Below, one piece after another: positions 1 through 46,856 of a stretch of DNA of 46,856 nt. The stretch lies in sequence record PZ379178.1, one strand, 5' to 3'. Under the pieces are notes generated by a model. The model saw only the letters and a list, made by a program, of their open reading frames with translations. It was not told where the DNA came from and ran no database searches. Source of the DNA: a phage. The translations under genes and the position numbers were made by a program. Each line of letters opens with the position of its first letter. Positions within the stretch are counted from its first letter, which is position 1.

Positions 1-390
1 CCGGCTGTTATCGCGATAGATGAGTGCTTAACTGGAGACACGATGATAACCACCGATTCAGGGATGATGAGGATTGATAGCGAAGACCTTATCAATCATA
101 AAATAAAATGCATAAACGAAAGCACTGGTGATTACTTCTATCATAAGCCAAAAAGAGTTTTTACTAATGGTGTAAGACATGTATCATCAATTAAATTAGA
201 AAGCGGAGAGGAAATAAAATGCACGAGTACACACAAACTTTATTCGAACGGCTGCTGGGTAGGAGCGGGAAAACTTCGTATTGGGATGAATCTGTCGCTA
301 GACGGCTCGCAGGACAAATTTACGAAAAAGCTCCTGCGTGCAAGTGTGGCTGTGGTGAAAAAGTTATGCCGCATTCAAGCAAGGGGTTAG
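1..390 (+). CDS. Helicase N-fragment (3-prime end, continues from window end) fused to split-intein N-half
   Basis: Frame-1 ORF open from nt 1 to stop 388-390; PAVIAIDE (helicase motif II) then Cys codon 25-27 starting intein block A CLTGDT and block B GEEIKCTSTH; joins in frame with ORF 46437..46856. Confidence 0.6.
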   Translation, partial: PAVIAIDECLTGDTMITTDSGMMRIDSEDLINHKIKCINESTGDYFYHKPKRVFTNGVRHVSSIKLESGEEIKCTSTHKLYSNGCWVGAGKLRIGMNLSLDGSQDKFTKKLLRASVAVVKKLCRIQARG

Positions 391-1073
391 GCGTACTTCT
401 TAAGAACCCTTTCGATTTCTATTTGGATTACAGAACGGGCCATCATAATTCAACCGTCAACCCATCAATGGAGGTTGATGACTTTTTACATCAAAACATT
501 CTTGCGGCAATGGCTGGTGATGGTTGCTTGATTAAAAATACAGAAAAAGGAACGCATAGGCTATCTTGGAATATGGGAAATAAGGAGCACGCACTAAGCA
601 AGGTTGAAAGGTTTGCAAAACTAAACCCTAGATACAGGGAGAAGAAAAACCCTGGATTTGGCGACAACTGGTTTTGCGTATCAACATCATGTACGAAAGT
701 TCTGGATTCATATGCTGATAAGTACGGAAATTCTAAGGATGGTTACGATATTGGAAAGATATGCAGAGAGCTTAATCCAGTTGGTTGGGCTGCTTACTTT
801 GGTGATGATGGTCATTGCACTGTAAGCTCAGGGAAGAGGGTTGTAGAAATCCACACCGAATCATTTAGCAGGCGTGAAGTTCAATCAGTAGTTGATGCGC
901 TAATAGCATTTATTGCTAATGACGGAGTTAAGGTTAGAAGCTATATTGGCGGCAAGAAAAAGAGAGAGCTTTACTCAGTATCAATAACAACGAGGTCGGC
1001 ACAAGATGAGTTTTTTAAGAGAATTAGTAAGCACATGGAAAATGGCGTGGAATACAAAATCAAGCAAAATTAA
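366..1073 (+). CDS. LAGLIDADG-family homing endonuclease, free-standing ORF between intein halves
   Basis: Frame-0 ORF 219..1073 with two LAGLIDADG-like motifs (LAAMAGDGCL and AAYFGDDGHC); start 366 is first ATG with GGTGA-like SD, 219 is an alternative; overlaps both intein-half ORFs in a different frame. Confidence 0.55.
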   Translation: MPHSSKGLGVLLKNPFDFYLDYRTGHHNSTVNPSMEVDDFLHQNILAAMAGDGCLIKNTEKGTHRLSWNMGNKEHALSKVERFAKLNPRYREKKNPGFGDNWFCVSTSCTKVLDSYADKYGNSKDGYDIGKICRELNPVGWAAYFGDDGHCTVSSGKRVVEIHTESFSRREVQSVVDALIAFIANDGVKVRSYIGGKKKRELYSVSITTRSAQDEFFKRISKHMENGVEYKIKQN

Positions 1074-2715
1074 AGACATCTCACCCATTGGCAAGGAACT
1101 TGTTTGGGATATAGAGATGCCTGAGCACCATAATTTCATTGCTGACGGGGTCGTGGCACATAATTGCCACATGGTGGACCATATGGATATCGTAGAAGCT
1201 GAAGAGAATGAGGAAACATTCGAGCAGATGAGCACGAAGAAGGGTGAGATGGTCTTTAAGGATGGTGTGAATACCGGGCTTCTTGGCACTGGTCGCGCGC
1301 AATACACGTTAATCATTACCGAAATGAAGCGTCGATGCAAGGAGAAGTACGGTCGCGAACTTCGTATCTTTGGGTTAACTGGTAGCCCGTACCGTAACAA
1401 CGACCACATTGTAGTTAGTAACCCAAATGTCCGTGGATTCTGGCGCAAAACTGTAATGCAAGTGCCAACCAGCTACCTTGTTGACTTGGGGTTTGTTGTT
1501 CCTACTGTCTACGGTGAAGTTGGTGATTTGGGCTACGACCTTAGTGAGTTCACTCCTGATGGAAGTGATGGGGTTAAGGACTTCAGCAAGAAAGAAATGG
1601 ATGCGATGGCTGCAAAGATTCACGAAAACCAAACGATGACACAAAAGATAATGGGATTTGCTGCTAAGTTTATGGAAACAAGGAATGCTGCATTGGTAAC
1701 TTGCGCTGGCAAACAGCATTGCGAGGAGGCGGCAGCCGCACTTCCAGAAGGTGTTACTTGGGCGATAGTTACCAACTCCACTGGTGAGAAGAAGCGTAGA
1801 GAGATACTTGAGAAGGCAGCCAACGGAGAATATAAGTTCATATTTCAGATTGGTTGCCTCACAACTGGCGTAAACTGCCCCCCGTGGGATACAAGCATTA
1901 TCCTGAGGAAGGTTGGTAGCATTACTCTACTCATTCAGTTGCTTGGTCGTGGTATGCGTATCCTTAAGAAGAAGCACAAAGAAGCTGGAATGGTAAAAGA
2001 TGACCATGTTGTTCTTGATTTTGCTGGAACGCTTGATGATATGGCTGAACTTTACTTCGACCCAATTATAGAAGAGGTACAAGACCAGAAATTTAGGTCA
2101 GCAAGAAAGCGTGGTGATGAGCCAAGAATCTGTCCGGTATGCTCTTATGGGAACTCTCCATTCGCCAGGCGCTGCAATAACGTAATTGACGGGAAGCGCT
2201 GTGAGCACTTCTTTCAGTTTAGACTGTGTGAAGATATAGCGGACCCACAGACCAAAGCTATCATCAAGAAAGGATGCGGTGAGAAGAATGATATTGCAGC
2301 TAAGAATTGCAGATGCTGTGGTGAGATGCTCATAGACCCGAATGCTAAGTTATCAGGAAAAATGTATCGTAAGGGGGACTGGTTGCGAGTTTATGACTTC
2401 AAGATTGGGTTAACAAAGAACCAGTCAGGGATTGTTGCTTCATATGAGGTAATGGCTCATAGTGGAGATAAGTTCCGAGCTTATGAAACATTCTTCCCGG
2501 AGTCAGACCATCGTGTTTGTTCTGTCAAATGGAAGGCGTTTTGCTCAACTCACATCGAGAACAGGACTGAGGCTTTTAGGATTGGCAGATTGCGTAATGC
2601 TAAAATGATTATGACAAATGCACATCTTTTCCGTGCGCCGCTAAGGATTACGCACCGCAAGAATCAGAAGTCGCAAGATATTATCGCCAACAAATCATTT
2701 ACGATGGAGGATTGA
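1006..2715 (+). CDS. Split-intein C-half fused to helicase C-terminal fragment (SF2 DExH helicase with Cys-rich tail)
   Basis: N-terminus KELVWDIEMPEHHNFIADGVVAHN then C-H (intein blocks F/G, HN ending at 1164, +1 Cys at 1165-1167); downstream QLLGRGMR (helicase motif VI) and CxxC clusters; alternative start ATG 1042. Confidence 0.6.
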   Translation: MSFLRELVSTWKMAWNTKSSKIKDISPIGKELVWDIEMPEHHNFIADGVVAHNCHMVDHMDIVEAEENEETFEQMSTKKGEMVFKDGVNTGLLGTGRAQYTLIITEMKRRCKEKYGRELRIFGLTGSPYRNNDHIVVSNPNVRGFWRKTVMQVPTSYLVDLGFVVPTVYGEVGDLGYDLSEFTPDGSDGVKDFSKKEMDAMAAKIHENQTMTQKIMGFAAKFMETRNAALVTCAGKQHCEEAAAALPEGVTWAIVTNSTGEKKRREILEKAANGEYKFIFQIGCLTTGVNCPPWDTSIILRKVGSITLLIQLLGRGMRILKKKHKEAGMVKDDHVVLDFAGTLDDMAELYFDPIIEEVQDQKFRSARKRGDEPRICPVCSYGNSPFARRCNNVIDGKRCEHFFQFRLCEDIADPQTKAIIKKGCGEKNDIAAKNCRCCGEMLIDPNAKLSGKMYRKGDWLRVYDFKIGLTKNQSGIVASYEVMAHSGDKFRAYETFFPESDHRVCSVKWKAFCSTHIENRTEAFRIGRLRNAKMIMTNAHLFRAPLRITHRKNQKSQDIIANKSFTMED

Positions 2716-2716
2716 T

Positions 2717-3136
2717 ATGAAAATCACAGACAAAGGTGATTACCTCGAGTTCTATGGCGGACCGGTGAAGTCATGCCCAAAGGAAGACGATGAACAAATC
2801 TTCTGCTCTGATTGGGTGAAATACAACTATCCGCAGATTGTTTACTGGCACACGATTAACGAAAATAAAAAGAGCATTGGTCAAGCAAGAAAAGACCAAG
2901 CCAAGGGGCTTCTCAAAGGTGTGTCAGACTGCTTATTTCTGATACCTGAGTCATTGCGTGGCGGTTATCCATTTGGCGCCATAGAGTTAAAGAGGGCTGG
3001 TAAAACGCAAGCAAGCCCAGTTAGCAATGAGCAAAAGTCATTCCTAAAAAGCGTAAGTGAATCAGGCGGTTTCGCAGCGGTGGCTTATGGAAGAGAGGGT
3101 TTTCTTGCGGCATTCGCAGAGATGATAAGAAAATAG
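2717..3136 (+). CDS. VRR-NUC-like PD-(D/E)XK nuclease
   Basis: 139 aa; GVSDCLFLIP ... FGAIELKRAGKTQ matches D...E-x-K nuclease core of VRR-NUC proteins; immediately follows helicase. Confidence 0.55.
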   Translation: MKITDKGDYLEFYGGPVKSCPKEDDEQIFCSDWVKYNYPQIVYWHTINENKKSIGQARKDQAKGLLKGVSDCLFLIPESLRGGYPFGAIELKRAGKTQASPVSNEQKSFLKSVSESGGFAAVAYGREGFLAAFAEMIRK

Positions 3137-3185
3137 CACGAATTGCTAAAGACGAATTGGTGAGTTGGTGTATTATCAACTCATC
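3134..3185 (+). promoter_or_regulatory. Box-hairpin-leader cassette (candidate phage promoter)
   Basis: Box TAGCACGAATTGCTAAA 3134-3150, hairpin GAGTTG/CAACTC, TATTAT 3171-3176, leader CATCGAAACG from 3182; ATG 3215. Confidence 0.5.
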
Positions 3186-3214
3186 GAAACGAAACACACA
3201 AAGAGAGAAAGAAA

Positions 3215-3409
3215 ATGGCTACTATCTATACTGGTAAATTCTACGAATCACGCAAGACTGGCTACATCTACGAGATGCAAGTAACTGAAGATGGTTATGT
3301 TTTGGTTGACATTGAAGACTGCACATATGCATTCGAAGTTAGCCCAACTTACAAATATGATCTGGAAACTGTTAAAAACGAATTCGGCGAAAAATTTGAT
3401 GAGGTATAA
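3215..3409 (+). CDS. Hypothetical small protein
   Basis: 64-aa ORF 81 nt downstream of promoter box 3134; AGAGAGAAAG purine run before ATG. Confidence 0.5.
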   Translation: MATIYTGKFYESRKTGYIYEMQVTEDGYVLVDIEDCTYAFEVSPTYKYDLETVKNEFGEKFDEV

Positions 3410-3414
3410 GAGTA

Positions 3415-3636
3415 ATGGCAATTTTAACATTTGACAAACAATGGGAACTATTTCAGGCAATGGTGGTTCAGGAATTACACAAGGCTGGATATAAAGGTGA
3501 TGTTTGGGATTTGGCCTGGTGCCTTGATTACAGTTTTGAGGAAGATTACTTGCGAACCGATATCGAAACGTGGCGCGACCGCATGGTTGCAGATATCGCA
3601 GATATGAAAAAAGATTGCCCGGAGGATTTTGAATAA
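3415..3636 (+). CDS. Hypothetical small protein
   Basis: 73-aa ORF, tightly packed after 3215..3409. Confidence 0.5.
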   Translation: MAILTFDKQWELFQAMVVQELHKAGYKGDVWDLAWCLDYSFEEDYLRTDIETWRDRMVADIADMKKDCPEDFE

Positions 3637-3761
3637 TGAAAATCGTAGATAAGGAGATGTTCGAGATTGCGCAAGTTTATGCGATTGATGCGGTTAAGAA
3701 TAAATCAGAGTGGTCATGGATGTGCGCTCGTGAATATCTGAAATTGGCATACGGCTTATGA
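3636..3761 (+). CDS. Hypothetical small protein (41 aa)
   Basis: ATG overlaps upstream stop (TAATG), ends in ATGA overlap with next ORF; below ORF-track size cutoff. Confidence 0.35.
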   Translation: MKIVDKEMFEIAQVYAIDAVKNKSEWSWMCAREYLKLAYGL

Positions 3762-4000
3762 TAGTTGAAACAGGACGGGCCGCAGTCTGGGCCCACTGCG
3801 CAGAGGCTGGCATTCAGGACGACATTAAGATGATATCTAAGTACTTCGATATAAAAGATATCAGTGTCATCTTCAACGGTAAGTTTACGTACATGGATGA
3901 AAGGCCGCGCAAGTATCTCAGGGTTAAACCTGGCGTCACGATAAACACGAATGAGTTCCTGAAAGAGAAGGGATTCAAATTTAAGATAACGAAGGGTTAA
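3758..4000 (+). CDS. Hypothetical protein
   Basis: 80-aa ORF translationally coupled to neighbours. Confidence 0.5.
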   Translation: MIVETGRAAVWAHCAEAGIQDDIKMISKYFDIKDISVIFNGKFTYMDERPRKYLRVKPGVTINTNEFLKEKGFKFKITKG

Positions 4001-4002
4001 TT

Positions 4003-4254
4003 ATGTTTGGATTAGATTTCCAGCCAAAGCATTATGATTTAGTGCATGGTAGTAGCGGAGCCAGGTTTAGAGCGATACCTATTGATGACTGGTTTCCACC
4101 TGACTATGTGGATGTTAACGCGAAGACGAAGGACGGTAAATGGGTACAGATTTACTACTCTCCAGCGTGCGGTAATCTGTGCATGACAGACATGGACCAA
4201 AAATTAGCAATTAGTGCTGATTTGTTGGATTTCTGGTTAAAAGAGGTTGAATGA
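4003..4254 (+). CDS. Hypothetical protein
   Basis: 83-aa ORF, 2 nt after previous stop. Confidence 0.5.
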   Translation: MFGLDFQPKHYDLVHGSSGARFRAIPIDDWFPPDYVDVNAKTKDGKWVQIYYSPACGNLCMTDMDQKLAISADLLDFWLKEVE

Positions 4255-4335
4255 GGTACGTAGCCCTAGTAGCATTAGCACCACTGGTTAGCTTTACTAT
4301 CTTATATTTTATCGTGATGAACTAAGGACTTAAAA

Positions 4336-5472
4336 ATGGCAGCAGCAAAGATTACCAACGAGCAATTAATCGAAGAACTGAAAAACGGCCTTACTAACAA
4401 GGCGATTGCAGAGAAGTATGGTATGAACATTCGTAACGTTGAGATTCGTCGCAGTAAGTTGGCTAAGAGTGGCTTGTTCGGGCATGGTAACGAAGGCATT
4501 AAGAAGCTAGTACCGGACGGATACTTGGTAAAAGGCACTTCGACCATGATTGATGCGGATGGGAATGAGAAGCTGCGTTGGGTTAAGACTTCAATTGATA
4601 ATGAGCGCCTTGAGATTCTGCTTGAGCAAGCACGAGAGGCATTTTGTTCTGACTTACCAAAGGCAGTTGCCAGTGAGTGCCCAGACATTGATTTTGATGA
4701 TGACACGATGGCTATGTATCCGGTTTTCGACCTTCACATTGGCGCAATGGCTCATAAGCATGAGTGCGGTGAAAACTACGACACTGCAACAGCAGAGAAG
4801 GTAATGAATAGCTTCTTTGATTATGCTGTAGATAAGGCTCCTAAATCAATAAATGCGACATTAGTTTTGGGGGGTGATTTTCTGCATTACGACTCTCTAG
4901 AGGCTAAAACACCAGCATCAGGACATATCTTAGACAGCGACAGTCGCTATGCTAAATTGGTTTACGTAGCAATCCGCTCAGTGCGTCGTGCGGTTTCAAG
5001 GATGCTTGAGAAGCACCAAATCATTGATATTAAAGTAATAAGTGGAAATCACGACGAAGCTGGGATGGTTTGGTTGCGTGCAGCATTGGCGGCATTCTAT
5101 GAAGACGAGGAGCGAATTACTGTCGACGTAAGCCCAGCAGCAATGCTGATGACAAGCTTCGGCTCAACATTGATTGGTTATACTCATGGTCACCAGATGC
5201 GAAAAGCTGAAACTCGACTTACAGTAATGGCTACAGACTTTCGTAAACTATTCGGTAACAGCGAATATGTCTATACACACTCGGGCCACTGGCATAGTCA
5301 GAAAATTACAGAAACAAACCTGGGTATCGATGAAGTTCATGGTCAGCTTGGCGCGCCAGATGCCTATTCAGCTAATGGAGGATGGCGCTCAATGCGTCAA
5401 GCAGCGGTAATCGTTTACCATAAGCGTTTTGGTGAGGTTGGTCGATTTATTTGTCGCCCTGAGATGTTCTAA
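4336..5472 (+). CDS. Calcineurin-like metallophosphoesterase with N-terminal HTH-like region
   Basis: Motifs DLHIG, GGDFLHYD, GNHDE, GHQM, GHWH in order typical of metallophosphoesterases; N-terminal LTNKAIAEKYGMNIRNVEIRR resembles a helix-turn-helix. Confidence 0.6.
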   Translation: MAAAKITNEQLIEELKNGLTNKAIAEKYGMNIRNVEIRRSKLAKSGLFGHGNEGIKKLVPDGYLVKGTSTMIDADGNEKLRWVKTSIDNERLEILLEQAREAFCSDLPKAVASECPDIDFDDDTMAMYPVFDLHIGAMAHKHECGENYDTATAEKVMNSFFDYAVDKAPKSINATLVLGGDFLHYDSLEAKTPASGHILDSDSRYAKLVYVAIRSVRRAVSRMLEKHQIIDIKVISGNHDEAGMVWLRAALAAFYEDEERITVDVSPAAMLMTSFGSTLIGYTHGHQMRKAETRLTVMATDFRKLFGNSEYVYTHSGHWHSQKITETNLGIDEVHGQLGAPDAYSANGGWRSMRQAAVIVYHKRFGEVGRFICRPEMF

Positions 5473-5473
5473 G

Positions 5474-5546
5474 TAGCACTTTTTGTTAATAAAGCCTCAA
5501 AGGATTGAGGCAAAATGAATAAACGATAACGAGATGAGGAGTTGTA
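5474..5546 (+). promoter_or_regulatory. Box-hairpin-leader cassette, variant box
   Basis: Box TAGCACTTTTTGTTAAT 5474-5490, hairpin GCCTCAA/TTGAGGC, leader AACGAGATGAGGAG; ATG 5547. Confidence 0.45.
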
Positions 5547-6020
5547 ATGATTTACGTGTTTGATATTGATGGAACTATTGCTAACAATGAACATAGAAGC
5601 CACCTCTTACCATCTAGTGACCTTCACTTGACTTCAAGTTGGAGTGATTACAATAGAGCCTGTTCTGGAGATTCACCGATAATTCCAATGATAAACATGA
5701 TGAATGCGTTAGCTGAGTTATCGCCAGTTTACATCATGACTTCAAGAAGTGACGAAGTCGAATGTATGACGCTTGAATGGCTTCAGTATAATAATATTAA
5801 TTATGATGGAATATATATGAGGAGTAGATTGGATAACAGAAATGACTATATCATTAAAGAGATGTGGCTAAATGATTTGTGTAATGGTGACAAAGCAAGT
5901 GTGATAATCTTTGAGGATAATCCTAATGTTATCAGTCACCTAAGGAATTGCGGATATACTGTAATGTCAGTTTGTGAATATAAAGAATTACCAAAAGACT
6001 GCGAATCTCACGGAGAATAA
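5547..6020 (+). CDS. HAD-superfamily phosphatase-like protein
   Basis: N-terminal FDIDGTIA (DxDGT HAD motif I); 73 nt downstream of promoter box 5474. Confidence 0.5.
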   Translation: MIYVFDIDGTIANNEHRSHLLPSSDLHLTSSWSDYNRACSGDSPIIPMINMMNALAELSPVYIMTSRSDEVECMTLEWLQYNNINYDGIYMRSRLDNRNDYIIKEMWLNDLCNGDKASVIIFEDNPNVISHLRNCGYTVMSVCEYKELPKDCESHGE

Positions 6021-6021
6021 A

Positions 6022-6576
6022 ATGAAAAAGTTAATCATCCTTAATGCACCCCCTGGTGCTGGAAAAGATACAGTTGCAGATATCATTGTTAATCTTGGAA
6101 TTTGCAAGGATAAGGTTTCATTCAAGTCACCAATGTTTAATGTTGCAAAAGGAATACTATCAAGCGATGAGTTTGATGAATTTATTAAGAATTACGATGA
6201 CCGAGAGTACAAAGAATCACCACATGAATTTCTTGGTGGAATGACGGTTCGTGAATTTATGATTTGGATTAGTGAGTCAGTTATGAAGCCAGTCTTTGGT
6301 GATGATGTTTTCGGTAAAAGGCTAGCGCAATCACTTGGTGATGGTTGCTATATCTGTGCTGATGGTGGCTTCGCTAGCGAGATTAATACTCTCATTGATT
6401 CAGGGGTTGAAGTTACTTTGATTAGACTTTTTAGGCCTGGCTATACTTTTGATGGAGATAGCCGCTCCTACATTCGCGGTGTCTGCGCAAGAGAAATTGA
6501 CGTTCATGTTGTAGATGGTGATATTGATGGAACCTCTGCTTTGGTAATGCACGTAATAAATAGCACGAATTGCTAA
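6022..6576 (+). CDS. P-loop kinase, dNMP-kinase-like
   Basis: N-terminal LNAPPGAGKDT P-loop and RPG motif as in phage deoxynucleoside-monophosphate kinases; start 6022 is ATG 1 nt after upstream stop (ORF track opens at 5974 in same frame); ends INSTNC* inside promoter box. Confidence 0.55.
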   Translation: MKKLIILNAPPGAGKDTVADIIVNLGICKDKVSFKSPMFNVAKGILSSDEFDEFIKNYDDREYKESPHEFLGGMTVREFMIWISESVMKPVFGDDVFGKRLAQSLGDGCYICADGGFASEINTLIDSGVEVTLIRLFRPGYTFDGDSRSYIRGVCAREIDVHVVDGDIDGTSALVMHVINSTNC

Positions 6577-6612
6577 ACAATCGCCGGAGTAATCCGGCAT
6601 AATTACTACATC
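6561..6612 (+). promoter_or_regulatory. Box-hairpin-leader cassette
   Basis: Box TAGCACGAATTGCTAAA 6561-6577, hairpin CCGGA/TCCGG, CATAAT 6598-6603 (22-nt gap from TTGCTA), leader CATCGAAAAC from 6609; ATG 6635. Confidence 0.5.
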
Positions 6613-6634
6613 GAAAACAACAGAGGATTCAAAA

Positions 6635-6808
6635 ATGACTAAATTATACTGCGTTAAAAACAACTCAAAGACACTGCCGTTCACCGAAAACCAGCCGTAC
6701 AGCGCAGAGTCTCTAGGTGACGGTTACTACAAAGTTTACGGTGACGATATGACTCACATCCTTGCGCCGATTGATGGCTCTTTGGTGGAATTTATTATCG
6801 CAGATTAA
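6635..6808 (+). CDS. Hypothetical small protein (57 aa)
   Basis: ATG 74 nt downstream of promoter box 6561 with AGAGGA SD; followed by terminator hairpin. Confidence 0.35.
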   Translation: MTKLYCVKNNSKTLPFTENQPYSAESLGDGYYKVYGDDMTHILAPIDGSLVEFIIAD

Positions 6809-6832
6809 CACATCAAAAACATAGATTTGCAT

Positions 6833-6862
6833 GCGGGGGGCCTTTTGGCTCCCCTTTTTTTT
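6833..6862 (+). terminator. Rho-independent terminator
   Basis: GC-rich hairpin GGGGGCC...GGCTCCCC followed by T8. Confidence 0.6.
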
Positions 6863-6936
6863 GCTTATAATTTGCCACCGCCTAATGTATGATATTTGCA
6901 CTATGTATTGACAAATTAGGATTTAAAGGTGATCAC

Positions 6937-7152
6937 ATGAGGGAAGTAATTAACGCCGCCACGGCATCAACCGGCGGAGCCGCTGTAACTGGTGCCGCAA
7001 CTGGTCAAATGACTATAGCAATAATCAGCCTTGTGGCTCTTGTTGTTTTCGGGCTGTGGGGAGCATATTGGAAGTTTAAGGACAGTCAGGCAATCAGGAA
7101 GGCTCTAGAGTCGGGTGATTTAAAGACAGCTATCAATATTAGGAGTAAGTAA
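6937..7152 (+). CDS. Holin (putative)
   Basis: 72 aa with one strongly hydrophobic segment IAIISLVALVVFGLWGAYW and charged C-terminus; directly precedes endolysin; AAAGGTGA SD before ATG 6937. Confidence 0.5.
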   Translation: MREVINAATASTGGAAVTGAATGQMTIAIISLVALVVFGLWGAYWKFKDSQAIRKALESGDLKTAINIRSK

Positions 7153-7637
7153 TGAAGCAGAAGCTGGTAATTAGTGCAGCGACGGCTGTGGCAATATACA
7201 TCGCAGCGCCGATTATTGAGCTAGTAGAAGGTGTGGAATACAAGCCTTACATGGACATTGCAGGCATTCCTACGGTTTGTTCAGGTATCACTGGTCCTGA
7301 TGTGGTGTGGGGTAAAAAGTACAGTGCAAGGGAGTGCAGGAACTTACTGGAGAAACACATCCAGATTCATGGAAAGTATGTGCAGGATGCAGTAACTTAC
7401 CCAATCTCTCCACAGACAAGGGCGGCGTTAATCAGCTTTAGCTACAACGTTGGTGGCGCTGCAATGAGGAAGTCAACGGCAGTAAGGCTGATTAATCAGG
7501 GCAAGATTGAAGAGGGTTGTAATGCTCTCGCCTCCTGGAATAAAGCTCGAGTAAATGGCAAGCTAAAAGTTGTTAAAGGCCTCGTTAACAGGCGCAACGA
7601 GGAGATTAAATTATGCTTAAGTGGGGTGGGTAAATGA
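7152..7637 (+). CDS. SAR endolysin (GH24 lysozyme-like)
   Basis: N-terminal hydrophobic SAR-like segment then E-x8-D-x5-T catalytic triad (ELVEGVEYKPYMDIAGIPT). Confidence 0.7.
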   Translation: MKQKLVISAATAVAIYIAAPIIELVEGVEYKPYMDIAGIPTVCSGITGPDVVWGKKYSARECRNLLEKHIQIHGKYVQDAVTYPISPQTRAALISFSYNVGGAAMRKSTAVRLINQGKIEEGCNALASWNKARVNGKLKVVKGLVNRRNEEIKLCLSGVGK

Positions 7638-8020
7638 AGGCTGCGTTAATTGCTGCGGTAATTATACTTTCTGGTTGCTCGGCAACATCTGCGCTGACCG
7701 GGTTGATTGGTAGTAAGCCAGAGATTAGCGCTCAAGCAGGTGCGGAGAATAACAAGGTTGGAGTAGGGCTAACTAATAAGGTTGATTCAAGTTCCAGCGC
7801 AAAGGCTGAAGTGAAGAACTCTAAGGTTGACACTCTTGATAGTTCAAGCGGTAAAAAGACTTCTGATAACTCAATCAAGGCATCAACAATCACGGCTGAG
7901 AAGATTGAAATCACCAACAATGATTCGTCTGCAATCCCGTGGATTGGGAGTGGAATCATGTTTTGCGTCATCATCATTCTGCTCTTAATGATATTCAGGA
8001 AAAACAAAAAAGCCCCGTAA
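7634..8020 (+). CDS. Unimolecular spanin (lipoprotein with C-terminal TMD)
   Basis: Lipobox LSGC after signal peptide, Ser/Thr-rich middle, C-terminal TMD IMFCVIIILLLMIF; position after endolysin as in T1-type lysis cassettes. Confidence 0.6.
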   Translation: MKAALIAAVIILSGCSATSALTGLIGSKPEISAQAGAENNKVGVGLTNKVDSSSSAKAEVKNSKVDTLDSSSGKKTSDNSIKASTITAEKIEITNNDSSAIPWIGSGIMFCVIIILLLMIFRKNKKAP

Positions 8021-8036
8021 TGGGGCTATTTTTATG
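8000..8036. terminator. Bidirectional terminator between convergent blocks
   Basis: Hairpin AGCCCC-GTAAT-GGGGCT flanked by A-run upstream and T-run downstream. Confidence 0.6.
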
Positions 8037-8367
8037 CAAACAATTCGTCATCACTCATGTTGGCTATGTTCATCATCTCACTGACGTAATCACTGGACCT
8101 ACCTTCAAGGCTCATGAATTCAAACTGAAATGGTCGCTTAATTGAACCCTTACACCAGTACACTCCATTAACTCCATCAAGATACCCAGCCGTAAGCATT
8201 CTCGCCATAAACTCCTTCGAGCAACTTGAGGCAAAATACCTTTCATCAACCCCGGCAGCCTTGGCCATCCTTGCGCAATCCTTGTGCTTATAGATGAATC
8301 TTGCCAGGTGCTGGCGGTTGAAGTTCTTGTATCCTTCGCAGAAATTATACAGGTCGAGCAGGTACAT
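8032..8367 (-). CDS. Hypothetical protein
   Basis: 111-aa ORF, last gene of minus-strand block, converges on bidirectional terminator at 8000-8036. Confidence 0.45.
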   Translation of the reverse strand: MYLLDLYNFCEGYKNFNRQHLARFIYKHKDCARMAKAAGVDERYFASSCSKEFMARMLTAGYLDGVNGVYWCKGSIKRPFQFEFMSLEGRSSDYVSEMMNIANMSDDELFA

Positions 8368-8370
8368 AAA

Positions 8371-9954
8371 TTACCCCAGCAATCGTGGATTAATGTAAAT
8401 TTTATCACCAATCAGGCATGTGTAGTTTTTCTCATCAAGCATAGGAATCAAGTGGTCCTTAATGCGAGTCATAATTCCAGCCTGAGCTTCAAAAGGTTTA
8501 ACCTTGCGTGCAGCCTCATACAACGAGCGAACACCAACAACACCTTTACCATTCTTGCCTTGCTTAATCAGGATATCAACCAGCTTGTTCATCTCGGCAT
8601 TGTCACCAGCATGACCAGCAGCACTAGCGGATGATAAATAAGTCTTGCTTAGTTCGTTGAAAATCATAACCGCTTCCTGCATTGTATCCAGTTCAATCTC
8701 TCTTGACTTTTGAGGGCTGGATCCGGCTGGTGAGAACCAGTTACGAATTACGTGCAGAACAGAAGCGATGCGGATTGCTTGCTTATCAAACTTACCAAGA
8801 GCACCGCGCAACATTGTGTGAGAATACTTGCCACCATCACCAAGATGAGGCTCCATCTCTTGACGAGCGCGGTTAAGGTAACGCATTGATGACGCGCTTA
8901 CAGTAAGTTTCGCTTCAACTTCATTCATAATCTCATGAACAAGACGGAAATAGTCTGCTTTCAGGCCGCCATCAATAGCCTCATAGGTTGAATCACCATT
9001 CTCATCAACAAATACGCGCTCACCAAGAAATGACTTCTCACGCACCAGAAGGAAGCGCTCAGATACACCGATACCACGCGCACCGGCATTCATAATGGCG
9101 TTAATTGTTTCATCCTGCGCAATTACAGAGATACAACCCATAGCCACGAAACTCATGTTGTTTTCTGCATTCGCGCGCGCAATAGATACATTACCCGCAT
9201 CCCACGCCTTAAGCACAAGTTCGCTGTTCGTTTTCTTCGAGCCATCACCGTAAGTCATGCCTAACAGTGAGTTGACGCTAGTAGCCTCATCAGAGATTAC
9301 CGCAAAATTACCCTGGCGATTGTTGATTCGCGCAAGACCTTCCGGTGTAGTATCGGAGACAGGGAATACTATATCGCATAGCTTCTCGAGCTTCTCCTCT
9401 AAATCCTCCTTCTCCTCAAAAAGTGAAGCCATTTCAGAAGGTGATTTCTCCTGCTTCATCTCTTTAGCCAGAGCGGACAGTTTAGCCATAATCTTTTTTC
9501 GATCACGTTTACGTACTTCATTCAACCGCTCAGTCTCAGCAATCATCGGCGCAATTGATAGCGAGTTAATGGCTGATTTACCAGTTGAAGGCGGCTGACT
9601 TGTTACCACGTACAAAGATGTTGGCTGTTGGGTTCCATGATACTCGACAGTAAAACGCCCAAGCATTGCAGCAGAAACACAACCAAGAAAGTGCATGTAA
9701 GCTGACGACTCAGGGAACTGAACCGAGCGAGCGATATTAGCCGATAGCTTACCAACAACATCAATATCATTACCGAGTGAGATTACTGGATACTTATCAT
9801 TACCTGTATCAATCTCGACAGGTGCTTTCCAGAACGATTGAGACTGTCGATAGCCATTGGCATTAATAGCCACGCGAAGCGGTGGTAGGTTGTCATTGGC
9901 AGCGATTGCCATAACCTGCTCAACAGATAGTTTATCTTCGTTGAAATCAAACAT
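8371..9954 (-). CDS. P-loop NTPase-like protein of unknown function
   Basis: 527 aa; Walker A-like PPSTGKS and Walker B-like FAVISDEA; promoter box cassette immediately upstream (10011-10026, minus orientation). Confidence 0.5.
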   Translation of the reverse strand: MFDFNEDKLSVEQVMAIAANDNLPPLRVAINANGYRQSQSFWKAPVEIDTGNDKYPVISLGNDIDVVGKLSANIARSVQFPESSAYMHFLGCVSAAMLGRFTVEYHGTQQPTSLYVVTSQPPSTGKSAINSLSIAPMIAETERLNEVRKRDRKKIMAKLSALAKEMKQEKSPSEMASLFEEKEDLEEKLEKLCDIVFPVSDTTPEGLARINNRQGNFAVISDEATSVNSLLGMTYGDGSKKTNSELVLKAWDAGNVSIARANAENNMSFVAMGCISVIAQDETINAIMNAGARGIGVSERFLLVREKSFLGERVFVDENGDSTYEAIDGGLKADYFRLVHEIMNEVEAKLTVSASSMRYLNRARQEMEPHLGDGGKYSHTMLRGALGKFDKQAIRIASVLHVIRNWFSPAGSSPQKSREIELDTMQEAVMIFNELSKTYLSSASAAGHAGDNAEMNKLVDILIKQGKNGKGVVGVRSLYEAARKVKPFEAQAGIMTRIKDHLIPMLDEKNYTCLIGDKIYINPRLLG

Positions 9955-10029
9955 TACTTCTCTCCGTGTTGTTCTGAGCGGCCATTATATCAATAGCCGC
10001 TTATAATGCATTATCAATTAGTGCTATTT
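9955..10029 (-). promoter_or_regulatory. Box-hairpin-leader cassette (minus orientation)
   Basis: Reverse-complement box TAGCACTAATTGATAA (plus coords 10011-10026), hairpin GCGGCT.../...GGCCGC, TATAAT, leader ACGGAGAGAAG; precedes ATG 9954. Confidence 0.5.
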
Positions 10030-10184
10030 AGTAAGATGCAATCTATCTTGTAGTAGTCAAAGTGATTTTCTGAAGATGTTTCTTTGTTATATTTAAACTC
10101 CTGTGCTTTGAATTCTTCATCGAAAGCGGCAATCACTTCGCTTCCATCATAGTGTGTGCAACCACTTACAATGTATAATTTCAT
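10014..10184 (-). CDS. Hypothetical small protein (56 aa)
   Basis: ATG overlaps upstream stop (ATGA); ORF ends NSTN* inside promoter box; below ORF-track cutoff. Confidence 0.3.
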   Translation of the reverse strand: MKLYIVSGCTHYDGSEVIAAFDEEFKAQEFKYNKETSSENHFDYYKIDCILLNSTN

Positions 10185-10570
10185 TTGTATTGAGCCTCAA
10201 AGTGGTAAGTTTCACACAACGTATAAAAGCCAACATCTTCGCTGCGATATAGCTGCCAGGCGTTGCCATCTTCATCGTAAATGTATCCAGCTGACTGACC
10301 AAGTCCGCTATGCATGTTGACCTGGTATCGCTTACCTTCTTTGAAGTCTTTCTTAACGCCAGACTTATGGTTAACCTTTGTGCAGTAAAGAGTTTTGGTT
10401 TTAATGTATTTTCCACGTTCTTCCAGGTTGATCCATTTGCCGTCTTTTTTGATTTGCTCAAATTCAACTTCCTCAGCGACACCGTTAACCCACTGGTGAA
10501 TCTTTTTAACGCGAGCTTTAAATAGCTTGTTGTCGTTGCTAATGAAATTTTTGGTTATCGTAGTAGTCAT
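10181..10570 (-). CDS. Hypothetical protein
   Basis: 129-aa ORF, Lys-rich. Confidence 0.5.
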   Translation of the reverse strand: MTTTITKNFISNDNKLFKARVKKIHQWVNGVAEEVEFEQIKKDGKWINLEERGKYIKTKTLYCTKVNHKSGVKKDFKEGKRYQVNMHSGLGQSAGYIYDEDGNAWQLYRSEDVGFYTLCETYHFEAQYK

Positions 10571-10731
10571 TATTTTAATCTCTTAGTTGTCCACATGAAT
10601 TTGTTTGGTACTGATTTGCGCACAATACGCACAACAATCTTATCAAACTTCTGAACTAAACCGTAAATCTTACCATCTAGCGACGCCCTGAGAACCGCCT
10701 CTTCCATCTCGTCATAAAAGTTGTCGAACAT
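10570..10731 (-). CDS. Hypothetical small protein (53 aa)
   Basis: ORF track extends through promoter box via TTG; ATG at 10731 lies after leader CATCGAAACGAAAGAGAG and is preferred. Confidence 0.4.
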   Translation of the reverse strand: MFDNFYDEMEEAVLRASLDGKIYGLVQKFDKIVVRIVRKSVPNKFMWTTKRLK

Positions 10732-10806
10732 GATCTCTTGCTCTCTTTCGTTTCGATGGAGTAAATATACGCCATCCGTGGCGGTGAGTTTTAGCAATTA
10801 GTGCTA
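10732..10806 (-). promoter_or_regulatory. Box-hairpin-leader cassette (minus orientation)
   Basis: Reverse-complement box TAGCACTAATTGCTAAA (10790-10806), hairpin CGCCACGGATGGCG, leader CATCGAAACGAAAGAGAG; precedes ATG 10731. Confidence 0.5.
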
Positions 10807-10955
10807 TTTTTTCTGGCCTTCTCAATTGCCTTCAACATAATCTCGTGAGACTCAAGCAGGTCCTCGTTAAACCAGTCCCCGCAAGGCCAACCCTTTCCGC
10901 TGTAAGCACTAATTATTTCCAGATCGAAATAGTTTATCTCAGATGGTAAAAGCAT
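10791..10955 (-). CDS. Hypothetical small protein (54 aa)
   Basis: Start overlaps upstream stop (TAATG); ends KNSTNC* inside promoter box 10790-10806. Confidence 0.3.
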   Translation of the reverse strand: MLLPSEINYFDLEIISAYSGKGWPCGDWFNEDLLESHEIMLKAIEKARKNSTNC

Positions 10956-11158
10956 TATTCAATCACCTTAAAAGTTGCGATGCCGTGGATGATTACGTAA
11001 TCAAGGCATTTAAGCGCCTGGAACGTGTCGTGATGCTTGTGTGGACGTTCGCCGGTAACAAGGCACACGTCATCTTTAAACTCGGTAGCGTTGTATTCAG
11101 AACCCTTATTGAAGGCATCGTTAAAGTCTTTAATTACGTTCGTGCAAATTAGCTTCAT
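10955..11158 (-). CDS. Hypothetical protein (67 aa)
   Basis: ATG 11158 with AAGGA SD; longer ORF-track start 11212 overlaps upstream gene. Confidence 0.45.
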   Translation of the reverse strand: MKLICTNVIKDFNDAFNKGSEYNATEFKDDVCLVTGERPHKHHDTFQALKCLDYVIIHGIATFKVIE

Positions 11159-11169
11159 TATCTCATTCC

Positions 11170-11355
11170 TTACCAGGGTAAACATTCGTCGCAGCCGAGG
11201 CCATCGCAGCACAGATATTCATCATCTGACTGGAATTGCTTAGCAAGGTCGATATCGATGCGTCCGCGTAAAACCATATCAGTATAGTCACTGTTCAATC
11301 CAATCAGCGCACATTCCTGCTTTAATTGCTCAAATGCTTCGTCTTTAAGTTTCAT
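11170..11355 (-). CDS. Hypothetical Cys-rich small protein
   Basis: 61 aa with CCDGLGCDEC cluster; first gene after promoter box 11411-11426 at edge of long intergenic region. Confidence 0.45.
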   Translation of the reverse strand: MKLKDEAFEQLKQECALIGLNSDYTDMVLRGRIDIDLAKQFQSDDEYLCCDGLGCDECLPW

Positions 11356-11426
11356 ATCTCTCTCCTCGTTGTTGATGGATTCATTATGGTATCGTCGCCA
11401 GTTTTTGTCATTAGCAAAAAGTGCTA
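11356..11426 (-). promoter_or_regulatory. Box-hairpin-leader cassette (minus orientation)
   Basis: Reverse-complement box TAGCACTTTTTGCTAA (11411-11426), CATAAT, leader CATCAACAACGAGGAGAGAG; precedes ATG 11355. Confidence 0.5.
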
Positions 11427-11440
11427 TTCGTTGGATTTAT

Positions 11441-11548
11441 CTATTGTTGCAGCTATTGCAATGATTATCATGATTATTGCACATATAGCAATATTGCATG
11501 GAATGCAATGATGTTTTTGATTGTTGCAGAATTTGCAATGATTGATGT
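11441..11548. repeat. Iteron-like TTGCA repeat array
   Basis: ATTGTTGCAG-N-TTGCAATGATT at 11443-11467 and 11519-11543, plus inverted repeats ATTGC...GCAAT (11476-11492) and TTGCAT-GGA-ATGCAA (11494-11508). Confidence 0.6.
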
Positions 11549-11705
11549 GGGGTGAATGAATGGTGGATGAACTACCATACAAGTTGATTTTGATTCTTGC
11601 TGAGCCAATTTGGATATACACGTTATCGAAGTTATGGTGTGTATATGAGGTGCGCTTCCGAAGAATCATACACGCCTACCACGCTAGATTACGCAATGGT
11701 TACAT

Positions 11706-11762
11706 AATAATATCTATATATATCAACCTTTTACTATATTATTATTATTATTATATATATGT
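11706..11762. repeat. AT-rich (TTA)n element, copy A
   Basis: TAATATCTATATATATCAACCTTTTACT-ATATTATTATTATTATTATATATAT; near-identical copy at 39501-39556. Confidence 0.8.
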
Positions 11763-12027
11763 ATGTATATGGTGTAGATTGGTCGTATGGATGGGTCGAT
11801 AGTTTTTCTATGAAAACTACTAATTTTATCTATATAGATACATATGCATATCCCCGGCGAATCCGCGTAAAATCTTACACAGGGTAATTACACCAGCTAT
11901 AGCTGGGCTGAGAGGTCAAAAAGCGTAACCAATGCAGATATAAACACAACATAACACTTGATAACGCGTATATTCATGATACCATGGTTTCATCTTAACG
12001 AAGAGCAACCAATCAGGAGTAACGAAT

Positions 12028-12549
12028 ATGTCAGAACATAAAGAAGCAGTAAGTTTGGGTGAAATCATTCGATACATGGCGAGTCAGGCGCTCAAGTCAG
12101 AAGACAAAGTGTGCACAGTCCCTGTGACCATGATTGCTCGTCAATACTTCGGCATGAGTCGTGAGACGTTCGTATCGCTAAGTGGTGAGGAGGTTCTACC
12201 TGGTGGTGAATACCACATGCCAAAACTAAAAGCGTCATACGTTTCAAACACCGTAAGCCGAATGCCTGAGATTAAGGCGGCTGACGTGCGCTCAAGGTTC
12301 TCACTTAGTTTTACCGACTTTGAGGGCGAGAGTGAGACATACTGCGCATCACTTAGCCTGGTTCCTGGCGCTGTAAAATCCGGCTCAAGAAGCAAAGCAG
12401 AGCAAGAGAAGGAGGCGGCTACCATTGAAAGGTTCAAGGCTCGATTGTTGAAACTATCACCAAGCGTCGCTGGTCTTGAAGGTGATGAACTTAAGGGTGC
12501 AGTATCAATGATTAACGCATACCAAGAAATGATTAAGGAGACTAAATAG
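12028..12549 (+). CDS. Hypothetical protein
   Basis: 173-aa ORF, first plus-strand gene after divergent intergenic region A; AGGAG SD. Confidence 0.55.
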   Translation: MSEHKEAVSLGEIIRYMASQALKSEDKVCTVPVTMIARQYFGMSRETFVSLSGEEVLPGGEYHMPKLKASYVSNTVSRMPEIKAADVRSRFSLSFTDFEGESETYCASLSLVPGAVKSGSRSKAEQEKEAATIERFKARLLKLSPSVAGLEGDELKGAVSMINAYQEMIKETK

Positions 12550-12657
12550 TGGGTATGGTAGTCTACTACCATACCATCCGCGGTACAGTGAGGATGAGGA
12601 TGAGGTTGAGGTGGCTATGGATTTATATCGGAAAGCTAAATTACTACTGAATGGAAA

Positions 12658-12737
12658 TAGCACTTTTTGCCTAACGCAATAATGCCATGGATGGCATAAT
12701 TATCTCATCGAAACGAGAGGCACAAAGGAAAACGAAA
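12658..12737 (+). promoter_or_regulatory. Box-hairpin-leader cassette, variant box
   Basis: Box TAGCACTTTTTGCCTAA 12658-12674, hairpin GCCAT/ATGGC, CATAAT 12695-12700, leader CATCGAAACGAGAGG from 12706. Confidence 0.5.
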
Positions 12738-12926
12738 ATGGCTAAGCGCATCACTAAAGAACTTAAAGTCCTGAATAAAGAAAACGTAATCACCATCCTG
12801 ACAATGTTCGGATACAACGAAGAGTCAGCGATTGCAAAGGTTGAGGCTGGTTACGATGTTGCAGTACGTAGTATGCCGGAAGCAACCTCAAAAGGTATCG
12901 CCGACTTCCTGGCTACCTGCTACTGA
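12738..12926 (+). CDS. Hypothetical small protein
   Basis: ATG 80 nt downstream of promoter box 12658, after leader CATCGAAACGAGAGG. Confidence 0.45.
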   Translation: MAKRITKELKVLNKENVITILTMFGYNEESAIAKVEAGYDVAVRSMPEATSKGIADFLATCY

Positions 12927-12981
12927 GTTATCTTACAAGGCATCTCGCGGGGTGCCTCAATAAGACAACTGGAGAAACAGC

Positions 12982-13167
12982 ATGAAAACTAAAATGGTAC
13001 ATAAGAGCGAAGTTAAGATTGGCGATACTGTTATCCATCGTGGCTATCTTAGAACTGTAAATGCCAACACTTTTAGTAAGGATGAGTTTATGGGACTACT
13101 TCTTTGGGGCGACTCCTACCGGCTTGGGCAGGAGATGGTTGAAGTCATAATTGATGTTAAGTTTTGA
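12982..13167 (+). CDS. Hypothetical small protein
   Basis: 61-aa ORF; stop immediately precedes promoter box 13169. Confidence 0.45.
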   Translation: MKTKMVHKSEVKIGDTVIHRGYLRTVNANTFSKDEFMGLLLWGDSYRLGQEMVEVIIDVKF

Positions 13168-13168
13168 A

Positions 13169-13243
13169 TAGCACGAATTGCTAAACCTTCCGCAAGGCCA
13201 TTTGATATAGTGGCCTTATTGAAGCAAAGCAAAAGAGGATGTG
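13169..13243 (+). promoter_or_regulatory. Box-hairpin cassette
   Basis: Box TAGCACGAATTGCTAAA 13169-13185, hairpin AAGGCCA.../...TGGCCTT, TATAGT; leader diverged (AAGAGGA SD). Confidence 0.45.
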
Positions 13244-13474
13244 ATGGAAAGGAGCAAATATGAAAGAGAGATTATCGGGCTTAATGGCGAGCGTGCTATT
13301 GTTGATGTGTATCGCACGCTATCAGCGTTCAACGTTACAGACCCGGCGTGTCAGCATGCAATTAAAAAGCTTCTATGCATGGGTTTGCGAGGCCACAAGG
13401 ACGTAATTACTGACCTTGATGACGCAATAGACTCACTGAACAAGATGAAAACTTACCTGGAACAAACGAAATGA
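13244..13474 (+). CDS. Hypothetical small protein
   Basis: ATG 13244 (GTG 13241 possible) with AAGAGGA SD; 75 nt downstream of box. Confidence 0.45.
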   Translation: MERSKYEREIIGLNGERAIVDVYRTLSAFNVTDPACQHAIKKLLCMGLRGHKDVITDLDDAIDSLNKMKTYLEQTK

Positions 13475-13704
13475 TTACAATTAACCTGTCAGAGAAAAAT
13501 GCAGCAATCCTTAAATCGATCATAATGAAGCCGATGCACTCTACGCTAACATTTGAGCAGATGCGTGTCGTGAAAGAGACTGGAGCACAAATCAACAATC
13601 AGCAGTTCGACGTATCAGACTTCGAGTCATCGCGCCAGTATGAGGCATTAAGCATTCAGAACGCTGGCTACCTAACTAACTGGGATAAGGCGACTAAGAA
13701 ATGA
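13471..13704 (+). CDS. Hypothetical small protein
   Basis: 77-aa ORF overlapping upstream stop (ATGA). Confidence 0.45.
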   Translation: MITINLSEKNAAILKSIIMKPMHSTLTFEQMRVVKETGAQINNQQFDVSDFESSRQYEALSIQNAGYLTNWDKATKK

Positions 13705-13851
13705 TTTTATATATCCATGAGTACTGGACTGGGAAGTTTAACACCGTTCGACATGTTAGAGTTTATGAAGATTATGTGAGTGCTTTCAATCAACAGAAGG
13801 TACTTGGTGGCACTGTCAAGGTTTGCGATGTTATAGATGAGATTTACTAAA

Positions 13852-13925
13852 TAGCATGAATTGCTAAACAATTGCCGGAGAAATCCGGCATAATTACCAC
13901 ATCGACAACGAGATGGAGTATAGAT
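13852..13925 (+). promoter_or_regulatory. Box-hairpin-leader cassette
   Basis: Box TAGCATGAATTGCTAAA 13852-13868, hairpin GCCGGA/TCCGGC, CATAAT, leader CATCGACAACGAGATGG from 13900; near-duplicate of cassette 6561. Confidence 0.5.
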
Positions 13926-14138
13926 ATGAAAATTAAAATTATCGACGTGAACTACATACCAGAAGAAGGCGTTCTGACACTTGAAGAATGCGGGTTTAAG
14001 GTTGGTGACGTATTAGAAGTAACCGGTCGGTTCGGGTGTGGTAGCTTATCAGCTCGAGCGATTCGTGATACTGAGTTAGTATCAATAGGACAGATGGTTA
14101 GTTTTGAAGAAGGCGAGTACAAGGTGGTCGAAGAATGA
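13926..14138 (+). CDS. Hypothetical small protein
   Basis: ATG 13926, 74 nt downstream of box 13852. Confidence 0.45.
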   Translation: MKIKIIDVNYIPEEGVLTLEECGFKVGDVLEVTGRFGCGSLSARAIRDTELVSIGQMVSFEEGEYKVVEE

Positions 14139-14314
14139 AATTCCAGCAAAGTAACCCTAAGCTCCAGGCTAACAACTTCGATGGTTACACAACATTTATC
14201 ATCGCCCAGGCTTTCGGTTTGCATGATGAACCTAAGGTTCATACTATCCACTTAAATGAAGAGCAAGCTCGAGAACTGGCTTTCGAGATTCTTGATCAAT
14301 TGAATAAAATTTAA
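14135..14314 (+). CDS. Hypothetical small protein (59 aa)
   Basis: ATGA overlap with upstream stop; below ORF-track cutoff. Confidence 0.35.
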   Translation: MKFQQSNPKLQANNFDGYTTFIIAQAFGLHDEPKVHTIHLNEEQARELAFEILDQLNKI

Positions 14315-14324
14315 GGTTTATAAA

Positions 14325-14747
14325 ATGAAATTAAGCAAATCTCAAAGGGAAGAGTTGAAGGGCAAGTTCGGTGGTCGCTGCGCTTATTGTGGGTGTGAAC
14401 TACCTGAGAAAGGCTGGCATGCTGACCATGTTGAACCGGTGCTACGTAAATCTGAGGTATGCATGAAGGCAGCGGAGAAAGGAACTTTCAAGCTGAAGGC
14501 GACAGGTGAGTTTAATCGACCACAAGCTGATCGAATGGAAAACCTTTACCCTGCATGTGCTCCATGCAACCTCATGAAAACTTGCTATTCCCTTGAAATG
14601 TTCAGGGAACAGGTGTCTCTTCAAGTCGCTCGCGGGCGTAAGAGCAGCATGAATTTTCGCACGGCAGAGCGGTTCGGCCTCATCTCCATAGTGGAGGATC
14701 CAGTTGTTTTCTGGTTTGAGAAGTTTGAGCAAATTAACAAAATCTGA
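14325..14747 (+). CDS. HNH endonuclease
   Basis: CAYCGC ... HADHVEP ... CAPCN motif arrangement typical of HNH nucleases. Confidence 0.6.
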   Translation: MKLSKSQREELKGKFGGRCAYCGCELPEKGWHADHVEPVLRKSEVCMKAAEKGTFKLKATGEFNRPQADRMENLYPACAPCNLMKTCYSLEMFREQVSLQVARGRKSSMNFRTAERFGLISIVEDPVVFWFEKFEQINKI

Positions 14748-14910
14748 GGATAGAGAAATGAATACTGGGTTAATGATGGATGAAGTTCTGGTTTAAGCAT
14801 TGCCATGGTTACTCTGGTTATTGGGCTTCATGATTATTTACATGATTTCAGCAGCCGTAGATGACGCTAAAAGCGATTCTAACGAACTATAATTTAAGTG
14901 AGGTGATTGC

Positions 14911-15072
14911 ATGATTAAGATCGTATATATTGGTGAGGATGATTATATGGCGCGCTTAAAGCATGGCGACGTATTCTATGCAGAGCCTAGCGAAGATGGC
15001 AATGGGTACTTCATTAAAAACAAGCACGATGAGGAGCTTTACATAGCAAACCACGAGGCTCTTGTTTACTAA
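14911..15072 (+). CDS. Hypothetical small protein (53 aa)
   Basis: ATG with GTGAGGTGA SD; below ORF-track cutoff. Confidence 0.35.
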   Translation: MIKIVYIGEDDYMARLKHGDVFYAEPSEDGNGYFIKNKHDEELYIANHEALVY

Positions 15073-15212
15073 TGGATAACTACGAAACACCAAGCCAGTG
15101 GGCTAAACGGATGATGGATGAGGCTAAGACTGGCGAGGTTGCCATGATGTACTTCGAGCTGATGAATCTATGGAAGGAGCGTGAAGATAAAATAAACAGC
15201 ACGAATAGCTAA
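15072..15212 (+). CDS. Hypothetical small protein (46 aa)
   Basis: TAATG overlap with upstream gene; ends INSTNS* inside promoter box 15197. Confidence 0.3.
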   Translation: MDNYETPSQWAKRMMDEAKTGEVAMMYFELMNLWKEREDKINSTNS

Positions 15213-15268
15213 ACACCAAAGGCATGGATGCCATATAATTTATATATCAAACAGCGAGAGGTTAGAAA
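15197..15268 (+). promoter_or_regulatory. Box-hairpin-leader cassette
   Basis: Box CAGCACGAATAGCTAAA 15197-15213, hairpin GGCAT/ATGCC, TATAAT, leader TCAAACAGCGAGAGG. Confidence 0.5.
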
Positions 15269-15505
15269 ATGTTCGGGTTAGACGACGCATACTTTAACGC
15301 AGTTAAGCGACAGGCTGACAAGCTGAATGACGAATACGGCAAATTGGGCGCAAAAAAGAAAGATGATAAGGTTGTTGCGGCGCTTATCACTCAGATATGG
15401 GGGCCGGTATCCACGATAATCGCACGTGATAAGTTTGTGTGGATAGCGGGCTATCGTCGAGGGCGTGTGGGTCATGATGAGAATGGGAATAGCCTTTATG
15501 AGTGA
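15269..15505 (+). CDS. Hypothetical protein
   Basis: 78-aa ORF 72 nt downstream of box 15197. Confidence 0.45.
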   Translation: MFGLDDAYFNAVKRQADKLNDEYGKLGAKKKDDKVVAALITQIWGPVSTIIARDKFVWIAGYRRGRVGHDENGNSLYE

Positions 15506-15689
15506 TAACGACAATAATCACAAACATCATTACATTTACGTGTTCACATCAATCATTAACGATTTTGACATTAAGGCGATAAGCTCTGCATACCACGAGT
15601 CAACAAAACCAAGTGTATCAATAGGTGAAACATGTGCGTTCTACGAGTGCAAAGATTGTGGCAAGATGCTTATAACTGAGGAGTTTTGA
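15498..15689 (+). CDS. Hypothetical small protein with CxxC pair
   Basis: ATG 15498 overlapping upstream end; C-terminal CAFYECKDCGKM. Confidence 0.4.
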   Translation: MSDNDNNHKHHYIYVFTSIINDFDIKAISSAYHESTKPSVSIGETCAFYECKDCGKMLITEEF

Positions 15690-15886
15690 TGAATAAAATT
15701 ATTAAGAAAGGCGATGCTATCAAGTGCACAAAGGCGGCATCGGATGACTTCATGGATGGATGCGATTACCAGGTCGAAAAGGTATCGAAGACTGGCCACG
15801 TATTCTGCTACAGCGATAATGGCGAATTGGTGAGCATTGACTACCCGTATGACCAGAATTATGGGAAATTCGAAAGAGTAAGTTGA
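15686..15886 (+). CDS. Hypothetical small protein
   Basis: 66-aa ORF with ATGA overlap. Confidence 0.45.
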   Translation: MMNKIIKKGDAIKCTKAASDDFMDGCDYQVEKVSKTGHVFCYSDNGELVSIDYPYDQNYGKFERVS

Positions 15887-16074
15887 CACATCTAACCCTG
15901 ACTGGTACATTAACAACTGTAGACAGACGAGGCCACCAAGTGGCAACGGCGCACGGAGCGCAACACAAAGTCCATAGCTCACTAAGCAGCGTATATGGCG
16001 AAATCGGTCGAGAAACTCGACGCTGGAAGCGTAACCAGCAATCCTTCAATAGCGCAATCGCTACTCAAGGATTT

Positions 16075-16150
16075 GTTCTGCTGGCGTAACAGGATAACGC
16101 AAAGACCTCCTAAGTCTTAGTTACTGGTTCGAGTCCAGTGCGGAACACCA
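16075..16150 (+). tRNA. tRNA-Arg (anticodon CCU)
   Basis: Hand-folded cloverleaf: 7-bp acceptor stem (one G-U), U8, 4-bp D stem, 5-bp anticodon stem with loop CTCCTAA (U33, CCT, A37), T arm ACTGG-TTCGAGT-CCAGT, discriminator A and encoded CCA. Confidence 0.8.
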
Positions 16151-16181
16151 AATTAAGAAACCAATAATCCTGGGGGATTAA

Positions 16182-16394
16182 ATGAAAAAAGTAACAATCA
16201 TCGTAAAAGATATTGAAAGCGGCACTTCCCAAAAATTCAACGCAACACTTGACCGTGAACATAAATGCTTAAAGGGTGTGATTGGCGGGGTTTCAGTTAG
16301 CGCGGATATTAAAGGTTATCTCGAGCTTGAAAGAGAAACTCAAAACTATAGCAATCAGAGCGGGAAGATAAAAAATGCAGCTTTGGGATGTTAA
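16182..16394 (+). CDS. Hypothetical small protein
   Basis: 70-aa ORF downstream of tRNA. Confidence 0.45.
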   Translation: MKKVTIIVKDIESGTSQKFNATLDREHKCLKGVIGGVSVSADIKGYLELERETQNYSNQSGKIKNAALGC

Positions 16395-16563
16395 GCTTTC
16401 AATCCGATTAATGGGTCGTAGTTGCAAAAGTTGCACTCAAGAATTTATCGCGTCGGTTACTGCTAAGTCCTCAGAGGAAGCAGTAGCGAAAGTTAAGGTA
16501 ATGTCTGGTGCCGACCCGGATTACCACAAATTCCTAGTAGCTTACGTTCGTGAGCGAAAGTAA
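16375..16563 (+). CDS. Hypothetical small protein
   Basis: 62-aa ORF with CKSC motif; followed by terminator 16617-16640. Confidence 0.4.
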   Translation: MQLWDVKLSIRLMGRSCKSCTQEFIASVTAKSSEEAVAKVKVMSGADPDYHKFLVAYVRERK

Positions 16564-16616
16564 AAGAAGTTCTACTCTCTGTTTGTTTCATATCTCTCGT
16601 TGTTGTTCGATACTTC

Positions 16617-16640
16617 GCCCTCTTCTTGAGGGCTTTTTTT
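16617..16640 (+). terminator. Rho-independent terminator (end of early block)
   Basis: GCCCTC-TTCTT-GAGGGC followed by T7. Confidence 0.65.
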
Positions 16641-16651
16641 CGTTTGCTATA

Positions 16652-16660
16652 TGATATAAT
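16652..16660 (+). promoter_or_regulatory. Extended -10 promoter candidate upstream of terminase small subunit
   Basis: TGATATAAT (TGn-TATAAT) directly after terminator 16617-16640; similar ATGATAT motif after terminators at 6875, 23108 and 24178. Confidence 0.3.
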
Positions 16661-16687
16661 GCATCTCTAAACAAAGGAGGTAACAAA

Positions 16688-17212
16688 ATGAAAGACGAAA
16701 ACTTCACCAGTCAGGCGCAAGAAAAGGTCCGCTCTGGCAACTTTAAAGCCATGTACAATAAAAAGTACTCAGACATTACAACGCTAGCCAAAAACCGAAG
16801 CATGACACCCGAACAGCTATTTGAATTCGCCGTGAAATACTTCTCATGGGCTGAGGACCAGGCAATCAAGGCAATCGAGACAGCCAGCTTCCAGGGTGTG
16901 GTAAAAGAGAGCCTGGTGCACAAACCACGAGTCTTCACGCTAACCGGATTCTGCCTTTACTGCGGTGTCACCCATAGCGCCATCGAGAAATGGAGGAAGT
17001 CGGCTGGTTATGATGAGGTGATTGCGTTCATTGATTCCGTGATTCGCGAGCAGAAATACCAGCTTGCAGCATCTGGCATTGTTAACCCTGGCATGATTTC
17101 CAAGGAGCTTGGAATCGACAAACCGCAGGAGATCACTATAAGCAATAACTCTTCTGCTAACGACGTCGAAACGATGAAGGAAGCTCTGGAGTCTGTGATT
17201 AGTAAGCTGTAA
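16688..17212 (+). CDS. Terminase small subunit (putative)
   Basis: 174 aa directly upstream of terminase large subunit, first gene of late block after terminator; AAAGGAGG SD. Confidence 0.5.
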   Translation: MKDENFTSQAQEKVRSGNFKAMYNKKYSDITTLAKNRSMTPEQLFEFAVKYFSWAEDQAIKAIETASFQGVVKESLVHKPRVFTLTGFCLYCGVTHSAIEKWRKSAGYDEVIAFIDSVIREQKYQLAASGIVNPGMISKELGIDKPQEITISNNSSANDVETMKEALESVISKL

Positions 17213-17281
17213 TAACATGGGGTAGATTGGCGTGATCAAATTAATGAAGGCGTTATTGGTGTATTACATGATGGCAGCTAC

Positions 17282-18901
17282 ATGCTTCACAACTGGATTC
17301 TTAATTGGCGTGATGGTTGGATTGGTGAAATTATGGCTAATTTAGTTTGGGAGGAAATGACGCCAGCAGAAAAGATGGCGGTTAAGGCGATATCCACTCA
17401 TAGCTTCGAGGGTTTCTTACGAGTGTGGTTCCAGCTTACCCAGGGAGAGCGATACATACCTAACTGGCACCATAGATACCTTTGCAGAATTATCGATGAG
17501 ATTATTGCTGGTGAGCGTAAGGACACAATCATTAACATCGCTCCTGGCAGTGGGAAGACAGAGATTGCCTCAATTCACTTCCCAGCCTACTCAATGGTTA
17601 AGTTGAGAAAGGTAAGGAACCTGAATATATCGTATGCTGACTCACTGGTTAAGCGTAACTCCAAGCGTGTGCGCGACTTAATTAAGTCTGTTGAGTTCCA
17701 GGAGTTGTTCCCATGTAAGTTTGGTACGTGTAAGGATGATGAGCTACAGGTCCTGGATGACTATGGCAAGGTCAGGTTTGAGTCAATCTCTAAAGCCACT
17801 GGCGGCCAAATTACAGGCGCGAGGGGTGGATATATAACCGATTCGTATAGTGGTGCGGTACTGTTAGATGATTTTGACAAACCAGCCGACATGCTTTCTG
17901 CTGTTTTTCGCGCTAACAATCACGTGATGCTAAAGAATACAATACGCTCTCGTAGGGCGAGCTCCGTAAAAGGAAAGGCGACGCCGATTATCTCTATCCA
18001 ACAGCGCCTTCATGTGAACGATAGTACGTGGTTCATGATGAATGGCGGTATGGGTATTAGCTTCGACTTGATTAAAATACCGGCGCTCGTAACTGAGGAT
18101 TACGTCGACACGCTTCCTGACTGGATTAAGCAGCAATTCATTGATGACGTTCTATCAAGCGAATATATTGAGCGTGATGGTGTTAGGTACTATAGCTATT
18201 TCCCTGGCAAGGAATCTGTTCACGACCTAGTTGCAATGTGGGATTCTGATAGCTATACATTCCTTAGCCAGTATCAGCAAGAACCAGTAGCACTTGGCGG
18301 CAACCTGATTAACGTAGACTGGCTTCAACGCATTAGCGACACTCTGCGACCGCCAGCTAAGTACGATTACAGGTTTATGGTCCTTGATACTGCGATGACA
18401 ACCAAAAGTTACAGCGACTTTAGCGTCATGCAGCTATGGGGTTATAAGGATGGGAAGATTTATCTGCTTGACCAGCGGCGCGGTAAATTTGAAGCTCCTG
18501 AGCTCGAGGCTGAGTTATTGGATTTCGAGAAGATGGCTAGGGCATCCAATCAGATAGATGGCATCCTTCGTAAAATCATCATCGAGAAGAAAGCCTCTGG
18601 TATTGGCCTGATTCAATCAGCCGGAAGGGTTATGCGAACGCCTATCGAGCCGTACGTTCCGGATAACGATAAGCTGACTCGCGTAATGAGTGCATTGCCG
18701 CAGATTAAAGCTGGTAACGTAATCCTTCCGGAGTCTGCTACTTGGCTTAATGGCTTGCTAACGGAGATTGCGGCATTCACGGCAGATGATTCACATGTTC
18801 ACGATGACCAGATAGACTGTTTGACAATGGCTGTCAACCTGGTACTGAACATTGCAGAAGACCCTAAATCGAGGATGATGCGCCTCGCTGGCATCAAATA
18901 G
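17282..18901 (+). CDS. Terminase large subunit
   Basis: 539 aa; Walker A NIAPGSGKTE near N-terminus, acidic nuclease-type C-terminal half; position before portal; alternative start ATG 17336. Confidence 0.8.
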   Translation: MLHNWILNWRDGWIGEIMANLVWEEMTPAEKMAVKAISTHSFEGFLRVWFQLTQGERYIPNWHHRYLCRIIDEIIAGERKDTIINIAPGSGKTEIASIHFPAYSMVKLRKVRNLNISYADSLVKRNSKRVRDLIKSVEFQELFPCKFGTCKDDELQVLDDYGKVRFESISKATGGQITGARGGYITDSYSGAVLLDDFDKPADMLSAVFRANNHVMLKNTIRSRRASSVKGKATPIISIQQRLHVNDSTWFMMNGGMGISFDLIKIPALVTEDYVDTLPDWIKQQFIDDVLSSEYIERDGVRYYSYFPGKESVHDLVAMWDSDSYTFLSQYQQEPVALGGNLINVDWLQRISDTLRPPAKYDYRFMVLDTAMTTKSYSDFSVMQLWGYKDGKIYLLDQRRGKFEAPELEAELLDFEKMARASNQIDGILRKIIIEKKASGIGLIQSAGRVMRTPIEPYVPDNDKLTRVMSALPQIKAGNVILPESATWLNGLLTEIAAFTADDSHVHDDQIDCLTMAVNLVLNIAEDPKSRMMRLAGIK

Positions 18902-18970
18902 CACGTTTTGCTAAAGACGCGCCGCCAAGGATGGCTTATAGTTACTTCACGCAAACGAGAGGAGTAAAAA
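18899..18970 (+). promoter_or_regulatory. Box-hairpin-leader cassette
   Basis: Box TAGCACGTTTTGCTAAA 18899-18915, hairpin GCCA/TGGC, TTATAG, leader CACGCAAACGAGAGGAG; drives moron 18971. Confidence 0.5.
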
Positions 18971-19324
18971 ATGAAAGCAGTATTTAAAGGGTATAAAAAA
19001 GCTGGTTATTTTGATTTTACCGTTGGTAAGATTTATGACTTATCAAGAACGCCTGGAAGTAATAATGAATACGTCAAAGTTAAGGATGATAAAGGCTATT
19101 TGGGCGTAATTAATCTTAGTGTTTATGATTTCGAAGTTATAGAGCCTACCGATTTTGTCGTTAAAGGTGATAATTTTAAAGTTGAAAAGGCTGGGATTAA
19201 ATACTTCATCAACAAAGACATAGTAACTAAAGAGGCATTTTATGAAGTCAGAAGGGAGGTTCGCCAGTTAACACTTAATGGAGTGAAAACATCATCAATC
19301 AAGTTCGAAGTAAAATTCGAGTAA
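18971..19324 (+). CDS. Hypothetical Lys-rich protein (moron-like insert between terminase and portal)
   Basis: 117-aa ORF with own promoter box (18899) and own terminator (19347-19368); AT-rich codon usage. Confidence 0.5.
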   Translation: MKAVFKGYKKAGYFDFTVGKIYDLSRTPGSNNEYVKVKDDKGYLGVINLSVYDFEVIEPTDFVVKGDNFKVEKAGIKYFINKDIVTKEAFYEVRREVRQLTLNGVKTSSIKFEVKFE

Positions 19325-19346
19325 CCATAAAAGCTATGCTAAACTA

Positions 19347-19368
19347 AGCCCCTAAATGGGGCTTTTTA
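19347..19368 (+). terminator. Rho-independent terminator
   Basis: AGCCCC-TAAAT-GGGGCT followed by T5. Confidence 0.6.
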
Positions 19369-19382
19369 TTGGAGCAAATAAA

Positions 19383-20660
19383 ATGGTAAAAGCAGATTCA
19401 TACGCCACGCAATTTCTTGGTGGCCCCAGTGATGGTAGCGAGATTTACGGGCACTTTGGCAACACGTATCTTACACCTCCTTTCGCTGATTCACTGTACG
19501 CATCAAACTCAATTGTACGCCGCATCGTCGACACCATACCGGAGACAGCAATCGCCGCAGGTTTCCATATCGATGGTATTGATGACGAAGGTGAATTCTG
19601 GTCCAGGTGGGATTACCTGAAGGTTAACGAGTCAATCTCTGACGCATGGTCATGGGCGAGGTTATTTGGCGGCTCTGCAATTGTGGCTATCGTTAAGGAC
19701 AATCGTGCGCTAACTAGCCCGGTACGTGAAGGCGCGGAACTTGAATCACTTCGCGTTTATGAGCGTAGCCAGGTAAGAGTTCAGACTAAGGAGGAAAACC
19801 CTCGCAATGTGCGATTCGGTAAGCCATTAACGTACCGCATCACGCCAGAAGGTGGCGCCATGTTTTATGATGTGCACTACTCGCGAGTTCACATTATGGA
19901 TGGCGAGAAGATTCCTAGTTCATTGCGTCGCGGTAATGACGGGTGGGGTGCTAGCGTTCTGGTTCCTGACCTGCTTGAATCAATCAAGGATTATCAGACG
20001 TGTGAGAAACTGGCAACTCAGTTATTGCGCCGCAAGCAGCAGGCGGTGTGGAAGGCTAAAGGCCTTGCTGAACTGTGTGACGACGCGGAAGGTTTTGGTG
20101 CGGCCAGGTTGAGGCTTGCTCAGGTTGATGATAACTCTGGCGTTGGTCGCGCGATTGGTATCGACGCTGAAGCTGAAGAGTACAGCGTTCTTAACTCGGA
20201 TATTGGTGGGATTGATGGATTCCTCGATAAGAAGTTCGACAGAATTGTTGCTCTGAGCGGTATCCATGAAATCATTCTCAAAGGTCGTAACGTTGGCGGG
20301 TTATCATCTAGCCAAAACACAGCGCTAGAGACATTCCATAAGTTGATTGACCGCAAGCGTAACGAAGAGCTACTTCCAGTTCTTGGGTTCTTAATCCCGT
20401 TCATCACAACCGAGCAAGAATGGTCAGTTGAGTTTAACCCTCTAGCTCAGGAATCGAAGAAAGACCGCGCTGAAATACTGAAGAATAACGTTGATTCAAT
20501 TACTGCTCTTATCACTAACGGCGTGATGGATGCAGACGAAGCACGAGATACCTTGCGCGCATTAGCCCCTGAGGTTAAGATTGGTGAAGGTTCAATTGAG
20601 ACAGAGGTAACAATCAATGAAACCAGTGAAGACCCGCTGGAAGTACCCGCAGACAATTGA
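19383..20660 (+). CDS. Portal protein (putative)
   Basis: About 426 aa, immediately downstream of terminase region and upstream of head-morphogenesis gene; start 19383 chosen because 19356 overlaps terminator. Confidence 0.7.
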   Translation: MVKADSYATQFLGGPSDGSEIYGHFGNTYLTPPFADSLYASNSIVRRIVDTIPETAIAAGFHIDGIDDEGEFWSRWDYLKVNESISDAWSWARLFGGSAIVAIVKDNRALTSPVREGAELESLRVYERSQVRVQTKEENPRNVRFGKPLTYRITPEGGAMFYDVHYSRVHIMDGEKIPSSLRRGNDGWGASVLVPDLLESIKDYQTCEKLATQLLRRKQQAVWKAKGLAELCDDAEGFGAARLRLAQVDDNSGVGRAIGIDAEAEEYSVLNSDIGGIDGFLDKKFDRIVALSGIHEIILKGRNVGGLSSSQNTALETFHKLIDRKRNEELLPVLGFLIPFITTEQEWSVEFNPLAQESKKDRAEILKNNVDSITALITNGVMDADEARDTLRALAPEVKIGEGSIETEVTINETSEDPLEVPADN

Positions 20661-21345
20661 GAATCAGGTAAACCGCAACCTTAGCGTTGCGGTAACTGAG
20701 CTAATATCTGCAATGAAAGAATCAGCTACGCGGCTTAAGATTGACACTGCCGAGGAGCTAGAGCAGGAAGATAATTATCTCGACGCAATCATAGCAGCGC
20801 TTATAGCTTCTGTTGTAGCTACACTTCCGGCAATTGGAGCGTCAATATACAGGTATAATTCATCGCAGTTTCTTGTGCTGGCAATCAAGACTGGTGGCGG
20901 CTCGGTTCAGTCAGTTATGGACTTGAGACTTAACGGTATAAATGGAGATGAAGATTGGTATCAGCCGGATTTAAACCAGTGGCTTTACACATCAAATAAG
21001 TCCGTTGAAAAGTTACTCAACAATATCAAGGACGACTTTATTCAGTCTGCATCAATCATACAGAGTGGTGACTACCTTAAGATTAACGAAAGGTACAAGA
21101 TTTACCGCAAGAGAACTGCTAATATAGCCTCAGGCATCACGTCCAGTATTAACTCTACGTTCATGCGCAGGAGGCTAGAGGATGCTGGTGTTACCCATTA
21201 CATTTGGCACGGCATGCTTGATGAAAGGGAGCGAATGACCCATTTCAAGAAAGAGGGCCTAAGCTTCAGGTTGAGCGGTAACGATCTCTTCCCTGGTCAG
21301 GAATACGGCTGTCGTTGTTGGGCTGTGCCGGATTGGGAGTCATAA
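20617..21345 (+). CDS. Head morphogenesis / minor capsid protein (putative)
   Basis: 242 aa overlapping portal 3-prime end; C-terminal YIWHGMLDERERMTHF resembles conserved core of phage head-morphogenesis proteins. Confidence 0.5.
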   Translation: MKPVKTRWKYPQTIENQVNRNLSVAVTELISAMKESATRLKIDTAEELEQEDNYLDAIIAALIASVVATLPAIGASIYRYNSSQFLVLAIKTGGGSVQSVMDLRLNGINGDEDWYQPDLNQWLYTSNKSVEKLLNNIKDDFIQSASIIQSGDYLKINERYKIYRKRTANIASGITSSINSTFMRRRLEDAGVTHYIWHGMLDERERMTHFKKEGLSFRLSGNDLFPGQEYGCRCWAVPDWES

Positions 21346-21393
21346 CATGAGGATGAAAGATGAATTCGATGGATTTTAGTGAGGAGAATTGGG

Positions 21394-22500
21394 ATGTATA
21401 AGAATCGCTTTGATACAGCAACATTCAAAGCCACCATTGACGAGAATGGTTTTCTCGTCGATACGCCAGTAGTAGCAAGGGTTGGTGTGCAGGTTTATTT
21501 CACAGAGGACGGTTCGACTGTTCGAGAGTTCAGGCCAGCAGAAGAAGTCTTCAAAGAGGAGTCGCTAGCCAGTTACCAGGGTAAGCCAATGACTCTTGAC
21601 CACGTCTTTGTAAACTCCGATAACGCTAAAGACGTAGTGGTCGGCTCGGTAACTGGTAAAGCTGAGGCTCTAGGAAGTACGGTAATTGCGCCAATTGTCG
21701 TATACTCTCAAGAAGCTATTGACGAGGCTCGCTCAGGTAACGCTAAGGAATTATCTGTAGGTTACTCGGCAGTTCTTGATGAAACTCCAGGTTGGGGCGA
21801 CCCGGCAACTGGTAAGTACATTCTTAGGACTGACAACACGCAGGGTTTGGATATACCCCCTGACTGGCAAGAGTTCGACGCAATCCAGAGAGACATTAAG
21901 GTAAACCATTTAGCTATGGTCTTCAGGGGTAGGGCTGGAATTGCTAAGCTAAATATGGACGGGCAGCAAGAAAACCCGTATACTGACAACGTTGATTTAA
22001 ATACTAAGGAAAACAAAATGACAGTTAAGATTAAGATTGACTCTGTTGAAGTTGAGGTGTCTAAAGAGGTTGCAGACCACATCTCCAAAATTAACTCCGC
22101 TGTTGAAGCACAGGAAGCTAAGGTTGATTCCATCGAAGCTGAGCGTGACGCACTGAAAGCCAAAGTAGACGCAATGCCCGCTGAAATCGAGAAAGCAGTC
22201 AAAGCTGCCAAAGCTGACGCTGAAGCACTTGCCGCTCTGGTTACTGTAGCCACTGAAGCTGGTGTTAAGACTGATGGCCTGGATGCTAAAGGCATTAAGG
22301 TATTATACGTTAAAGAAGTTTCCGGCCTTGATGTTTCCGAGAAGTCCGACGCATACATCGATGCAGCGTTCGACATTGCCAAAGATTCTGATAAAATGGC
22401 TGAAGTTCGCAAGGCAACCGCAGCTTCCGACAAATCTGATGCTGCCGACGCACCTAAGAAATTAGACCCGCGCACTCGTTTAGCAAAAATTAAAAAGTAA
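21394..22500 (+). CDS. Capsid scaffolding protein (putative)
   Basis: C-terminal half is Ala/Lys/Glu-rich predicted coiled coil typical of scaffolds; located before capsid genes; ATG 21394 follows GAGGAG SD. Confidence 0.5.
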   Translation: MYKNRFDTATFKATIDENGFLVDTPVVARVGVQVYFTEDGSTVREFRPAEEVFKEESLASYQGKPMTLDHVFVNSDNAKDVVVGSVTGKAEALGSTVIAPIVVYSQEAIDEARSGNAKELSVGYSAVLDETPGWGDPATGKYILRTDNTQGLDIPPDWQEFDAIQRDIKVNHLAMVFRGRAGIAKLNMDGQQENPYTDNVDLNTKENKMTVKIKIDSVEVEVSKEVADHISKINSAVEAQEAKVDSIEAERDALKAKVDAMPAEIEKAVKAAKADAEALAALVTVATEAGVKTDGLDAKGIKVLYVKEVSGLDVSEKSDAYIDAAFDIAKDSDKMAEVRKATAASDKSDAADAPKKLDPRTRLAKIKK

Positions 22501-22511
22501 GGAGATAGATA

Positions 22512-23042
22512 ATGGCAATTCGTTCTGTAGCACTGGCAGGTATGGTGGCTGATACTTCCCTGTACAATATCGATGGCGCTTGTGTAGTTGGCGGTACTGC
22601 CGCCACACGTATCCCTGTTGGCACATTCGTGGGTGTTAGCACCGCTCAGCCTGTAGATGGTCACAAGGTTGTCGCCCTTCCAGCCGTATCAGGGACTGCA
22701 ATTAAACCTTACGGTGTTGTTGTTCGTTCTCACTACGAGACTCCGGATGGTCAGGCTCGCGGCCTTGAAGCAGTTAACGTCATGACCTCTGGCCGTATTT
22801 GGGTTCGCACCACTCTGTCTGCGGCTCCGGCATTTGGCGATAAAGTTTACGTAAATGCTTCTGGTGTTGTGACAGCTAAAGCAGCTACTACAACTTGGGA
22901 AACTGGTTACAGGTTCGCTGGTGGTTTCCTTTCTGGTTACGTTCCCGGAAGCGACCATATCAAGCAAGGTGAGAGCTACGACGGCGCTCTGGTTGAAGTT
23001 CAATTGATTCAATCCGCAGATTCGGTATTAGCTACTGCTTAA
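22512..23042 (+). CDS. Capsid-associated protein (decoration-like, putative)
   Basis: 176-aa Gly/Ala/Val-rich ORF between scaffold and major capsid gene. Confidence 0.4.
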   Translation: MAIRSVALAGMVADTSLYNIDGACVVGGTAATRIPVGTFVGVSTAQPVDGHKVVALPAVSGTAIKPYGVVVRSHYETPDGQARGLEAVNVMTSGRIWVRTTLSAAPAFGDKVYVNASGVVTAKAATTTWETGYRFAGGFLSGYVPGSDHIKQGESYDGALVEVQLIQSADSVLATA

Positions 23043-23063
23043 CAATATTTGAATGCACGAATA

Positions 23064-23086
23064 AGCCTCCTTCGGGAGGTTTTTTG
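23064..23086 (+). terminator. Rho-independent terminator
   Basis: CCTCC-TTCG-GGAGG followed by T6. Confidence 0.65.
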
Positions 23087-23127
23087 TGTCTTTTGCCATC
23101 CAGATTTAAGCCTCATGTATGATGCTA

Positions 23128-23155
23128 TTGTAACAACCACAAAGTCGTGTATAAT
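23128..23155 (+). promoter_or_regulatory. Sigma70-like promoter candidate upstream of major capsid gene
   Basis: TTGTAA (23128-23133), 16-nt spacer, TATAAT (23150-23155); follows terminator 23064-23086. Confidence 0.4.
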
Positions 23156-23193
23156 TGACTCGTACATACCTAACTGAAAAGGAATAAACAAGA

Positions 23194-24135
23194 ATGGCCA
23201 TTAAATTTGATGCAGAACAAGCAAAAATCACCGCTCACCTTGAGCAAATGGGTGTAGATAAAGCTGATGCTGCTGGTATCTGGACCGTCAAGCAGTTGAC
23301 CGCCAACCTGGCGCGTGCGTACGAAGCAGAATATCCGGAAAACTCCGTAGTTAATATCTTCCCAGTAACTAACGAAATCCCGGCCCATGCAAAGTATTTT
23401 GAGTACCCTGAGTTTGACGGAACGGCAATCGCACAGATTATCGCTGATTACTCTGATGACCTTCCGCTGGTTGATGCGTTCATGACCGAGAAGCAAGGCA
23501 AAGTTTTCCGTTTTGGTAACGCGTTCCTGATTTCCACCGACGAAATCAAAGCTGGCGCAGCAACTAGTCAGTCACTGTCAGCTCGTAAACAGGCTTTGGC
23601 TTTTGAAGCTCATGACAACCTGCTCGATAAACTGGTATGGTCTGGCTCTGCACCGCACGGCATTCCTGGCGTATTCAATGCGCCGAACGTTAACCAGGTT
23701 GTTGCTGGTACTTGGAACTCCGCGGCTGCTGCTATGACTGATATCACAGCGCTTATCGATGCTATCGAAACAGCTACCAATGGTGCTCACACCGCGACTG
23801 ATATCCTGCTGCCTGCTTCCGCTCGCCGCCTGATGCAAGAACTGGTGCCGAACACCTCTATCAGCTACGCGCAGTTGTTTGCAACCAATAACTCCGGCAT
23901 CACTCTGCGTTATCTGCAATTCCTGGATAACTACGACGGTGCTGGTGGCAAAGCTGCACTGGCATTTGAAAAAAATCCGCTCAACCTGAGTATTGAGATT
24001 CCGGAAGTGACGAACGTGCTACCTGGCCAGCCGAAGGATTTGCATTTCAAGTACCCGGTAACCTCTAAAGCGACGGGCTTGATCATCTATAGGCCGCTAA
24101 CTGTATCAGTACTGAAGGGCATTACCTACGCCTAA
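23194..24135 (+). CDS. Major capsid protein (putative)
   Basis: 313 aa, strong AGGAATAAACAAG SD, own sigma70-like promoter and flanking terminators, position in head module. Confidence 0.65.
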   Translation: MAIKFDAEQAKITAHLEQMGVDKADAAGIWTVKQLTANLARAYEAEYPENSVVNIFPVTNEIPAHAKYFEYPEFDGTAIAQIIADYSDDLPLVDAFMTEKQGKVFRFGNAFLISTDEIKAGAATSQSLSARKQALAFEAHDNLLDKLVWSGSAPHGIPGVFNAPNVNQVVAGTWNSAAAAMTDITALIDAIETATNGAHTATDILLPASARRLMQELVPNTSISYAQLFATNNSGITLRYLQFLDNYDGAGGKAALAFEKNPLNLSIEIPEVTNVLPGQPKDLHFKYPVTSKATGLIIYRPLTVSVLKGITYA

Positions 24136-24141
24136 TAAATC

Positions 24142-24167
24142 GCCCTCTACGGAGGGCTTTTTTTCGC
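24142..24167 (+). terminator. Rho-independent terminator after capsid gene
   Basis: GCCCTC-TACG-GAGGGC followed by T7. Confidence 0.65.
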
Positions 24168-24228
24168 CTGTACCAAAATGATATGATGGGTTATAATCAA
24201 CCATCAATTAATAAAAGGAGAGCAATAA

Positions 24229-24474
24229 ATGATTCGTTTAGAACACACTGGCGCGTGCATGATTACCTTTCGTGGAGTGAATTACATGCCAGGTGAATTC
24301 ATTGAGGTTGAGGAAATCAACGCTGGACTTAAAAGCCTCATTGCAGAAGGTCGCTTGCAGGTTGATGGAGACGCGAAGGCAACCAAAGAGATTATCGCAG
24401 AGGTTAAATCAAAATCTAAGCGCAAAGAACCGAAGACCATTGACGAAGCTCAGACTGGTCAGGAATATAAATAA
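24229..24474 (+). CDS. Hypothetical protein
   Basis: 81-aa ORF between terminators after capsid gene; AAAGGAGAG SD. Confidence 0.4.
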   Translation: MIRLEHTGACMITFRGVNYMPGEFIEVEEINAGLKSLIAEGRLQVDGDAKATKEIIAEVKSKSKRKEPKTIDEAQTGQEYK

Positions 24475-24515
24475 CCAAATGGGCGCTTAGGCGTCCGTTT
24501 TTGTATGGAGGTTTT

Positions 24516-24911
24516 ATGAACGAACAAGCATTAGCCTTTATGAAGTCGCTGGTTCCTGCTCTTAAGAATATTCCAGATGAAACGCTGGACGTATGGCTTG
24601 AGTTAGCTAAGCTATACATCTGCACCAGTAAGTTTGGTGATGATGCTTATAAAGCGCTGTCGCTATACACTCTGCACATTGCCTTTCTTGATGGCGCGCT
24701 TAAGCAGAATGAGTCGCTGGATGATTATGGCAAGAAGGTGGCAAGTTACTCCCTGAGCGGTGAATTTTCTATCAGCTATGAATCCACCTCGCAAACTCAA
24801 TCATCATTGACAGCTACGCCGTGGGGCCGACTTTACTGGAATCTCCTGCGCAAGAAAGGCGGCGGATTTGGCTTGATTACGTCCGCTGGGCGTGAGTGCG
24901 GTTGCCAATGA
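24516..24911 (+). CDS. Head-tail connector/adaptor protein (putative)
   Basis: About 131 aa, first of four consecutive small head-tail joining ORFs; ATG 24516 follows GGAGG. Confidence 0.45.
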   Translation: MNEQALAFMKSLVPALKNIPDETLDVWLELAKLYICTSKFGDDAYKALSLYTLHIAFLDGALKQNESLDDYGKKVASYSLSGEFSISYESTSQTQSSLTATPWGRLYWNLLRKKGGGFGLITSAGRECGCQ

Positions 24912-25279
24912 ATTACTCCCAAGTAGAATCATTAATGCGCACGGGCATCAATATCTTTAGTGATGGCGATGGTACATTCACGATGAATACTGGTAAAGGT
25001 GGTGTCGAAATTGTTGACGGCGTTGAGGTTCCTGTAGCTGGCGGCACTGCATTAATCAATGGGCTGGTGAGGGAGATTAAAACCAGAGATATTGATGGCG
25101 AATATATCCAGTTTGGTGACAAGCGTGGAATTTTCACTTCTGAAGTCCCAATCTTGCAGGGCTACAGGATTATAGTTGACGATGAAACTTACACTGTAGT
25201 CGACCCGAGGCCAGTCAAACCAACAGGAACTATAGTGGCTTACAGACCAATTCTAAGGAGGGTTGCTACCTATGGCTAG
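24896..25279 (+). CDS. Head-tail joining protein (putative)
   Basis: 127-aa ORF in connector region, overlapping neighbours. Confidence 0.4.
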   Translation: MRLPMNYSQVESLMRTGINIFSDGDGTFTMNTGKGGVEIVDGVEVPVAGGTALINGLVREIKTRDIDGEYIQFGDKRGIFTSEVPILQGYRIIVDDETYTVVDPRPVKPTGTIVAYRPILRRVATYG

Positions 25280-25709
25280 AAATATTGGTGGGTTGGCTAC
25301 ATTTACGAATAGTATTGCTGATTGGATTGATAGAGCTGATGATAACTTCTCTGATATTGTTTCTGGCACTGTAATTAAGGCTGCTAACGCCATCGTTGAT
25401 TTATCGCCTGTTGATACTGGTAGGTTTAAGGCTAACTGGCAGATTACAGCGAACTCCCCAGCCGCTCAGTCTCTGAATGATTACGACAAAACAGGTGGAG
25501 ATACAAAAAGGTATCTGGCAAGGCAAGCTCGAGCTGTGGCTAATTCACCAGCGACAAAGGTTATCTACATAACTAACAGGCTTGATTACGCCTCTGACCT
25601 TGAGTATGGATCGTCACAACAAGCGCCAGCAGGTGTACTTGGTGTAGTCAATATCCGGCTTGGGCGTTACTTCGAAGAAGCCGTAGCTGAAGCAAGGAGT
25701 AAACGATAA
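25263..25709 (+). CDS. Neck/tail completion protein (putative)
   Basis: 148-aa ORF in connector region. Confidence 0.4.
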   Translation: MLPMARNIGGLATFTNSIADWIDRADDNFSDIVSGTVIKAANAIVDLSPVDTGRFKANWQITANSPAAQSLNDYDKTGGDTKRYLARQARAVANSPATKVIYITNRLDYASDLEYGSSQQAPAGVLGVVNIRLGRYFEEAVAEARSKR

Positions 25710-26107
25710 TGCAGTATGAATTATCTTTGGCGGCAAGGAGGTTTGTGACTGATTTGGTTAAAACGTTTCCAGTCAGGTATCCAATCTCCTATGAAAACGT
25801 AGCCTTTTCCCCTCCAAGAAATGGCGGCATGTGGCTGAAGTACGATTATACCGAGGCTGACACAGTAACCTATAGCTTGAGTCGCAAGTGTAAGTATTAT
25901 GTTGGCATGGTTCAGGTATCTGTCTTTTTCTCACCAGGTGATGGTGTTGATAGTGCGAGGAGAATTGCTAATCAATTGGCAGAATCAATGCTTGATGGTA
26001 CAATGCTTGACACAGGCTACATTTATGAGGGCGGAGTAGTTCACCCGGTAGTGAAGTCAAAATCTGGCTGGTTTATTCCAGTTCGTTTCTATGTTCGTCT
26101 TGACTAA
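25709..26107 (+). CDS. Tail terminator-like protein (putative)
   Basis: 132-aa ORF preceding major tail gene. Confidence 0.4.
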   Translation: MQYELSLAARRFVTDLVKTFPVRYPISYENVAFSPPRNGGMWLKYDYTEADTVTYSLSRKCKYYVGMVQVSVFFSPGDGVDSARRIANQLAESMLDGTMLDTGYIYEGGVVHPVVKSKSGWFIPVRFYVRLD

Positions 26108-26117
26108 AAGGTTGCAA

Positions 26118-26603
26118 ATGAAAGAGTTCTTAAATTCTCTTTACGATTATCGCGATGGTCAAATCTTTCATAAAGGAGGTTCAAAGCCATGTGGGTATGG
26201 AAAGCCTAACGGATACATTCAAACTTACGTCTCAAAGACTGGTAAGAAGTATGTTCACAGGATTATTTGGACAATGCATAATGGAGACATCCCAGAAGGC
26301 ATGCAAATTGACCATTTAAATGGCAATAGGAGCGACAACCGCATTGAGAATTTAAGGTGCGCATCAGTAACTGAAAATAGAAGAAATTCAGGAACGAAAT
26401 ATAGGTATCGTAGATTCCCTGGTGTTAATGGTGTAAACTACAATAAGCGCGATAATCTTTGGCATGCAATGATTTCTGATAATGGCGTAGCTAAGAGCCT
26501 TGGTCATTACAAGTCATTTGTTAGTGCATGTGAAGCTAGAATTATCGCAGAAGTAAATCTTGGATACCACGTAAATCACGCGATGCGTGATAGCGTATAT
26601 TAA
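26118..26603 (+). CDS. HNH homing endonuclease (HNH_3-like)
   Basis: MQIDHLNGNRSDNRIENLR motif typical of phage HNH endonucleases; inserted between tail terminator and major tail genes; start 26118 preferred over 26091. Confidence 0.55.
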   Translation: MKEFLNSLYDYRDGQIFHKGGSKPCGYGKPNGYIQTYVSKTGKKYVHRIIWTMHNGDIPEGMQIDHLNGNRSDNRIENLRCASVTENRRNSGTKYRYRRFPGVNGVNYNKRDNLWHAMISDNGVAKSLGHYKSFVSACEARIIAEVNLGYHVNHAMRDSVY

Positions 26604-26612
26604 CTTAACTCT

Positions 26613-27290
26613 TTGAATTGGAGGTGTATTATTGCCCATCTCAGCAATGGCACTCAGGTCTTCGTAGAAGGCACTAGGGGAGCTGCTATCGACGTAACCG
26701 CAATTTCCAACGCGGTTAATCCTGTTTTAACTTTGTCCAGCGTTGCAGATATTGCACGCGGTGACTACCTGTTGTTTACCAGCTCCGCTTCAACTCTGCT
26801 GGCTGATAAGCAAGTTCGCGTTACCGCAGTGTCTGGTTCAACCGTAACTGTTGAAGGTATTGACACCTCCAGCACCACCAAGTTCCCGGCCGGTTTAACT
26901 GGTGAAGTGGTTAAGATTCTTAGCTGGTTTGAGGTTCCTTGCGTTCAGGACGTATCCACTGACGGCGGCGAACAGCAGTTCGTTAACTTCCAGTGTTTAT
27001 CCGATGACCGTGAGCAACAGATTCCAACTTATAAATCTGCGGTAACTAATACCTACACTTTCGCGCACGAATACACCAACCCGATATATCCGATTCTGCG
27101 TAACTATGACGAAGCTGGTACTGTTGTTGCTATCCGTCTGTTCGTACCTCGCGCTAGTGAGATGCGTCTTCAGTCTGGCACTATCGCTTTCAACGACACG
27201 CCGAGCATTGGTGTTAACGAAATCGAAACGGTATCCATTGCGGTATCTATTCGCGGCAGGCTGAGTTCTGTAGCTTCTGAACTGGCATAA
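26613..27290 (+). CDS. Major tail protein (putative)
   Basis: 225 aa, position between connector genes and tail chaperones, followed by strong terminator; start may be ATG 26646. Confidence 0.55.
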   Translation: MNWRCIIAHLSNGTQVFVEGTRGAAIDVTAISNAVNPVLTLSSVADIARGDYLLFTSSASTLLADKQVRVTAVSGSTVTVEGIDTSSTTKFPAGLTGEVVKILSWFEVPCVQDVSTDGGEQQFVNFQCLSDDREQQIPTYKSAVTNTYTFAHEYTNPIYPILRNYDEAGTVVAIRLFVPRASEMRLQSGTIAFNDTPSIGVNEIETVSIAVSIRGRLSSVASELA

Positions 27291-27297
27291 AAATTAA

Positions 27298-27317
27298 CCC
27301 TCTTCGGAGGGTTTTTT
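27298..27317 (+). terminator. Rho-independent terminator after major tail gene
   Basis: CCCTC-TTCG-GAGGG followed by T6. Confidence 0.65.
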
Positions 27318-27322
27318 ATTGA

Positions 27323-27398
27323 TAGCACTTTTTGTTAAAGGCTAAGTCGCGGATTGCTGTATAGTTCATTCATCGAAAAGAAATGAGAGATTAATGAA
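27323..27398 (+). promoter_or_regulatory. Box-hairpin-leader cassette, variant box
   Basis: Box TAGCACTTTTTGTTAAA 27323-27339, TATAGT, leader CATCGAAAAGAAATGAGAG from 27371; drives moron 27399. Confidence 0.5.
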
Positions 27399-27647
27399 AT
27401 GAACAACGTTAAAAATATCATCAAACTTGCTGCTGCTCTTGGTGCTTTCTACCTGGCAATTCAGATTGTCAACCCAACTGGTGGCGCAACCGCTAACTCT
27501 GATGCAATAAAGTATGAACATGAATTTAATAGTGCATATTCTCATTGTGAAAAAGTAGCTGGCGATAAGACAAATCAGATTCTGCATTATGGTCGCGAGG
27601 TGTGCACCGAAGTTGCTCACAACATTGTAAAAAACGAATCAAAGTAA
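27399..27647 (+). CDS. Small protein with N-terminal signal/TM segment (moron-like)
   Basis: 82 aa; N-terminal IIKLAAALGAFYLAIQIV; own promoter box 27323; sits between major tail and chaperone genes. Confidence 0.45.
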   Translation: MNNVKNIIKLAAALGAFYLAIQIVNPTGGATANSDAIKYEHEFNSAYSHCEKVAGDKTNQILHYGREVCTEVAHNIVKNESK

Positions 27648-27682
27648 TATAATCATTCAACACAAACAAAGGAGATAACGAG

Positions 27683-27997
27683 ATGGCAAAATTTAAACTT
27701 TCACTTAAGGCGCTGCCTGACTTTAAACTTCCGGTTAAGTTTCAGTTAGCGAATGGTGAAGATGCAGAGGTGGTACTAACAGTTAAGCACAAGAAATCAT
27801 CTGAACTTCAGGAGATTCTTAATCGTGAAAACTTCAGCACTAAAGAATTGATTAACGAAATCTGCTCTGACTGGGATTTAGAAGAACCATTTAACGATGA
27901 GAACGTCGATGAGTTTGCAAACCTATTCCCAGGTGCAGTTCCATCATTGATGGATAGCTACATGAAAGCGCTGGCTGGGCAGCGAGTAAAAAACTAA
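27683..27997 (+). CDS. Tail assembly chaperone (gpG-like)
   Basis: 104-aa acidic ORF immediately upstream of tape measure region; slippery heptamer at its 3-prime end. Confidence 0.55.
   Translation: MAKFKLSLKALPDFKLPVKFQLANGEDAEVVLTVKHKKSSELQEILNRENFSTKELINEICSDWDLEEPFNDENVDEFANLFPGAVPSLMDSYMKALAGQRVKN
27988..27994 (+). other. -1 programmed ribosomal frameshift slippery site A_AAA_AAC
   Basis: Heptamer in phase with gpG-like frame 3 codons before its stop; -1 frame open from 27958 to 28311. Confidence 0.5.
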
Positions 27998-28311
27998 AAC
28001 GCGCAGTATACTTACAATACCAGTCACCACCAACGGATGCCGAACTCGAAGCTATCGGAATGAAACGTTCCGATTATGAAGGTGATGAGCCTGAAGAGTT
28101 ATACTTCGATGAAACAATGATGCAAAGCTGGGATGTGTACTGTGCCATGTCAACTCAATGGCGAGTAGGGGCTTGCGGTGCCACAGGCCTTGATTATAAT
28201 TGCCTTCCATTCTTGTTCAAAGTCTATAAAATAGATGATGACGAAATGGTACTTAACGACATCAGAATACTTGAGGCTAAAGCCTTAGATATGATGAACG
28301 CCAAGAAATAG
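27988..28311 (+). CDS. Tail assembly chaperone frameshift extension (gpGT-like, via -1 frameshift)
   Basis: -1 frame opens only 10 codons before slippery A_AAA_AAC (27988-27994) and runs to 28311, ending just before tape measure gene. Confidence 0.45.
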   Translation, partial: KKLKRAVYLQYQSPPTDAELEAIGMKRSDYEGDEPEELYFDETMMQSWDVYCAMSTQWRVGACGATGLDYNCLPFLFKVYKIDDDEMVLNDIRILEAKALDMMNAKK

Positions 28312-28335
28312 CCATCCTTCGGGGTGGCTTTTTTA
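28311..28335 (+). terminator. Terminator/attenuator hairpin before tape measure gene
   Basis: GCCATCC-TTC-GGGGTGGC (imperfect) followed by T6. Confidence 0.45.
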
Positions 28336-28348
28336 TTATGGAGACAAC

Positions 28349-31330
28349 ATGGCAACTAACGAAATTGCTGGTATCACGCTAGCCGTCGACGTAGCTCAGG
28401 TCGATAAGGGTACGCAATCCTTACAGAAATTCAGGCAAGCAAACGAGCAAGCTGCAACAGGCATTAATAGCTTCGTCAACGCCGAACTTGTAGCCAAGAC
28501 TCAAGCAAGGGACACTGCAAGGCAGCTTGAGGAGCAGCGCAAATCTTTCGCATCACTTCAGCAAGCCATAGACCCAACCGCTGCTAAATTCCTGAAGTTG
28601 CAGAAAGCAGCAACAGATTTGGACAAAGCATTTGAATCCGGGATAGTTCCTGATGATGAATTCTTCAGGCTTGGCTCTGTTATTGAAACTCAAATCAATA
28701 AGCTAAACAGGTCTAAAGCCGCTCTTAGCGAAGAAGGCAGGGCTGCACTACAGGCATCAATAGATAAAGAGAAAGCAACAACAGCAGCACAAAAGTTCAT
28801 TCAATCTCTTGAGAACGAGGCGAATGCAGCAAGCCTGACAAGGACTGAACTTCTTCAGCTTAAGGCTGCTCAGCTAGGAGTTAGTGACCAGGCTGCACCG
28901 ATTATCGACAGGATTGGAAAGGCTGCCGAGGCATCTGCGGTACAATTGCAGAAGCAAAGCTCCGCTTTTGTTAAGTCTGGGCTTAGTGCCGGTCAATACA
29001 AGCAAGCAATTCGACAGCTTCCAGCGCAGATTACAGATATCGGAACCTCTCTAGCTGGTGGTATCCCAATCTGGCTAATTGCAATTCAGCAGGGTGGGCA
29101 GATTAAGGATAGCTTTGGTGGTATTGCTAACACCGCAAGGTTCGCACTGGCAGCCATTAACCCATTAACGGCAGTTGTTGGGACTTTGGGCTTGGCCCTC
29201 GGCGCTCTTGGTGTTGCTGCTTATCAGGCTGACAAGAACACTCGCGGACTAGCATCAACGATAACATTGGTTGGCAACTCAACTATCACGTCGACAGCGC
29301 AGATAAATCAGGTTGTTGATGGAATTGAGAGTTCAACACTAGCCACGCGCGGACTTATCCAGGAGATAGCTAACAGCCTGGTAGCAAACGGTAATCTGAC
29401 TCTTACGCAGATAGATAAGATAACCAAGGCGACAGCACAATGGGCAACTGTAACATCAACAGACTCGAAAACTATTCTTGGATACTTTGATCAGATTACA
29501 AAGGACCCAATTCAAGGTCTGATTGCACTCGATAAGCAGTTCAACTTCCTTCAGTCTGGGCAATTGAAATACATTGAGAATATCAGGAAGACGGCTGGAG
29601 AAACAGAGGCTGTAACCGCAGCTACTGAGCTATTCGCTAACGTTATGGAAAACAGGCTAGCAGACGTAGCACTAAGCCTTAACCCTCTTGAGAGCGCATG
29701 GAATAGCTTCAGGAAGTTTGTAAGTGAGATTTGGGATGATATAAGCAAAAGGACGCTTGGGGCGCTTAACTTAATAACTGACGTTGTTGCTGGGACTATT
29801 GAGCAGATAAGGTCGTTAATAAACTCCGGTGATATCCTATTGGGCGAGTTTGCAATAGCAGCAACCAAGACACTTCAGTCAATACCTGGACTTGGCGATT
29901 TAGGCAATGAAGCAATCGCTGAGCAGCAAAAGATTGTTGATGCAGCTAAGAAGCAAAATGAGGAGTTAGCAAAAAGCATAGCTGAGCGAGATGCGAGAAT
30001 CAGGAAGGGTGAGCTTGGTTATGTCGAGAACAACAATAACACCAACCTTAGCGGAAATAATGCATCAACCGATAAGGAGTTTGCAGCAAGGAAGAAGGCT
30101 CTTGCCGATGAGTATGATGCGATAAAGAAAGCAGGGAGTGAGAGGAAAAAGGCTGTAAAAGAAGAAAGGGATTTAACTTTATCTTATGAATCTGGCGTTC
30201 TTGCACTTCAGGCTCAGTTAAAGGTCTTACAAGAGCACAGAACGATAAATGATGTAATAAGCAATGAAAGAAAGCAGTTATTCCAGGAAGAAGCGAAGTT
30301 TGCAATACTTGAACAAAGACAAGCGGATGGTACGCTTACAAAATCACAGGCTAAGCTACTTGCGCAGAAGAATATCATTCTTGAACAGGCTAAACAGAAG
30401 GCTGAACTTGGTGACCAGATTGTGCTTCAGGAGAGGTCAAACAAGTTACTTGATGACAACCTTAAGAAGACAATACAGATTACCAATGAGGCGAAGAATG
30501 TTTCACTTGCTGCGGGTCTATCAGAAAGGGAGCGGCAAAGGGCAGGAGAACTTCAGGCGCTAGAGTCCAATCAGGTAAACAAGGGTGGCTCTGTAGATGA
30601 TGTTGATTTCCAAAATCTGCTGGAAGCAAGAAAAGAATACTACAGGCAGGAAGATAACCTAAGGTCAGACTGGCAAGCTGGTGTAACTTCAACGCTTGCT
30701 GACTTAACTGAGAAGTACACTGACTTCAACCAAATTGCTAAGGATTTGACTGTCGCAGCTTTTGATGGAATTACCGACCAGATTACAAACCTTGTAACCA
30801 CTGGAGAGACTAATTTCAGGGAGTTCACGGCAAACATACTGAAAATGATTGCGAAAATTGCAACTCAGCTACTTTTGGTAAAGGCTATTGAATCTACAAT
30901 TAAGAGCTTTGGTGGTGACACTGGAGCAGGTAGTGCCTTTGAGTCAATAAAGTCAGCAATTGGCTTTGCTGGCGGCGGTTATACTGGTGATGGTGGGAAG
31001 TATCAACCTGCCGGAACTGTGCACCGCGGTGAGTTTGTATTCACAAAAGAAGCAACAAGCAGAATTGGCGTTAAGAATCTGTATAAGCTAATGCGAGGTT
31101 ATGCAAATGGCGGTGCTGTTGGTGGGCCTTCTGGATATGCTAATGGTGGAGTTGTTGGCGGTACTAATGTCAGTGTTGGTGGTGTGACGGTTAACGTAAG
31201 CTCTGGATTTAGTAGCGGTAATGATGCTAAGGCGATAGAATCTGGAGTCAAGGTTATCGTTGCTGAGGAAATCAGCAAGTCATTCCAGCAGGGCGGAAGA
31301 GCCTTTGCTTATCTGAGGGGTTACAACTAA
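28349..31330 (+). CDS. Tail tape measure protein
   Basis: 993 aa, largely alpha-helical/coiled-coil composition, Gly-rich C-terminus, follows G/GT chaperone pair. Confidence 0.85.
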   Translation: MATNEIAGITLAVDVAQVDKGTQSLQKFRQANEQAATGINSFVNAELVAKTQARDTARQLEEQRKSFASLQQAIDPTAAKFLKLQKAATDLDKAFESGIVPDDEFFRLGSVIETQINKLNRSKAALSEEGRAALQASIDKEKATTAAQKFIQSLENEANAASLTRTELLQLKAAQLGVSDQAAPIIDRIGKAAEASAVQLQKQSSAFVKSGLSAGQYKQAIRQLPAQITDIGTSLAGGIPIWLIAIQQGGQIKDSFGGIANTARFALAAINPLTAVVGTLGLALGALGVAAYQADKNTRGLASTITLVGNSTITSTAQINQVVDGIESSTLATRGLIQEIANSLVANGNLTLTQIDKITKATAQWATVTSTDSKTILGYFDQITKDPIQGLIALDKQFNFLQSGQLKYIENIRKTAGETEAVTAATELFANVMENRLADVALSLNPLESAWNSFRKFVSEIWDDISKRTLGALNLITDVVAGTIEQIRSLINSGDILLGEFAIAATKTLQSIPGLGDLGNEAIAEQQKIVDAAKKQNEELAKSIAERDARIRKGELGYVENNNNTNLSGNNASTDKEFAARKKALADEYDAIKKAGSERKKAVKEERDLTLSYESGVLALQAQLKVLQEHRTINDVISNERKQLFQEEAKFAILEQRQADGTLTKSQAKLLAQKNIILEQAKQKAELGDQIVLQERSNKLLDDNLKKTIQITNEAKNVSLAAGLSERERQRAGELQALESNQVNKGGSVDDVDFQNLLEARKEYYRQEDNLRSDWQAGVTSTLADLTEKYTDFNQIAKDLTVAAFDGITDQITNLVTTGETNFREFTANILKMIAKIATQLLLVKAIESTIKSFGGDTGAGSAFESIKSAIGFAGGGYTGDGGKYQPAGTVHRGEFVFTKEATSRIGVKNLYKLMRGYANGGAVGGPSGYANGGVVGGTNVSVGGVTVNVSSGFSSGNDAKAIESGVKVIVAEEISKSFQQGGRAFAYLRGYN

Positions 31331-31361
31331 TTAACGGGGCTTCGGCCCCTAAGGATTTTAA

Positions 31362-31712
31362 ATGGCATTGCAAACATTTAACTGGTGCTTGAACGTTCTC
31401 AACGGTGGATCATTATTTAGTAACAAGAACAACGTTAGAATTGTATCCTTTGGCAACGGCTTTGAACAAAGGGGTACTGGAGGATACAGGACAAACAAAA
31501 GGACGTATACGGTTAGCTACGTTGGTCGTGAGTGGGAGGCAGTAATGAACTTCTGCTTTGATCACATTGTAAAACCTTTCGCATGGACTACGCCACAGGG
31601 TGAATTAAAGCTGTTTGTTATTCAGCAGGATAGTATCAGCGTCACTCCTAGCACAAAAGAAGTCCAGACTGTTAGCATGCAATTTACTGAAGTTTTTACT
31701 TCAATGAGTTAA
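31362..31712 (+). CDS. Minor tail protein (gpM-like)
   Basis: 116 aa directly after tape measure, as in lambda-like tail tip order. Confidence 0.5.
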   Translation: MALQTFNWCLNVLNGGSLFSNKNNVRIVSFGNGFEQRGTGGYRTNKRTYTVSYVGREWEAVMNFCFDHIVKPFAWTTPQGELKLFVIQQDSISVTPSTKEVQTVSMQFTEVFTSMS

Positions 31713-31715
31713 ACT

Positions 31716-31739
31716 AAGGCCCATAGAGGGCCTTTTTTA
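31716..31739 (+). terminator. Rho-independent terminator
   Basis: GGCCC-ATAGA-GGGCC followed by T6. Confidence 0.5.
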
Positions 31740-31750
31740 TTGGAGAGAAT

Positions 31751-32506
31751 ATGGCAAGTTTAAAGTTTGAAAACCATCTTCAATCACTTTTTCCTGGTGA
31801 AGTGGTTACGCTTATTGAGGTTGACGGAAGTAAATTCGGGGCAAGGGTTTACAGGTTTCATGGGGAGAACATCTCATACACGCCTGAAGAAATCATGCAA
31901 GCCCAAGCGTCCGGCCAGCCACTACCATCCAAGACAATCACTTTCCGTGGAGAAGAGTATGGAGCCAGGCCTTTCGGTATTAGCGGCATTAATCTTACTT
32001 CTGACGGCAAAGCAAACAAGCTCACGCTAATTTTATCAAACGTAGACCAGGCTGTTTCCGCGCTAATACGTCAGTATAATGGCATGGTTCAGGCTAAGGT
32101 GACAATTTGGGTTACTATCAGGGATAATATCAATGAGGACGGCAGCATTGCAGATGGTGATTATCGTAAGATGGTTTACTTTATTGAGCGTCCAAAGCAG
32201 GTTGACTACAAAACTGCCTCTTTTGAGTTATCTAGCCCAATTGATATGGATGGCATTTATATTCCAGCGAGGTTAGTCCAGTCAGTATGCTACTTCGCTT
32301 CCCGTGGCTGGTATCGTAGTGGTAACGGTTGTGATTATGCCGGGAATCGATACTTTGATAAAGACAATAATCCGGTTGATGACCCTGGCCTGGATTTCTG
32401 CGCCGGAACTGTTGATGCATGTAAGTTAAGGTTTGGTGAAAACAACCAGCTATCATTTGGAGGTTGTGCCTCTGCTAGCTTGCAAGCCAAGAATAACCAG
32501 AACTAA
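31751..32506 (+). CDS. Minor tail protein (gpL-like)
   Basis: 251 aa with C-terminal Cys cluster (CDYAGN...CAGTVDACKL...GGCASA) as in gpL Fe-S proteins; position after M-like gene. Confidence 0.6.
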   Translation: MASLKFENHLQSLFPGEVVTLIEVDGSKFGARVYRFHGENISYTPEEIMQAQASGQPLPSKTITFRGEEYGARPFGISGINLTSDGKANKLTLILSNVDQAVSALIRQYNGMVQAKVTIWVTIRDNINEDGSIADGDYRKMVYFIERPKQVDYKTASFELSSPIDMDGIYIPARLVQSVCYFASRGWYRSGNGCDYAGNRYFDKDNNPVDDPGLDFCAGTVDACKLRFGENNQLSFGGCASASLQAKNNQN

Positions 32507-32516
32507 GGAGTCTAAA

Positions 32517-33275
32517 ATGCTTACACCAAAAGTTAAACTAGAAATCATGCGCCACGCAAAAGAGGATTACCCAAACGAGTGCTGCGGCGTAGTCACCCAA
32601 AAAGGCATGGCACAAAAATACCATAGAATCACCAACGCATCGAAAGACCCTGAAAATGAGTTCATTCTTGACGCCAGTGAGTACATGAATATTGTCTTTA
32701 ATCTTGGCTACAGCGAGTCAATTGTTTACGTAGCTCACTCACACACTGGAGATGGTGCAACTACAAGGCCTAGCCCGGCAGACATATGCAGTTGCAATGA
32801 GTGCGAGATTCCATATGTCATCGTTAGTTACCCGGAAGGAGATCTGCGAATCCTTGAACCAGTTGATATGCCGCTAGCAGGAAGACCGTGGGGTTTGGGT
32901 AGCTTCGATTGCTGGGGATTGATAATGTCATTCCACGCAAAGCACGGCGTCAAACTGGCTGACTACCGCGTTAATTACCCATGGTGGAACAAGGAGTATG
33001 GAGAAAATATCTATGATGACAACTGGATTAAGGAAGGATTTGAGCTAGTCGAAACTGATGATATTCCAGTTGGCTCCATGATTATGATGCAGATTCAAAG
33101 TGAGGCCACAAACCACGCAGGAATCTACATTGGAGACAATAAGTTCTTGCACCATCTTTACGGCAAGATGAGTAAAGTGGATACCTATAGTGATTACTGG
33201 CGTGAGCGTACCGTTCGAATCGTTCGCCACAAAGATTTACCAGAAGGAGCAAATTACAATGCAGAGACTGATTAA
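32517..33275 (+). CDS. Tail assembly protein (gpK-like, JAB/MPN plus NlpC/P60)
   Basis: JAMM-like HSHTGDGATTRPSPAD motif, then Cys/His (CWGLI ... HAGIY) peptidase-like region; ATG 32517 with AGGAG SD. Confidence 0.6.
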   Translation: MLTPKVKLEIMRHAKEDYPNECCGVVTQKGMAQKYHRITNASKDPENEFILDASEYMNIVFNLGYSESIVYVAHSHTGDGATTRPSPADICSCNECEIPYVIVSYPEGDLRILEPVDMPLAGRPWGLGSFDCWGLIMSFHAKHGVKLADYRVNYPWWNKEYGENIYDDNWIKEGFELVETDDIPVGSMIMMQIQSEATNHAGIYIGDNKFLHHLYGKMSKVDTYSDYWRERTVRIVRHKDLPEGANYNAETD

Positions 33276-33834
33276 GGTTAAGCTGGGCTTGTCACTTGGC
33301 AGAAGGTACGGGAAAGTCCATGAGTTGTGCGTGGAGTCTGTACCGGAAGCACTTCGAGCATTATCGGTAAACATTCCAGCATTTAAAGAGTTCATGCAAA
33401 GCCATGCTGGACAAAGGACTAGGTTCGCAATATTTGCTGACGGGAAGAACCTTAATGAACATCGTATCAAGGATTTTAAGGCAGTTGGTGAGATTCGTAT
33501 TATGCCAATACCTCAAGGAAGAAAAAGCGGAGGGTTATTCCAGACAGTACTAGGTGCGGCGCTCATTGGTGCTAGCTTCTTCCTTACTGGTGGTATTGCA
33601 ACCGCTGTTCTTGGTGCTGGTATCTCACTAGCTGCTGGCGGTGTAGCTCAGTTACTTTCCCCACAAGCAACTGGATTAAAGACGCAGGAGTCTGCGCAAA
33701 ACAGGGCTTCATACGCATTCGGGTCGGCTGTTAACACTGTAGCTGCTGGATACCCAATATGTTTGCCATACGGTTATCGAAGTGTTGGCGGCTCTGTATT
33801 TAGTGCTGGGAGTTACTCAGAAGATATCGCTTAA
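33259..33834 (+). CDS. Tail assembly protein (gpI-like)
   Basis: C-terminal Gly/Ala-rich hydrophobic stretch typical of gpI; overlaps K-like gene end. Confidence 0.5.
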   Translation: MQRLIKVKLGLSLGRRYGKVHELCVESVPEALRALSVNIPAFKEFMQSHAGQRTRFAIFADGKNLNEHRIKDFKAVGEIRIMPIPQGRKSGGLFQTVLGAALIGASFFLTGGIATAVLGAGISLAAGGVAQLLSPQATGLKTQESAQNRASYAFGSAVNTVAAGYPICLPYGYRSVGGSVFSAGSYSEDIA

Positions 33835-33840
33835 ATTAAG

Positions 33841-33863
33841 ACCCGCCTAGTGCGGGTTTTTTA
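33841..33863 (+). terminator. Rho-independent terminator before J-like gene
   Basis: ACCCGC-CTAGT-GCGGGT followed by T6. Confidence 0.6.
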
Positions 33864-33874
33864 TTTAGTGTAGA

Positions 33875-36800
33875 ATGGCACAAATGGTCAAAACAAATGC
33901 GGAGCTATGTGATATGGCGGAAGAAATTAAGATTTATGGAAGTAAGGGCGGACAGCCAAAGCAGCACCAACCTGTAGAGCAGCCTGATAACCTGATATCC
34001 GTAAACAAGGTTAAGGTTTTGCTAGCTGTTTCTGATGGTGAGGTTGATAGCTCATTCTCCCTAAAGGACCTTTACCTTGCTGACGTTCCTGTACAGAACC
34101 AGAATGGCACATACAACTACGAGGGTGTAACGGCAGAGTTTCGCCCTGGCACACAGAGTCAGGATTACATTGCCGGGCTAGAGGGTGCTAACTCGGAAGT
34201 GCAAGTGAACAGGGAGATTAAAAACTCAACTCCTTACATCATTGCTGTTAATAACACCCAGCTATCAGCGATTAGGGTTAAGCTGTTTTGGCCTCGTCTG
34301 ATTAATCAGGAAAGTAACGGAGATCTTAACGGTACCACTTGCGAGTATGCGATTGACCTGTCCGTTGATGGCGCTACATACACTGAGTACACGCGCGGAG
34401 TAGCTAATGGCAAGACAACTAGCGGGTACGACAGAAGTATCAGGGTTAACCTTCCTGCTGAGTTCTCGAGTGCGTTGGTGAGGGTTCGTAAGATCACGGC
34501 AGATTCAGAAAGTTCGACGCTGGTTAACGACATGCAAATTACGACCTATCAGGAAGTAATTGATGCTAAATTCCGCTACCCACTTACAGCGCTGGTTTAC
34601 GTTGAGTTCAGTTCTGACCTCTTCCCTAACGGAATCCCGACGATTTCAATCAAGAAGAAGTGGAAGTTGATTCGCGTTCCGACTAACTACAACCCAGAGA
34701 CAAGGACTTACAGCGGAACCTGGAACGGCACCTTTAAGATGGCGTATTCCAATAACCCGGCGTGGGTTCTTTACGACTTGGTGACGAATCAGCGTTACGG
34801 ACTTGACCAGCGAGAGCTTGGCATTACTATTGATAAGTGGGGTCTGTATGAGGCGGCGCAATTCTGTGACCAGATGGTTCCAGATGGTAAGGGTGGAGTT
34901 GAGCCGCGCTACCTGTGTGATGTTGTCATTCAGCAGAAAGTTGAAGCATATCAGGTAATCCGTGATATTTGCTCTATCTTCCGTGGGCTGACATTCTATG
35001 ACGGCGAGCAGATAGGGATTGTTGTCGATAAGCCGCGTCAACCATCGTACGTATTCACCAATGACAACGTTGTTGATGGATTGTTCAACCGTACATTTGG
35101 TAGCGATAAGTCACTTTACACGGTTGCCAACGTTCAGTTTGATGACGTTGAAAACTCATACCAACAGGATGTTGAGCCAGTATTCGAGTTAGAGGCAACA
35201 AGGCGTTTTGGTTACAACCCGGTCGACCTTACAGCTATTGGATGTACTCGCAGGAGTGAGGCAAACCGCCGCGGGCGCTGGTTATTAAAGACGAACATTC
35301 GCAGCGAGACTATTAGTTTCACTACTGGTCTGGAAGGTATGATTCCAATGATTGGTGAGGTTATTGCAGTTAATGACCAGGCATGGTCTAGCAACTACAC
35401 CCTTAACCTTTCTGGTCGTATCGAGTCAGTAAGTGGGTTGCAAGTTTTTGTGCCATTTAAGATTGATGCTACTGCTGGCGACAGGATTCTAATAAACAAG
35501 CCTGATGGAATGCCAGAGTACAGGACCATTGCATCTGTATCTGAAGATGGTATGACGCTGCAACTTAATACAGCGTTTAGCTTTACTCCTCAGCCTGACA
35601 CAGTATTTGCGATTGATAAGGAAAATCTTGCTCTTCAGCAATATGTTGTGACCGGTATTCAAAAAGCAGACAGCGATGGAGATGATGCGTTTGGTTACAC
35701 GATTACCGCAGTTGAGTACGACCCGAACAAATACGACGAGATTGATTACGGCGTAAACATTCAGGACAGGCCAACTTCAATCGTGGAGCCAGATACATTA
35801 CTGGCACCCGAGAATGTTCAGGTTAGCAGTTACAGTAAGGTTGTTCAGGGTTTATCAGTTGAGACAATGGTAATCACGTGGGACAAGGTTCAGTACGCGA
35901 AAACCTACACGGTCCAGTGGCGCAAGGAGAACGGAAACTGGATTAACGTGCCGCGCACAGCAAGCACAGAGGTTGATATTGAAGGTATCTATGCCGGAAT
36001 TTACCAGGTTCGCGTAAGGGCCGTTTCTGATACTGAAAACGTATCCGCATGGTCTGACATTGTTTCAGTAAGCCTCACAGGCAAGATTGGGACCCCTTCT
36101 TCACCTACAGTAATCACCGCTTCAGATGATGAAATATTCGGCATTAGGGTTAAGTGGGGATTTCCTGAAAACTCAGCCGATACGTCATACACTGAATTGC
36201 AGCAAGTAGCCGACAATGGTGATGGTACTTATACACCAGAGAATGCTAGCCTTCTGACTCTGGTGCCTTACCCGAGTTACGAGTACTGGCATACTACACT
36301 TCCTGCTGGAAAGGTCATCTGGTACAGGGCGCGACTGATTGACAAGATTGGTAACGTCTCACCATGGACTGATTTTGTAAGGGGTATGGCAAGCGATGAT
36401 GTGTCGTCAATCATTGGTGATATTAAGGTTGATATAGAAAACTCAGATGGGTTCAAGTATCTCCAACAGAATGCCATTGAGTCAAACGGAGCTATTCAGG
36501 CGCAAGCGGAATCAATAATTGAGAACGCCCTGGCTAATGATGGTGACGTGCGTAGAATGACGAAGGAAAACGGCAAGAGGAAGGCCGAATTTGTTCAGGC
36601 TGTGAATCTTATCGCCGATGAAGAAAGGGCTCGCGTAGAGGCTCTGACGCAGCTTAAGGCGCAGATTGATGATGAGATTGTAGCTTCATTGACAAGGATT
36701 GATACGGCGCTAGCGGAAGAGACGCAAGCAAGGACCACTGCGGACACTGCTTTATCTGCAAGGCTAGGTGATAATGAGGCTGCGTTAAATGAGAAGTTGG

Positions 36801-37300
36801 ACACTTACGTTACTGCCGATTCAATTGGTGCTCAGTACGGGATTAAACTTGGCCTCAAATACAATGGCGTTGAGTACAGTTCTGGCATGAGTATGGAGCT
36901 AACTGGTTCTGATGGCAATGTTCGTAGTCAGGTCATCTTTGATGCTAACAGGTTAGCAATCAGTAACGGCATTAGCTCTGGATCCGGTCAGTGGTCATTG
37001 CCTTTCGTAGTTGAAGGTAATCAGGTATTCATTCAAAGCGCAGTGATTCAGGATGGTTCAATCACTAACGCGAAGATTGGTAACCGGATTCAATCTAATA
37101 ACTACGTGGCTGGTTCTCAGGGTTGGGCCATTGATAAGTCAGGCAGTGCGGAACTTAACAATGCAACTGTAAGGGGTAGTCTGTACGCAAGTAACGGCAA
37201 CTTTGCGTTTAACGGAACCAACAACACTGTTCAGATTAACAATAATGGAATTACAGTTAATTTACCGAATGGTGGAAGGGTTGTAGTTGGAGTGTGGTAA
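33875..37300 (+). CDS. Host specificity / central tail fiber protein (gpJ-like)
   Basis: 1141 aa, last and largest gene of tail-tip cluster after I-like gene. Confidence 0.75.
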   Translation: MAQMVKTNAELCDMAEEIKIYGSKGGQPKQHQPVEQPDNLISVNKVKVLLAVSDGEVDSSFSLKDLYLADVPVQNQNGTYNYEGVTAEFRPGTQSQDYIAGLEGANSEVQVNREIKNSTPYIIAVNNTQLSAIRVKLFWPRLINQESNGDLNGTTCEYAIDLSVDGATYTEYTRGVANGKTTSGYDRSIRVNLPAEFSSALVRVRKITADSESSTLVNDMQITTYQEVIDAKFRYPLTALVYVEFSSDLFPNGIPTISIKKKWKLIRVPTNYNPETRTYSGTWNGTFKMAYSNNPAWVLYDLVTNQRYGLDQRELGITIDKWGLYEAAQFCDQMVPDGKGGVEPRYLCDVVIQQKVEAYQVIRDICSIFRGLTFYDGEQIGIVVDKPRQPSYVFTNDNVVDGLFNRTFGSDKSLYTVANVQFDDVENSYQQDVEPVFELEATRRFGYNPVDLTAIGCTRRSEANRRGRWLLKTNIRSETISFTTGLEGMIPMIGEVIAVNDQAWSSNYTLNLSGRIESVSGLQVFVPFKIDATAGDRILINKPDGMPEYRTIASVSEDGMTLQLNTAFSFTPQPDTVFAIDKENLALQQYVVTGIQKADSDGDDAFGYTITAVEYDPNKYDEIDYGVNIQDRPTSIVEPDTLLAPENVQVSSYSKVVQGLSVETMVITWDKVQYAKTYTVQWRKENGNWINVPRTASTEVDIEGIYAGIYQVRVRAVSDTENVSAWSDIVSVSLTGKIGTPSSPTVITASDDEIFGIRVKWGFPENSADTSYTELQQVADNGDGTYTPENASLLTLVPYPSYEYWHTTLPAGKVIWYRARLIDKIGNVSPWTDFVRGMASDDVSSIIGDIKVDIENSDGFKYLQQNAIESNGAIQAQAESIIENALANDGDVRRMTKENGKRKAEFVQAVNLIADEERARVEALTQLKAQIDDEIVASLTRIDTALAEETQARTTADTALSARLGDNEAALNEKLDTYVTADSIGAQYGIKLGLKYNGVEYSSGMSMELTGSDGNVRSQVIFDANRLAISNGISSGSGQWSLPFVVEGNQVFIQSAVIQDGSITNAKIGNRIQSNNYVAGSQGWAIDKSGSAELNNATVRGSLYASNGNFAFNGTNNTVQINNNGITVNLPNGGRVVVGVW

Positions 37301-37306
37301 ATGATT

Positions 37307-37330
37307 AGGCCCCTTTCGGGGCCTTTTCTT
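37307..37330. terminator. Bidirectional terminator between J-like gene and minus-strand operon
   Basis: AGGCCCC-TTTC-GGGGCCT followed by TTTTCTTTT; convergent genes end at 37300 and 37331. Confidence 0.65.
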
Positions 37331-38302
37331 TTAGTAGAAGTTTGGTATGAATGGTAGAGCCATTGATATGTTTGTGTCGAATGGGAATTGGGCTCCCGTC
37401 TGCGTTGAGTAGTTCCCTATCACAGTGCCTGGAACTGCCCTTACGGCACCACCAGACATGCATATTCCCTTGTACCTTAAGTTGTTATACCCTCCAGTAA
37501 CTCTTGTTGTAGCGCCGCACCTGAGCAGTGGGAAGAACCCTCCATTTATTGACTGGAAACCATTGGTTATTTGTATAAAGCCACCAAGCACGAACGGTCG
37601 CCTGACGCTTGAAAAAACAATCTGTCCAGAACTATTAGACATTGTGAGTCCTGGGCCAGCTACTGGAGGGTCATTCCTGAATATCACTAACTGTACGTAA
37701 GTACTTGCTGCAACGTCATCTATGCCGCTGTAGTTTATGTTGCGGCACCAAATTGTATTACCGTCGCTCTCCAGAGAAACGTTTGGGTTATCCCATTTAC
37801 CAAATGGAATCCCACTGACTGGTAGTGAGGCGGCGCCGTTAACCTGTATTCCACCAACCCATGCCGCAGACATTAACCGCGAATTGCTTGAAATTGCCAA
37901 AAAGTCAGTTGAGTTCTCAACCAGTATTCCTGGGCTTGATGAAGACGAGGCTGGGAGTATTTCAAAGCAATTTCCAGCAAAGTCAATTATACGACCTCTT
38001 GCGCCATTGAAGTCACTAAGCGTTATCCTGCCAGTTCCGTCATTTACCTTCTGGAACCCGTTCATATAATAAACTTCAGGTACAACATCATAAGCGTCAA
38101 CGTGCACAGCCTTTGTTGGAAGGCAGAATGCTGTTGAGCCTGTGGACATGGTTAAACCAAAATCCCATGATGATGCTGGCGTCGAAAGTCCATTGGTATT
38201 TATTGAGCCAGTCACAGCGGGCGCTCTTAATCCTGCCGTTATTTCCATAGGTGGCCTTCCGTCGTTGAGGTCTATCAATATACCCTGTGGCATTATTTCC
38301 AC
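37331..38302 (-). CDS. Hypothetical Gly/Ser/Asn-rich protein, cotranscribed with lipoprotein gene
   Basis: 323-aa ORF overlapping 3-prime end of 38293..38538 by 10 nt; convergent with J-like gene at bidirectional terminator. Confidence 0.5.
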
Positions 38303-38538
38303 TCCTTAGACCCGTGATCTGCAACTGAACCGCCATAACCTCCACCAGCCTTGCTCTCAATACCAGCGTAGCGCACATCAACTTCACCAGCCGGTACAAT
38401 CACACCATCTTTCCATTTAGCCACGCACACGCCGTTTGCTTGCGTTGCACACCAACCGTCTGGTCGCGGACTAGAAGAGCAACCTACCATCATGATTGCT
38501 GCTGCGGCGATGATTGAAAGTTTGATTAAGTTAGTCAT
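38293..38538 (-). CDS. Small lipoprotein, Cor/Llp-like superinfection-exclusion candidate
   Basis: 81 aa; signal peptide with lipobox MVGC, short mature domain; own promoter box (38606-38622); located next to tail fiber locus. Confidence 0.4.
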
Positions 38539-38622
38539 TTTAGTATTCCCTAGAATGTGTGTTTCGTTTCAATGGAGTAATGATATCTCATCATTGAGAT
38601 TTGTCTTTAGCTATTCGTGCTA
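38539..38622 (-). promoter_or_regulatory. Box-hairpin-leader cassette (minus orientation)
   Basis: Reverse-complement box TAGCACGAATAGCTAAA (38606-38622), hairpin, leader CATTGAAACGAAACACAC; precedes lipoprotein gene ATG 38538. Confidence 0.5.
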
Positions 38623-39291
38623 TTTACTTTCCAGTAACAGCTTAATGTCGATACCAAGTTTATTCTCGATCAATCCGGTCAGTGCGTCCGTCTTTTCTTT
38701 AAGAGCAAAGCATTGCGTTTCATACTTAAACCTTGCTTCCATTTCATCGGAACGTGATGCCCAAGACTGCCGAGCCTCGCAAGCAAGCATATCTAGTTTT
38801 TCATCTGTATTCTTATCCATGAGAAGGATTTCATTGATTCGCTGCTCAGCAACGATTCGCTGACTAAGGTGAGCGTTCTGCGCATTAGCCACACCAAGCA
38901 TCATGCGTGCCTCTTTTAGCTCATCAATACTAACCATCTTGCTGATTACTTCCTGTTGAGTGTTAATGGTTTGCTGCATCTCTTTTAGCTTGTTTAGAAC
39001 CGAACGACGAACAGACTTTGACTCACGCATTCCGACAAGAAGCATTTGCTCCATATTAAGCACTGGTGAGTTGATCGACTTTCTATAACCACCTCTTCCC
39101 TCACTTTTGATTACGAAACTTTCGTAGTCAAACTCAAACCCCTCAATCTCATCCTCTATCCTCTCAACAAAGTCATTGTGTCGAACATCAGATTCACCAG
39201 CAACTAACCTCGCTGGGTTGATAACTTCATTCAAAAACTGATAACTGTTCATTTTCACATCTTCATTTAGTAGAGCTAGGTTCATTTTCAT
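38620..39291 (-). CDS. Rha-like phage regulatory protein (putative)
   Basis: N-terminal SYQFLNEVINPARLVAGESDVRHNDFVERI resembles Rha-family N-domain, coiled-coil C-terminus; start 39291 after AGAGAG SD. Confidence 0.4.
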   Translation of the reverse strand: MKMNLALLNEDVKMNSYQFLNEVINPARLVAGESDVRHNDFVERIEDEIEGFEFDYESFVIKSEGRGGYRKSINSPVLNMEQMLLVGMRESKSVRRSVLNKLKEMQQTINTQQEVISKMVSIDELKEARMMLGVANAQNAHLSQRIVAEQRINEILLMDKNTDEKLDMLACEARQSWASRSDEMEARFKYETQCFALKEKTDALTGLIENKLGIDIKLLLESK

Positions 39292-39380
39292 CTCTCTTTT
39301 TTTATTCTGGCTAAGCACCATTGCCGCCATGCGCACAAATATACCCAAATACTGCATCTTGTCTTTAGCAAATCGTGCTA
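39292..39380 (-). promoter_or_regulatory. Box cassette (minus orientation)
   Basis: Reverse-complement box TAGCACGATTTGCTAAA (39364-39380), TATATT, AAAAAAAGAGAG SD; precedes Rha-like gene. Confidence 0.45.
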
Positions 39381-39500
39381 TTTATCGCAAATTTACCCAT
39401 AAATCATGGTTACGCGTAATCGATGTAACTCGATGTATACCATATGCATCCGCGGGAAATCGTATACGCCTAGTTACGCCAGTTTACGCCATAGTTACAC

Positions 39501-39556
39501 TATAATATCTATATATATCAACCTTTTACTCTTATTATTATTATTATATATATTAC
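39501..39556. repeat. AT-rich (TTA)n element, copy B
   Basis: TAATATCTATATATATCAACCTTTTACT-CTTATTATTATTATTATATATAT; 28-nt core identical to 11708-11735. Confidence 0.8.
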
Positions 39557-39871
39557 TGTGTATATCATGTAACTACTGTTCTGGAGTGTTCCGGTTATAA
39601 TTTTTATATCATGTGATTTTATACAGTATTGCGCAGCACCTATACCTATGCACCCTCCGCTAAAATCGGTATACACGGTATACTCACTATTTACATTGAG
39701 CTATAGCTTGGCTTAAGTGGCGAAAAACGTAACTCATGCCAATGTCTACACGTAGTTACAAAATTATACGCGTATACTTGATTAATTAATAGGTGATACC
39801 AATTGGACTATGCGTTGTGCGTACGGCATCATTAACTCATCGAAAGCACGCAACAATAGAGAGATAGAGAA

Positions 39872-40066
39872 ATGCCATACTTCATTATTAAAGAGAAAAA
39901 CAACGCACTGTTCGGCGATTGCTACTTTGGTGGCCCCGCTGGATATACAGTTCACAAATCTGAAGCGGACCGATTCGATAGCAAGGAAGAGGCAAAATCT
40001 ATTCTGACAGGATATTTCACTGAGGAAGATTTGAAAGCTGTTAAGATTGTTAAAATTAAGGATTGA
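39872..40066 (+). CDS. Hypothetical small protein
   Basis: 64-aa ORF, first plus-strand gene after divergent region B, preceded by leader CATCGAAAGCACG...AGAGAG. Confidence 0.45.
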   Translation: MPYFIIKEKNNALFGDCYFGGPAGYTVHKSEADRFDSKEEAKSILTGYFTEEDLKAVKIVKIKD

Positions 40067-40069
40067 GCC

Positions 40070-41041
40070 ATGACATTTAAAGTTTATACGAACGACGAGC
40101 TAACCAATGAAGCCTATCACGAAGAGAAAGACCATATCTCTGGCTCTTCGCTGGCTGAGATTCTTGCTACTTCTCCAGCAAAATGGAAATTTAAGCAGCG
40201 CAGCAACTCAAGTGCAGCACTAAAGTTTGGCACTTTGAGCCATACGATGATGCTAGAACGTGAAGTGTTCGATTCCACTTACATGCGAGCTACTGACTTT
40301 GACGAAGTGGAAGGATTGATTACTAGCCAAACAGCTTTATCGGCAGCGCTTAAAAAAGTTGGCGTTTCCGGCACGTCAGGGAAGGGTTATAACGAGCTTG
40401 TGGAGATGATGTATAAGTCTGGCGAGGATTGGCCGGTTAAATGGTTAATTGAGCAGCAGGAGAGCGCTGAGGCGTTAATTAGTGGCAAGGAGCTGGTTAG
40501 TGCTAAAGATTACGACAAGGTAATCGCAATGCGAGAAGTTCTGACCAATATTCCGGCTTACGATGCGGTAATTAATTCACCAACAGCACAGAAAGAGCTG
40601 TCAATCTTTGGTGAGATTCTCGGCTGCGGCGTTAAGGTTCGGCTTGACCACGTGGATGTTGTTAATGGAGTGGTTTACATTACTGACTATAAAACAACAG
40701 CAGACGCAAGCCCGAGAGGATTTGGTAAGTCAGCTTATGACCATGGTTACCTGTGTAAGATGGCACTTCAGCGCGATTTGTTTGTTAAAGCATTCAACGA
40801 AAAGCGTAAGGTTGTGGTTCGACTTCTGGCTCAGGAGAAAACAGAGCCCTACTTACCTATGTGCTACACACTTACAGATGAGCAGCTTCGCATTGGGCGC
40901 TTACAATATTTAGAGGCTCTGGCTGTTTACAAGCAGTGCAAGGAACTTGATGATTGGCCTGGATACAGTAATGGGATTACAGAGCAAGATTTGATGATTC
41001 CTGAGTGGGTAAATAAGCAGTATCAAGAATTACTAAAATAG
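40070..41041 (+). CDS. PD-(D/E)XK-type exonuclease (putative recombination exonuclease)
   Basis: VRLDHVDV ... VYITDYKTT matches D...D/E-x-K nuclease core; directly upstream of annealase and SSB. Confidence 0.5.
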   Translation: MTFKVYTNDELTNEAYHEEKDHISGSSLAEILATSPAKWKFKQRSNSSAALKFGTLSHTMMLEREVFDSTYMRATDFDEVEGLITSQTALSAALKKVGVSGTSGKGYNELVEMMYKSGEDWPVKWLIEQQESAEALISGKELVSAKDYDKVIAMREVLTNIPAYDAVINSPTAQKELSIFGEILGCGVKVRLDHVDVVNGVVYITDYKTTADASPRGFGKSAYDHGYLCKMALQRDLFVKAFNEKRKVVVRLLAQEKTEPYLPMCYTLTDEQLRIGRLQYLEALAVYKQCKELDDWPGYSNGITEQDLMIPEWVNKQYQELLK

Positions 41042-41111
41042 CACGAATTGCTAAAGACAAAATTAACTGGTGGGGTATCATTACCCCATCGAAACGAAAG
41101 AGAGATGTGGA
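41039..41111 (+). promoter_or_regulatory. Box-hairpin-leader cassette
   Basis: Box TAGCACGAATTGCTAAA 41039-41055, hairpin GGGGTA/TACCCC, leader CATCGAAACGAAAGAGAG from 41087. Confidence 0.5.
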
Positions 41112-41762
41112 ATGAAAACTTCTGAGCAAAACAAGCAAGTATTGAAGGCGTTATTCGAGGCTAAATCAAAGTTTGCTAAGGCTGAAAAGTCTAAGCAGAA
41201 CTCACACCTCAAGAATAAGTACGCTACTTTAGATGATGTTTTAGCAGCTGTAGAGCCAGGATTGGCTGATAGCGGACTGGTGATGTTTCAGTCGATGATT
41301 GATGATGATGTAAGCACTCGTATTAAGGTTGAAACAACAGTTTACCATGCAGAATCTGGAGAGTGGGTTAGTTTCCTGACCATAGTCCCAATCAGTAAGC
41401 AAGATGCTCAAGGTTATGGGTCATCACTTACATACGCTCGCCGTTACGCAATCACAGCGGCGTTAGGTTTAAGCCAGGCAGATGATGATGGTCAGTTAGC
41501 AGTTAAAGGCATCAACTCATTCAAGAAAGACTTGGCTAAGTGCAGTACTCTTGATGACCTCCGTGATGTTTACAAAGAGGCGAAGCAGTCACTTGATTCA
41601 GCCGGCTGGTTAGTGCTTGAGCCTCACATTATCGAGCGCAAGGTAGAGATTCAGGCCAATGCAACTAGCGGCTTTAACCCAGCAAAACCTAAGCAGGTTG
41701 CACAAAAGCCTGTTCAAGAAGAAAAAGTTGAAGTACAATCTCAAGAAATCGATACATTCTAA
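41112..41762 (+). CDS. Single-strand annealing protein, Erf-family-like
   Basis: KNKYATLDDVLAAV ... SSLTYARRYAITAALGL resembles conserved ERF core; ATG 41112 is 73 nt downstream of promoter box 41039. Confidence 0.55.
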   Translation: MKTSEQNKQVLKALFEAKSKFAKAEKSKQNSHLKNKYATLDDVLAAVEPGLADSGLVMFQSMIDDDVSTRIKVETTVYHAESGEWVSFLTIVPISKQDAQGYGSSLTYARRYAITAALGLSQADDDGQLAVKGINSFKKDLAKCSTLDDLRDVYKEAKQSLDSAGWLVLEPHIIERKVEIQANATSGFNPAKPKQVAQKPVQEEKVEVQSQEIDTF

Positions 41763-41802
41763 TTTAACGGGGCTTCGGCCACAGCATTAAGAGAGAAATA
41801 AA

Positions 41803-42219
<417 letters not shown>

Positions 42220-42229
42220 TAAAAGATAA

Positions 42230-42252
42230 AGCCCCTTTCGGGGCTTTTTTTA
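42230..42252. terminator. Bidirectional terminator between SSB and tail fiber genes
   Basis: AGCCCC-TTTC-GGGGCT followed by T7; convergent gene ends 42219 and 42250. Confidence 0.65.
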
Positions 42253-44778
42253 TTGAAGCGCCATCCTTGAGTTGGTAAATATTAAAGCGTCTCTTTGGTT
42301 ATCGAACTCTACAACGAAGTAATCAGCAAGACTTAATACCATACCAGGTAGCCCATTAAGGTTGATATGCAGGTTTGCAGTGCCAGAGACTGAAGCCTGA
42401 GCAACTCCAAATGTGTGAACCCACTTACCGCCCTCAGTGAATACCTTCCCTAAAGATGCACTACCAAAAATACTGATAACACCATCAGCACCACCTTGAA
42501 TTCTGTTTGCAGAGATACCCCAAACATACCATTTGCCAGCGGTTATATTAAAGACACCATTTATCAATTCGTACTGAGCCGCACCACCCAATTCGTAGTA
42601 TCCAGATGATTGCGAGTGTATACCCCTTGTATCAGAACCTTCACTTGCCGACCCTGTTCCACCAAAGTTGTTCCCACCAGTACCAAAAGGCTTCCTGACT
42701 AAAACAGTTCCGGAATCAGGGTTAAAAACTCGACCTTTAGTAACATATCCTCTAACAGATAAGTCAGATGTACCCGTTATCTTGGCTGTCTGTGATACCA
42801 GTGACTCAACTATAACGTTTGATGTTGAAGAGCCATTCAGGTATGCATCCTTAGCAAAAATAATACTGTTTGAATCAAGAGAGAAACTTTGATGCCCGTC
42901 AGCGTTATCAAACCTGCAACCGTAAGTAATAAGGTTTGAGTTCGACAACTCAATGTTATTAATGTAGGAATGCTCAGCAAAGAAAACAGACGTATCGATG
43001 AGCTTCAAAACCCTTGGGAGTTCAGCTCCCTCACCTACGTTAATTGCCCCACCAGTTGCTATCGCTTCAAACCATACGTTAGACAATCCGCAAGGTGATG
43101 TTGGGCAATCTCCAGGTTTATTCTTTAACCTTATACCGCCGCCAGCAGAGGCCTCCATTATTGAATCCCTAATCCACCACCCACCAATTCCTCCAGCGCC
43201 AGGGTTCGTTGCGCTACTTGTGCTTGTCGCATCTAGCATTACTGAATATTGAGAGATTGTATCTGAGTGGTATCCGTATAAAGTGTCCGCTCCTATATGC
43301 ATTTCGTCATGAGCTTTTGCTCGATACCCGTAATTCGCATTTCTAATACTTACGTTTCTGTAGGTATTTCCAATGTTGCCAGCATTTTTCCTTATACCAA
43401 CATCCAGGTCATTGAAGTAAAGCCTATCCAATACAACCCTTCCAGCATAAGGGCCATCCGGGAATTGAAAGCCGTTATTACCTTGTATTGCAGTACCTGT
43501 AAACTGCAAATCCGATAAATGCTTTTGCCTCCAGTGCGGAACCGATAGCGTTGAGGTGAGTCCGGTTTCAAAAGGTTTAACACTTATTACGGTATTATAT
43601 CCAGAGCCTGATATGTTCCTGCCAGCAAAGGAGTAGTTATTACTCTCATAAGTTCCCGGGCTTATAACTACCGACCCGCCATCGCCAGCGGCTTCTATTG
43701 CTGAAGATATTGAGCCGCTATAGCTTGATGTGCTTTTTGAATCTGTATTTAAAATTGATGATAATTCGCTCTTTGAGTAAACATCAAGGTTGGTTCTTGC
43801 TTCTGCTTTATCTGCAACATCAGATAAATTCAATGATTTTTGAAAAGTCTCATTTTTTGAGTAAACATCAAGCAAGCCTCTTACTCGCTGGGCGCTAGCG
43901 CCGCCAACCTTACTTCCTGATGCGACATAAAGAGCCTCTCTTGAATAGTAAGTTTTGTTTGGTGCCGTGCCAGTCTGAGTTAAATCAATCAACCTGTACG
44001 TATTATCGGATCCGGTTGATGCTGACACTTGTATGTTCTTAACACCAGTAATCCCCCTTGATGACTTAACCTCAATCGCACAAAGCGTGCTATCGGAGTA
44101 GGTTATATTTATCACCTCTGGAGCGTTGATCATTGCTGACTTTTGGCATAGGTATCTAGCTCCTGATTTGAAATCAAACGTATTCCAGTCAAGTTCTGTC
44201 AACTGAGGTGTAAACGAGCCACCGATACCCATATTGGCAAGAGTTACCATTGTGCCAGCATCACCAGCACTATTAATTGCCTCAATAGTAGCATCTCTCG
44301 CTGATGTGGTTGTATCCCTTGCGCTAACGGCAGTAGCGGCGCTCTCTGCGGCAGCAATCTGGCTAGCTAAAGACTCGGCAGCCCCTGTTACTGATTGGTT
44401 TGCTAATTGCTCGAAGCGAGGCCAATCGAAATTATCTTGCCCGATAAATTGCAGCAAACTTTCAATAGAAGTCTCCTTTGACTGATAGTAACGCAGAGTC
44501 TCAGCAACATCCTGAGCTAAACCCTGAACGGTAATGCCATCGTGAGCAAGAATCGCGTAACCAGTTCCGGCAGGAACAGTTTCAGAATTAGGGTTGTAAA
44601 CATTAATCTGAGTGTCGCTGATGATTTCAGAGATGGTATAAATTTTAAGTGGACTGGTTTTAAAAATAATGGTTGCACCTACACGAATAAGTGTAAGTGG
44701 TGCTTTCCATGTTGTCCGGACGCCAGTAACCTCGCCATTTGCGGCTAGCGACGCTGTTCCTAAGTCATAAATTGCCAT
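42250..44778 (-). CDS. Tail fiber / tailspike-like protein
   Basis: About 842 aa; central region with repetitive Asn/Gly/Ser-rich beta-helix-like segments; start ATG 44778 preferred over GTG 44808. Confidence 0.6.
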   Translation of the reverse strand: MAIYDLGTASLAANGEVTGVRTTWKAPLTLIRVGATIIFKTSPLKIYTISEIISDTQINVYNPNSETVPAGTGYAILAHDGITVQGLAQDVAETLRYYQSKETSIESLLQFIGQDNFDWPRFEQLANQSVTGAAESLASQIAAAESAATAVSARDTTTSARDATIEAINSAGDAGTMVTLANMGIGGSFTPQLTELDWNTFDFKSGARYLCQKSAMINAPEVINITYSDSTLCAIEVKSSRGITGVKNIQVSASTGSDNTYRLIDLTQTGTAPNKTYYSREALYVASGSKVGGASAQRVRGLLDVYSKNETFQKSLNLSDVADKAEARTNLDVYSKSELSSILNTDSKSTSSYSGSISSAIEAAGDGGSVVISPGTYESNNYSFAGRNISGSGYNTVISVKPFETGLTSTLSVPHWRQKHLSDLQFTGTAIQGNNGFQFPDGPYAGRVVLDRLYFNDLDVGIRKNAGNIGNTYRNVSIRNANYGYRAKAHDEMHIGADTLYGYHSDTISQYSVMLDATSTSSATNPGAGGIGGWWIRDSIMEASAGGGIRLKNKPGDCPTSPCGLSNVWFEAIATGGAINVGEGAELPRVLKLIDTSVFFAEHSYINNIELSNSNLITYGCRFDNADGHQSFSLDSNSIIFAKDAYLNGSSTSNVIVESLVSQTAKITGTSDLSVRGYVTKGRVFNPDSGTVLVRKPFGTGGNNFGGTGSASEGSDTRGIHSQSSGYYELGGAAQYELINGVFNITAGKWYVWGISANRIQGGADGVISIFGSASLGKVFTEGGKWVHTFGVAQASVSGTANLHINLNGLPGMVLSLADYFVVEFDNQRDALIFTNSRMALQ

Positions 44779-44802
44779 TGTGTAAAGTCTCCATTTGTAA
44801 AG

Positions 44803-44819
44803 TAGCACTAATTGCTAAA
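44803..44819. promoter_or_regulatory. Isolated box copy TAGCACTAATTGCTAAA with ambiguous orientation
   Basis: Box overlaps tail fiber 5-prime region (start 44778, minus) and lies beside primase terminator hairpin 44853-44866; no downstream leader on plus strand. Confidence 0.35.
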
Positions 44820-44843
44820 GTGGATTGTATCATCTTTCAGGTA

Positions 44844-44866
44844 TAAAAAAACCTCCCGAAGGAGGT
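44844..44866 (-). terminator. Rho-independent terminator after primase gene (minus strand)
   Basis: CCTCC-CGAA-GGAGG with A7 on plus strand (T-run on minus). Confidence 0.55.
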
Positions 44867-45792
44867 TAGTCTAGTAATTCGTTTGCCTTGTATATTCTCT
44901 TTCTTATGCCTGACTTGAAAAAATTACCATCATTTGGAATTACAATATCAAGATTGCGATCGTCAGCAACGGCAAGTAAATCAAAAGAGTTGCGAGTACA
45001 AGCGACGCGTAACTTGTAGTTCCTAAGCGCATAAGCAACCATTTCCATGTTGTAGCTGGAGTGGCAAACAAGCACGCAGCGATTTCCAGTAGCAAGATGA
45101 ACGCGAACACCATCAATCCAATTATCGACCAGATAAGCGTACTCATCATCTTTAAAGGTGCCAATAATAGAAACAGACTGGCGAGTATAATCTTTTGCAG
45201 CATAGCTAACATCTCCATCTTCATTGATAAACATTACATTGCACATATCATCTGATATGCCGTCACTATAAGCCATAAAGCACGGTACTGCGTGTATTAG
45301 TTCGCCTGATTTCGTCCTGCCAACATCAAAACCAAATTCGCTATAGATACCCTCGTATGTACTTAGCGGAGTTAATTCTACTCTTTCCGTCCTTTCCATT
45401 ATCTCTAAGCATCTTTCGTGATCAATCTTGGCGCCCATTTTGTATGGTGATGTACGAGATGCTCTTTTGTTTGCTTTTGATATAACCTCTACTGGAACGA
45501 GATTCAGCCAATCACCAAGCGTATCTATTGTTTCGCTATAACTCATTCCCGAGCATTTCATAACCCAGCCAACACCAGAATCATTTCCGCACTGGTTGCA
45601 TATTGCTGCGCCATTTCCCTTTTCCTGACCTAACTCATCAGTGAAGCGAAACCTATCCCTGCCAAAGCAGTAAGGGCACGGACCATGTTTCTTGCTGAGA
45701 TTCTCCTTTGTCCATCCAAGGTTCGATGAGTAGAATTCGCCCCACATTCCCTTCATTTTTGCTATCACTTCGCTCTTATCATGGTGACTCAT
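44866..45792 (-). CDS. DNA primase-like protein (zinc-binding domain)
   Basis: N-terminal CPYC-x17-CNQC zinc-ribbon; start 45792 with GGAGG SD; promoter box upstream (45844-45860). Confidence 0.5.
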   Translation of the reverse strand: MSHHDKSEVIAKMKGMWGEFYSSNLGWTKENLSKKHGPCPYCFGRDRFRFTDELGQEKGNGAAICNQCGNDSGVGWVMKCSGMSYSETIDTLGDWLNLVPVEVISKANKRASRTSPYKMGAKIDHERCLEIMERTERVELTPLSTYEGIYSEFGFDVGRTKSGELIHAVPCFMAYSDGISDDMCNVMFINEDGDVSYAAKDYTRQSVSIIGTFKDDEYAYLVDNWIDGVRVHLATGNRCVLVCHSSYNMEMVAYALRNYKLRVACTRNSFDLLAVADDRNLDIVIPNDGNFFKSGIRKRIYKANELLD

Positions 45793-45860
45793 AGTTACCT
45801 CCATAAACAATAAAGGCACTATACACAATGTATAGCGCCACTGTTTATCAATTCGTGCTA
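45793..45860 (-). promoter_or_regulatory. Box-hairpin-leader cassette (minus orientation)
   Basis: Reverse-complement box TAGCACGAATTGATAAA (45844-45860), palindrome CTATACATTGTGTATAG, GGAGG SD; precedes primase ATG 45792. Confidence 0.5.
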
Positions 45861-46340
45861 TTTCCCTTGCTCTTTATCTTTTCGTGCTGCTTCGTTAGCG
45901 GCCTTAATCTTGCGCCATGAGCGACACTCTGGTTTAGTTGCTAGCTCAGCCTCAGTAACAACACGCAGCATATGACGCTTCTTGCAACGTAGAGTTAGCG
46001 GTTTCCCGTTACCGTCGAATTGCAGATCTGGTCGGCAGAATGTAGCGCGAAAACCTTCTCCATTTCGCTTATAGTAGTTGTGCGACAACTGAGCGCCACG
46101 CGCAGAAATCATCCCGCGATCAAACCATTGCTCTACAGTCTGGTGAGATACATTTAACTGCTTGGCGATATTGGCCTTCGTGCCGTAGAAATCAAGAACC
46201 ATCTCCAGACGAGCTCGTAGCCCAGCCTTTACTTCATCTTTCAATACGTAGTAGCCTGACGGTCGTTTGCGCTGTTTCTTGTCTTGCGTGCGGATGGTTC
46301 CGTTATTGCCGTTGATAGTTCGCTTGTCAATTTCACACAT
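45858..46340 (-). CDS. HTH-type DNA-binding protein (putative regulator)
   Basis: 160 aa, basic; TKANIAKQLNVSHQTVEQW resembles helix-turn-helix. Confidence 0.45.
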   Translation of the reverse strand: MCEIDKRTINGNNGTIRTQDKKQRKRPSGYYVLKDEVKAGLRARLEMVLDFYGTKANIAKQLNVSHQTVEQWFDRGMISARGAQLSHNYYKRNGEGFRATFCRPDLQFDGNGKPLTLRCKKRHMLRVVTEAELATKPECRSWRKIKAANEAARKDKEQGK

Positions 46341-46363
46341 CTCATTACCTCAATAGCACTTTT

Positions 46364-46436
46364 TGTTAAACAATAGGTTCGATAATTGCTATTATACAGC
46401 AATGCAACGAACTAACAAACTGTAAGGGTATTTAAA
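46364..46436 (+). promoter_or_regulatory. Box cassette, variant box
   Basis: Box TAGCACTTTTTGTTAAA 46364-46380, TATTAT, leader CAATGCAACGAAC; precedes helicase ATG 46437. Confidence 0.45.
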
Positions 46437-46856
46437 ATGCTTCCAGTAGAGCGCTTAGTGGCGAACTTTGATAAAGAGAAAATTAAACAGATTCAGAAAG
46501 ATTACCAGTTTGGAGACATAACGCCTTACGAATTCCAGTGCGTGACATTTGACGCAATCGGTAAGGCTATTGGCAAGTACGAAGCGCCATTCATCGCAGA
46601 CCTGTCGGTGTCTGCTGGTAAGACAATTATACTCGCCATGATTGGGAAACGAATGGAACAGCTTGGCCTTCCTTACATGGTCCTATCTCGCCAGTCAGAG
46701 ATTATCAGCCAGAACGCAGAGGAACTTCGTAATTTCGGCATCCGTAATAGCGTCTATTGCGCTGGCCTTAACGTTAAATCAGTTTACTACCCAACCATAG
46801 TGGCTAGCGAGGGTACGGCTGCCAACGGCTTATTTAAGGGGCTTGGTGACTATGTT
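46437..46856 (+). CDS. Helicase N-fragment, 5-prime part (runs off window end, continues at nt 1)
   Basis: ATG 46437 is 73 nt downstream of promoter box 46364; Walker A SVSAGKT; 140 complete codons to window end, in frame with nt 1 ORF. Confidence 0.6.
   Translation, partial: MLPVERLVANFDKEKIKQIQKDYQFGDITPYEFQCVTFDAIGKAIGKYEAPFIADLSVSAGKTIILAMIGKRMEQLGLPYMVLSRQSEIISQNAEELRNFGIRNSVYCAGLNVKSVYYPTIVASEGTAANGLFKGLGDYV

Follow-up and report, generated by a model that had tools for sequence, protein, structure and literature searches.

A two-copy AT-rich intergenic module of an Rtp-like T1-type coliphage and its candidate role as a replication origin

Why does a T1-type coliphage carry the same AT-rich, non-coding sequence at two sites about 28 kb apart? 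The DNA analysed here (the window, 46,856 bp) is the complete, circularly permuted genome of an Rtp-like T1-type coliphage (Drexlerviridae, Braunvirinae); the helicase gene starting at 46438 crosses the window end and resumes at the window start. The nearest relatives were Escherichia phages ES and AN_ECEAS, with 98% identity (11000-13000 compared). Copy A of the repeat lies in the divergent gap 11355/12028 (region A) and copy B in the gap at about 39285/39872 (region B). These had been described from the sequence alone as the only two long divergent non-coding regions of the genome, and the third divergent junction (46340/46438) was indeed found to span just about 100 bp. To the left of region A are small genes and the DUF3987 helicase gene, and to its right is the DUF7174 gene. 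Region B is preceded by an anti-repressor-like gene, which is missing from many relatives, and followed by a 64-aa ORF (39872-40066) and then exonuclease VIII, with Erf and SSB next in Rtp and T1. The replication origin of T1-like phages has been explicitly sought in two recent genome papers and was not found. The features of both regions, together with the replication and regulatory genes considered below, are collected in Table 1.

Table 1. Coordinates of the modules, their elements, the neighbouring promoters and the candidate protein genes in the window
Feature	Coordinates	Strand	Remarks
Module A	11617-11972	+	full homology extent versus module B (sensitive blastn and alignment)
Left edge of module A, near-palindrome ATATACACGTTAT	11614-11626	+
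Three ACGC repeats, module A	11672, 11681, 11691	+	roughly 10-bp phase; -67/-58/-48 from the TTA run
GTTACA, module A	11699-11704	+	after the ACGC repeats
Core A	11708-11762	+	28-mer, then (TTA)5 at 11739-11753, then (TA)3
IHF core consensus TATCAACCTTTTA (WATCARNNNNTTR), module A	11721-11733	+	preceded by an A/T tract
Palindrome AGCTATAGCT, module A	11895-11904	+
Right edge of module A, near-palindrome ATAACGCGTATAT	11961-11973	+	overlaps the -35 hexamer and spacer of the proximal rightward promoter
Module B	39411-39776	+	full homology extent versus module A; 39405-39630 very highly conserved among relatives
Left edge of module B, palindrome TTACGCGTAA	39410-39419	+	GGTTACACGTAACC in relatives
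Direct repeats CGATGTAAC and CGATGTATAC, left edge of module B	39421-39429; 39431-39440	+
CCGCGG..AAAT..GTATACGCC, module B			between the direct repeats and the TACGCC repeats
Three TACGCC repeats, module B	39465, 39475, 39485	+	exact 10-bp phase
GTTACA, module B	39494-39499	+	heptamer GTTACAT at 39494-39500
Core B	39503-39556	+	28-mer, then (TTA)5 at 39532-39546, then (TA)3
IHF core consensus TATCAACCTTTTA, module B	39516-39528	+
Right flank of core B, TGTGTATAT (TTACTGTGTATATC) and ATGTAAC	39557-39573		TGTGTATAT: DnaA-R2-like box, one mismatch, - strand
ATGTAAC, module B	39567-39573	+	inverted relative to GTTACAT at 39494-39500
Further GTATAC/ATACACG repeats, module B			between ATGTAAC and palindrome AGCTATAGCT
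Palindrome AGCTATAGCT, module B	39699-39708	+
Right edge of module B, palindrome TATACGCGTATA	39765-39776	+
Leftward promoter, region A	11383-11430	-	21-nt repeat ATAGCACTTTTTGCTAAT directly upstream of ATGACA-17-CATAAT
ATTGCAATGATT-type repeat array, candidate pac region	11436-11560	+	region A only, outside the duplicated module
Proximal rightward promoter, region A	11958-11985	+	TTGATA-16-TACCAT with TG; serves the DUF7174 gene 12028-12549
Leftward promoter, region B	39338-39384	-	21-nt repeat ATAGCACGATTTGCTAAA and AAGACA-16-TATATT
Proximal rightward promoter, region B	39803-39832	+	TTGGAC-18-CATCAT, then CATCGAAAG box
DUF3987 helicase gene	8371-9954		leftward operon of region A
Primase gene, phage-encoded	44866-45828
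Cro-like HTH protein gene	45858-46340

Extent and anatomy of the repeat

When the genome was compared with itself by BLAST, the A/B pair ranked first among the internal repeats, with 11664-11776 matching 39458-39571 (82.8% over 116 nt, E=7e-25). Exact copies of the 28-mer TAATATCTATATATATCAACCTTTTACT lie on the + strand at 11708-11735 and at 39503-39530, and each is followed by (TTA)5(TA)3, as the sequence-only reading had claimed of its 28-nt core and (TTA)n(TA)n run. No further match to the 28-mer with ≤3 mismatches was found in the genome; none of 100 dinucleotide shuffles gave any match, and 0 were expected by chance. The copies had been thought to be embedded in otherwise different sequence. 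This had to be revised, as sensitive blastn aligned the two module intervals with each other over 378 columns (65.6% identity, E=7e-32), extending the homology to about 360 bp. The repeat is the AT-rich centre of a non-coding module of ~360 bp, which is present in two copies per genome.

Module B opens with the edge palindrome and direct repeats and leads through phased TACGCC repeats and a GTTACAT heptamer into the core, beyond which the heptamer recurs in inverted orientation ahead of the GTATAC/ATACACG repeats and two palindromes. The order of elements is the same in module A, with weaker matches. Both IHF-consensus sites have the A/T tract TATATATA upstream.

In nearest-neighbour calculations of duplex stability, the two cores were the two global minima at every window size from 30 to 120 bp (z=4.6-5.5), with core A (11701-11780) the least stable segment of the genome (z=5.5) and core B (39492-39571) the second least stable (z=5.1). 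The short motifs are similarly concentrated. The interval 39401-39800 holds 13 GTTACA, TTACGC and GTATAC sites, compared with 0.52 per 400 bp on average in the genome, the heptamer GTTACAT/ATGTAAC occurred three times within the modules and nowhere else in the genome, and the palindrome AGCTATAGCT was confined genome-wide to the two modules. At all other promoter regions, including that of the Cro-like regulator itself, the module motifs were absent. When held against the usual features of iteron origins, both modules showed phased repeats, though unusually short ones, and an adjacent AT-rich tract of low stability.

Several other explanations were examined. A structured RNA or single-stranded DNA element was rejected, as neither the two DNA strands nor the putative leader RNA folded better than shuffled sequences (z-scores of -0.26, +1.29 and +1.79), and an Rfam search of the window returned one match only, a tRNA. 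Open reading frames cross both cores (11560-11802 in A and 39406-39600 in B) and share the peptide IISIYINLLL, which had been regarded as spurious. We agree: the frames of A and B part after NLLL, the ATG is not conserved and the core is invariant at all positions, which excludes a small protein gene. The B copy of the window also differs from its relatives by a 1-nt indel upstream of the core. A conserved terminator at 39581-39594 was discarded, as its hairpin stem is lost in relatives. A DnaA-dependent origin was not supported, there being no DnaA-box cluster in the modules; single boxes with one mismatch (ATATACACA) lie at 39557 and 11638, and the sole exact box of the genome lies elsewhere. 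GC skew was uninformative on the position of an origin because its turning points follow gene orientation.

Conservation among related phages

Absence of the core from related phages had been named as an outcome that would speak against a function. Both copies were instead present in every Braunvirinae, Rogunavirinae and Nouzillyvirus phage examined, including Rtp, IME542 and CY1 (Christensenvirus), 26174I (Veterinaerplatzvirus), FP and AugustePiccard (Braunvirinae), GaoY1-9D (Nouzillyvirus) and AHP24 (Rogunavirinae); for EC3a (Guelphvirus), copy B alone was examined. About 116 GenBank phage records matched copy B, and a 25-mer of its left arm, in the version carried by the relatives, was exact in 9 isolates from several subfamilies. 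Among nine phages, the mean pairwise identity of copy B was 98.4% for 39501-39580 and 91.8% for 39405-39630, while the adjacent exonuclease VIII gene was 73% identical between the window and Rtp and 59-61% identical in comparison with AHP24. The shared function that had been suggested from conservation at two strand-switch points holds up, since relatives keep both copies and the conservation of copy B far exceeds that of the coding DNA next to it. Invariance at the nucleotide level over about 80-225 bp in copy B exceeds the need of a simple unwinding element, which counts against an origin.

Copy A is looser, its core averaging 73% identity and its (TTA)n run varying from 4 to 7 or more units. 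The ACGC repeats keep their spacing, also in copies that differ in the sequence between them: of the 16 copies that were parsed (19 examined; two subfamilies), most have these repeats at about -66/-56/-46 from the TTA run. In nine B copies (Braunvirinae, Nouzillyvirus) the IHF consensus is invariant; it carries one mismatch in copy A of Rtp and AHP24, and is lost from copy A of AugustePiccard and CY1 and from copy B of AHP24, so it is not kept wherever the module is. The suggestion of a host-factor binding site has partial support in the perfect consensus of this genome, and is weakened by the copies that lack it and by a genome-wide count at chance level (5 sites versus 5.2 expected). That the IHF consensus is not universal, and that a DnaA-box cluster is lacking, also speaks against an origin.

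Within genomes, the identity between copies A and B (0.762) was about equal to that between genomes (0.755), which rules out gene conversion or concerted evolution as the cause of the identical 28-mer. In the absence of gene conversion, the likeness of A and B reflects an old duplication under selection in which the ancestral state was retained. As judged from these comparisons, the duplication is older than the split between Braunvirinae and Rogunavirinae, and both copies are under purifying selection, B much more strongly than A.

Beyond these groups, no sequence homologue of the module was found in T1; at both equivalent positions, T1 carries analogous AT-rich tracts flanked by TTACGCC and GTGTAACAG/GTGTTACAA repeats. 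No match to the module was obtained in 5,426 E. coli genomes or 72,556 plasmids, and derivation from a host or plasmid origin, or a satellite bearing the module, was rejected on this ground. An exact 27-mer scan of IMG/VR gave only three contigs, each with a single copy, a result that does not speak against two copies because the other one differs slightly.

Promoters, packaging signals and alternative functions

Both modules are flanked by promoter-like sequences of their own region. The proximal rightward promoters of regions A and B correspond in position to P01 and P51 of phage TLS, two of only three sigma-70 promoters that were accepted in the TLS genome. The promoter of region B, which serves the ORF 39872-40066 and exonuclease VIII, reads TTGGAC-N16-TATATA in relatives. 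On the left, a 21-nt repeat of the T1 family (ATAGCACnnnTTGnTAAA) lies directly upstream of the -35 hexamer on the - strand in both regions (11410-11427 and 39364-39381). As separate proximal promoters serve the flanking genes, these genes need no promoter within the core. Promoter-like hexamers are nevertheless present there. On the + strand of core B, TTTACT-18-TATATT is invariant in 9 phages, and core A has no + strand counterpart. On the minus strand, core A reads TCTACA-17-TATAAT, whereas the spacer is 19 nt long in core B and in AHP24, and A and B do not share their leftward -35 hexamers. Counts of sigma-70-like matches were not above those in shuffled sequence. The modules sit exactly where early-promoter control would be expected, and their edge palindromes resemble HTH operators; both observations count against an origin.

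An early-promoter regulatory cassette, duplicated upstream of the two early rightward operons and not considered in the sequence-only reading, is a serious possibility, although we hold it to be somewhat short of an even chance. The AT-rich core may be an UP-element, an IHF-bent upstream region or itself a strong early promoter, and the palindromes and heptamers may be operators through which a phage regulator, for instance a Cro-like HTH protein such as that encoded at 45858-46340, switches both early regions co-ordinately. Such a cassette would fit the position of both copies between divergent promoters and upstream of the sigma-70 promoters for the flanking genes, as well as the right-edge palindrome of module A, which overlaps the -35 hexamer and spacer of the region A promoter. 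The invariant block of copy B (39501-39580) corresponds to about -60 to +20 of the predicted TTTACT-18-TATATT promoter, the junction of (TA)n and (TAA)n forms a perfect TATAAT on the minus strand in all copies, and promoters have been annotated in the core in two GenBank records (by phiSITE prediction and by the AHP24 authors). However, promoter-like matches are no commoner than in shuffled sequence, the rightward core promoter is absent from A, and the leftward one has a 19-nt spacer or a -35 hexamer that is not conserved. The (TTA)n length differs by up to 9 bp or more, and the leftward promoter lies at no fixed distance from the core, the variation being 25 bp among B copies and about 200 bp between A and B. 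The motifs are also missing from every other promoter region, that of the regulator included. Variation of (TTA)n from 4 to 7 or more units would be tolerable for an unwinding element and not for a fixed promoter spacer.

Two further functions appear improbable, one more so than the other. A recombination-related site, serving either as an exchange linker between co-infecting phages or as an entry point for RecE/Erf-driven recombination-dependent replication, has only a slim chance of being correct. Copy B lies directly upstream of the exonuclease VIII, Erf and SSB genes, the left edge of module B coincides with a mosaic junction (the match to ES and AN_ECEAS begins only at window position 39407), and frequent exchange could account for the near-identity of B in phages that have otherwise diverged. 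General recombination, however, needs no specific site, there was no sign of gene conversion between A and B, and the phased repeats, inverted heptamers, palindromes and retained, diverged copy A would be left unexplained. Packaging had also been proposed, and it fits only a different repeat array that adjoins the module in region A. The array segment 11487-11535 is nearly invariant among relatives, the Rtp record begins within the ATTGCAATGATT-type array, and the 2.8-kb terminal repeat of T1, which starts at position 1, begins within the equivalent array and not within the module; the literature places the T1 pac site in the UTR holding this array. With both of these starts in the array, and no such array at copy B, the module itself was rejected as the pac site. 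An accessory role, in which a terminase/IHF assembly region acts together with pac in the manner of the IHF sites of lambda cosB and P1 pac, is very improbable. It would agree with the IHF consensus and with the distance of about 100-200 bp from copy A to the array and to the equivalent of the T1 left end, but copy B, which lacks a pac-like array and lies about 28 kb away, is the more conserved copy, the terminase genes are distant, and none of the records examined indicates a second packaging start.

The modules as candidate origins and their relation to known systems

Of the functions suggested at the outset, twin origins would fit the anatomy best. We tentatively favour the reading of the two modules as replication origins or unwinding elements, at somewhat less than even probability, on the strength of their layout and low duplex stability, the purifying selection on both copies, the fact that A and B share no candidate core promoter, the phage's own primase and helicase, the lack of a known T1-like origin, the analogous AT tracts of T1 and the precedent of phage SPP1. 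They are the best candidate so far for the origin or origins of T1-like phages, an early-promoter role being nearly as likely. The two roles are not mutually exclusive, since transcription can activate an origin.

Under the origin reading, a sequence-specific protein would bind the TACGC(C) repeats, three in 10-bp phase, together with the GTTACAT heptamers that flank the core in inverted orientation. Candidate binders are the DUF3987 MCM-like helicase, whose C-terminal winged helix is assigned by family, and the Cro-like HTH protein. In copies that have TATCAACCTTTTA, host IHF may introduce a bend at this site. Melting of the (TTA)n(TA)n tract would follow, assisted by negative supercoiling from the divergent flanking promoters, and the phage helicase and primase would load, after which host polymerase would copy the DNA. 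In published work, the DUF3987 family comprises SF6, MCM-like replicative helicases with a C-terminal winged helix (wHTH), and 5'-3' helicase activity has been demonstrated for one homologue. A more specific version can be put forward, in which the T1-like origins would be recognised and melted by the winged helix of the phage MCM-like helicase, with the second copy acting as a back-up or, as has been proposed for SPP1 oriR, as a fork-arrest site for the switch to concatemers. We consider this version doubtful; if true, it would represent a bacterial-virus origin run by an MCM-type initiator-helicase.

A precedent is the pac-type siphovirus SPP1, in which oriL and oriR are two similarly built origins about 13 kb apart, each pairing direct repeats with an AT-rich DUE, and oriR has been proposed to arrest forks and so trigger concatemer synthesis. 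The present modules resemble these origins in being two copies per genome separated by kilobases, in having direct repeats beside an AT-rich tract and in belonging to a phage of the pac/headful type; one SPP1 copy also sits in a long intergenic region with transcription signals. There is no sequence similarity, both copies are intergenic here whereas SPP1 oriL lies inside gene 38, and the SPP1 sites are bound by a dedicated initiator, gp38, where only candidate initiators can be named here.

In satellite phage P4, ori and crr are two separated cis elements with the same short repeats, bound by a primase-helicase that carries a winged helix at its C terminus. In the annotation of the T1 record, the T1-type primase is likened to the P4-family alpha protein. 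The repeats of P4 (TGTTCACC) have no sequence relationship to those described here, the spacing is about 28 kb rather than 4.5 kb, and primase and helicase are encoded by separate genes, unlike the single fusion protein alpha. Origins that combine iterons with an AT-rich tract are known from lambda ori, pSC101 and R6K gamma, and E. coli oriC has a DUE-R1-IHF region. The modules share with these the phased short repeats beside the least stable AT tract and an IHF consensus in between; as in oriC, T-rich repeats of the TTATT type and an R2-like box (ATATACACA) adjoin the tract. They differ in that the repeats are about 6-7 nt with a 10-bp period instead of 18-22-bp iterons, in having no DnaA-box cluster, and in not lying in or beside an initiator gene.

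Strong AT-rich early promoters that are used by host RNA polymerase are known from lytic coliphages such as T5. The block of about 80 bp with very high A+T at the start of an early operon is similar, but here neither the consensus hexamers nor their spacing is kept from one copy to the other, and separate proximal promoters exist. Another conserved non-coding repeat of the Drexlerviridae is the 21-nt intergenic repeat of T1-like phages (aaATAGCACnnnTTGnTAAAA; PMC11447400), which flanks both modules on the left. In this genome it has 19 copies, always just upstream of a -35 hexamer and co-oriented with the genes except for one (44802, + strand, between minus-strand genes). The module is a different sequence with two copies only and falls outside that family. 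No description of the two-copy module was found in the accessible literature and annotations, and the accessible literature yielded neither an IHF requirement for T1-like phages nor a mapping of the T1 origin. The kind of element, an intergenic control region with iterons and an AT-rich tract, is already familiar, and this two-copy module is newly defined.

T1 is a classical T phage, and its relatives are common laboratory and fermentation contaminants as well as candidates for phage therapy. For Braunvirinae, the invariant core of copy B, roughly 80 bp long, is a landmark of use in diagnostics and engineering. Should the module turn out to be an early-promoter cassette, the cis-logic behind the early switch in these phages would be defined by it. 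As a discrete, deeply conserved element in two copies with origin-like anatomy, it makes the question of the T1-like origin experimentally tractable.

Promoter-associated 21-nt repeat and the anti-repressor-like gene

A 21-nt repeat, ATAGCACnnnTTGnTAAA, was present in 19 copies in the window, against 0.5 expected by chance, and its orientation was that of the genes in all copies except the one at 44802. In the copies inspected by reading, a -35 hexamer lay directly downstream of the repeat end, and in many of them this was followed by a CATAAT-like -10 and, close to where the transcript is predicted to start, a conserved CATCGAAA box. The TLS paper had already described the repeat and counted its function among the open questions (PMC11447400). 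A location around -38 to -58 would suit either a class I activator site or an UP-element.

The anti-repressor-like gene was missing from Rtp, ES and AN_ECEAS, the latter two being the closest relatives. The homology of ES and AN_ECEAS to the window started exactly at the left edge of module B (about 39407), one of the two copies of an AT-rich non-coding module. The segment occupied by the gene is a mosaic junction or moron insertion with its own 21-nt-repeat promoter.

Positions of the sequence features in the window
Feature	Position	Location or strand
21-nt repeat copies, first group	903, 3133, 5473, 6560, 10010(-), 10790(-), 11410(-), 12657, 13168, 13851	
21-nt repeat copies, second group	15196, 18898, 27322, 38606(-), 39364(-), 41038, 44802, 45844(-), 46353	
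Array of ATTGCAATGATT / ATGCAATGAT / TTGCA repeats	11436-11560	region A only
Anti-repressor-like gene (phrog_8235)	38620-39410	left of module B
SNF2/DEAD-type helicase gene (T1 gp22 homologue)	46438-46856, continuing at 1-2715	
DUF3987 protein gene (T1 gp09 homologue)	8371-9954	- strand
GC-rich hairpins, then T runs (GCCCCTTTCGGGGC; CCTCCTTCGGGAGG)	37295-37332, 42217-42254, 23066-23085, 44846-44865	
Single tRNA-Arg (anticodon CCT)	16075-16150	among small early genes, upstream of terminase region
CAG/CAA repeat, 15-nt period, poly-Gln-encoding	42136-42194	3' end of ORF 41803-42219

Repeat array in region A

The repeat array in region A, the long divergent intergenic gap holding the other module copy, is likely to be the pac site. 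Its stretch at 11487-11535 was nearly invariant among nine phages. The start of the Rtp GenBank record fell within the array, and the left end of T1 (the terminal repeat start) fell in T1's equivalent of it.

Region A of T1 (L008, 395-430) carried CGATTAACA three times in tandem downstream of the AT tract and GATTACGATTACGC upstream of it. These repeats differed from the Rtp-type repeats but occupied the same positions.

tRNA, helicase genes and probable terminators

The GC-rich hairpins were near-identical and recurred at module boundaries, some copies being inverted; they probably act as intrinsic terminators, either shared or bidirectional. The single tRNA-Arg agrees with reports on further T1-like phages. 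The ORF ending in the poly-Gln-encoding repeat sat where Rtp and T1 have their SSB gene.

The SNF2/DEAD-type helicase gene looked interrupted, with ORFs 219-1073 and 1006-2715 overlapping, and the start of the latter gave a weak Intein_splicing match (E=3.9e-5, below the Pfam cutoff). The gene may carry an intein or homing-element insertion. The DUF3987 protein is labelled only 'DNA helicase' or 'hypothetical' in phage records; the literature assigns the family to the MCM-like replicative helicases of SF6, with a winged helix at the C-terminus. This protein probably serves T1-like phages as replicative helicase or initiator.

Follow-up and report, generated by a model that had tools for sequence, protein, structure and literature searches.

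The window, a 46,856-bp stretch of phage DNA (PZ379178.1), is that of a T1-like E. coli phage of the Drexlerviridae, Braunvirinae-type, and carries a real tRNA-Arg gene that decodes AGG. We consider it probable, at roughly 80%, that its product is a functional elongator tRNA-Arg(CCU) supplementing the scarce AGG decoding of the host. The gene follows directly on a conserved structured leader RNA and precedes small ORFs and the terminase genes (Table 1).

A single tRNA gene with intact sequence features is found in the window. The initial annotation had proposed a tRNA-Arg(CCU) at this site from the letters alone, to be checked with tRNA scanners. ARAGORN, run over all 46,856 bp, returned one tRNA only, a tRNA-Arg with anticodon cct on the + strand at identical coordinates, and the Rfam tRNA model RF00005 matched nucleotides 16075-16147 over model positions 1-71 of 71 with 58.9 bits (gathering score 29, E 2.6e-10 window-wide), so that the fold is accepted by both scanners. 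Apart from the tRNA, the Rfam scan of the window gave no match at or above the gathering score. The features named at the outset (CCT anticodon, U33, A37, TTCGAGT T-loop, encoded CCA) can all be read in the sequence: the anticodon loop at 16107-16113 is C32 U33 C34 C35 U36 A37 A38 (CUCCUAA), the T-loop lies at 16128-16134, the discriminator A at 16147 and the CCA at 16148-16150. The conserved tRNA nucleotides U8, A14, G18G19, U33, a purine at 37 (A37) and the GTTCGA of the T-loop are present and invariant in the homologue alignments. Identity elements recognized by E. coli ArgRS are A20, C35, U/G36 and A/G73; at the sequence level the window tRNA possesses A20 (D-loop AACAGGAUA), the CCU anticodon and the discriminator A at 16147. 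The cloverleaf, with stems of 7/4/5/5 bp, is the minimum free energy (MFE) structure of the 76 nt at -21.8 kcal/mol, with a z-score of -1.6 against shuffled sequences that is unremarkable alone. Compensatory evolution represents a stronger argument against a chance fold than folding energy does: across 10 homologues the cloverleaf has 96.7% of its cells paired, and both sides have changed in 9 of its 21 pairs, values reached by 0 of 500 shuffles, while slid control alignments pair only 26-47%.

Table 1. Features at and around the tRNA gene, in window positions.
Feature	Position	Strand	Basis
Putative sigma-70-like promoter (TTGACA, 17 nt, TACATT, TG upstream of -10)	15883-15911	+	Consensus scan 10/12; predicted start near 15918
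Conserved structured non-coding leader RNA, 157 nt, six hairpins	15918-16074	+	Directly upstream of tRNA; covariation in homologues
tRNA-Arg(CCU), 76 nt, CCA encoded	16075-16150 (anticodon 16109-16111)	+	ARAGORN, Rfam, cloverleaf MFE, compensatory changes in homologues
Small ORF, 70 aa, phrog_16862, first after tRNA	16182-16394	+	PHROG E 1.8e-8; CDS in AN_ECEAS
Small ORF, 62 aa, phrog_2919	16375-16563	+	PHROG E 5e-28; homologue annotated DUF3667 in TR3
Intrinsic-terminator-like hairpin (GCCCTC..GAGGGC then T7), ends leader-tRNA-ORF unit before terS	16617-16643	+	Terminator scan
terS	16688-17212		Pfam GP3_package and phrog_606

The tRNA gene and its interpretation are already known in T1-like coliphages. 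Among sequence records, Escherichia phages ES and AN_ECEAS (Braunvirinae) come closest, with ca. 94% identity across 57% of the initial 25 kb; their tRNA is 100% identical to that of the window yet unannotated. A 106-nt query spanning the tRNA matched 139 phage records, many with a tRNA-Arg annotated, among them Rogue1, AKS96, AHP24/42, AHS24, Sf12, Sd1, phiEB49, TR1-3 and the BASEL 'Piccard' phages. Identity to the annotated genes (AKS96, Rogue1, Sf12, TR1-3 and others) is 92-97%, with 96% for the Rogue1 copy, which has been published as an "arginyl-tRNA recognizing the rare codon AGG" (PMC3496638). The AHP24 paper reports one arginyl-tRNA in each of its genomes (PMC4070988), and the tRNA-Arg of SU57 was proposed to aid the reading of AGA (PMC7718038). 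The family is described as virulent (PMC7718038, PMC11447400), and the T1, Rtp and Rogue1 records contain no integrase annotation, so that a prophage attachment-site relic is an improbable reading of the tRNA.

Absence of the tRNA from many family members and its missing annotation in the two nearest records would also fit a functionless relic of an old horizontal acquisition, decaying or neutral, but this is scarcely credible: the tRNA is 92-100% conserved across many isolates while its flanks diverge, all four helices are kept paired by compensatory substitutions, no disabling features are found and the Rfam score stands at double the gathering threshold. That the tRNA was recently captured from the host was considered separately and is ruled out. 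By direct alignment the tRNA is only 63% identical to argW and 61% identical to argU, and a near-identical copy of the 76 nt is absent from 5,426 complete E. coli genomes in a search that detects only roughly 85% identity or higher. Despite this low overall identity to argW, the host tRNA-Arg(CCU), the anticodon, anticodon loop, C31-G39 closing pair, A73 and encoded CCA of the two tRNAs all match.

Within the phage family, the closest counterparts are found in Rogunavirus, whose tRNA-Arg(CCU) (Rogue1 3387-3462, JK06, AHP24/AHS24/AHP42/AKS96, Sf12, Sd1) has the same anticodon, orientation and site upstream of small ORF(s) and terS. In contrast to these phages, the window has a backbone and 5' leader of Braunvirinae (Rtp-like) type, a group in which most members have a UCU tRNA. 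The clade of the window (ES, AN_ECEAS, TR1-3, Rao1, CY1, IMM-001) thus combines a Braunvirinae-type leader with a Rogunavirus-type tRNA. The tRNA-Arg(UCU) of Rtp, IME253, CEB_EC3a, SU57 and the BASEL 'Piccard' phages shares the slot between leader and first ORF. This tRNA resembles that of the window in its T-arm and 3' acceptor strand (88% identity) and in its proposed role, the reading of a rare AGR codon. Its UCU anticodon, however, reads AGA and, partly, AGG, its carriers are AGA-rich rather than AGG-rich, and in its D-arm and anticodon arm it matches E. coli argU at 87-95% identity instead of resembling the CCU type. Overall, the slot upstream of terS holds three tRNA bodies, the CCT type, the Rtp-type TCT and the MM01/ACG-M12-type TCT, all of them AGR decoders, and the layout of leader, tRNA, small ORF(s), terminator and terS is common to the window, TR3, Rogue1, MM01, ACG-M12, RobRod40 and the Piccard phages. 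A more distant parallel is phage T4, where a tRNA-Arg(UCU) is one of eight tRNAs co-transcribed with the stable RNAs C and D. T4 is likewise a virulent coliphage that supplies a rare AGR decoder and co-transcribes its tRNAs with structured small RNAs; it differs in having eight tRNAs and a UCU instead of a CCU anticodon, and the likeness drawn here is one of description.

AGG is the commonest arginine codon of the window. A simple greedy procedure called 73 ORFs with 13,854 codons, in which arginine is encoded by AGG (181), CGC (144), CGT (134), AGA (96), CGA (80) and CGG (18). AGG makes up 28% of arginine codons and reaches 13.1 per 1000 codons, compared to 0.58 per 1000 (8 occurrences, 1.1% of arginine codons) in a host sample of 40 annotated E. 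coli K-12 CDS (13,826 codons); the genome-wide E. coli rate is about 1.2-1.6 per 1000. The AGG enrichment on which the initial annotation had made its supplementation proposal depend is therefore present. It is also not what coding-strand base composition predicts (AGA 24%, AGG 21%), the observed order being reversed (AGG 28%, AGA 15%). The count of AGG in late versus early genes that had been suggested tends to favor the proposal. Per 1000 codons, AGG occurs 16.6 times in packaging and virion genes, 17.8 times in the tail fibre and 26.6 times in the lysis cassette, where it accounts for 10 of 12 arginine codons, against 9.5 in replication, recombination and other genes, 6.9 in the tRNA-bearing small-ORF cluster and 4.3 in the minus-strand helicase cluster. 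Late classes (16.6-26.6) are thus 2-4 times richer in AGG than the presumed early clusters (4.3-6.9), temporal classes being assigned by homology and the major capsid gene having only one AGG. Of the AGG codons, 25 lie in the tape-measure gene alone and 22 in the tail-tip gene. In the major capsid gene, which is presumably highly expressed, the single AGG stands against 6 CGT/CGC codons, and AGG may stay suboptimal even with the tRNA. Placement of the tRNA in the early region, as originally annotated, is suggested by its position in the small-ORF cluster upstream of the terminase genes and by the sigma-70-like promoter.

Across the family, the anticodon at this slot tracks codon use. A TerL-anchored scan of IMG/VR yielded 33 loci, all of which were scanned for tRNAs, and the whole genomes of T1, Rtp and Rogue1 were added; codon use was compared for 34 loci over 11.6 kb from terL onwards. 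Two loci (L012, L034) were also counted as CCT carriers; they begin too near terL for the scan to reach their tRNA, which lies at the other end of the linearised records. Carriers of the CCT tRNA-Arg (window, Rogue1, L008, L010, L011, L035) use AGG at 8.9-16.4 per 1000 (mean 13.3) and AGA at a mean of 5.6. Carriers of the TCT tRNA-Arg (Rtp, IME253, CEB_EC3a) use AGG at 3.6-7.6 and show the highest AGA values, 8.7-9.0, while loci with no tRNA (T1 and about 22 others) use AGG at 1.9-8.4 (mean 4.0) and AGA at a mean of 5.3. The difference in AGG use between CCT and tRNA-less loci has a Mann-Whitney p of 4e-5, a value that ignores phylogeny and represents approximately three independent contrasts. 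Whole genomes give 13.1 AGG and 6.9 AGA per 1000 for the window and 11.9 and 7.4 for Rogue1 (both CCT), 8.7 and 11.5 for Rtp (TCT), and 5.3 and 7.3 for T1 (no tRNA).

Two contrasts carry information even though ancestry is shared. The TCT carriers L006 and L007 have TerL proteins 89% identical to that of the window, and AGG use in the window is 3-4 times higher than in these close relatives. L035 belongs to a distant lineage, with a TerL of only 56% identity, and represents an independent pairing of a CCT tRNA with 15.9 AGG per 1000. The same pattern is visible codon by codon. At conserved arginine positions of orthologous structural proteins, an AGG of the window corresponds to AGA in TCT phages 9, 7 and 5 times, with the reverse seen 0, 1 and 0 times; against CCT carriers, AGG of the window mostly faces AGG and never AGA. 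The AGG richness of the window and the link of anticodon and codon use across 34 loci support the codon-supplementation reading put forward in the initial annotation.

Under codon supplementation, host RNA polymerase would start at the sigma-70-type promoter and make one transcript of leader, tRNA and ORFs. RNase P of the host would release the 5' end of the tRNA, host enzymes would trim the 3' end as far as the encoded CCA, and host ArgRS would charge the tRNA with arginine. E. coli draws its very small pool of AGG decoders from one gene only, argW; with this pool enlarged by the phage tRNA, ribosomes could translate the AGG-rich late proteins (tape measure, tail tip, tail fibre, lysis proteins) without stalling. 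Transcription, processing, charging and a fitness benefit are inferred from the gene and its codon context, and our literature search found no report of expression, processing or aminoacylation for this or related phage tRNAs. Even without the tRNA, T1 and many relatives reach 3-5 AGG per 1000, severalfold above the host rate, which indicates that the tRNA is helpful at most and not essential. The direction of cause could also be the opposite, with high AGG use reflecting drift permitted by the tRNA rather than a demand that selects for it.

An anti-defence role would explain the gene differently, with the phage tRNA replacing, or serving as a decoy for, a host tRNA-Arg cleaved or depleted by an anticodon nuclease of the host or a competitor, for example colicin D. 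Such a role, which we regard as quite unlikely here, predicts neither the link of the anticodon to phage AGG/AGA usage nor the late-gene bias. Anti-defence functions have been proposed for phage tRNAs in general (PMC10264068), and the mechanism is established for other tRNAs, namely tRNA-Lys against PARIS in T5 and tRNA-Tyr against retron effectors (PMC11464382, PMC11555353). With a body only 63% identical to argW, the phage copy could be missed by a nuclease that reads the tRNA body; P2 OLD is reported to cleave several tRNAs, Arg included, and annotations in relatives name a polynucleotide kinase (T1, Rtp) and a Stp-like peptide (Rtp). The loop CUCCUAA and the C31-G39 pair are, however, identical to argW, and the loop-mutation signature of nuclease evasion (PMC10264068) is consequently absent. 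In the literature searched, no defence system specific for tRNA-Arg(CCU) was found. Colicin D attacks all arginine isoacceptors, and against such a pan-Arg nuclease a single CCU tRNA could rescue AGG only.

The tRNA is embedded in a conserved putative transcription unit. All relatives examined have a promoter-like site that aligns with that of the window, and homology with TR1-3, Rao1 and CY1 starts at ca. 15919, just past the -10 element. Throughout the family, a phrog_2919 ORF is retained on the downstream side of the leader, and the post-leader ORF of L013 appears homologous to it by eye (unaligned). At the place equivalent to the terminator-like hairpin of the window, T1 has an annotated terminator (8322-8344) before terS. 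Two further ORFs overlapping the leader and tRNA, a 68-aa TTG ORF (15883-16089) and a 41-aa ORF (15995-16120), were rejected as genes on account of stops in all frames in 13 of 14 homologous leaders, variation of leader length by whole hairpin modules and compensatory hairpin substitutions.

The existence of a conserved structured leader RNA upstream of the tRNA is well supported. The leader folds with an MFE of -48.4 kcal/mol (z -2.79) and is matched in 92 phage records, in which it is almost never annotated. Fourteen diverse copies share the promoter position, a 5' box GUAGAC..GAGG, hairpins H1-H3 and H4-H5 and, in some, H6. Extra hairpin modules between H1-H3 and H4-H5 vary in number, resulting in lengths from 157 nt in the window to 361 nt in JulesPiccard. 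In RNAalifold alignments with pair counts, 98.5% of cells are paired in the 5' domain and 99.2% in the 3' domain, with 5 pairs changed on both sides in each. None of 500 shuffles reaches the observed percentage paired or covariation score and slid controls are far lower, while the number of pairs changed on both sides is reached by 6 and 44 of 500 shuffles, respectively. H1 is always paired, with at least 6 different stem sequences, and the loop motif A..CGUAA of the final hairpin is retained from one subfamily to another, with 4 of 5 stem pairs covarying. G-U pairs occur only in the + sense, which places the structure on the + strand. On the opposite strand these pairs would become A-C mismatches, which, like the location of the leader close to the promoter, disfavors a DNA-level element such as a pac site or origin; in T1, taken as an analogy, the pac site lies ca. 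8 kb upstream of terS. Rfam searches at E<=10 of the window region and five longer leader homologues gave only the tRNA and noise-level matches, and thus no known RNA family for the leader. Searches of the literature on T1-like transcriptomics or antitermination returned nothing on the leader.

The leader is also present in phages that lack the tRNA. A covariance model of its 5' domain (R1) matches ca. 1.25 kb upstream of terL in 13 T1-like loci, at an equivalent position and including tRNA-less phages. In T1 (7586-7754), the promoter is followed by the 5' box and the hairpins, the last of which, GCCGC-AGACCCGTAA-GCGGC, runs directly into the gp57 Shine-Dalgarno sequence and start codon with no tRNA between. 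Since T1 has the leader without the tRNA, the leader looks like a family-wide 5' element and the tRNA like cargo inserted between leader and first ORF. The tRNA of the window sits exactly between the leader end (..CATTCAA) and the Shine-Dalgarno sequence of the first ORF, which T1 joins directly to its leader, and this arrangement raises the question of whether it is kept chiefly as an RNase P and 3'-processing site that severs leader from mRNA, with decoding incidental. Three unrelated tRNA bodies in the same slot and extra tRNAs tolerated there in L011 and L035 are compatible with such a processing function. Any tRNA would serve this purpose, however, whereas every occupied slot contains an AGR-reading tRNA-Arg whose identity elements are intact and whose anticodon matches codon bias, and T1-like phages manage without a tRNA at the slot. 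We consider processing as the main reason for retention to be very improbable and retain codon supplementation as the preferred reading. The leader is conserved even where excision of the tRNA by RNase P would part it from the mRNA, suggesting that it need not remain joined to the downstream message.

A leader of this kind could act co-transcriptionally or in trans, for example as a put-like processive antiterminator, although we regard this as unlikely. Antiterminators of the put type are cis-acting nascent RNAs that bind the beta' zinc-binding domain of RNA polymerase. By analogy, the leader would let host polymerase starting at the putative promoter read on through the 16617 terminator and the successive intrinsic terminators of the terminase and virion operon. 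The put RNA of HK022 makes host polymerase terminator-resistant as a nascent phage RNA without staying tethered (PMC9378689), and activity independent of tethering is compatible with excision of a tRNA just downstream of the leader. Both are promoter-proximal multi-hairpin nascent RNAs upstream of a long operon with intrinsic terminators, in phages with neither their own RNA polymerase nor a known antiterminator protein. HK022 put differs in having ca. 70 nt and two long stems against 157-400 nt and 5-10 short hairpins, and the two are likened by description only. Covariance model and motif searches for a second leader copy, as in HK022 putL and putR, gave one copy per genome.

Downstream of the leader, the late region of the window contains eight strong intergenic intrinsic terminators on the + strand (16617, 19346, 23063, 24142, 27296, 28310, 31716 and 33838). 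Re-annotation of TLS described many terminators and very few recognisable promoters in the family (PMC11447400). These terminators, the covarying hairpins and the site of the leader next to the promoter lend a put-like role circumstantial support.

For annotation, our analysis fills a gap, the gene being missing from the ES and AN_ECEAS records and its UCU counterpart from the Rtp RefSeq record. For the biology of the family, one locus in one phage family with one host occurs in three tRNA states, CCU, UCU and no tRNA, which go with high AGG, high AGA and neither, respectively. This represents a natural experiment for codon compensation, a role of phage tRNAs that is debated against anti-defence. 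The leader is the only potentially new item and, if functional, would be a new phage RNA element that could bear on the regulation of late transcription in T1-like phages. Antitermination by the leader, if true, would address how late genes are expressed in these phages, which have no polymerase of their own or known antiterminator.

A conserved, covarying and unannotated multi-hairpin leader RNA lies directly upstream of the tRNA-Arg(CCU) gene. In the window this leader is flanked by a sigma-70-like promoter on one side and by the tRNA on the other. It is present in one copy per genome, matches no Rfam family and spans Drexlerviridae subfamilies, including phage T1, which carries the leader without a tRNA. 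Two mechanically called ORFs overlap the leader and the 5' portion of the tRNA, and both were rejected as genes: they are unconserved, as 13 of 14 homologous leaders contain stops in all frames.

Coordinates of the leader RNA, tRNAs, overlapping ORFs, terminator-like hairpins and genes compared for use of AGG
Feature	Location	Strand	Remark
Multi-hairpin leader RNA	window 15918-16074	+
Leader RNA, T1 copy	L003 7586-7754
Leader RNA, Rtp copy	L004 4649-4892
Leader RNA, Rogue1 copy	L005 about 3190-3386
Mechanical ORF	window 15883-16089	+	68 aa, TTG start
Mechanical ORF	window 15995-16120	+	41 aa
UCU tRNA-Arg	L004/L009 (Rtp) 4893-4969		absent from Rtp RefSeq annotation
UCU tRNA-Arg	L006 8767-8844
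UCU tRNA-Arg	L007 4662-4739
UCU tRNA-Arg	L047 571-645
tRNA of ES/AN_ECEAS records	OR466728.1 47661-47766; PP944860.1 43301-43406		unannotated, 100% identity
Intrinsic-terminator-like hairpins	window 16617, 19346, 23063, 24142, 27296, 28310, 31716, 33838	+
Major capsid gene	window 23194-24135		1 AGG
Tape-measure gene	window 28349-31330		25 AGG
Tail-tip gene	window 33875-37300		22 AGG
Lysis cassette	window 6889-8020		AGG = 10/12 Arg codons

Usage of AGG, the codon read by the window tRNA, is highly non-uniform between genes. The coding strand of the terminase and virion gene block also carries eight strong hairpins resembling intrinsic terminators, and strong promoter-like sites are scarce between them.

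The nearest relatives of the window, ES and AN_ECEAS, contain an identical tRNA. The leader-tRNA module of T1-like coliphages was also observed at 75-90% identity in MG065688.1 and PP134917.1, two entries entitled 'Campylobacter phage A110b' and 'Pseudomonas phage PsgS01F', whose host labels may result from contamination with T1-like phages.

In most Braunvirinae the slot held by the CCU tRNA in the window is occupied by a UCU tRNA-Arg. The Rtp-type UCU tRNA shares 95% identity with Escherichia coli argU across the D and anticodon arms while its T-arm and acceptor 3' strand are like those of the phage CCU type, a combination that suggests a mosaic origin. A third tRNA body, also UCU but unrelated to the other two, is found in phages MM01, ACG-M12 and IME542. 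The slot is also expandable: Shigella phage Sd1 carries an additional tRNA-Trp immediately upstream of its tRNA-Arg (L011 8633-8706), and six tRNAs (Arg-CCT, Ser-TGA, Ser-GCT, Asn, Trp and Met) are encoded in a distant uncultivated relative (L035 8322-8969).

The promoter preceding the window leader (15883-15917) reads TTGACA..CCCTGACTGGTACATTAACAAC, whereas Braunvirinae relatives share a different one, CTTGCAT..TAATAT. It closely resembles the promoter of a locus from a distant subfamily (L013, about 8665-8710). This pattern of likeness suggests that the window promoter was swapped in by mosaic exchange, with a putative breakpoint at the transcription start.

Follow-up and report, generated by a model that had tools for sequence, protein, structure and literature searches.

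A moron-like, probably exchangeable accessory gene between the terminase and portal genes of a T1/Rtp-like coliphage

What is a 117-amino-acid (aa) open reading frame (ORF) doing between the TerL and portal genes of a coliphage, two genes that are normally adjacent, and are the promoter-like and terminator-like signals on either side of it its own? An earlier note on this DNA had read the ORF as a self-contained moron. It lies in a window of 46,856 nucleotides (nt; sequence record PZ379178.1), by which we mean the whole stretch of DNA that was analyzed. The window is that of a T1/Rtp-like coliphage of the Drexlerviridae (Braunvirinae), 96% identical to phage ES (OR466728), in which the ORF is 100% identical, and the relatives of this phage are described as virulent. 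The elements named in the note, an AT-rich 117-aa ORF with a repeated box 5' of it and a hairpin plus T-run 3' of it, were all recovered at the same positions (Table 1). In order, the locus comprises the box, within which the TerL stop codon falls (TAG, 18899-18901), an inverted repeat, a TATAGT hexamer, a leader of ~25 nt, a Shine-Dalgarno (SD) sequence, and the ORF. As TerL proteins of relatives measure 520-522 aa and the megablast match to relatives begins near 17345, the ATG at 17333 is probably the true TerL start.

Table 1. Features of the TerL/portal junction, and one SH3-like ORF elsewhere in the window
Feature	Position	Strand	Remarks
TerL gene (upstream neighbor)	17282..18901	+	PHROG 38, E 7e-107; Pfam Terminase_6C
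Drexlerviridae direct-repeat box TAGCACGTTTTGCTAAA	18899..18915	+	Putative promoter-associated upstream element; 17 nt
Inverted repeat GCCA-AGGA-TGGC	18924..18935	+	Between box and -10-like hexamer; folds as hairpin
-10-like hexamer TATAGT	18937..18942	+	Read from sequence
SD GAGAGGAG of the 117-aa ORF	18957..18964	+	Read from sequence; kept in homologous leaders
Accessory gene, PHROG 14592	18971..19324	+	117 aa, ATG start
TATAAT-like hexamer TAAACT	19340..19345	+	Abuts hairpin
Terminator-like hairpin AAGCCCC-TAAAT-GGGGCTT plus T-run	19346..19370	+	Stem 7 bp, hairpin 19346-19364
Portal SD GGAG	19371..19374	+	Within conserved TTTTTATTGGAG string
Portal gene (downstream neighbor)	19383..20660	+	Pfam Phage_portal_3, E 3e-67; PHROG 146, E 2e-126
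Small SH3-like window ORF	6635-6808		Pfam DUF7244, stand-alone phage domain

Sequence comparison indicates that the 117-aa ORF is a real coding gene under moderate purifying selection. The PHROG 14592 HMM matches it over its full length (E 9.3e-29; residues 1-117 against profile positions 2-116 of 116), and all 31 of 31 aligned relatives match the same HMM. Homologues with identities down to 27-35% retain the length, and the reading frame stays intact despite many indels. Across the 31 diverged members, both terminal segments of the protein are strongly conserved, as are roughly a dozen residues. For unsaturated pairs, dN/dS in the family is 0.27-0.48; selection is weaker than on core genes, with dN/dS reaching 0.48-0.62, still below 1. 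The GC content of the ORF is 0.328 (0.33-0.35 along its length) versus 0.441 for the window and 0.45-0.50 for the flanks, and is the minimum among the 17 box-led genes in the window. The product (13.5 kDa) has 17 Lys residues and a pI of 9.1, which bears out its description as Lys rich for this allele only: 28 of the 30 other family members have a pI of 4.4-5.6 and the remaining two 6.4-6.8, and Lys richness and basic charge are properties of the window allele and not of the family. Searches found no second PHROG 14592 copy in the window, and no signal peptide or transmembrane segment in the 117-aa sequence.

The synteny comparison with related phages that the note had proposed shows a polymorphic slot. 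Among 68 sampled TerL/portal loci, 48 have no gene between the two, 16 carry a member of the PHROG 14592 family, and 4 an HNH homing endonuclease gene. The empty gap is 49 nt in Rao1, whose flanks are 87% identical to those of the window at the nucleotide level (96% aa identity over the last 150 TerL residues and 94% over the first 120 portal residues), 54 nt in T1, and 48-49 nt in seven more Rtp-like loci. As TerL and portal are thus adjacent in close and distant relatives alike, the 117-aa ORF is a dispensable, compositionally deviant insert. According to the note, its reading would fall if every relative had the ORF at this position and a structural role for it were known; most relatives lack the gene, its structural label could not be traced to virion proteomics in the literature consulted, and the fold matched no solved virion protein. 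Where the gene is present, its alleles are uncoupled from the backbone. Locus L010 and phage IMM-001 have flanks 87-89% identical to those of the window, and their ORFs are only 57-61% identical to that of the window in nucleotides and 35-42% in amino acids; the gene is missing from most Drexlerviridae, including some with near-identical backbones. The endonuclease found in the same slot is of the HNH-AP2 type (L019, L029, L050, and L068), and in L019 and L029 the same box lies ahead of it. The family as a whole is small and confined to phages, with homologues in 38 of 50,697 phage records and ~26 clusters among 1.84 billion representative proteins.

To whom, then, do the flanking signals belong? 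The box, TAGCACnnnTTGCTAAA, occurs in 20 copies in the window at ≤2 mismatches; at ≤3 mismatches there are 23 matches versus 6 expected, a number reached in 0 of 100 shuffles. Each copy lies 68-102 nt ahead of a start codon, mostly 71-84 nt, and 72 nt ahead of the 117-aa ORF. Most of the 20 modules run from the box through a variable inverted repeat, a -10-like hexamer, and an SD sequence to an ATG, with the inverted repeat differing in sequence at about the same position. In homologues of the ORF an inverted repeat is likewise kept in the leader, that of IMM-001 reading GCCATTGGTGGC. A TATAAT-like hexamer follows TAGCAC by ~31-32 nt in each of four box modules measured (6561, 10806, 13852, and 18899). 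A scan of the ORF leader for the simple sigma-70 consensus detected no promoter; the hexamer at the proper -35 distance from TATAGT, AAGACG, has 3/6 consensus matches, and TTGCTA was rejected as the -35 of an ORF promoter, its spacer to TATAGT being 23 nt.

The same box has been published as a direct repeat of TLS, T1, Rtp, and Rogue1, with which the window agrees in both consensus and copy number (PMC11447400). In the re-annotation of TLS, the repeat, aaATAGCACnnnTTGnTAAAA, has the same sequence and 21 copies, versus 20 in the window, and was proposed to act as a stoperator, enhancer, or UP-element; that paper draws no link from the repeat to gene-cassette turnover or to PHROG 14592 ORFs (PMC11447400). 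In TLS-like phages the box already stands at the TerL/portal junction without the ORF. Judged by this distribution, the box is standard Drexlerviridae punctuation that was not imported by the gene, and the claim that the ORF has its own promoter finds no support in this form. A literature search for transcriptomes of T1-like phages gave nothing usable.

The 3' signal has a similar history. The ORF ends 21 nt ahead of the terminator-like hairpin, and when the junction hairpins were assessed one by one, a GC-rich hairpin with a T-run was present at every sampled relative's junction, including the empty slots of Rao1 and T1, with stem sequences that differ between relatives. The portal ribosome-binding site (RBS) is likewise present in all sampled junctions, as TTTTTATTGGAG in the clade of the window and as TTTTTTATTATGGAG-type variants in distant relatives. 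By this comparison, the terminator belonged to the TerL/portal junction before the 117-aa gene arrived and was not acquired with it; the ORF is not self-contained, and the terminator is not its own. Of the moron reading, what stands is a dispensable, deviant insert with transcription signals on both sides, which is how a moron is defined operationally, and what lacks support is the gene's ownership of those signals. At the position homologous to TAAACT, the 68 junctions compared have TATAAT, TACAAT, or TAAAAT, and a portal promoter may overlap the terminator, with TAAACT as its -10. The reading of this hexamer as a canonical extended -10 was rejected, as the neighboring TG is adjacent to it and not one base away. 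There is no terminator between TerL and the 117-aa ORF, which, together with their shared strand, makes late read-through into the ORF possible.

The ends of the variable block lie at or near these shared motifs. The indel that separates the window from Rao1 (18901-19336) has its left end in the box (distance 0 nt) and stops 11 nt short of the terminator, so that the block comprises box, leader, and ORF, about 436 nt. An insertion between gpM and gpL also has its end points at motifs. Genome-wide, 6/31 and 5/18 breakpoints fall ≤40 nt from motifs; the P value of about 0.005 refers solely to a uniform null, which does not control for intergenic bias. Paralogues of the ORF occupy two tail slots, between gpM and gpL and between gpL and gpK, behind the same box and leader and directly 5' of look-alike terminators of the form AAACTA-hairpin-TTTTTTATTGGAG. 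One genome, AugustePiccard, has two copies of the family. All copies in Drexlerviridae lie inside the late structural operon and are co-oriented with it; in the Vequintavirinae phage UPEC06, the homologue lies amid small hypothetical genes beside DNA ligase, in an early-type gene block.

This arrangement resembles the promoter-early stem-loop (PeSL) cassettes of T4-type phages (Arbiol et al. 2010, PMC2839356; Comeau et al. 2014, PMC4122927). In both, a repeated intergenic composite joins the upstream stop codon, a promoter or promoter-like element, a stem-loop, and the SD sequence and start codon of the downstream gene, the PeSL stem-loop often lying between -35 and -10 (PMC2839356, PMC4122927). 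In both, the motifs precede ORFans, and a few copies lie inside virion modules beside genes without known function. In PeSL, the end points of insertions, deletions, or replacements between close relatives fall within the motifs, as they appear to do here at the TerL/portal and gpM/gpL slots. The two systems differ in phage family and motif, the Drexlerviridae having a conserved 17-nt upstream box and a weak -35. For PeSL, promoter and terminator activity and mini-circles have been demonstrated, whereas the Drexlerviridae modules are known from sequence. Finally, a separate element, the conserved terminator/RBS, forms the right-hand joint at the locus in place of a second promoter motif.

Structure prediction, which the note had suggested, gave a confident AlphaFold2 fold in which residues 1-57 form an SH3-like N-domain and residues 76-116 a ββαβ C-domain, the two being joined by a variable linker (~60-71) that is disordered. 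In the model, the SH3-like beta-barrel is possibly related to DUF7244; no match of the 117-aa protein reaches a curated threshold. The family differs from the stand-alone SH3-like proteins, DUF7244 and Bas11 Gp54 (PDB 9axb), in adding the linker and the ββαβ domain, and it has no detectable sequence similarity to 9axb. A sequence search likewise gave no match between Bas11 Gp54 and the small SH3-like ORFs of the window. The C-terminal ββα was rejected as an HNH-type nuclease finger because it lacks a conserved His or metal ligands; only N81, V85, and F90 are conserved in this region. No HNH, GIY-YIG, or LAGLIDADG signature and no DNA-binding motif was found in the protein, and PDB sequence searches with the single sequence and with a profile gave chance-level matches only. 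Pfam, NCBIfam, and PADLOC gave no hit, so that the host-interaction or anti-defense function suggested in the note found no backing in these collections. The fold has no match to a solved or predicted virion protein in PDB or BFVD. The product is probably a cytoplasmic protein-binding factor.

We favor, at a probability of roughly 0.6, the reading that the 117-aa ORF is a dispensable, moron-like accessory gene, shuffled in the manner of PeSL cassettes, in a recombination-prone slot of a virulent T1/Rtp-like coliphage, and that it encodes a predicted intracellular binding protein. The rapid turnover of alleles fits with an arms-race target or effector.

The alternative that survives best, though we consider it unlikely, is that the product is a minor virion or assembly-accessory protein made late and built into particles or acting on them, for instance as a non-essential decoration of the head, neck, or tail or as an aid to packaging. 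One argument for it is the annotation: PHROG 14592 and the RefSeq and Pharokka records derived from it bear the label "virion structural protein," and one GenBank record reads "putative minor outer capsid protein." In seven listed RefSeq/GenBank pairs, however, only the RefSeq copy has the label and the original submission says hypothetical, and the other records so labeled are recent submissions. No experimental source for the label was found in the names of cluster members or in the literature searched on the proteomes and genomes of T1-like and related phages, and that literature contains no report of the family in purified virions or virion structures. The virion proteomics of related phages that was consulted names other proteins: in AHP24-type phages, the 13.5-kDa virion band corresponds to ORF12/13, which is encoded downstream of the capsid gene, and not to the portal-adjacent ORF (PMC4070988). 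Virion mass spectrometry of Rogue1 covers three bands only. Most likely, then, the label has been propagated through the family, and for PHROG 14592 it is probably wrong.

Genomic context can be read both ways. Every Drexlerviridae copy sits among the structural genes and shares their strand, and late read-through is possible, yet a head slot, tail slots, and a myovirus early-type block are hard to square with a single site on the particle. Decoration proteins are often dispensable and variable, as this gene is. The degree of variation nevertheless argues against a virion component, as alleles on nearly identical TerL/portal backbones differ by 58-65% in amino acids, and the net charge of the family switches between acidic and basic; the lack of structural similarity to solved or predicted virion proteins points the same way.

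Somewhat less probable again is a selfish or neutral passenger ORFan, kept by efficient cassette recombination, or by actively biasing its own inheritance as the homing endonuclease genes in these slots do, and having no adaptive function. Presence or absence with precise boundaries, slots shared with HNH homing endonuclease genes, selection relaxed relative to core genes (the upper dN/dS values), and a tiny, patchy family would all suit such an element. A passenger is harder to reconcile with the strong conservation of the termini and the dozen or so residues, with intact frames and dN/dS below 1, and with a protein that has neither a nuclease or DNA-binding motif nor a Pfam hit; the two paralogues kept by AugustePiccard suggest use. 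Free-standing HNH homing endonuclease genes have the same slots (TerL/portal, around gpM, and TerS/TerL) and the same presence/absence polymorphism; the 117-aa protein differs from them in its SH3-like plus ββαβ fold without catalytic His or Asn. That the ORF is no gene and arose by chance within a long regulatory spacer, as its shortness, AT richness, and want of a curated domain match might suggest, is effectively refuted by the comparative data: the full-length HMM match, frame and length kept in distant homologues, dN/dS below 1, a strong SD sequence, and a confident fold.

If the locus holds a shuffled accessory gene, as we favor, its spread would proceed by homologous recombination between repeated box modules and between repeated terminators during co-infection, the same mechanism as described for the T4-type PeSL cassettes. 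Expression would come from the box-associated promoter, from TerL read-through, or from both, and would stop at the junction terminator. Least certain is the role of the protein, which may be a soluble, cytoplasmic, two-domain factor that most likely acts during infection by binding a host, defense, or phage protein and has no part in building the virion. More tentatively, boxes and AAACTA-hairpin terminators could together form a PeSL-like exchange system that moves ORFans, among them the SH3-like family and HNH genes, between slots of the virion operon, with PHROG 14592 as a mislabeled, fast-diversifying intracellular effector, either an anti-defense factor or a defense trigger; we regard this wider proposal as less likely than not.

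Morons of lambdoid phages were reportedly described in the comparison of HK97 and HK022 by Juhala, Hendrix, and colleagues. The 117-aa gene resembles these morons in being an extra, AT-rich, dispensable gene between genes that are adjacent in relatives, with a promoter-like element 5' and an intrinsic terminator 3'. It differs in that the host phage is probably virulent, as its relatives are described to be, and would have no expression in a prophage state and bring no benefit to a lysogen, so that the classical rationale of the prophage-expressed moron is not directly transferable. A further difference is that the junction possesses the terminator beforehand, and in the case of distant relatives the box as well, and that other alleles and homing endonuclease genes use the slot in their turn.

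Both morons and PeSL-type shuffling are established, and these concepts are unchanged by the present locus. What the locus offers is a small experiment of nature on the role of the 21-nt direct repeat in T1-like phages, as the slot, set between a box and a terminator, is empty or is filled by divergent alleles or an HNH gene. The "virion structural protein" label of PHROG 14592 is spreading via RefSeq and Pharokka, apparently without an experimental basis. In laboratories and in industry, T1-like phages are major contaminants, and they are also candidates for phage therapy; knowing which structural-operon genes can be exchanged, and at which joints, points to safe sites for cargo and to candidates for tests of host range and anti-defense activity.

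The 117-aa ORF is a genuine, dispensable accessory gene that occupies a reusable slot between the TerL and portal genes. It matches PHROG 14592, a tiny phage family, over its full length (E 9e-29). Of 50,697 phage records searched by tblastn, 38 contain a homologue, a word-indexed search yields 18 clusters among 5.8 billion proteins, and a profile search returns ~26 clusters of 100-140 aa among 1.84 billion representatives. Homologue contigs with known context are Drexlerviridae-sized (about 45-50 kb) or pieces of such genomes. Family alignments show a very conserved N-terminus (MKAVFKGY) and C-terminus (SSIKFEVKFE) around a variable middle with in-frame indels, and dN/dS is 0.27-0.48 for unsaturated pairs. 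A search of the window for a second family member found none.

Features of the TerL-portal junction in the window
Feature	Coordinates	Strand	Detail
Large terminase gene (TerL), upstream neighbour	ends 18901		PHROG 38 E 7e-107; Pfam Terminase_6C
Box copy	18899-18915		TAGCACGTTTTGCTAAA
Shine-Dalgarno of 117-aa ORF	18957-18964		GAGAGGAG
117-aa ORF	18971-19324	+	PHROG 14592
Hexamer abutting hairpin	19340-19345		TAAACT
Hairpin plus T-run	19346-19370		7-bp, GC-rich
Portal gene, downstream neighbour	starts 19383		Pfam Phage_portal_3 E 3e-67

An earlier note had described a self-contained, AT-rich moron at 18899-19368, and this span runs exactly from the first base of the repeated box to the end of the T-run. 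The moron-like layout is borne out, as are the transcription-type signals on both sides of the ORF and the deviant composition, with a GC of 0.33-0.35 versus 0.45-0.50 in both flanks, the minimum among the window's 17 comparable small transcription units. Across the TerL-portal region, identity is 96% to Escherichia phages ES (OR466728) and AN_ECEAS (PP944860), both Drexlerviridae of the subfamily Braunvirinae, and about 75-82% to Rtp-like phages; the relationship to T1 is distant. The HNH homing endonuclease gene between TerS and TerL of ES, AN_ECEAS, Rtp, phiEB49, and Rao1 is absent in the window (17212-17344), where TerL probably starts at 17333 rather than the listed 17282. A Mu-F-like head morphogenesis gene 3' of portal (20617-21345), present also in Rtp (rtp24), is absent from the otherwise 96% identical ES and from Rao1, in which a protease/scaffold gene directly follows portal.

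Slot occupancy was compared over the 68 loci where both anchors, TerL and portal, could be placed. The slot holds a PHROG 14592 member in 16, an HNH-AP2 homing endonuclease gene in 4, and no ORF in 48. Eight empty slots are box-free junctions of the Rtp-like kind, 48-49 nt long, and about 20, from TLS-like phages, consist of box, TATAAT, and terminator with nothing between; in these the box lies only 17 nt from the TATAAT/TACAAT that abuts the terminator. The same box precedes the HNH gene in two of the four HNH loci (L019 and L029). All three states occur at equal identity of the portal N-terminus to the window (about 75%). With 87-89% identity to the window in the flanking 600 nt, locus L010 has an ORF of 61% nucleotide and 42% amino acid identity, and IMM-001 one of 57% and 35%; Rao1, at 87%, has no ORF, and Rtp, with flanks of 70-76%, retains 57% nucleotide identity in the ORF. 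Alleles of the gene are decoupled from the backbone. Conservation is 76-84% in the leader and 76-93% in the trailer, and the indel that separates the window from Rao1 (18901-19336) starts within the box and stops 11 nt short of the terminator.

The family is also found in other slots. AugustePiccard (L014, MZ501051) carries two paralogues (record about 17915-18232 and record 2803-3165), one at TerL-portal and one between gpL and gpK (P0039); divergent members P0034 and P0033 lie between gpM and gpL. The inserts of P0034 and P0039, the tail-slot copies with DNA retrieved, open with ATAGCAC immediately 3' of the preceding stop codon, share the leader of the 117-aa ORF, and end just 5' of an AAACTA-hairpin-TTTTTTATTGGAG element, which is exactly what makes up the empty gpM-gpL junctions of the window and AugustePiccard. 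In Rao1 (L074), three slots of the structural operon contain HNH genes, and a Rha-like gene on the reverse strand sits in the gpL-gpK slot (4108-4614, 10279-10875, 18857-19399, and 20820-21308). Insertion of mobile or accessory genes is a general property of the intergenic slots in this operon.

The box occurs in 20 copies across the window at ≤2 mismatches (modules at 3134, 6561, 10806-, 13169, 13852, 18899, 27323, 41039, and 44803, among others), and at ≤3 mismatches 23 matches are observed versus 6 expected. Modules run from the box through a short inverted repeat, a TATAAT-like hexamer, a ...CATCGAAACGA-type leader, and an SD to the ATG; the inverted repeat is present in most, with a sequence that varies between copies. 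Box start and ATG are 68-102 nt apart in all copies, mostly 71-84, and 72 nt apart for the 117-aa ORF. In four modules measured, TAGCAC lies a near-constant 31-32 nt or so from the -10-like hexamer, and the spacer holds the inverted repeat, different in each copy. The box is the direct repeat aaATAGCACnnnTTGnTAAAA reported for TLS, where 21 copies precede start codons by about 76 nt; T1, Rtp, and Rogue1 have it too, and the authors weigh three roles for it, as a stoperator, an enhancer site, or an UP-like element (PMC11447400). In the leader of the 117-aa ORF, TTGCTA was rejected as a -35 element because 23 nt separate it from TATAGT; at proper -35 spacing the sequence reads AAGACG, and a consensus promoter scan of this leader reported no promoter. 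The box itself is real, and its position associates it with a putative promoter. It is generic rather than specific to the 117-aa ORF, as 17 ORFs are box-led and this is one of only two in the late region, the other being an 82-aa membrane-type ORF.

That second late unit (27296-27647) comprises, after the major tail protein gene, a terminator, the box at 27323, and the 82-aa ORF (27399-27647), which has a hydrophobic N-terminal segment, just upstream of the tail assembly chaperone genes; ES and Rao1 (gp25) have 249-nt ORFs annotated at the equivalent position, alike in length and position. A further box-led ORF of 81 aa (38293-38538, -) has a lipoprotein signal (…MMVGC SSS), and its product is probably a receptor-blocking lipoprotein of the Cor/Rtp45 type.

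A GC-rich hairpin with a T-run lies directly 5' of the portal RBS in 68/68 loci. The 49-nt TerL-portal gap of Rao1 consists of the hairpin, T-run, and RBS found in the window (GCGTGATAAACTAGCCTCTTAAATGGGGCTTTTTTATTGGAG...), and that of T1, 54 nt with an annotated terminator, has the same TTTTTATTGGAG string. Stems differ widely among the loci (GCCCC/GGGGC, GGCTGG/CCAGCC, GGGCTGTC/GACGGCCC, and GGGCCA/TGGCCC), and a TATAAT-like hexamer abuts the 5' side of the hairpin in all Drexlerviridae sampled (homologous junctions L002, L005, and L016-L071; 19337-19374 in the window). The arrangement hints at a combined terminator and promoter serving the portal operon, which could end packaging-gene transcripts and start portal-operon transcripts from within the stem. 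At this junction the terminator is older than the 117-aa gene. The gene is not, then, self-contained with signals of its own as had been proposed: box and terminator are family-wide punctuation, the latter standing in empty slots too.

The T4-type PeSL offers a parallel. This repeated composite motif stretches from the stop codon of the preceding gene through a promoter and a stem-loop, often placed between -35 and -10, to the SD and start codon of the next; it precedes ORFans, a few copies stand in virion modules beside genes of unknown function, and when close relatives are compared, indels and replacements end within it (PMC2839356, PMC4122927). The box modules are likewise composite, contain an inverted repeat in most copies, run from stop codon to start codon in front of ORFans, have a few copies within the virion module, and, together with the look-alike terminators, bound the TerL-portal indel and the gpM-gpL insertion. 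From this architecture, box modules and look-alike terminators probably serve as homologous joints at which co-infecting phages exchange DNA. Genome-wide, breakpoints ≤40 nt from a box or terminator number 6/31 versus Rao1 (1.9 expected) and 5/18 versus ES (1.1 expected), each with P of about 0.005; this excess favors such joints weakly, since the uniform null disregards the intergenic position of both kinds of site. We put the probability that the gene is a shuffled accessory cassette at roughly 0.8.

Two AlphaFold2 predictions, one from 19 sequences and one from 31, give the same layout: residues 1-57 form an N-terminal beta domain of five strands (pLDDT about 85-94), residues about 60-71 a disordered linker exactly at the family's indels, and residues 76-116 a C-terminal ββαβ domain (pLDDT about 90-97); as pTM is only 0.46-0.48, the mutual orientation of the domains is undefined. 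Five family members match Pfam DUF7244 weakly. The box-led 57-aa ORF at 6635-6808 clearly belongs to DUF7244 (E 5e-28) and has weak similarity to the N-domain (HMM E 0.007, hhalign probability 20%); the small ORFs 3215-3409, 14911-15072, and 15686-15886 show a similar G..Y...GY..V.DD.G pattern and weakly resemble the N-domain as well. The 117-aa protein lacks a signal peptide, a TM segment, and a nuclease motif. The Lys-rich character noted earlier holds for the window allele (17 K, pI 9.1) and that of ES, but not as a family trait: of 30 other members, 28 have a pI of 4.4-5.6 and two of 6.4-6.8, a charge reversal inside a small family.

A fixed structural role in the virion is what the database label "virion structural protein" implies, along with one record annotated "putative minor outer capsid protein." In seven RefSeq/GenBank record pairs listed, however, the label is in the RefSeq copy only, the original submission reading "hypothetical"; the remaining labelled records, recent submissions, presumably came from a PHROG-based annotation pipeline. 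We found no proteomic or structural support for the label in the literature on T1-like and related phages. The 13.5-kDa virion band of AHP24-type phages comes from ORF12/13, which lies 3' of the capsid gene (portal is ORF04); MS of Rogue1 covered three bands, the MSK study matched bands in silico only, and in AAS23 TerL adjoins portal directly. Against such a role we set the family's patchy distribution and multiple slots, its allele turnover and charge flip, and the early-type context of a homologue (P0040) in Vequintavirinae phage UPEC06, among a string of small hypothetical genes adjoining DNA ligase. The protein is most likely a cytoplasmic protein-binding accessory factor; that it acts as an intracellular effector is possible, at a little under even odds. 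The gene falls into already-known kinds, the moron and the PeSL-type cassette, and into PHROG 14592. The main value of the finding lies in an annotation correction and in a handle on the function of the T1-like direct repeat.

Follow-up and report, generated by a model that had tools for sequence, protein, structure and literature searches.

A putative free-standing HNH homing endonuclease gene separates the tail terminator gene of a T1-like phage from its major tail gene, which has a probable ATT start

A Braunvirinae-like (Drexlerviridae, T1-like) E. coli phage, whose sequence PZ379178.1 was analysed over 46,856 nucleotides (the whole stretch, hereafter the window), carries an extra open reading frame (ORF) between two tail genes that are adjacent in its nearest relatives. 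Comparison of sequences makes it probable that this ORF encodes a homing endonuclease of the HNH_3 family, that it is free-standing and that it sits on a cassette of about 520 bp, which brings new start signals for the tail gene behind it. As a homing endonuclease gene it is routine: T1-like phages carry many genes of this kind, and the records of phages RobRod40 and phiEB49 already give the orthologues the name HNH endonuclease. The coordinates of the cassette, its domains and its neighbours are listed in Table 1.

Table 1. Features of the cassette and its flanks in the window
Feature	Position	Strand	Basis or remark
Tail terminator gene, upstream flank	25709..26107	+	Pfam PF13554, PHROG 179
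5' junction	26108..26117	+	Original spacer AAGG (26108..26111) kept
Insert relative to insert-less relatives, ~520 nt	26112..26630	+	blastn, junction alignment, composition
HNH homing endonuclease ORF (putative)	26118..26603	+	161 aa; Pfam, PHROG, AlphaFold model
N-terminal beta-rich region, aa 1-43	26118..26246	+	Like the I-HmuI N-terminal DNA-binding part
HNH_3 catalytic domain, aa 44-89	26247..26384	+	Pfam, homologue alignment, PDB profile search
AP2/ERF-like DNA-binding domain (predicted), aa ~101-150	26418..26567	+	Three strands and a helix; profile, Foldseek
Insert 3' spacer with Shine-Dalgarno GGAGG (26620..26624)	26604..26630	+	Spacer alignment
Major tail (tube) protein gene	26631..27290	+	Pfam PF08813, E = 2e-67; PHROG 'major tail protein'

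The ORF listing of the window gives an open frame at 26091..26603, within which 26118..26603 is the right call, since every orthologue starts at the ATG at 26118 (MKEF or MKDF). The predicted protein matches Pfam HNH_3 (PF13392; E = 1.5e-23, 82.5 bits against a cutoff of 24.8) over all 46 positions of the model, as well as PHROG 99 'HNH endonuclease' (E = 1.1e-44). Given these scores, the motif IDHLNGNRSDNRIENLR at residues 64-80 is, as judged from the profiles, no chance match. Residues D65, H66, N74 and N78 lie inside the HNH_3 segment and N90 one residue past its end; all of them are invariant among 44 homologues, with N87 conserved in at least 90%, and the conserved residues align with the DH...N...N of I-HmuI. 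A profile of the 44 homologues retrieved from the PDB I-HmuI (1U3E; E = 2.8e-10, profile positions 5-115) and the AP2 domains of WRI1 (7WQ5; E = 8.7e-6) and TEM1 (7ET4; E = 4.5e-4). The AlphaFold model, from which the secondary structure was taken, has a mean pLDDT of 87.4. Its top Foldseek match is 1u3e_M (E = 5.3e-5, probability 1.00), and its C-terminal domain superimposes on AtERF1 (1GCC) with an rmsd of 1.3 Å over 51 columns (probability 1.00). With the nuclease sequence alone the Pfam AP2 match stays below threshold (E = 0.03, 15 bits vs 33.3); several homologues (P0033, P0044 and P0045) carry both the HNH_3 and the AP2 Pfam domain. Taken from sequence and model, the N-terminal and catalytic part of the protein is I-HmuI-like, and a predicted domain of AP2 type follows towards the C-terminus. 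A Pfam-type profile search found no Hint or intein domains in the ORF. The initial annotation had placed an HNH ORF between the tail terminator and major tail genes; motif, Pfam HNH_3 match and the profiles of the neighbours agree on this, and by both profile and fold searches the ORF falls into a nuclease family rather than a non-nuclease one.

The upstream neighbour belongs to Phage_tail_terminator_5 (E = 3.1e-19; PHROG 'tail terminator'), and over its last ~130 nt it shows 100% identity to the insert-less phages Rao1 and AN_ECEAS. The downstream ORF (26613/26631..27290) belongs to Phage_tail_3. Both ORFs are intact. The bounds of the insert were drawn from the junction alignment and from a blastn comparison with AN_ECEAS, which leaves 26112..26629 without a match. 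The insert stands in place of the last 7-8 nt (AAAATAT) of the relatives' spacer and adjoins the altered third base of the tail-gene start codon at 26633 (ATG to ATT). Its G+C content is 39-40%, as against 43-49% in the flanks. The retained AAGG now lies 6 nt ahead of the nuclease ATG. At the other end, the 3' spacer TGGAGGTGTATT is shared without a difference by 10 insert-carrying loci and two insert-less spacers of ATT type (phages DTL and MM01). No Rfam family matched around the insert (25900..26800) up to E = 1, and RNA folding in the tail-gene start region was not above that of shuffled controls (z-scores +0.2 to +1.1). On its sequence context the nuclease gene is to be classed as free-standing, neither intron- nor intein-encoded. 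A sigma-70-like promoter at 26605..26632 (9/12 match), overlapping the 3' spacer, was rejected: it would initiate transcription within the tail gene, and such matches occur near the shuffled rate (6 found vs 3.2 ± 1.7 expected).

Synteny with relatives lacking the insert had been proposed as the check. In that comparison the closest relatives (AN_ECEAS, ES, Rao1, IMM-001 and IME542) and seven more relatives lack the insert, and other phages carry orthologues at the site. The empty allele consists of the terminator stop, AAGGAAAA(A)YAY and ATG, with no ORF between; the spacer measures 11-12 nt in the nearest insert-less relatives vs ~520 nt in the window. The same position is taken by orthologues of 50-82% amino-acid identity in RobRod40, phiEB49 and nine assembled contigs, 11 further loci in all, which come from two Drexlerviridae subfamilies; the next homologue (46% identity) is located elsewhere. 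Close relatives are polymorphic for presence or absence at one precise site. A search of IMG/VR with the nuclease protein gave only distant homologues (36-45% identity), an exact-pattern scan of IMG/VR for GGAGGTGTATTATTGCCCA returned only phiEB49 itself, and a scan of JGI metagenome contigs for TGGAGGTGTATTATTGC gave 42 matches, all of them by chance: in no case does a tail-protein reading frame follow. In DTL and MM01 the ATT-type spacer stands without the nuclease gene. The empty ATG, occupied ATT and nuclease-less ATT alleles are all found in cultured E. coli phages, which makes them a convenient system for the cycle of homing-gene invasion, fixation and loss.

In the tail gene, the ATT at 26631 aligns with the ATG of insert-less phages and lies 6 nt past GGAGG. 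The same holds in 11 of the 12 insert-carrying loci, where ATT (ATC in one) replaces the tail-gene ATG at this distance from a conserved GGAGG; locus L018, a distant orthologue (50% amino-acid identity), has a canonical ATG after the nuclease gene. Given its place at the former ATG position and the new GGAGG, the ATT (ATC in one lineage) is most likely the start codon, and on this alignment the tail gene of the window probably starts at 26631. In DTL, phiEB49 and L017 the stretch from the preceding stop to the ATT-type codon contains no ATG, GTG or TTG in frame, and codons 2-88 of these alleles are under purifying selection (pN 0.08-0.18 vs pS 0.42-0.67). An in-frame TTG lies 18 nt 5' of the ATT in 10 of the 13 ATT-type alleles, the window included (26613); it has no Shine-Dalgarno sequence and is absent from phiEB49, L017 and DTL. 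This TTG could serve as a start, perhaps via re-initiation after the nuclease stop codon. Against an ATT start counts that AUU is a weak start for a protein required in hundreds of copies. In E. coli extracts, AUU mRNAs are translated, less well than those with AUG (PMC5499595). The N-terminus expected of the tail protein is (M)AHLSNGTQVFVEG... from the ATT and MNWRCIIAHL... from the TTG.

Other ways of starting the tail gene were considered and rejected. The out-of-frame GTG (26624) and TTG (26632) each open a short dead-end frame. Translation of the tail gene as a read-through or fusion product of the ORF before it (nuclease or terminator) fails as a general mechanism: the upstream frame agrees with that of the tail gene in the window, RobRod40, phiEB49, DTL and MM01, whereas the frames disagree in L013, L017, L021 and L022. 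The start-codon change in the downstream tail gene is absent from the initial annotation of the window. Elsewhere the gene is annotated or called short, with 130 aa in the RefSeq record of DTL and 184 aa in phiEB49 and L017, vs ~219 aa. At least three genomes lack a canonical start for the tail tube gene, to which annotation pipelines react by shortening it. Structural or taxonomic work on such truncated tail-tube records gets the wrong protein.

These data enable us to propose a putative model. In a mixed infection, the enzyme, judging from its family, would nick or cut the empty spacer of a cassette-less phage, and recombinational repair off the cassette-bearing genome would then copy the cassette in. 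This would be intron-less homing, as for the mob and seg genes of T4. The cassette appears built so that its essential neighbours stay unsilenced: the nuclease ORF would use the old AAGG ribosome-binding site behind the terminator stop codon, while the 3' end of the cassette would provide the tail tube gene with the new strong site GGAGG. A further proposal is tentative, and we consider it possible rather than likely, namely that the cassette itself rewrites the start of the essential and strongly expressed tail gene and that the rewritten start acts as a determinant of self-immunity, remains as a scar after loss and is the cause of the non-canonical start. A weak ribosome-binding site with AUG would thereby be exchanged for a strong GGAGG with AUU or AUC. 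Self-immunity would follow if the target of the enzyme is lost through the G-to-T change together with the new spacer, and the rewritten start would persist once the nuclease gene is lost, as it may have been in DTL and MM01.

The same two phages, carrying the ATT spacer with no nuclease ORF, are also what would be expected if this spacer were an older, independent allele into which the nuclease ORF was inserted, the ATG/ATT difference being merely linked to it. The canonical ATG behind the distant orthologue in L018 likewise fits an older allele. However, the DTL and MM01 spacers have ATTAAC directly after the terminator stop, which agrees with the closing codons and stop of the window nuclease ORF (TAT TAA C) and points to loss of that ORF by deletion, not to a naive site. 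Moreover, only two nuclease-less ATT phages stand against at least 20 ATG alleles. We thus regard an older allele as unlikely, though as the strongest of the competing explanations. Either way, spacer and ORF travel as a unit, because the ATT spacer of the window lies within flanks identical to those of ATG-type phages.

Purifying selection acts on the nuclease orthologues (dN/dS ~0.05-0.15), whose synonymous sites are nearly saturated. Between the window and L021 the flanks are 91.5/91.8% identical and the nuclease genes 77.8%; between RobRod40 and L014 the nuclease genes are 98.4% identical and the terminator genes 86.3%; between phiEB49 and L017 the values are 66.9% for the nuclease gene and 89.7% for the terminator gene. 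By these identities the history of the nuclease gene differs from that of its flanks, as horizontal movement would have it. To call the homing active, as had been done, goes too far: homing is what we infer, and sliding identity against six relatives revealed no co-conversion tract in the window flanks. The flanks match insert-less relatives right to the junctions, and the downstream flank has no excess similarity to other cassette-bearing phages. Since the flanks were compared with relatives rather than with the donor genome, the absence of co-conversion is weak evidence.

That orthologues at one site are so deeply diverged could also reflect long residence and ordinary recombination instead of nuclease-driven homing. 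The nuclease would then have been domesticated and would serve the phage, for instance by cleaving the DNA of related phages in a co-infection (interference competition) or by tuning late-gene expression through AP2 binding, and its patchy distribution would stem from ordinary recombination and loss rather than self-propagation. Strong purifying selection with saturated synonymous divergence, indicating a long functional history, is in keeping with such domestication, as are the retention of the same site across two subfamilies, the unseen co-conversion tract and the integration of the cassette into the translation signals of the tail gene. Most close relatives, however, are viable without the nuclease, the discordance between cassette and flanks is a prediction of mobility, and the family (HNH_3, I-HmuI-like, HNH-AP2) is known for homing enzymes. 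We therefore hold domestication in place of homing to be distinctly improbable; a benefit to the phage and homing can also coexist.

Homing endonuclease genes often degenerate after fixation, and the nuclease-less ATT spacers of DTL and MM01 would suit a decaying, inactive remnant of a former homing endonuclease. Yet the ORF of the window is full length and retains all catalytic and nearly invariant residues, dN/dS is ~0.1 and the structure prediction is confident, which leaves very little room for a remnant. A packaging role is sometimes found for small HNH proteins encoded among phage structural genes, but a terminase cofactor like HK97 gp74 in place of a mobile element is effectively refuted by the viable close relatives, the nearest of which lack the gene, and is further opposed by the distance of ~7 kb from terS (16688..17212; Pfam GP3_package) and terL (17282..18901) and by the HNH_3/I-HmuI/AP2 type of the nuclease, which is not that of gp74.

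The closest known counterparts of the window nuclease are the proteins of RobRod40 (WWD13273.1) and phiEB49 (gp45, YP_009018659.1), annotated 'HNH endonuclease' at the same site. They are 160-161 aa long with the HNH_3 and AP2-like parts, and share 80.7% and 70.4% amino-acid identity, respectively, with the window protein (~70-77% nucleotide identity between the genes). All three phages have the GGAGGTGTATT-ATT 3' junction, whereas the 5' junctions differ from that of the window, reading TAG GAACTAGC in RobRod40 and containing a 70-nt leader with a terminator-like hairpin in phiEB49. The altered tail-gene start is unmentioned in both records, and in that of phiEB49 the tail gene is annotated truncated. 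I-HmuI of phage SPO1, an HNH nicking enzyme, shares with the window nuclease the N-terminal region and the HNH core, including the Asp-His pair and the downstream Asn residues. I-HmuI, however, is encoded inside a group I intron, whereas the window nuclease is free-standing and has an AP2-like C-terminal module; the C-terminal DNA-binding part of I-HmuI is helical. HNH-AP2 homing endonucleases (PF13392 and PF00847), reportedly described by Magnani et al. in Plant Cell in 2004, have an HNH domain followed by a three-strand, one-helix AP2 domain, as predicted here. The AP2 domain of the window protein differs from theirs in being too divergent for Pfam and visible only by family profile or fold.

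Among the T4-like phages, mobE is a free-standing homing gene (PMC2790892). Like the window nuclease gene, mobA-E and segA-G, which are homing genes of the HNH and GIY-YIG families, are intergenic, intron-less, placed between conserved genes and polymorphic among relatives, and they are presumed to spread when the empty allele is cut and then repaired with the occupied one as template. The T4 examples are backed by experimental cleavage and co-conversion data, the window nuclease by sequence comparison. We know of no case in which such a cassette swaps the AUG of a neighbour for AUU. Among E. coli genes, infC and pcnB have AUU starts, which like that proposed for the tail gene are near-cognate AUH codons at optimal Shine-Dalgarno distance. 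The AUU of infC serves the autoregulation of IF3, a low-abundance factor, whereas the tail protein is among the most abundant in the virion. If confirmed, the AUU start would provide a natural case in which a near-cognate codon initiates a very abundant protein, and it would mean that the expression signals of a gene can be remodelled by a mobile element landing beside it. If the rewritten start is indeed a scar, homing-endonuclease traffic would be the cause both of a non-canonical start in a virion gene and of systematically truncated annotations.

The initial annotation counted two further homing endonuclease genes, and both ORFs match the families it gave, HNH and LAGLIDADG, in Pfam and PHROG. 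For the ORF at 14325..14747 the match to Pfam HNH is weak (23.0 bits, cutoff 21.4) and that to PHROG 2118 HNH strong (E = 7e-55). This ORF is an HNH/endonuclease VII-like gene of sporadic distribution, for which a homing role is plausible from its sequence. The segments specific to the window relative to AN_ECEAS (20599..21378, 38628..39406 and 43885..44317) contain no recognisable endonuclease genes. The ORF at 366..1073 matches LAGLIDADG_2 (31.1 bits, cutoff 25); the view that homing in this genome is independent of introns and inteins breaks down here, as this ORF lies inside an intein in the DEAH motif of a helicase. The N-terminal helicase ORF reads ...AVIAIDE/CLTGDT... (the slash marking the boundary) and stops at 390, the C-terminal one starts at 1006 and reads ...VAHN/CHMVDH..., and in Rao1 the helicase DEAH is uninterrupted. 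The Pfam model Intein_splicing matches the N-terminal ORF with positions 17-78 and the C-terminal ORF with positions 119-155. The arrangement is apparently a split intein with a separate endonuclease ORF between its halves, and the same three-ORF layout also occurs in Pectobacterium phages at 56% identity.

In this Drexlerviridae (Braunvirinae-like) phage of E. coli, the gene order before the tail terminator gene is the usual one of capsid, DUF4054, head closure and neck protein genes. Between the terminator and major tail tube genes, the neighbours named in the initial annotation, lies an ORF for which the main interpretation proposed there still stands, namely an inserted free-standing HNH homing endonuclease gene, with cleavage assumed from its family. 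The ORF list gives a plus-strand ORF ending at 26603, with another ATG upstream at 26091 within the preceding gene. As all orthologues begin at the ATG at 26118 (MKEF/MKDF...) and not at 26091, the originally drawn boundaries are right. Residues 44–89 match Pfam HNH_3 (PF13392) with 82.5 bits against a cutoff of 24.8 (E=1.5e-23), PHROGs assigns the ORF to 'HNH endonuclease' (E=1.1e-44), and the motif IDHLNGNRSDNRIENLR noted at first sight spans residues 64–80. Every one of the 44 aligned homologues retains D65, H66, N74, N78 and N90. A profile from this alignment, searched against PDB sequences, matches the SPO1 homing endonuclease I-HmuI (1U3E) over positions 5–115 (E=2.8e-10) and plant AP2/ERF domains over positions ~100–152 (WRI1, E=8.7e-6; TEM1, E=4.5e-4). 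The AlphaFold model on the same alignment is confident (mean pLDDT 87.4), with three strands and a helix at residues 106–148; its top Foldseek match in the PDB is again I-HmuI (E=5.3e-5), and the C-terminal module superimposes on AtERF1 with an rmsd of 1.3 Å over 51 columns. The Pfam AP2 model by itself gives only E=0.03. The ORF encodes an intact HNH enzyme that resembles I-HmuI in its N-terminal and catalytic parts and ends in an AP2-like DNA-binding tail, an architecture known for homing endonucleases.

Features of the window and of compared loci
Feature	Coordinates	Strand	Details
Tail terminator gene	25709..26107	+	PF13554; phrog_179
HNH endonuclease ORF	26118..26603	+	161 aa; HNH_3; phrog_99
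Major tail tube protein gene	ends 27290	+	PF08813, E=2e-67; phrog_584
GGAGG-to-ATT (or ATC) region	26620..26633; phiEB49 (L005) 2984..3007; L017 1990..2006		
Tail gene codons 2–6	26634..26648		A H L S N; same codons in L001–L034
ATT spacer without nuclease gene	DTL (L033) 1468..1500; MM01 (L034) 1196..1228		
Hairpin leader	phiEB49 (L005) 2431..2500; L017 1431..1500		70 nt
HNH/endonuclease VII-like ORF	14325..14747		140 aa; PHROG 2118, E=7e-55; weak Pfam HNH match
Helicase N ORF	46437..46856 + 1..390		N-extein, intein N-half
LAGLIDADG ORF	366..1073		PF03161, 31 bits; other frame, overlaps both helicase ORFs
Helicase C ORF	1006..2715		intein C-half, C-extein
HNH/homing endonuclease genes annotated in AN_ECEAS, absent from window	AN_ECEAS 36850..37347, 44521..44997, 20124..20333		
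Sites empty in window	10030..10179, 17212..17344, 41022..41035		vs AN_ECEAS (L024) 36856..37342, 44453..44981, 20107..20602
ORF within 779-nt segment absent from AN_ECEAS	38620..39357	-	245 aa
tRNA gene	16075..16147		Rfam RF00005, 58.9 bits

Synteny comparison, the check first suggested, revealed relatives with a short spacer in place of the insert (Rao1, IMM-001, IME542 and AN_ECEAS). The closest database relatives, AN_ECEAS and ES, are 91–94% identical in nucleotides over most of the genome; in blastn against full AN_ECEAS, 26112..26629 has no match, and 6 nt stand there instead. The terminator TAA is followed by AAGGAAAATAT in Rao1, IME542 and AN_ECEAS and by AAAGGAAAATAT in IMM-001, then by the tail-gene ATG GCC CAT CTC. 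Seven more relatives (IMG/VR) have the related spacer AAGGAAAAAYAC before the ATG, and at least 20 further phage records match a 60-nt junction query from the start codon onward only. The insert has a G+C content of 39–40%, against 43–49% in the flanks. At its 5′ junction TAAAAGG of the empty spacer is retained, and its AAGG now precedes the nuclease ATG by 6 nt. Directly up to the insert, 130 nt of upstream flank match insert-less Rao1 and AN_ECEAS at 100% identity, and no co-conversion tract is visible in the window flanks. An intron is ruled out, as 25900..26800 gives no Rfam match even at E=1.

Among 50,697 phage records, tblastn found close orthologues only in RobRod40 (80.7% amino acid identity) and phiEB49 of the Rogunavirinae (70.4%), both between terminator and tail gene and already annotated 'HNH endonuclease'. 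The window gene is a new member, at ~80% identity to its nearest annotated orthologue, of a kind and site already known. A large protein collection yielded further orthologues of 50–82% identity, six of which were located, on nine assembled contigs, all at the same site. The next homologue (46%) lies in an early-gene region, and those of ~40–45% occupy other sites in T1-like genomes, e.g. downstream of the JeanPiccard tape measure gene. Pairwise Nei-Gojobori comparison of the site-specific orthologues gave dN/dS of 0.05–0.15 with synonymous differences of 45–75%; the nuclease gene has therefore long been kept functional. Its similarity is discordant with that of its flanks in both directions: identities of terminator, nuclease and tail genes are 91.5%, 77.8% and 91.8% for the window and contig locus L021, 89.7%, 66.9% and 77.7% for phiEB49 and L017, and 86.3%, 98.4% and 91.9% for RobRod40 and L014. 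Such discordance would be expected if the cassette moved independently, and the enzyme, judged by its family, would cleave the empty allele. In Rogunavirinae-type cassettes the nuclease gene follows a leader with the terminator-like hairpin AAAGCCCCTCCTGGGGCTTTT, which cassettes of the window and RobRod40 type do not have; cassette 5′ ends accordingly differ between lineages, whereas the 3′ end is conserved.

At this 3′ end, the sequence is TGGAGGTGTATT ATT GCY CAT in 10 of 12 cassette loci, its ATT in exact register with the ATG that empty alleles carry, and GGAGGTGTACC ATC GCA CAC in L017. A canonical AAGGAG-N6-ATG occurs only after L018, the orthologue furthest removed (50% identity). The GGAGG ends 6 nt from the ATT or ATC, an ideal spacing. 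Initiation at an in-frame TTG 18 nt upstream would be available in 10 of the 13 ATT-type alleles (a count including DTL and MM01), the window among them; no ribosome-binding site precedes this TTG, which overlaps the GGAGG. Furthermore, phiEB49, L017 and DTL contain no in-frame ATG, GTG or TTG between the preceding stop and the ATT/ATC, and codons 2–88 after it, which take in part of the Pfam tail-tube domain, are clearly coding in these alleles (pN 0.08–0.18 vs pS 0.42–0.67). Initiation of the tail gene at AUU or AUC is therefore the parsimonious reading of these alignments. In E. coli, mRNAs starting with AUU can be translated but are poor competitors of AUG (PMC5499595). Codons 2–6 form two sharply distinct synonymous haplotypes, GCC CAT CTC AGC AAT and GCT CAT TTA TCA AAT, each with ATG and ATT alleles, which could reflect nucleotide-level selection beside an endonuclease target or simply lineage recombination.

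DTL (Braunvirinae) and MM01 (Rogunavirinae) have no nuclease ORF and keep the 3′ spacer of the cassette, reading TAA ATTAACTCATTTATTTGGAGGTGTATT ATT GCT and TAA ATTAACTTATTGAATTGGAGGTGTATT ATT GCT, respectively. Right after their terminator stop stands ATTAAC, which resembles the end of the nuclease ORF (last codon plus stop, TAT TAA C in the window), and both are therefore read as putative ORF deletions in which the rewritten start survived. It is also conceivable that the polarity is the reverse, with the ATT spacer as ancestral target. Cultured phages thus present three allele states, namely empty ATG, occupied ATT and nuclease-less ATT. It is speculative whether replacing ATG by ATT gives protection from the enzyme. 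The tail gene is shortened to 130 aa in RefSeq DTL (ORF 40, 393 bp; PMC5816109) and to 184 aa in the phiEB49 annotation and the L017 gene call, because gene callers and annotators faced a non-canonical start. The tail protein of related T1-like phages, observed at 23.6 kDa against 23.5 kDa theoretical (PMC4070988), fits the full-length form. The interest of the nuclease gene, low in itself, is somewhat increased by the non-AUG start linked to it, by the ATT spacers that lack it and by the misannotations that follow.

Probably of greatest interest in the window is a gene outside the nuclease region, that of the putative split-intein helicase, which crosses the end of this circularly permuted sequence. 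Its first ORF runs ...AVIAIDE/CLTGDTMI... to a stop at 390, and a third resumes with ...HHNFIADGVVAHN/CHMVDHMD... and helicase sequence; Rao1 has one unbroken 664-aa protein with ...AVIAIDEAHMVDHMD. The interruption falls in the DEAH motif, and Pfam Intein_splicing matches the first ORF at model positions 17–78 and the third at 119–155. The LAGLIDADG gene counted initially among three homing-endonuclease genes of two families is real, but it is neither intergenic nor intein-independent, since it lies within this helicase intein. AN_ECEAS and ES share this layout of three ORFs, with 100% amino acid identity of the intein N-half, and five Pectobacterium phages have it at 56% identity, with junction residues and both LAGLIDADG motifs conserved. 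It looks like a naturally split intein, and the arrangement matches the 'fractured gene' type of split intein, in which the endonuclease is free-standing (PMC2677866). According to a 2024 paper, coliphages had yielded no report of an intein (PMC11162368).

The remaining gene of the three, at 14325..14747, bears out its HNH assignment and is probably another mobile nuclease gene, judged by homologues dispersed among unrelated phages, including T4-like, Acinetobacter, Vibrio and Streptococcus phages; AN_ECEAS has its counterpart annotated as 'DNA repair ATPase'. Within this phage group, endonuclease gene content is highly polymorphic, and it differs reciprocally between the window and AN_ECEAS in genomes 91–94% identical. 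One of the three extra AN_ECEAS genes is the immediate upstream neighbour of the large terminase gene. Rao1 and phiEB49 each have one endonuclease gene upstream of the head-completion genes, that of Rao1 directly after the capsid gene, and DTL has several (PMC5816109). The 245-aa ORF absent from AN_ECEAS has no significant Pfam match. The window also carries a single tRNA gene, upstream of the small terminase gene.

Follow-up and report, generated by a model that had tools for sequence, protein, structure and literature searches.

A small, putatively exported protein encoded in a cargo slot between the tail tube and chaperone genes of a T1-like coliphage

What is a small open reading frame with a hydrophobic N-terminus doing inside the tail operon of a T1-like coliphage? 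The window analysed here is a stretch of 46,856 nucleotides (PZ379178.1), which megablast and best-match annotation place in Drexlerviridae, subfamily Braunvirinae, as a Christensenvirus-like, T1-like coliphage; megablast gives ~93% identity to phages ES, CY1, Rao1 and TR2 across 26.6-28.4 kb. A first-pass annotation had described an 82-aa ORF with a hydrophobic N-terminal segment and two cysteines, situated between the major tail terminator and the chaperone gene, and had taken it for a moron with its own promoter and with a host-envelope or exclusion function. Both the ORF, with its hydrophobic stretch at L10-V24 and its cysteines C50 and C69, and its position between terminator and chaperone gene were recovered (Table 1). 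We refer to it as ORF82. The reading of its product as exported, non-virion and active in the envelope or in exclusion is reasonable and finds some support in comparative genomics.

Table 1. Features of the ORF82 locus and related genes in the window.
Feature	Position	Strand	Remarks
HNH endonuclease gene	26091..26603		Upstream of tube gene
Major tail (tube) protein gene	26613..27290	+	PF08813 (E=2e-67), PHROG 584; upstream neighbour of ORF82
Intrinsic terminator of tube gene	27296..27320	+	Stem 27296-27313, UUCG loop, T-run
Promoter 'box' ATAGCACTTTTTGTTAAA	27322..27339	+	9 bases after terminator stem
-10-like hexamer TATAGT	27360..27365	+	22 nt after box
Leader motif CATCGAAAAGA (consensus CATCGAAACGA)	27371..27381	+	Conserved; followed by Shine-Dalgarno 27385-27389
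ORF82	27399..27647	+	ATG start, TAA stop, 82 aa
ORF82 codons 1-32	27399..27494	+	Predicted Sec signal peptide or N-in signal anchor
ORF82 codons 33-82 and stop	27495..27647	+	50-residue predicted periplasmic helical hairpin
Sigma-70-like promoter TTGTAA-17-TATAAT	27625..27653	+	Last codons and stop of ORF82; points at chaperone gene; 10/12 matches
Tail assembly chaperone gene	27683..27997	+	PF08748; PHROG 17368 covers chaperone and extension
Chaperone -1 frameshift extension	28060..28311	+	PF08809/DUF1799; slippery A_AAA_AAC at 27988-27994
Tape measure protein gene	28349..31330	+	
Tape-measure central module	29216..30238	+	~aa 290-630; co-varies with slot cargo
Rtp45/Cor-type exclusion lipoprotein gene	38293..38538		PF24052; beside receptor-binding protein gene

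The -1 frameshift product of the chaperone gene is open and 209 aa long. In the tube gene, the start position conserved at 26631 is ATT in the window, not ATG.

The ORF82 gene and its predicted product

By its pattern of variation ORF82 is a real gene under purifying selection. Pairwise dN/dS values of 0.05-0.32 and an excess of variable sites at third codon positions (34/26/62 at positions 1/2/3 in nine ungapped homologues) carry this conclusion, and a Shine-Dalgarno GAGAG stands 9 nt 5' of the ATG. The synonymous fraction of codon differences is highest in the ORF82 + frame, 0.42 as compared with 0.35 in the antisense frame. An antisense ORF of 84 aa (27366..27620) is open in most relatives but shortened to 57 codons in phage ES; because of this truncation and its lower synonymous score it was taken to shadow the + frame. 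When the window is compared with EC3a, ORF82 has a dN of 0.37 and its mature part one of 0.55, as against 0.20 for the chaperone, which means that on these rates the gene evolves faster than its neighbours, yet is constrained. For codons 33-82, dN/dS is ~0.1-0.3.

The N-terminus reads MNNVKNIIK-LAAALGAFYLAIQIV-NPTGGATA/NS and has the features of an SPase I-type signal: a positive n-region (K5/K9), an uncharged h-region (L10-V24, 15-residue Kyte-Doolittle mean 2.08), a helix breaker in the c-region (the Pro/Gly break N25-P26-T27-G28-G29) and small residues at -3 and -1 (A30-T31-A32/N33). In the alignment of homologues A32 is invariant and N33 almost so. The -3 residue is Glu in P0004 and ACG-M12, so the predicted cleavage point is ambiguous, falling after G29 or after A32; cleavage probably occurs around residues 29-32. 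Whether the signal is cleaved or not, the charges on either side of the hydrophobic stretch predict an N-in/C-out orientation, and entry into the Sec pathway in that orientation is strongly supported by these features. Given the Sec-type N-terminus, the remainder of the chain is expected in the periplasm. A lipoprotein was considered and rejected, since the h-region does not end in a lipobox ([LVI][ASTG][GA]C) and no Cys precedes residue 50.

Published predictions point the same way. In phage MSK, SignalP 4.1 was positive for just two genes, MSK_000011 and a cor-like lipoprotein, and a TMHMM call also exists for MSK_000011 (PMC8421802). From the gene order, with the tube protein at MSK_000010 and a 992-aa tape measure at MSK_000014, we infer that MSK_000011 is the ORF82 homologue, 57% identical. 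The earlier proposal of a secreted or membrane product is thus borne out at the level of prediction by the signal-peptide features, the positive-inside topology, the invariant cysteines and these calls.

The mature 50 residues (~5.7 kDa, pI 6.0) were modelled with AlphaFold2 as part of the whole protein, giving a hydrophobic helix at residues 2-24 and hairpin helices at 30-54 and 57-81. The mean pLDDT is 67.7, a moderate confidence, and reaches 73-81 over residues 41-80. The sole cysteines, C50 and C69, do not vary among 15 homologues, of which the most distant has 48% identity; further invariant positions are Y39, F43, G55, K57, Q60 and G65. Two invariant cysteines and no further conserved metal ligands fit an oxidising compartment. 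A metal site was considered and set aside, as H49 and H74 are not conserved. The cysteines are out of register in the modelled hairpin, and the model therefore gives no support for an intramolecular C50-C69 disulfide.

The family was found by tblastn in 82 phage records, and every locus inspected belongs to Braunvirinae or a close relative. For ORF82 there was no Pfam family at E <= 0.1, neither YebO nor PF24052, and no match in NCBIfam or to a PDB sequence profile; its one PHROGs match is phrog_22925, of unknown function. A word-indexed search of 5.8 billion proteins returned 8 clusters, all of the ORF82 family, and a HMMER profile search of 1.84 billion representatives returned one cluster, ORF82's own. 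Foldseek with the AlphaFold2 model gave best values of E = 1.1 in PDB and E = 0.17 in BFVD, none being below 0.1. These searches mark the family as a lineage-restricted ORFan, of a kind familiar among phage accessory proteins. In the literature we found neither experimental data for family members nor virion proteomics covering the protein, and no mention of rtp34, bas02_0014, bas03_0018 or Ec3a_29. The SDS-PAGE bands of MSK were assigned from calculated mass alone (PMC8421802), and the paper on phage ACG-M12 contains no virion proteomics.

Promoter cassette and transcription of the slot

The tube gene ends in an intrinsic terminator with a 7-bp stem (predicted -11.1 kcal/mol, z = -3.0), which does not vary among 10 relatives and has a counterpart at this position in T1. 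Immediately after it comes the box that the first-pass annotation had noted, the core of which is the palindromic TAGCA-N5-TGTTA at 27323-27337. The box and its -10-like hexamer are conserved in the relatives, where the ~14-nt spacer 3' of the box varies and TGTATAGTT at the -10 region is invariant in the alignment. An Rfam scan of 27100-27800 gave no credible match.

The same arrangement recurs throughout the genome. The box sequence in Table 1 has 8 matches at <=3 mismatches against 0.09 expected, and the core TAGCA-N5-TGCTA has 18 matches in the window against 2.2 expected, and 19 in phage Rtp. A TAnnnT hexamer follows 21-23 nt (mode 22) 3' of 16 of the 18 boxes, 14 of these hexamers matching TATAAT at 5 or 6 of 6 positions, and in 8 cassettes a leader resembling the consensus comes 5 nt after the hexamer and is itself followed by a ribosome-binding site. 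The orientation of the boxes matches the local direction of transcription. Besides the tube/chaperone slot, boxes precede the polynucleotide kinase gene, small early-region ORFs, the gene at 41070..41762, an ORF starting at ~46438 and the gene after the large terminase gene. The ORF at ~46438 corresponds by position to a helicase in Rtp, and two of the boxes flank a Cro-like HTH gene.

A standard sigma-70 scan detected no promoter between the tube terminator and the ORF82 ATG, and the cassette was found by repeat analysis only. There is no -35 hexamer at 16-18 nt from TATAGT; the TTGCTA half-box is 22 nt from the -10 hexamer, which is too far for it to serve as a normal -35. The dyad centre of the box lies at ~-42 relative to the inferred start site. 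This geometry and the repeats suggest a class II-like promoter type that depends on help from an activator and is employed genome-wide. A candidate for the box binder is the product of the HTH gene mentioned above (45858..46340, minus strand), which has a weak PF14549 match.

A further putative promoter, sigma-70-like, overlaps the 3' end of ORF82. It occurs as TTGCAA-17-TAGAAT or TACAAT in all relatives with an ORF82-type slot, is annotated as a promoter in EC3a, and is absent from the relatives that carry a lipoprotein gene in the slot (described below), in which the box cassette is the only visible promoter for the chaperone genes. A search for terminator-like sites found none from 27314 to 28168; the first good one thereafter is at 28310-28329. 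Since nothing terminates between the ORF82 stop and the chaperone gene, ORF82 is presumably co-transcribed with the chaperone genes. Moreover, with no terminator after the cargo and no other chaperone promoter in the lipoprotein-type phages, the cassette would restart transcription of the tail operon past the tube terminator and would not be private to the cargo.

To speak of an own promoter overstates the independence of the gene: a conserved putative cassette is present, but it is of a phage-wide type (18 copies) and would also feed the chaperone genes. The term moron is only partly apt. ORF82 is an extra gene absent from the slot in T1, C119, tuinn, KarlJaspers and SegesCirculi, but it has no terminator of its own. 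The base-composition gap expected of a moron is small, with a GC content of 39.4% (GC3 33.7%) for ORF82, 44.1% for the window and 40.3% for the adjoining chaperone gene. Moron-style expression from a prophage would not apply, since a virulent lifestyle is described for relatives in Braunvirinae such as MSK (PMC8421802).

Contents of the slot and their relation to the tape measure

Synteny in relatives had been suggested as a check, and it agrees with an accessory role. At every locus inspected ORF82 lies in the same tube/chaperone slot, which elsewhere is empty or holds something else. It is empty in T1, Rogunavirus C119, the Tempevirinae tuinn and KarlJaspers, and Webervirus. Phagiculus, the other of the two Rogunavirinae examined besides C119, has a DNA methyltransferase there, and in CY1-type phages ORF82 is preceded by a further small product, a two-TM peptide of 46 aa. 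In Rtp (rtp34), AugustePiccard, RobRod40 and TR1 the slot is occupied by an unrelated lipoprotein of 126-128 aa, which begins MKAIIA...L(A/T)GC-N, the lipobox being LAGC or LTGC, with Asn in position +2. MM01 also encodes an Rtp34-type lipoprotein, the genomic position of which was not read.

Terminator, box, -10 hexamer and leader are alike upstream of both cargo types. The DNA of the window matches that of TR1 with 93% identity as far as 27386, which is 13 nt short of the ATG, is unrelated over the cargo and realigns at 27644, the ORF82 stop codon. A distant homologue of the slot lipoprotein is found elsewhere in a Tempevirinae genome, which indicates that the cargos are mobile. Comparison of these genomes strongly supports a swappable accessory-gene site, with ORF82 dispensable for the tail.

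Cargo type appears independent of the outer-membrane receptor. JeanPiccard and AugustePiccard both use LptD, and IME253 uses FepA (PMC8594841); JeanPiccard and IME253 carry ORF82, and AugustePiccard carries the lipoprotein. A role for ORF82 as a blocker of the outer-membrane receptor was accordingly rejected, the family spanning different receptors and the window having a separate PF24052 gene.

Neither does the cargo follow the adjacent chaperone gene. There are two chaperone alleles, 70% identical to each other, each of which is found with both cargo types. The chaperones of the window and TR1 are 100% identical, yet their cargo and tape-measure module differ; those of EC3a/JeanPiccard and AugustePiccard are 98-99% identical. 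JeanPiccard and AugustePiccard also have tail tubes that are 98% identical. Identity between their tape measures is 92-98% for most of residues 1-250 and 88-100% from ~residue 700 onwards. Over residues ~300-600 the identity of these tape measures is 16-22%, and the lipoprotein type is ~70 residues shorter. The short module of TR1 is 97% identical to that of AugustePiccard. All phages with the Rtp-type short module (>90% identity), 5 out of 5, carry the lipoprotein gene. In those ORF82 phages that were examined, the tape measure is ~992 aa in length and its module is the long one.

The comparison is suggestive of a cargo type that follows the central module of the tape measure, an association drawn from two recombinant backgrounds and 5 lipoprotein phages, in which the genes are linked. 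Linkage together with homogenisation of the chaperone gene could yield the same association without functional coupling. The TR1 lipoprotein and Rtp34 are 31% identical although the tape-measure modules are 97% identical, which argues against tight co-evolution. Related long modules are also present in other Drexlerviridae subfamilies without any cargo. For a family otherwise ordinary for a phage, the apparent match of cargo type to tape-measure module is the less ordinary feature of the slot.

Proposed function and alternative explanations

The reading that we favour, with a probability of roughly 0.4, takes ORF82 for a receptor-independent exclusion or immunity protein directed against tape-measure-mediated injection, analogous to HK97 gp15. 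The periplasmic domain would act after adsorption, blocking or neutralising the passage of a superinfecting phage through periplasm and inner membrane as mediated by its tape measure. Exclusion or immunity would be matched to the central module of the phage's own tape measure, and would form a second layer beside the receptor-blocking lipoprotein of Cor/Rtp45 type, which has a gene of its own. To known exclusion proteins, ORF82 showed neither homology nor similarity of fold in Pfam, NCBIfam, PDB or with Foldseek against PDB and BFVD. A more specific version extends to both cargos, and we regard it as tentative and on balance doubtful: ORF82 or the Rtp34-type lipoprotein would each be one half of a matched pair, recognising the central, periplasm-traversing module of its own tape measure and conferring receptor-independent self-exclusion or immunity, with alleles swapped as cassettes between the promoter/leader arm and the chaperone gene.

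The export features would also fit if the domain bound not the incoming phage but a protein in the periplasm or inner membrane of the host, be it a sensor of envelope stress, a protease or a defence system associated with the membrane. The fast evolution of ORF82, most marked in the mature part, suits a conflict interface, and the methyltransferase found in the slot of Phagiculus is a typical counter-defence cargo. Such a host-envelope modulator or counter-defence factor nevertheless leaves the match between cargo and tape-measure module across identical chaperone genes unexplained, and has no similarity to known anti-defence or host-binding families in Pfam, NCBIfam or BFVD; we consider it rather unlikely. 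An antiholin-type regulator of lysis timing, in which a tethered or released domain modulates a pinholin, SAR-endolysin or spanin system, is a less probable candidate still. The model for it is T4 RI, which ORF82 resembles in size and layout: a short hydrophobic segment at the N-terminus, Ala/Gly-rich in ORF82 (LAAALGAF), is followed by a small helical domain in the periplasm, predicted to be so located for ORF82. However, the lysis genes of Rtp (rtp63-65) are >24 kb from the slot, T1 has homologues of holin, endolysin and rtp65 but an empty slot, the h-region of the EC3a type (LAAVLVAFYAVVQIV) is more hydrophobic than a typical releasable anchor would allow, and neither Pfam nor Foldseek against PDB gave a sequence or fold match.

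The location inside the tail module and the presumed co-transcription with the chaperone genes would suit a tail assembly factor or a minor virion protein, the hydrophobic N-terminus then being no export signal. Against this stand the empty slot in most Drexlerviridae with homologous tails, the replacement of ORF82 by a lipoprotein between flanking genes that are 98-100% identical, the signal-peptide features and invariant cysteines, and the assembly of virions in the cytoplasm; such a role is therefore very improbable. Least credible of all is a functionless spacer, kept for the sake of the sigma-70-like chaperone promoter at its 3' end. That promoter is indeed conserved in the ORF82 clade, but purifying selection extends over the whole ORF, and invariant Cys, Gly and aromatic residues lie far from the promoter.

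The exclusion reading has its closest parallel in HK97 gp15, a YebO-like moron protein that inserts into the inner membrane and causes superinfection exclusion there, independently of the receptor and as set by the tail region of the incoming phage (PMC3594210). Its gene is flanked by those for the chaperone and the tape measure (PMC3594210); it is equipped with a promoter and a terminator of its own, and the prophage expresses it. ORF82 resembles it as a small predicted envelope protein encoded in the tail operon near the chaperone and tape-measure genes. For the ORF82 slot, a genomic co-variation of cargo type with the tape-measure module is seen. It differs in having no sequence relation to gp15 and no YebO match, in lying between the tube and chaperone genes without a terminator, and in belonging to a phage group described as virulent.

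T4, a virulent phage, encodes Sp and Imm, small exported or membrane-inserted proteins that block a post-adsorption step of superinfection. The target of Sp is the tail lysozyme. ORF82 is comparable to Sp in size and in its Sec-type N-terminus; it has no sequence or fold match to Sp, Imm or RI (Pfam, Foldseek PDB/BFVD), and the tape measure of the window has no lysozyme domain. The Cor, Llp and Rtp45 proteins are, like ORF82, small envelope-targeted proteins of T1- and T5-like phages, and the mechanism of Rtp45 on LptDE has been solved (PMC12685063). Unlike them, ORF82 has neither lipobox nor PF24052, is distant from the receptor-binding-protein locus and occurs in phages with different receptors.

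If injection is indeed blocked according to tape-measure type, T1-like phages sharing a module would exclude each other whatever receptor they use, and this would matter for the design of therapeutic cocktails. It would also make a poorly understood step of siphophage DNA delivery, the one in the periplasm and at the inner membrane, accessible to genetics. With no exclusion activity, ORF82 would be one more small exported phage ORFan. Whatever ORF82 does, T1-like genomes naturally tolerate a payload in the slot, which could be used for phage engineering; its borders are the terminator, promoter and leader before it and the ribosome-binding site of the chaperone gene behind it.

The uncharacterised Rtp34-type lipoprotein (rtp34, bas01_0018, TR1 UVD31782) shares with ORF82 the slot, the terminator, the box cassette, the leader and the predicted targeting to the envelope. 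Its sequence is unrelated to that of ORF82, and it is paired with the short Rtp-type tape-measure module.

Box cassettes across the genome

The promoter-like cassette that recurs throughout the window consists of a palindromic box (TAGCAC-N3-TTGCTA) followed, after 22 (+/-1) nt, by a TAnnnT hexamer, frequently with the leader CATCGAAACGA. The box occurs 18 times in the window against 2.2 expected, and its direction agrees with that of local transcription; phage Rtp carries 19 copies. The position of the dyad centre, at about -42, suggests an activator-dependent class of promoter. A candidate regulator that might bind the box is the 160-aa protein with a weak Cro-like HTH match, the gene of which is flanked by boxes at both ends (45846 and 46354). 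Its counterpart by position is rtp52, which is similar to T1 gp23.

Besides the copy in the slot, i.e. the site between the tube-gene terminator and the tail assembly chaperone gene, the only other cassette within the structural module is the one at 18899. This cassette is the putative driver of the 117-aa gene situated between those for the large terminase and the portal, and a matching arrangement is found in Rtp (box at 8426, rtp22).

Features of the window and of the slot in related phages (L numbers are loci of relatives)
Feature	Position	Strand	Match or remark
Box sites	904, 3134, 5474, 6561, 13169, 13852, 18899, 27323, 41039, 44803, 46354		
Box sites	4205, 10012, 10792, 11412, 38608, 39366, 45846	-	
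117-aa gene	18971..19324		PHROG 14592, 'virion structural protein'
81-aa ORF after major capsid gene	24229..24474		PHROG 2716, function unknown
HNH homing endonuclease gene	26091..26603		PF13392
Tape measure gene	28349..31330		central part about 29216-30238
DUF6453 protein	37331..38302	-	receptor-binding protein position
81-aa lipoprotein	38293..38538	-	MMVGC lipobox; PF24052, E = 2e-40
160-aa protein	45858..46340	-	weak Cro-like HTH match, PF14549, E = 6e-5
Inverted box, T1	L010 4836-4850		
Inverted box, tuinn	L016 1271-1285		
Inverted box, KarlJaspers	L017 1272-1286		
46-aa ORF, CY1	L001 2275-2415		
Box cassette, Phagiculus	L014 474-546		
DNA methyltransferase gene, Phagiculus	L014 547-1248		follows box cassette

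Slot contents in relatives

In T1 and the Tempevirinae (tuinn, KarlJaspers) the slot is empty, yet the box is present in inverted orientation, directly upstream of the chaperone ribosome-binding site and with a TAnnnT hexamer 22 nt off on the minus strand. If it acts as a promoter, transcription from this inverted box would run antisense, towards and into the terminator of the tube gene. Phage CY1 carries an extra 46-aa ORF (MILIGMLTAFFYYATGLTFWVSLGAAIGTYFVSALLALIVRALRNR) between the box cassette and its homologue of ORF82, the 82-aa slot gene of the window. Two TM helices are predicted for the CY1 product, making it a third predicted envelope-directed cargo of the slot; the window lacks this ORF. 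The cargo in Phagiculus (Rogunavirinae) is a DNA methyltransferase gene, and the tube-gene terminator hairpin falls within the 22-nt spacer between box and hexamer.

Genes on either side of the slot

The HNH homing endonuclease gene is an insertion immediately 5' of the tube gene. Where the tube protein of relatives starts with ATG (MAHLSNG...), the window has ATT at 26631, preceded by a good GGAGG. The only other in-frame start, a TTG at 26613, lacks a Shine-Dalgarno sequence. Either the ATT is a rare AUU start, or the start has shifted, or the base was misread in sequencing.

Downstream of the slot, the chaperone gene has a canonical -1 slippery heptamer, A_AAA_AAC (27988-27994), immediately 5' of its stop codon. 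From here the -1 frame stays open into 28060..28311, giving a 209-aa fusion that resembles lambda G/GT, and PHROG 17368 covers both parts.

The tape measure has a modular build. JeanPiccard and AugustePiccard match at 88-100% identity in its end regions, but their sequences over residues about 300-600 show no relationship (16-22% identity). Shorter by about 70 residues, the module of the Rtp type is also found in TR1 (97%), though the genus background differs.

Predicted host-recognition pair and post-capsid ORF

The DUF6453 protein and the lipoprotein, encoded downstream of the J-like gene, are a predicted host-recognition and superinfection-exclusion pair of the Rtp44/Rtp45 type. The 81-aa ORF following the major capsid gene is probably the 'first moron' of the first-pass annotation. 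It is apparently bracketed by terminator-like hairpins spotted by eye (24143-24162 and about 24477-24503), and T1 ST46 is likewise terminator-bracketed.

Follow-up and report, generated by a model that had tools for sequence, protein, structure and literature searches.

The phage genome analyzed here carries, flanked by its major tail and tape measure genes, two open reading frames, of which the second overlaps the first in the -1 frame and has no good conserved start of its own. The question that this locus raises is how the second frame comes to be translated. An initial annotation of this DNA (sequence record PZ379178.1; the window is the whole stretch of 46,856 nucleotides that was analyzed) had proposed a programmed -1 frameshift, and our analysis leads to the same answer: we predict, with a probability of about 0.9, that the long product of the locus is a 209-aa fusion of the two halves, called G and T below, made by -1 ribosomal slippage on the heptamer A_AAA_AAC.

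At the DNA level the window is closest (93% identity) to the coliphages ES, AN_ECEAS, CY1, Rao1 and TR2/TR3, and because ES and CY1 are classed in the Drexlerviridae, Braunvirinae (the genus of CY1 being Christensenvirus), its source is a T1-like siphophage of this group, a coliphage. The gene order is major tail protein (PF08813), G (PF08748), T frame (PF08809) and tape measure (PF06791/PF09718), so that the chaperone pair is flanked by the major tail and tape measure genes, with one extra 82-aa ORF before G (Table 1). Both halves exceed the curated Pfam thresholds of the T1-type tape measure chaperone families. G matches PF08748 (Phage_TAC_4) over its full length (E=8.2e-33, 113.7 bits, cut-off 21.1), and the G protein of T1, which belongs to the same family, scores 128.6 bits; the T segment matches PF08809 (DUF1799) from T residue 22 (E=1.7e-14, 54.2 bits, cut-off 26). 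The 213 positions of phrog_17368 span both halves, G corresponding to positions 1-107 and the T segment to positions 109-211 (T E=6e-50), and the match to phrog_680 starts at T residue 9, which is 8 residues past the slip site and upstream of the first possible start codon of the second frame, ATG 28060. Searches of solved structures by sequence, and of NCBIfam, gave no meaningful matches.

Table 1. Features of the tail chaperone region and its flanks in the window.
Feature	Coordinates	Strand	Basis or remarks
Major tail (tail tube) protein gene	26613..27290	+	PF08813 E=2e-67; phrog_584
Terminator-like hairpin and T run after the major tail gene	27296..27313	+	intrinsic-terminator-like sequence
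Shine-Dalgarno sequence AAGGAG of G	27669..27674	+	read from sequence; anti-SD duplex -8.7 kcal/mol
G, short tail assembly (tape measure) chaperone, 104 aa, 11.8 kDa	27683..27997	+	normal translation; PF08748, phrog_569, phrog_17368
Overlap, 0 and -1 frames both open	27958..27997	+	-1 TAG 27955..27957; 0-frame TAA 27995..27997
Slippery heptamer A_AAA_AAC (gtA AAA AAC)	27988..27994	+	in X_XXY_YYZ phase: last base of GTA, then AAA, AAC
T segment, -1 frame, 105 codons and stop, begins LKRAVYLQYQSPPTDAELEAIG	27994..28311	+	PF08809, phrog_17368, phrog_680
TAA stop of G	27995..27997	+	directly 3' of heptamer; TAA in 43/43 relatives
9-bp hairpin enclosing ATG 28060	28054..28074	+	106-nt fold; -9.9 kcal/mol
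Terminator-like hairpin and T run between T stop and tape measure gene	28310..28329	+	intrinsic-terminator-like sequence
Tape measure protein gene, 993 aa	28349..31330	+	PF06791 E=6e-48; PF09718 E=4e-16; phrog_24

The anti-SD duplex of G is the strongest among the starts tested, that of the tape measure gene reaching -6.4 kcal/mol, and the true start of the major tail gene is probably slightly 3' of the listed TTG. The T1 record has terminators annotated at both places equivalent to the two terminator-like hairpins of Table 1; partial termination at these may help to set the stoichiometry of tail tube, chaperone and tape measure proteins. The 82-aa ORF (27399..27647, + strand), which lies between the terminator of the major tail gene and G, has a hydrophobic N-terminus and belongs to phrog_22925 (function unknown), with no Pfam or NCBIfam match. 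Because T1 has no gene in this place and RobRod40 has a different ORF there, of 128 aa, it looks like a variable 'moron' slot within the tail operon. The ES record calls the homologue of this ORF 'exonuclease', a label that looks wrong. Further upstream, a 132-aa ORF (25709..26107) and the major tail gene are separated by an HNH endonuclease ORF (26091..26603, + strand; PF13392, E=2e-23), which probably represents a mobile homing endonuclease. RobRod40 carries an HNH gene at the equivalent spot, right after its tail terminator gene; ES and CY1 lack the ORF, and it is just past this point that they become similar to the window.

Within the chaperone pair, the -1 frame is closed by a TAG and is then open from 27958, 10 codons 5' of the heptamer, to a stop at 28309..28311, as the initial annotation had described, and the overlap of the two frames is the only place where a -1 shift can be productive. 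G ends in CAG CGA GTA AAA AAC TAA, and the heptamer that had been noticed there is indeed in the phase required for slippage. It had also been placed three codons before the stop, which holds for its first base, the last base of the third codon before TAA; its last codon abuts the TAA, with zero codons between. By chance, the 12 codon positions of the overlap would be expected to hold 0.037 in-phase X_XXY_YYZ heptamers and 0.013 of the type X_XXA_AAN, and the + strand of the 46.9-kb window contains four copies of AAAAAAC. The slip site by itself is therefore only mildly unlikely; judged by the alignments described below, it is its conservation in relatives, and not the improbability of the motif alone, that places it beyond chance.

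Other in-phase heptamers near ORF ends were checked throughout the window. T_TTA_AAG (7119..7125, + strand) in the holin gene (6889..7152) was rejected as a recoding site: its -1 frame is closed by a TAG 7 codons on, and the endolysin gene is provided with a Shine-Dalgarno sequence of its own and an overlapping ATGA start, so that this motif, a strong one in E. coli, is taken as a chance occurrence. AAAAAAC at 27629 was likewise rejected, its -1 extension being one codon. The in-phase heptamer G_GGT_TTT at 3097 has a -1 extension of 33 codons.

In the mechanism that we propose, most ribosomes translating G would end at its TAA and release the 104-aa protein. A small fraction would slip back by one nucleotide on A_AAA_AAC, with tRNA-Lys re-pairing from AAA to AAA and tRNA-Asn from AAC to AAA, and would resume at CTA (Leu) and continue in the -1 frame to 28311. 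The predicted GT protein consists of G residues 1-104 followed by T (209 aa, 23.95 kDa; join 27683..27994, 27994..28311), with the junction ...QRVKN/LKRAVYLQYQ... (the slash marking the shift). One tryptic peptide, AVYLQYQSPPTDAELEAIGMK, is encoded in the -1 frame at 28003..28065, mostly 5' of ATG 28060, and can arise only via a frameshift because no start codon precedes it in that frame. On the model of the G/GT pair of phage lambda, the G sequence common to both products would serve to coat the tape measure protein, recruitment of the major tail protein would fall to the T part (DUF1799), and a low frequency of slippage would fix a high G:GT ratio.

When the locus is compared with its relatives, the arrangement is found to be widespread. 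A tblastn search with the conceptual fusion as query matched 1134 phage records. For 913 of these, at least 80% of the query is accounted for at one place, typically by two neighboring pieces read in different frames. Loci were taken from viral contigs (38) and from the annotated genomes of TLS, T1, Ec_L1, Sparks, Trimon, RobRod40, CY1, ES, phiES15, Dina and VarioGold, and the comparison set comprised 43 distinct Drexlerviridae G-T regions whose G proteins are 33-99% identical to that of the window. The heptamer and the -1 offset recur in relatives down to about 45% identity, and also in a Variovorax phage and a Cronobacter prophage. The sequence GTA/GCA AAA AAC TAA is present in 36 of the 43 distinct Drexlerviridae sequences, T1 having GCA AAA AAC TAA, and outside this set the Variovorax phage VarioGold has GCA AAA AAC TAA and the Cronobacter phage phiES15 GAA AAA AAC TAA. 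In the Ralstonia phage Dina (L049) the site is G_GGA_AAC TGA, again with the stop abutting.

The heptamer lies within the overlap and, in the 43 relatives, is kept at positions where synonymous change would be free. Counting back from the stop, which is TAA at the identical position throughout the 43 relatives, codon -3 invariably ends in A (GTA in 34, GCA in 9), although the amino acid differs; codon -2 is AAA in 38 and AAG in five; codon -1 is AAC in 36 and AAT in none. The six codons before the site (Ala, Leu, Ala, Gly, Gln, Arg), by comparison, have 3-5 synonymous variants apiece. The seven exceptions retain a slippery Lys tetramer (A_AAG or A_AAA_G) in place of the heptamer: GCA AAG GTC TAA in the phiKP26/Jk06/e4-1c group (L031, L038-L041) and GCA AAA GTT TAA in Klebsiella weberviruses (L004, L007). 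In these alignments the slip site itself evolves, with its position fixed to the last three codons of G.

Three records differ in another way, their G or T frames being broken: Enterobacter phage N5822 (L005, MW032452), L043 and L044. N5822 and L043 have five A at the slip site instead of six, and the N5822 record is a 78-kb 'circular' sequence, compared with family genomes of about 50 kb. These broken frames look like homopolymer or assembly errors and not natural variants. N5822, for which tblastn gives a single-frame fusion, was also considered as a natural in-frame GT and rejected, broken frames of this kind being typical of assembly errors.

The pattern of substitution indicates where the second frame begins to be read as protein. 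Across 41 distinct sequences, the entropy upstream of the site is highest at the third codon position of the 0 frame (1.57 bits versus 0.79 and 0.58), and downstream it is highest at the third position of the -1 frame (1.29 bits versus 0.32 and 0.61); the wobble variation moves from the one frame to the other within the 9-nt bin that contains the heptamer. Nearly all sequences encode L-K-R-A-V-Y-L in the -1 frame right behind the heptamer, and the changes in this stretch are synonymous only (Arg CGC/CGA/CGG/AGG, Ala GCA/GCG/GCT, Val GTA/GTG/GTT/GTC and Leu TTA/CTA/CTC/CTG). Purifying selection on the -1 frame thus starts exactly at the heptamer, and the 22 residues preceding ATG 28060 are kept as protein; selection of this kind could act on them only if the heptamer is where ribosomes enter the -1 frame.

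How efficient the shift would be depends on whether the heptamer is assisted. A stimulated -1 signal of the dnaX/IS3 type would have an RNA structure (hairpin or pseudoknot) 5-9 nt 3' of the site, an SD-like element on its 5' side, or both; no such signal was found in the window. Folds of the 66 nt (-4.7 kcal/mol, z=+1.26) and of the 50-nt segment (-3.3 kcal/mol, z=0.28) 3' of the site gave no downstream stimulator, and a consensus fold of 15 Braunvirinae-type sequences contains 0 pairs. An upstream SD-like element is not conserved either, the candidate GGG being a freely varying Gly codon (GGG/GGT/GGC/GGA). In contrast, phages of the T1/TLS/Tempevirinae type have a conserved 11-bp hairpin that starts 7 nt after the heptamer (GGCGGUUU..CUG/CAG..AAACCGCC; -14 to -19 kcal/mol, z -3 to -4.5; for example L006:720..749, L052:1895..1924 and about 15 other T1/TLS-like loci). 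Compensatory changes supporting its pairing were not found, because the paired bases hardly vary; this hairpin is likely a frameshift stimulator. It is absent from the Braunvirinae-type phages, the window included.

In E. coli, A_AAA_AAC is shift-prone above background but weak, far below A_AAA_AAG (PMC4066793), and insertion sequences of the IS1 and IS3 families use it without an established stimulator (PMC4066793; PMC5009743). Slippage in the window's clade probably relies on the heptamer by itself and, given that no downstream hairpin or other stimulatory structure is present, is probably inefficient; for the same reason we would place it at 1% or less to a few percent. With a weak heptamer and neither a downstream structure nor a conserved SD-like element, the efficiency could be very low. 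A low rate would suit a chaperone system, if lambda is a guide: there a short form and a rarer long form are made at about 30:1, and the ratio matters for assembly (PMC5009743).

The same fusion could be produced by a slip of one tRNA instead of two, with tRNA-Asn in the P site and TAA in an empty A site (or with tRNA-Lys one codon earlier); termination would be slow, and the stop would provide the pause in place of an RNA structure. The TAA directly behind the heptamer, its constancy among the relatives, the stop that also abuts the site of Dina and the missing downstream hairpin in the window's clade are all consistent with this. However, the conservation of TAA need not mean a role in slippage, since the conserved Leu-Lys of the -1 frame (CTA AAR) forces it, and the slipping codon and the stop are separated by a codon in the A_AAG GTC TAA variant. 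The variant sites A_AAG and A_AAA_G are single-Lys tetramers and not heptamers, A_AAG being the best tetramer in E. coli (PMC4066793), and it follows from them that one-tRNA slippage would suffice in this chaperone family. Set against this is the retention of the full X_XXY_YYZ motif, including the wobble A of codon -3, which points to two-tRNA slippage, and on balance we consider the one-tRNA route unlikely for the window. It is more doubtful still that, in the Braunvirinae branch, a bare and weak A_AAA_AAC with the abutting TAA as a pause drives frameshifting, with release factor and tRNA slippage competing to determine the G:GT ratio; if this were true, the ratio could respond to host termination efficiency or growth state.

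A different possibility is that no fusion is needed and that the ORF 28060..28311 is translated alone, as an independent gene for a protein of 83 aa (9.7 kDa). The ATG is present and the ORF was listed; it has a CDS of its own in the records of RobRod40, CY1 ('TfmS') and ES ('minor tail protein'), the TLS record has a separate tfmB beside its tfmS join, and the DUF1799 match begins near this codon. The features of the start itself argue against this. In the -1 frame no ATG/GTG/TTG lies between 27958 and ATG 28060; the 22 codons 5' of this ATG are conserved as protein, with synonymous-only changes, and the profiles phrog_680 and phrog_17368 reach upstream of it. The region upstream of the ATG has no Shine-Dalgarno sequence (-0.2 kcal/mol against the anti-SD), and the ATG lies inside the 9-bp hairpin of Table 1, which would hinder internal initiation. 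In T1/TLS-like phages the codon (T codon 23) is Leu, and their first Met is codon 41, inside DUF1799. For want of a Shine-Dalgarno sequence, with the hairpin and with Leu at this position in T1/TLS-like phages, independent initiation at ATG 28060 is neither conserved nor favored, and we regard a separate gene as very improbable. The hairpin was also considered as a frameshift stimulator and rejected because it lies about 60 nt 3' of the slip site, too far; L001 and L003, the closest relatives, share its sequence unchanged, the other relatives do not form it, and it is thus not conserved. Together with the conserved site and the frame-switch of selection, the poor internal start bears out the earlier proposal that a -1 frameshift at A_AAA_AAC joins the chaperone ORFs.

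The two frames could in principle also be joined before translation, if RNA polymerase added an extra A in the A6 run (27988..27993) so that a minority of mRNAs carried both halves in one frame. Appreciable slippage of the bacterial enzyme requires runs of roughly 8-9 residues or longer. Homopolymer runs are known sites of transcriptional slippage (PMC5009743) and a run is present here, but it is short, at six A, and relatives retain the arrangement with three or four (GCA AAG GTC, GCA AAA GTT, G_GGA_AAC), which together make this route most unlikely. What is conserved, moreover, is the phase of the site relative to the codons, a feature relevant to ribosomes and not to polymerase, and we infer that the slippage is ribosomal. 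A coincidence of heptamer and open frame, or one gene split by a sequencing error, is hardly credible: an in-phase heptamer in the overlap is not impossible by chance, and the records N5822, L043 and L044 do have broken frames at G-T, but the same -1 offset, stop and site in 43 distinct sequences, the presence of both halves in over 900 phage records and the switch of frame-specific selection at the site refute it.

The site and frames in the window are real, and the ribosomal frameshift that we predict from them is ordinary and already documented in related phages. The TLS RefSeq record gives tfmS as a two-piece join beside tfmA, the record of Klebsiella phage Sparks annotates a join as 'frameshift product', and the frameshift is mentioned in the genome papers of Citrobacter phage Stevie and coliphage U136B. 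It changes no concept, and the main value of the present analysis is for annotation: in ES, CY1, Rao1, TR1-3 and RobRod40 the downstream ORF is given as a small gene of its own, and in public genomes this ORF is labeled 'TfmS', 'minor tail protein' or 'hypothetical' and starts at the non-conserved ATG. Judging from the comparative data, the nearest public genomes mis-annotate the second half, and the product under selection is the 209-aa fusion joined at 27994. Correct models of the long and short isoforms are of some practical use, since the tail assembly chaperone core is reported to trigger the bacterial STAND/Avs immune sensor Avs17 (bioRxiv 10.64898/2026.01.04.697583; also Nature 2026). 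What goes beyond current knowledge is this mis-annotation of the relatives and the lack, in the window's clade, of the hairpin found in T1/TLS; the difference between clades amounts to a small natural experiment on how the G:GT ratio is tuned.

Among known systems, the G/GT pair of lambda has the same overall design: its two ORFs overlap and lie between genes V (major tail) and H (tape measure), and the -1 shift takes place late in the first ORF, on a heptamer of the type X_XXA_AAN and with involvement of tRNA-Lys. According to work cited in PMC5009743, the tail assembly chaperone frameshift is conserved in long-tailed phages (Xu, Hendrix and Duda 2004), and lambda G and GT are both absent from virions (Levin, Hendrix and Casjens 1993; Xu, Hendrix and Duda 2004, 2013, 2014). 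The details differ. The lambda site, G_GGA_AAG, lies five codons before the stop, whereas that of the window abuts it; lambda G has 140 aa and its T part 144 aa, compared with 104 and 105 aa; and lambda G and T belong to PF06894 and PF06223, to neither of which a Pfam search of the window proteins gave a match. Alignment with hhalign gave probabilities of 0.07% and 0.7% for homology of the window's G and T to lambda G and T (alignments A3, A4). With no detectable similarity to the lambda proteins, the functional roles of G and T are assigned from synteny and Pfam naming. The window system therefore appears to work like lambda G/GT without being a member of the lambda G/T sequence families, and the synteny, the span of phrog_17368 over both halves and the conserved site and offset accord with the G/GT strategy that the initial annotation had recognized.

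A second likeness is to IS1 insA-insB', which uses the A_AAA_AAC heptamer on the same host translation machinery at low efficiency and with no established stimulator, and in this way sets a low ratio of fusion to short product (PMC4066793). Here the resemblance is one of mechanism only, IS1 encoding a transposase and not a tail assembly factor, and the proteins are unrelated. With tfmA/tfmS of phage TLS (NC_009540), on the other hand, both the proteins and the site are shared. The join annotated in TLS is missing from the records of the nearest database relatives of the window; T codon 23 is Met in the window (ATG 28060) and Leu in TLS and T1; and the hairpin 7 nt past the heptamer is a feature of the T1/TLS-like phages that the Braunvirinae lack. 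The window is 53% identical to TLS in the G part and 67% in the T part, and in both phages the pair consists of PF08748 and PF08809 proteins of about 104 and 105 aa, encoded between the major tail and tape measure genes and joined at the same site, GTA AAA AAC TAA.
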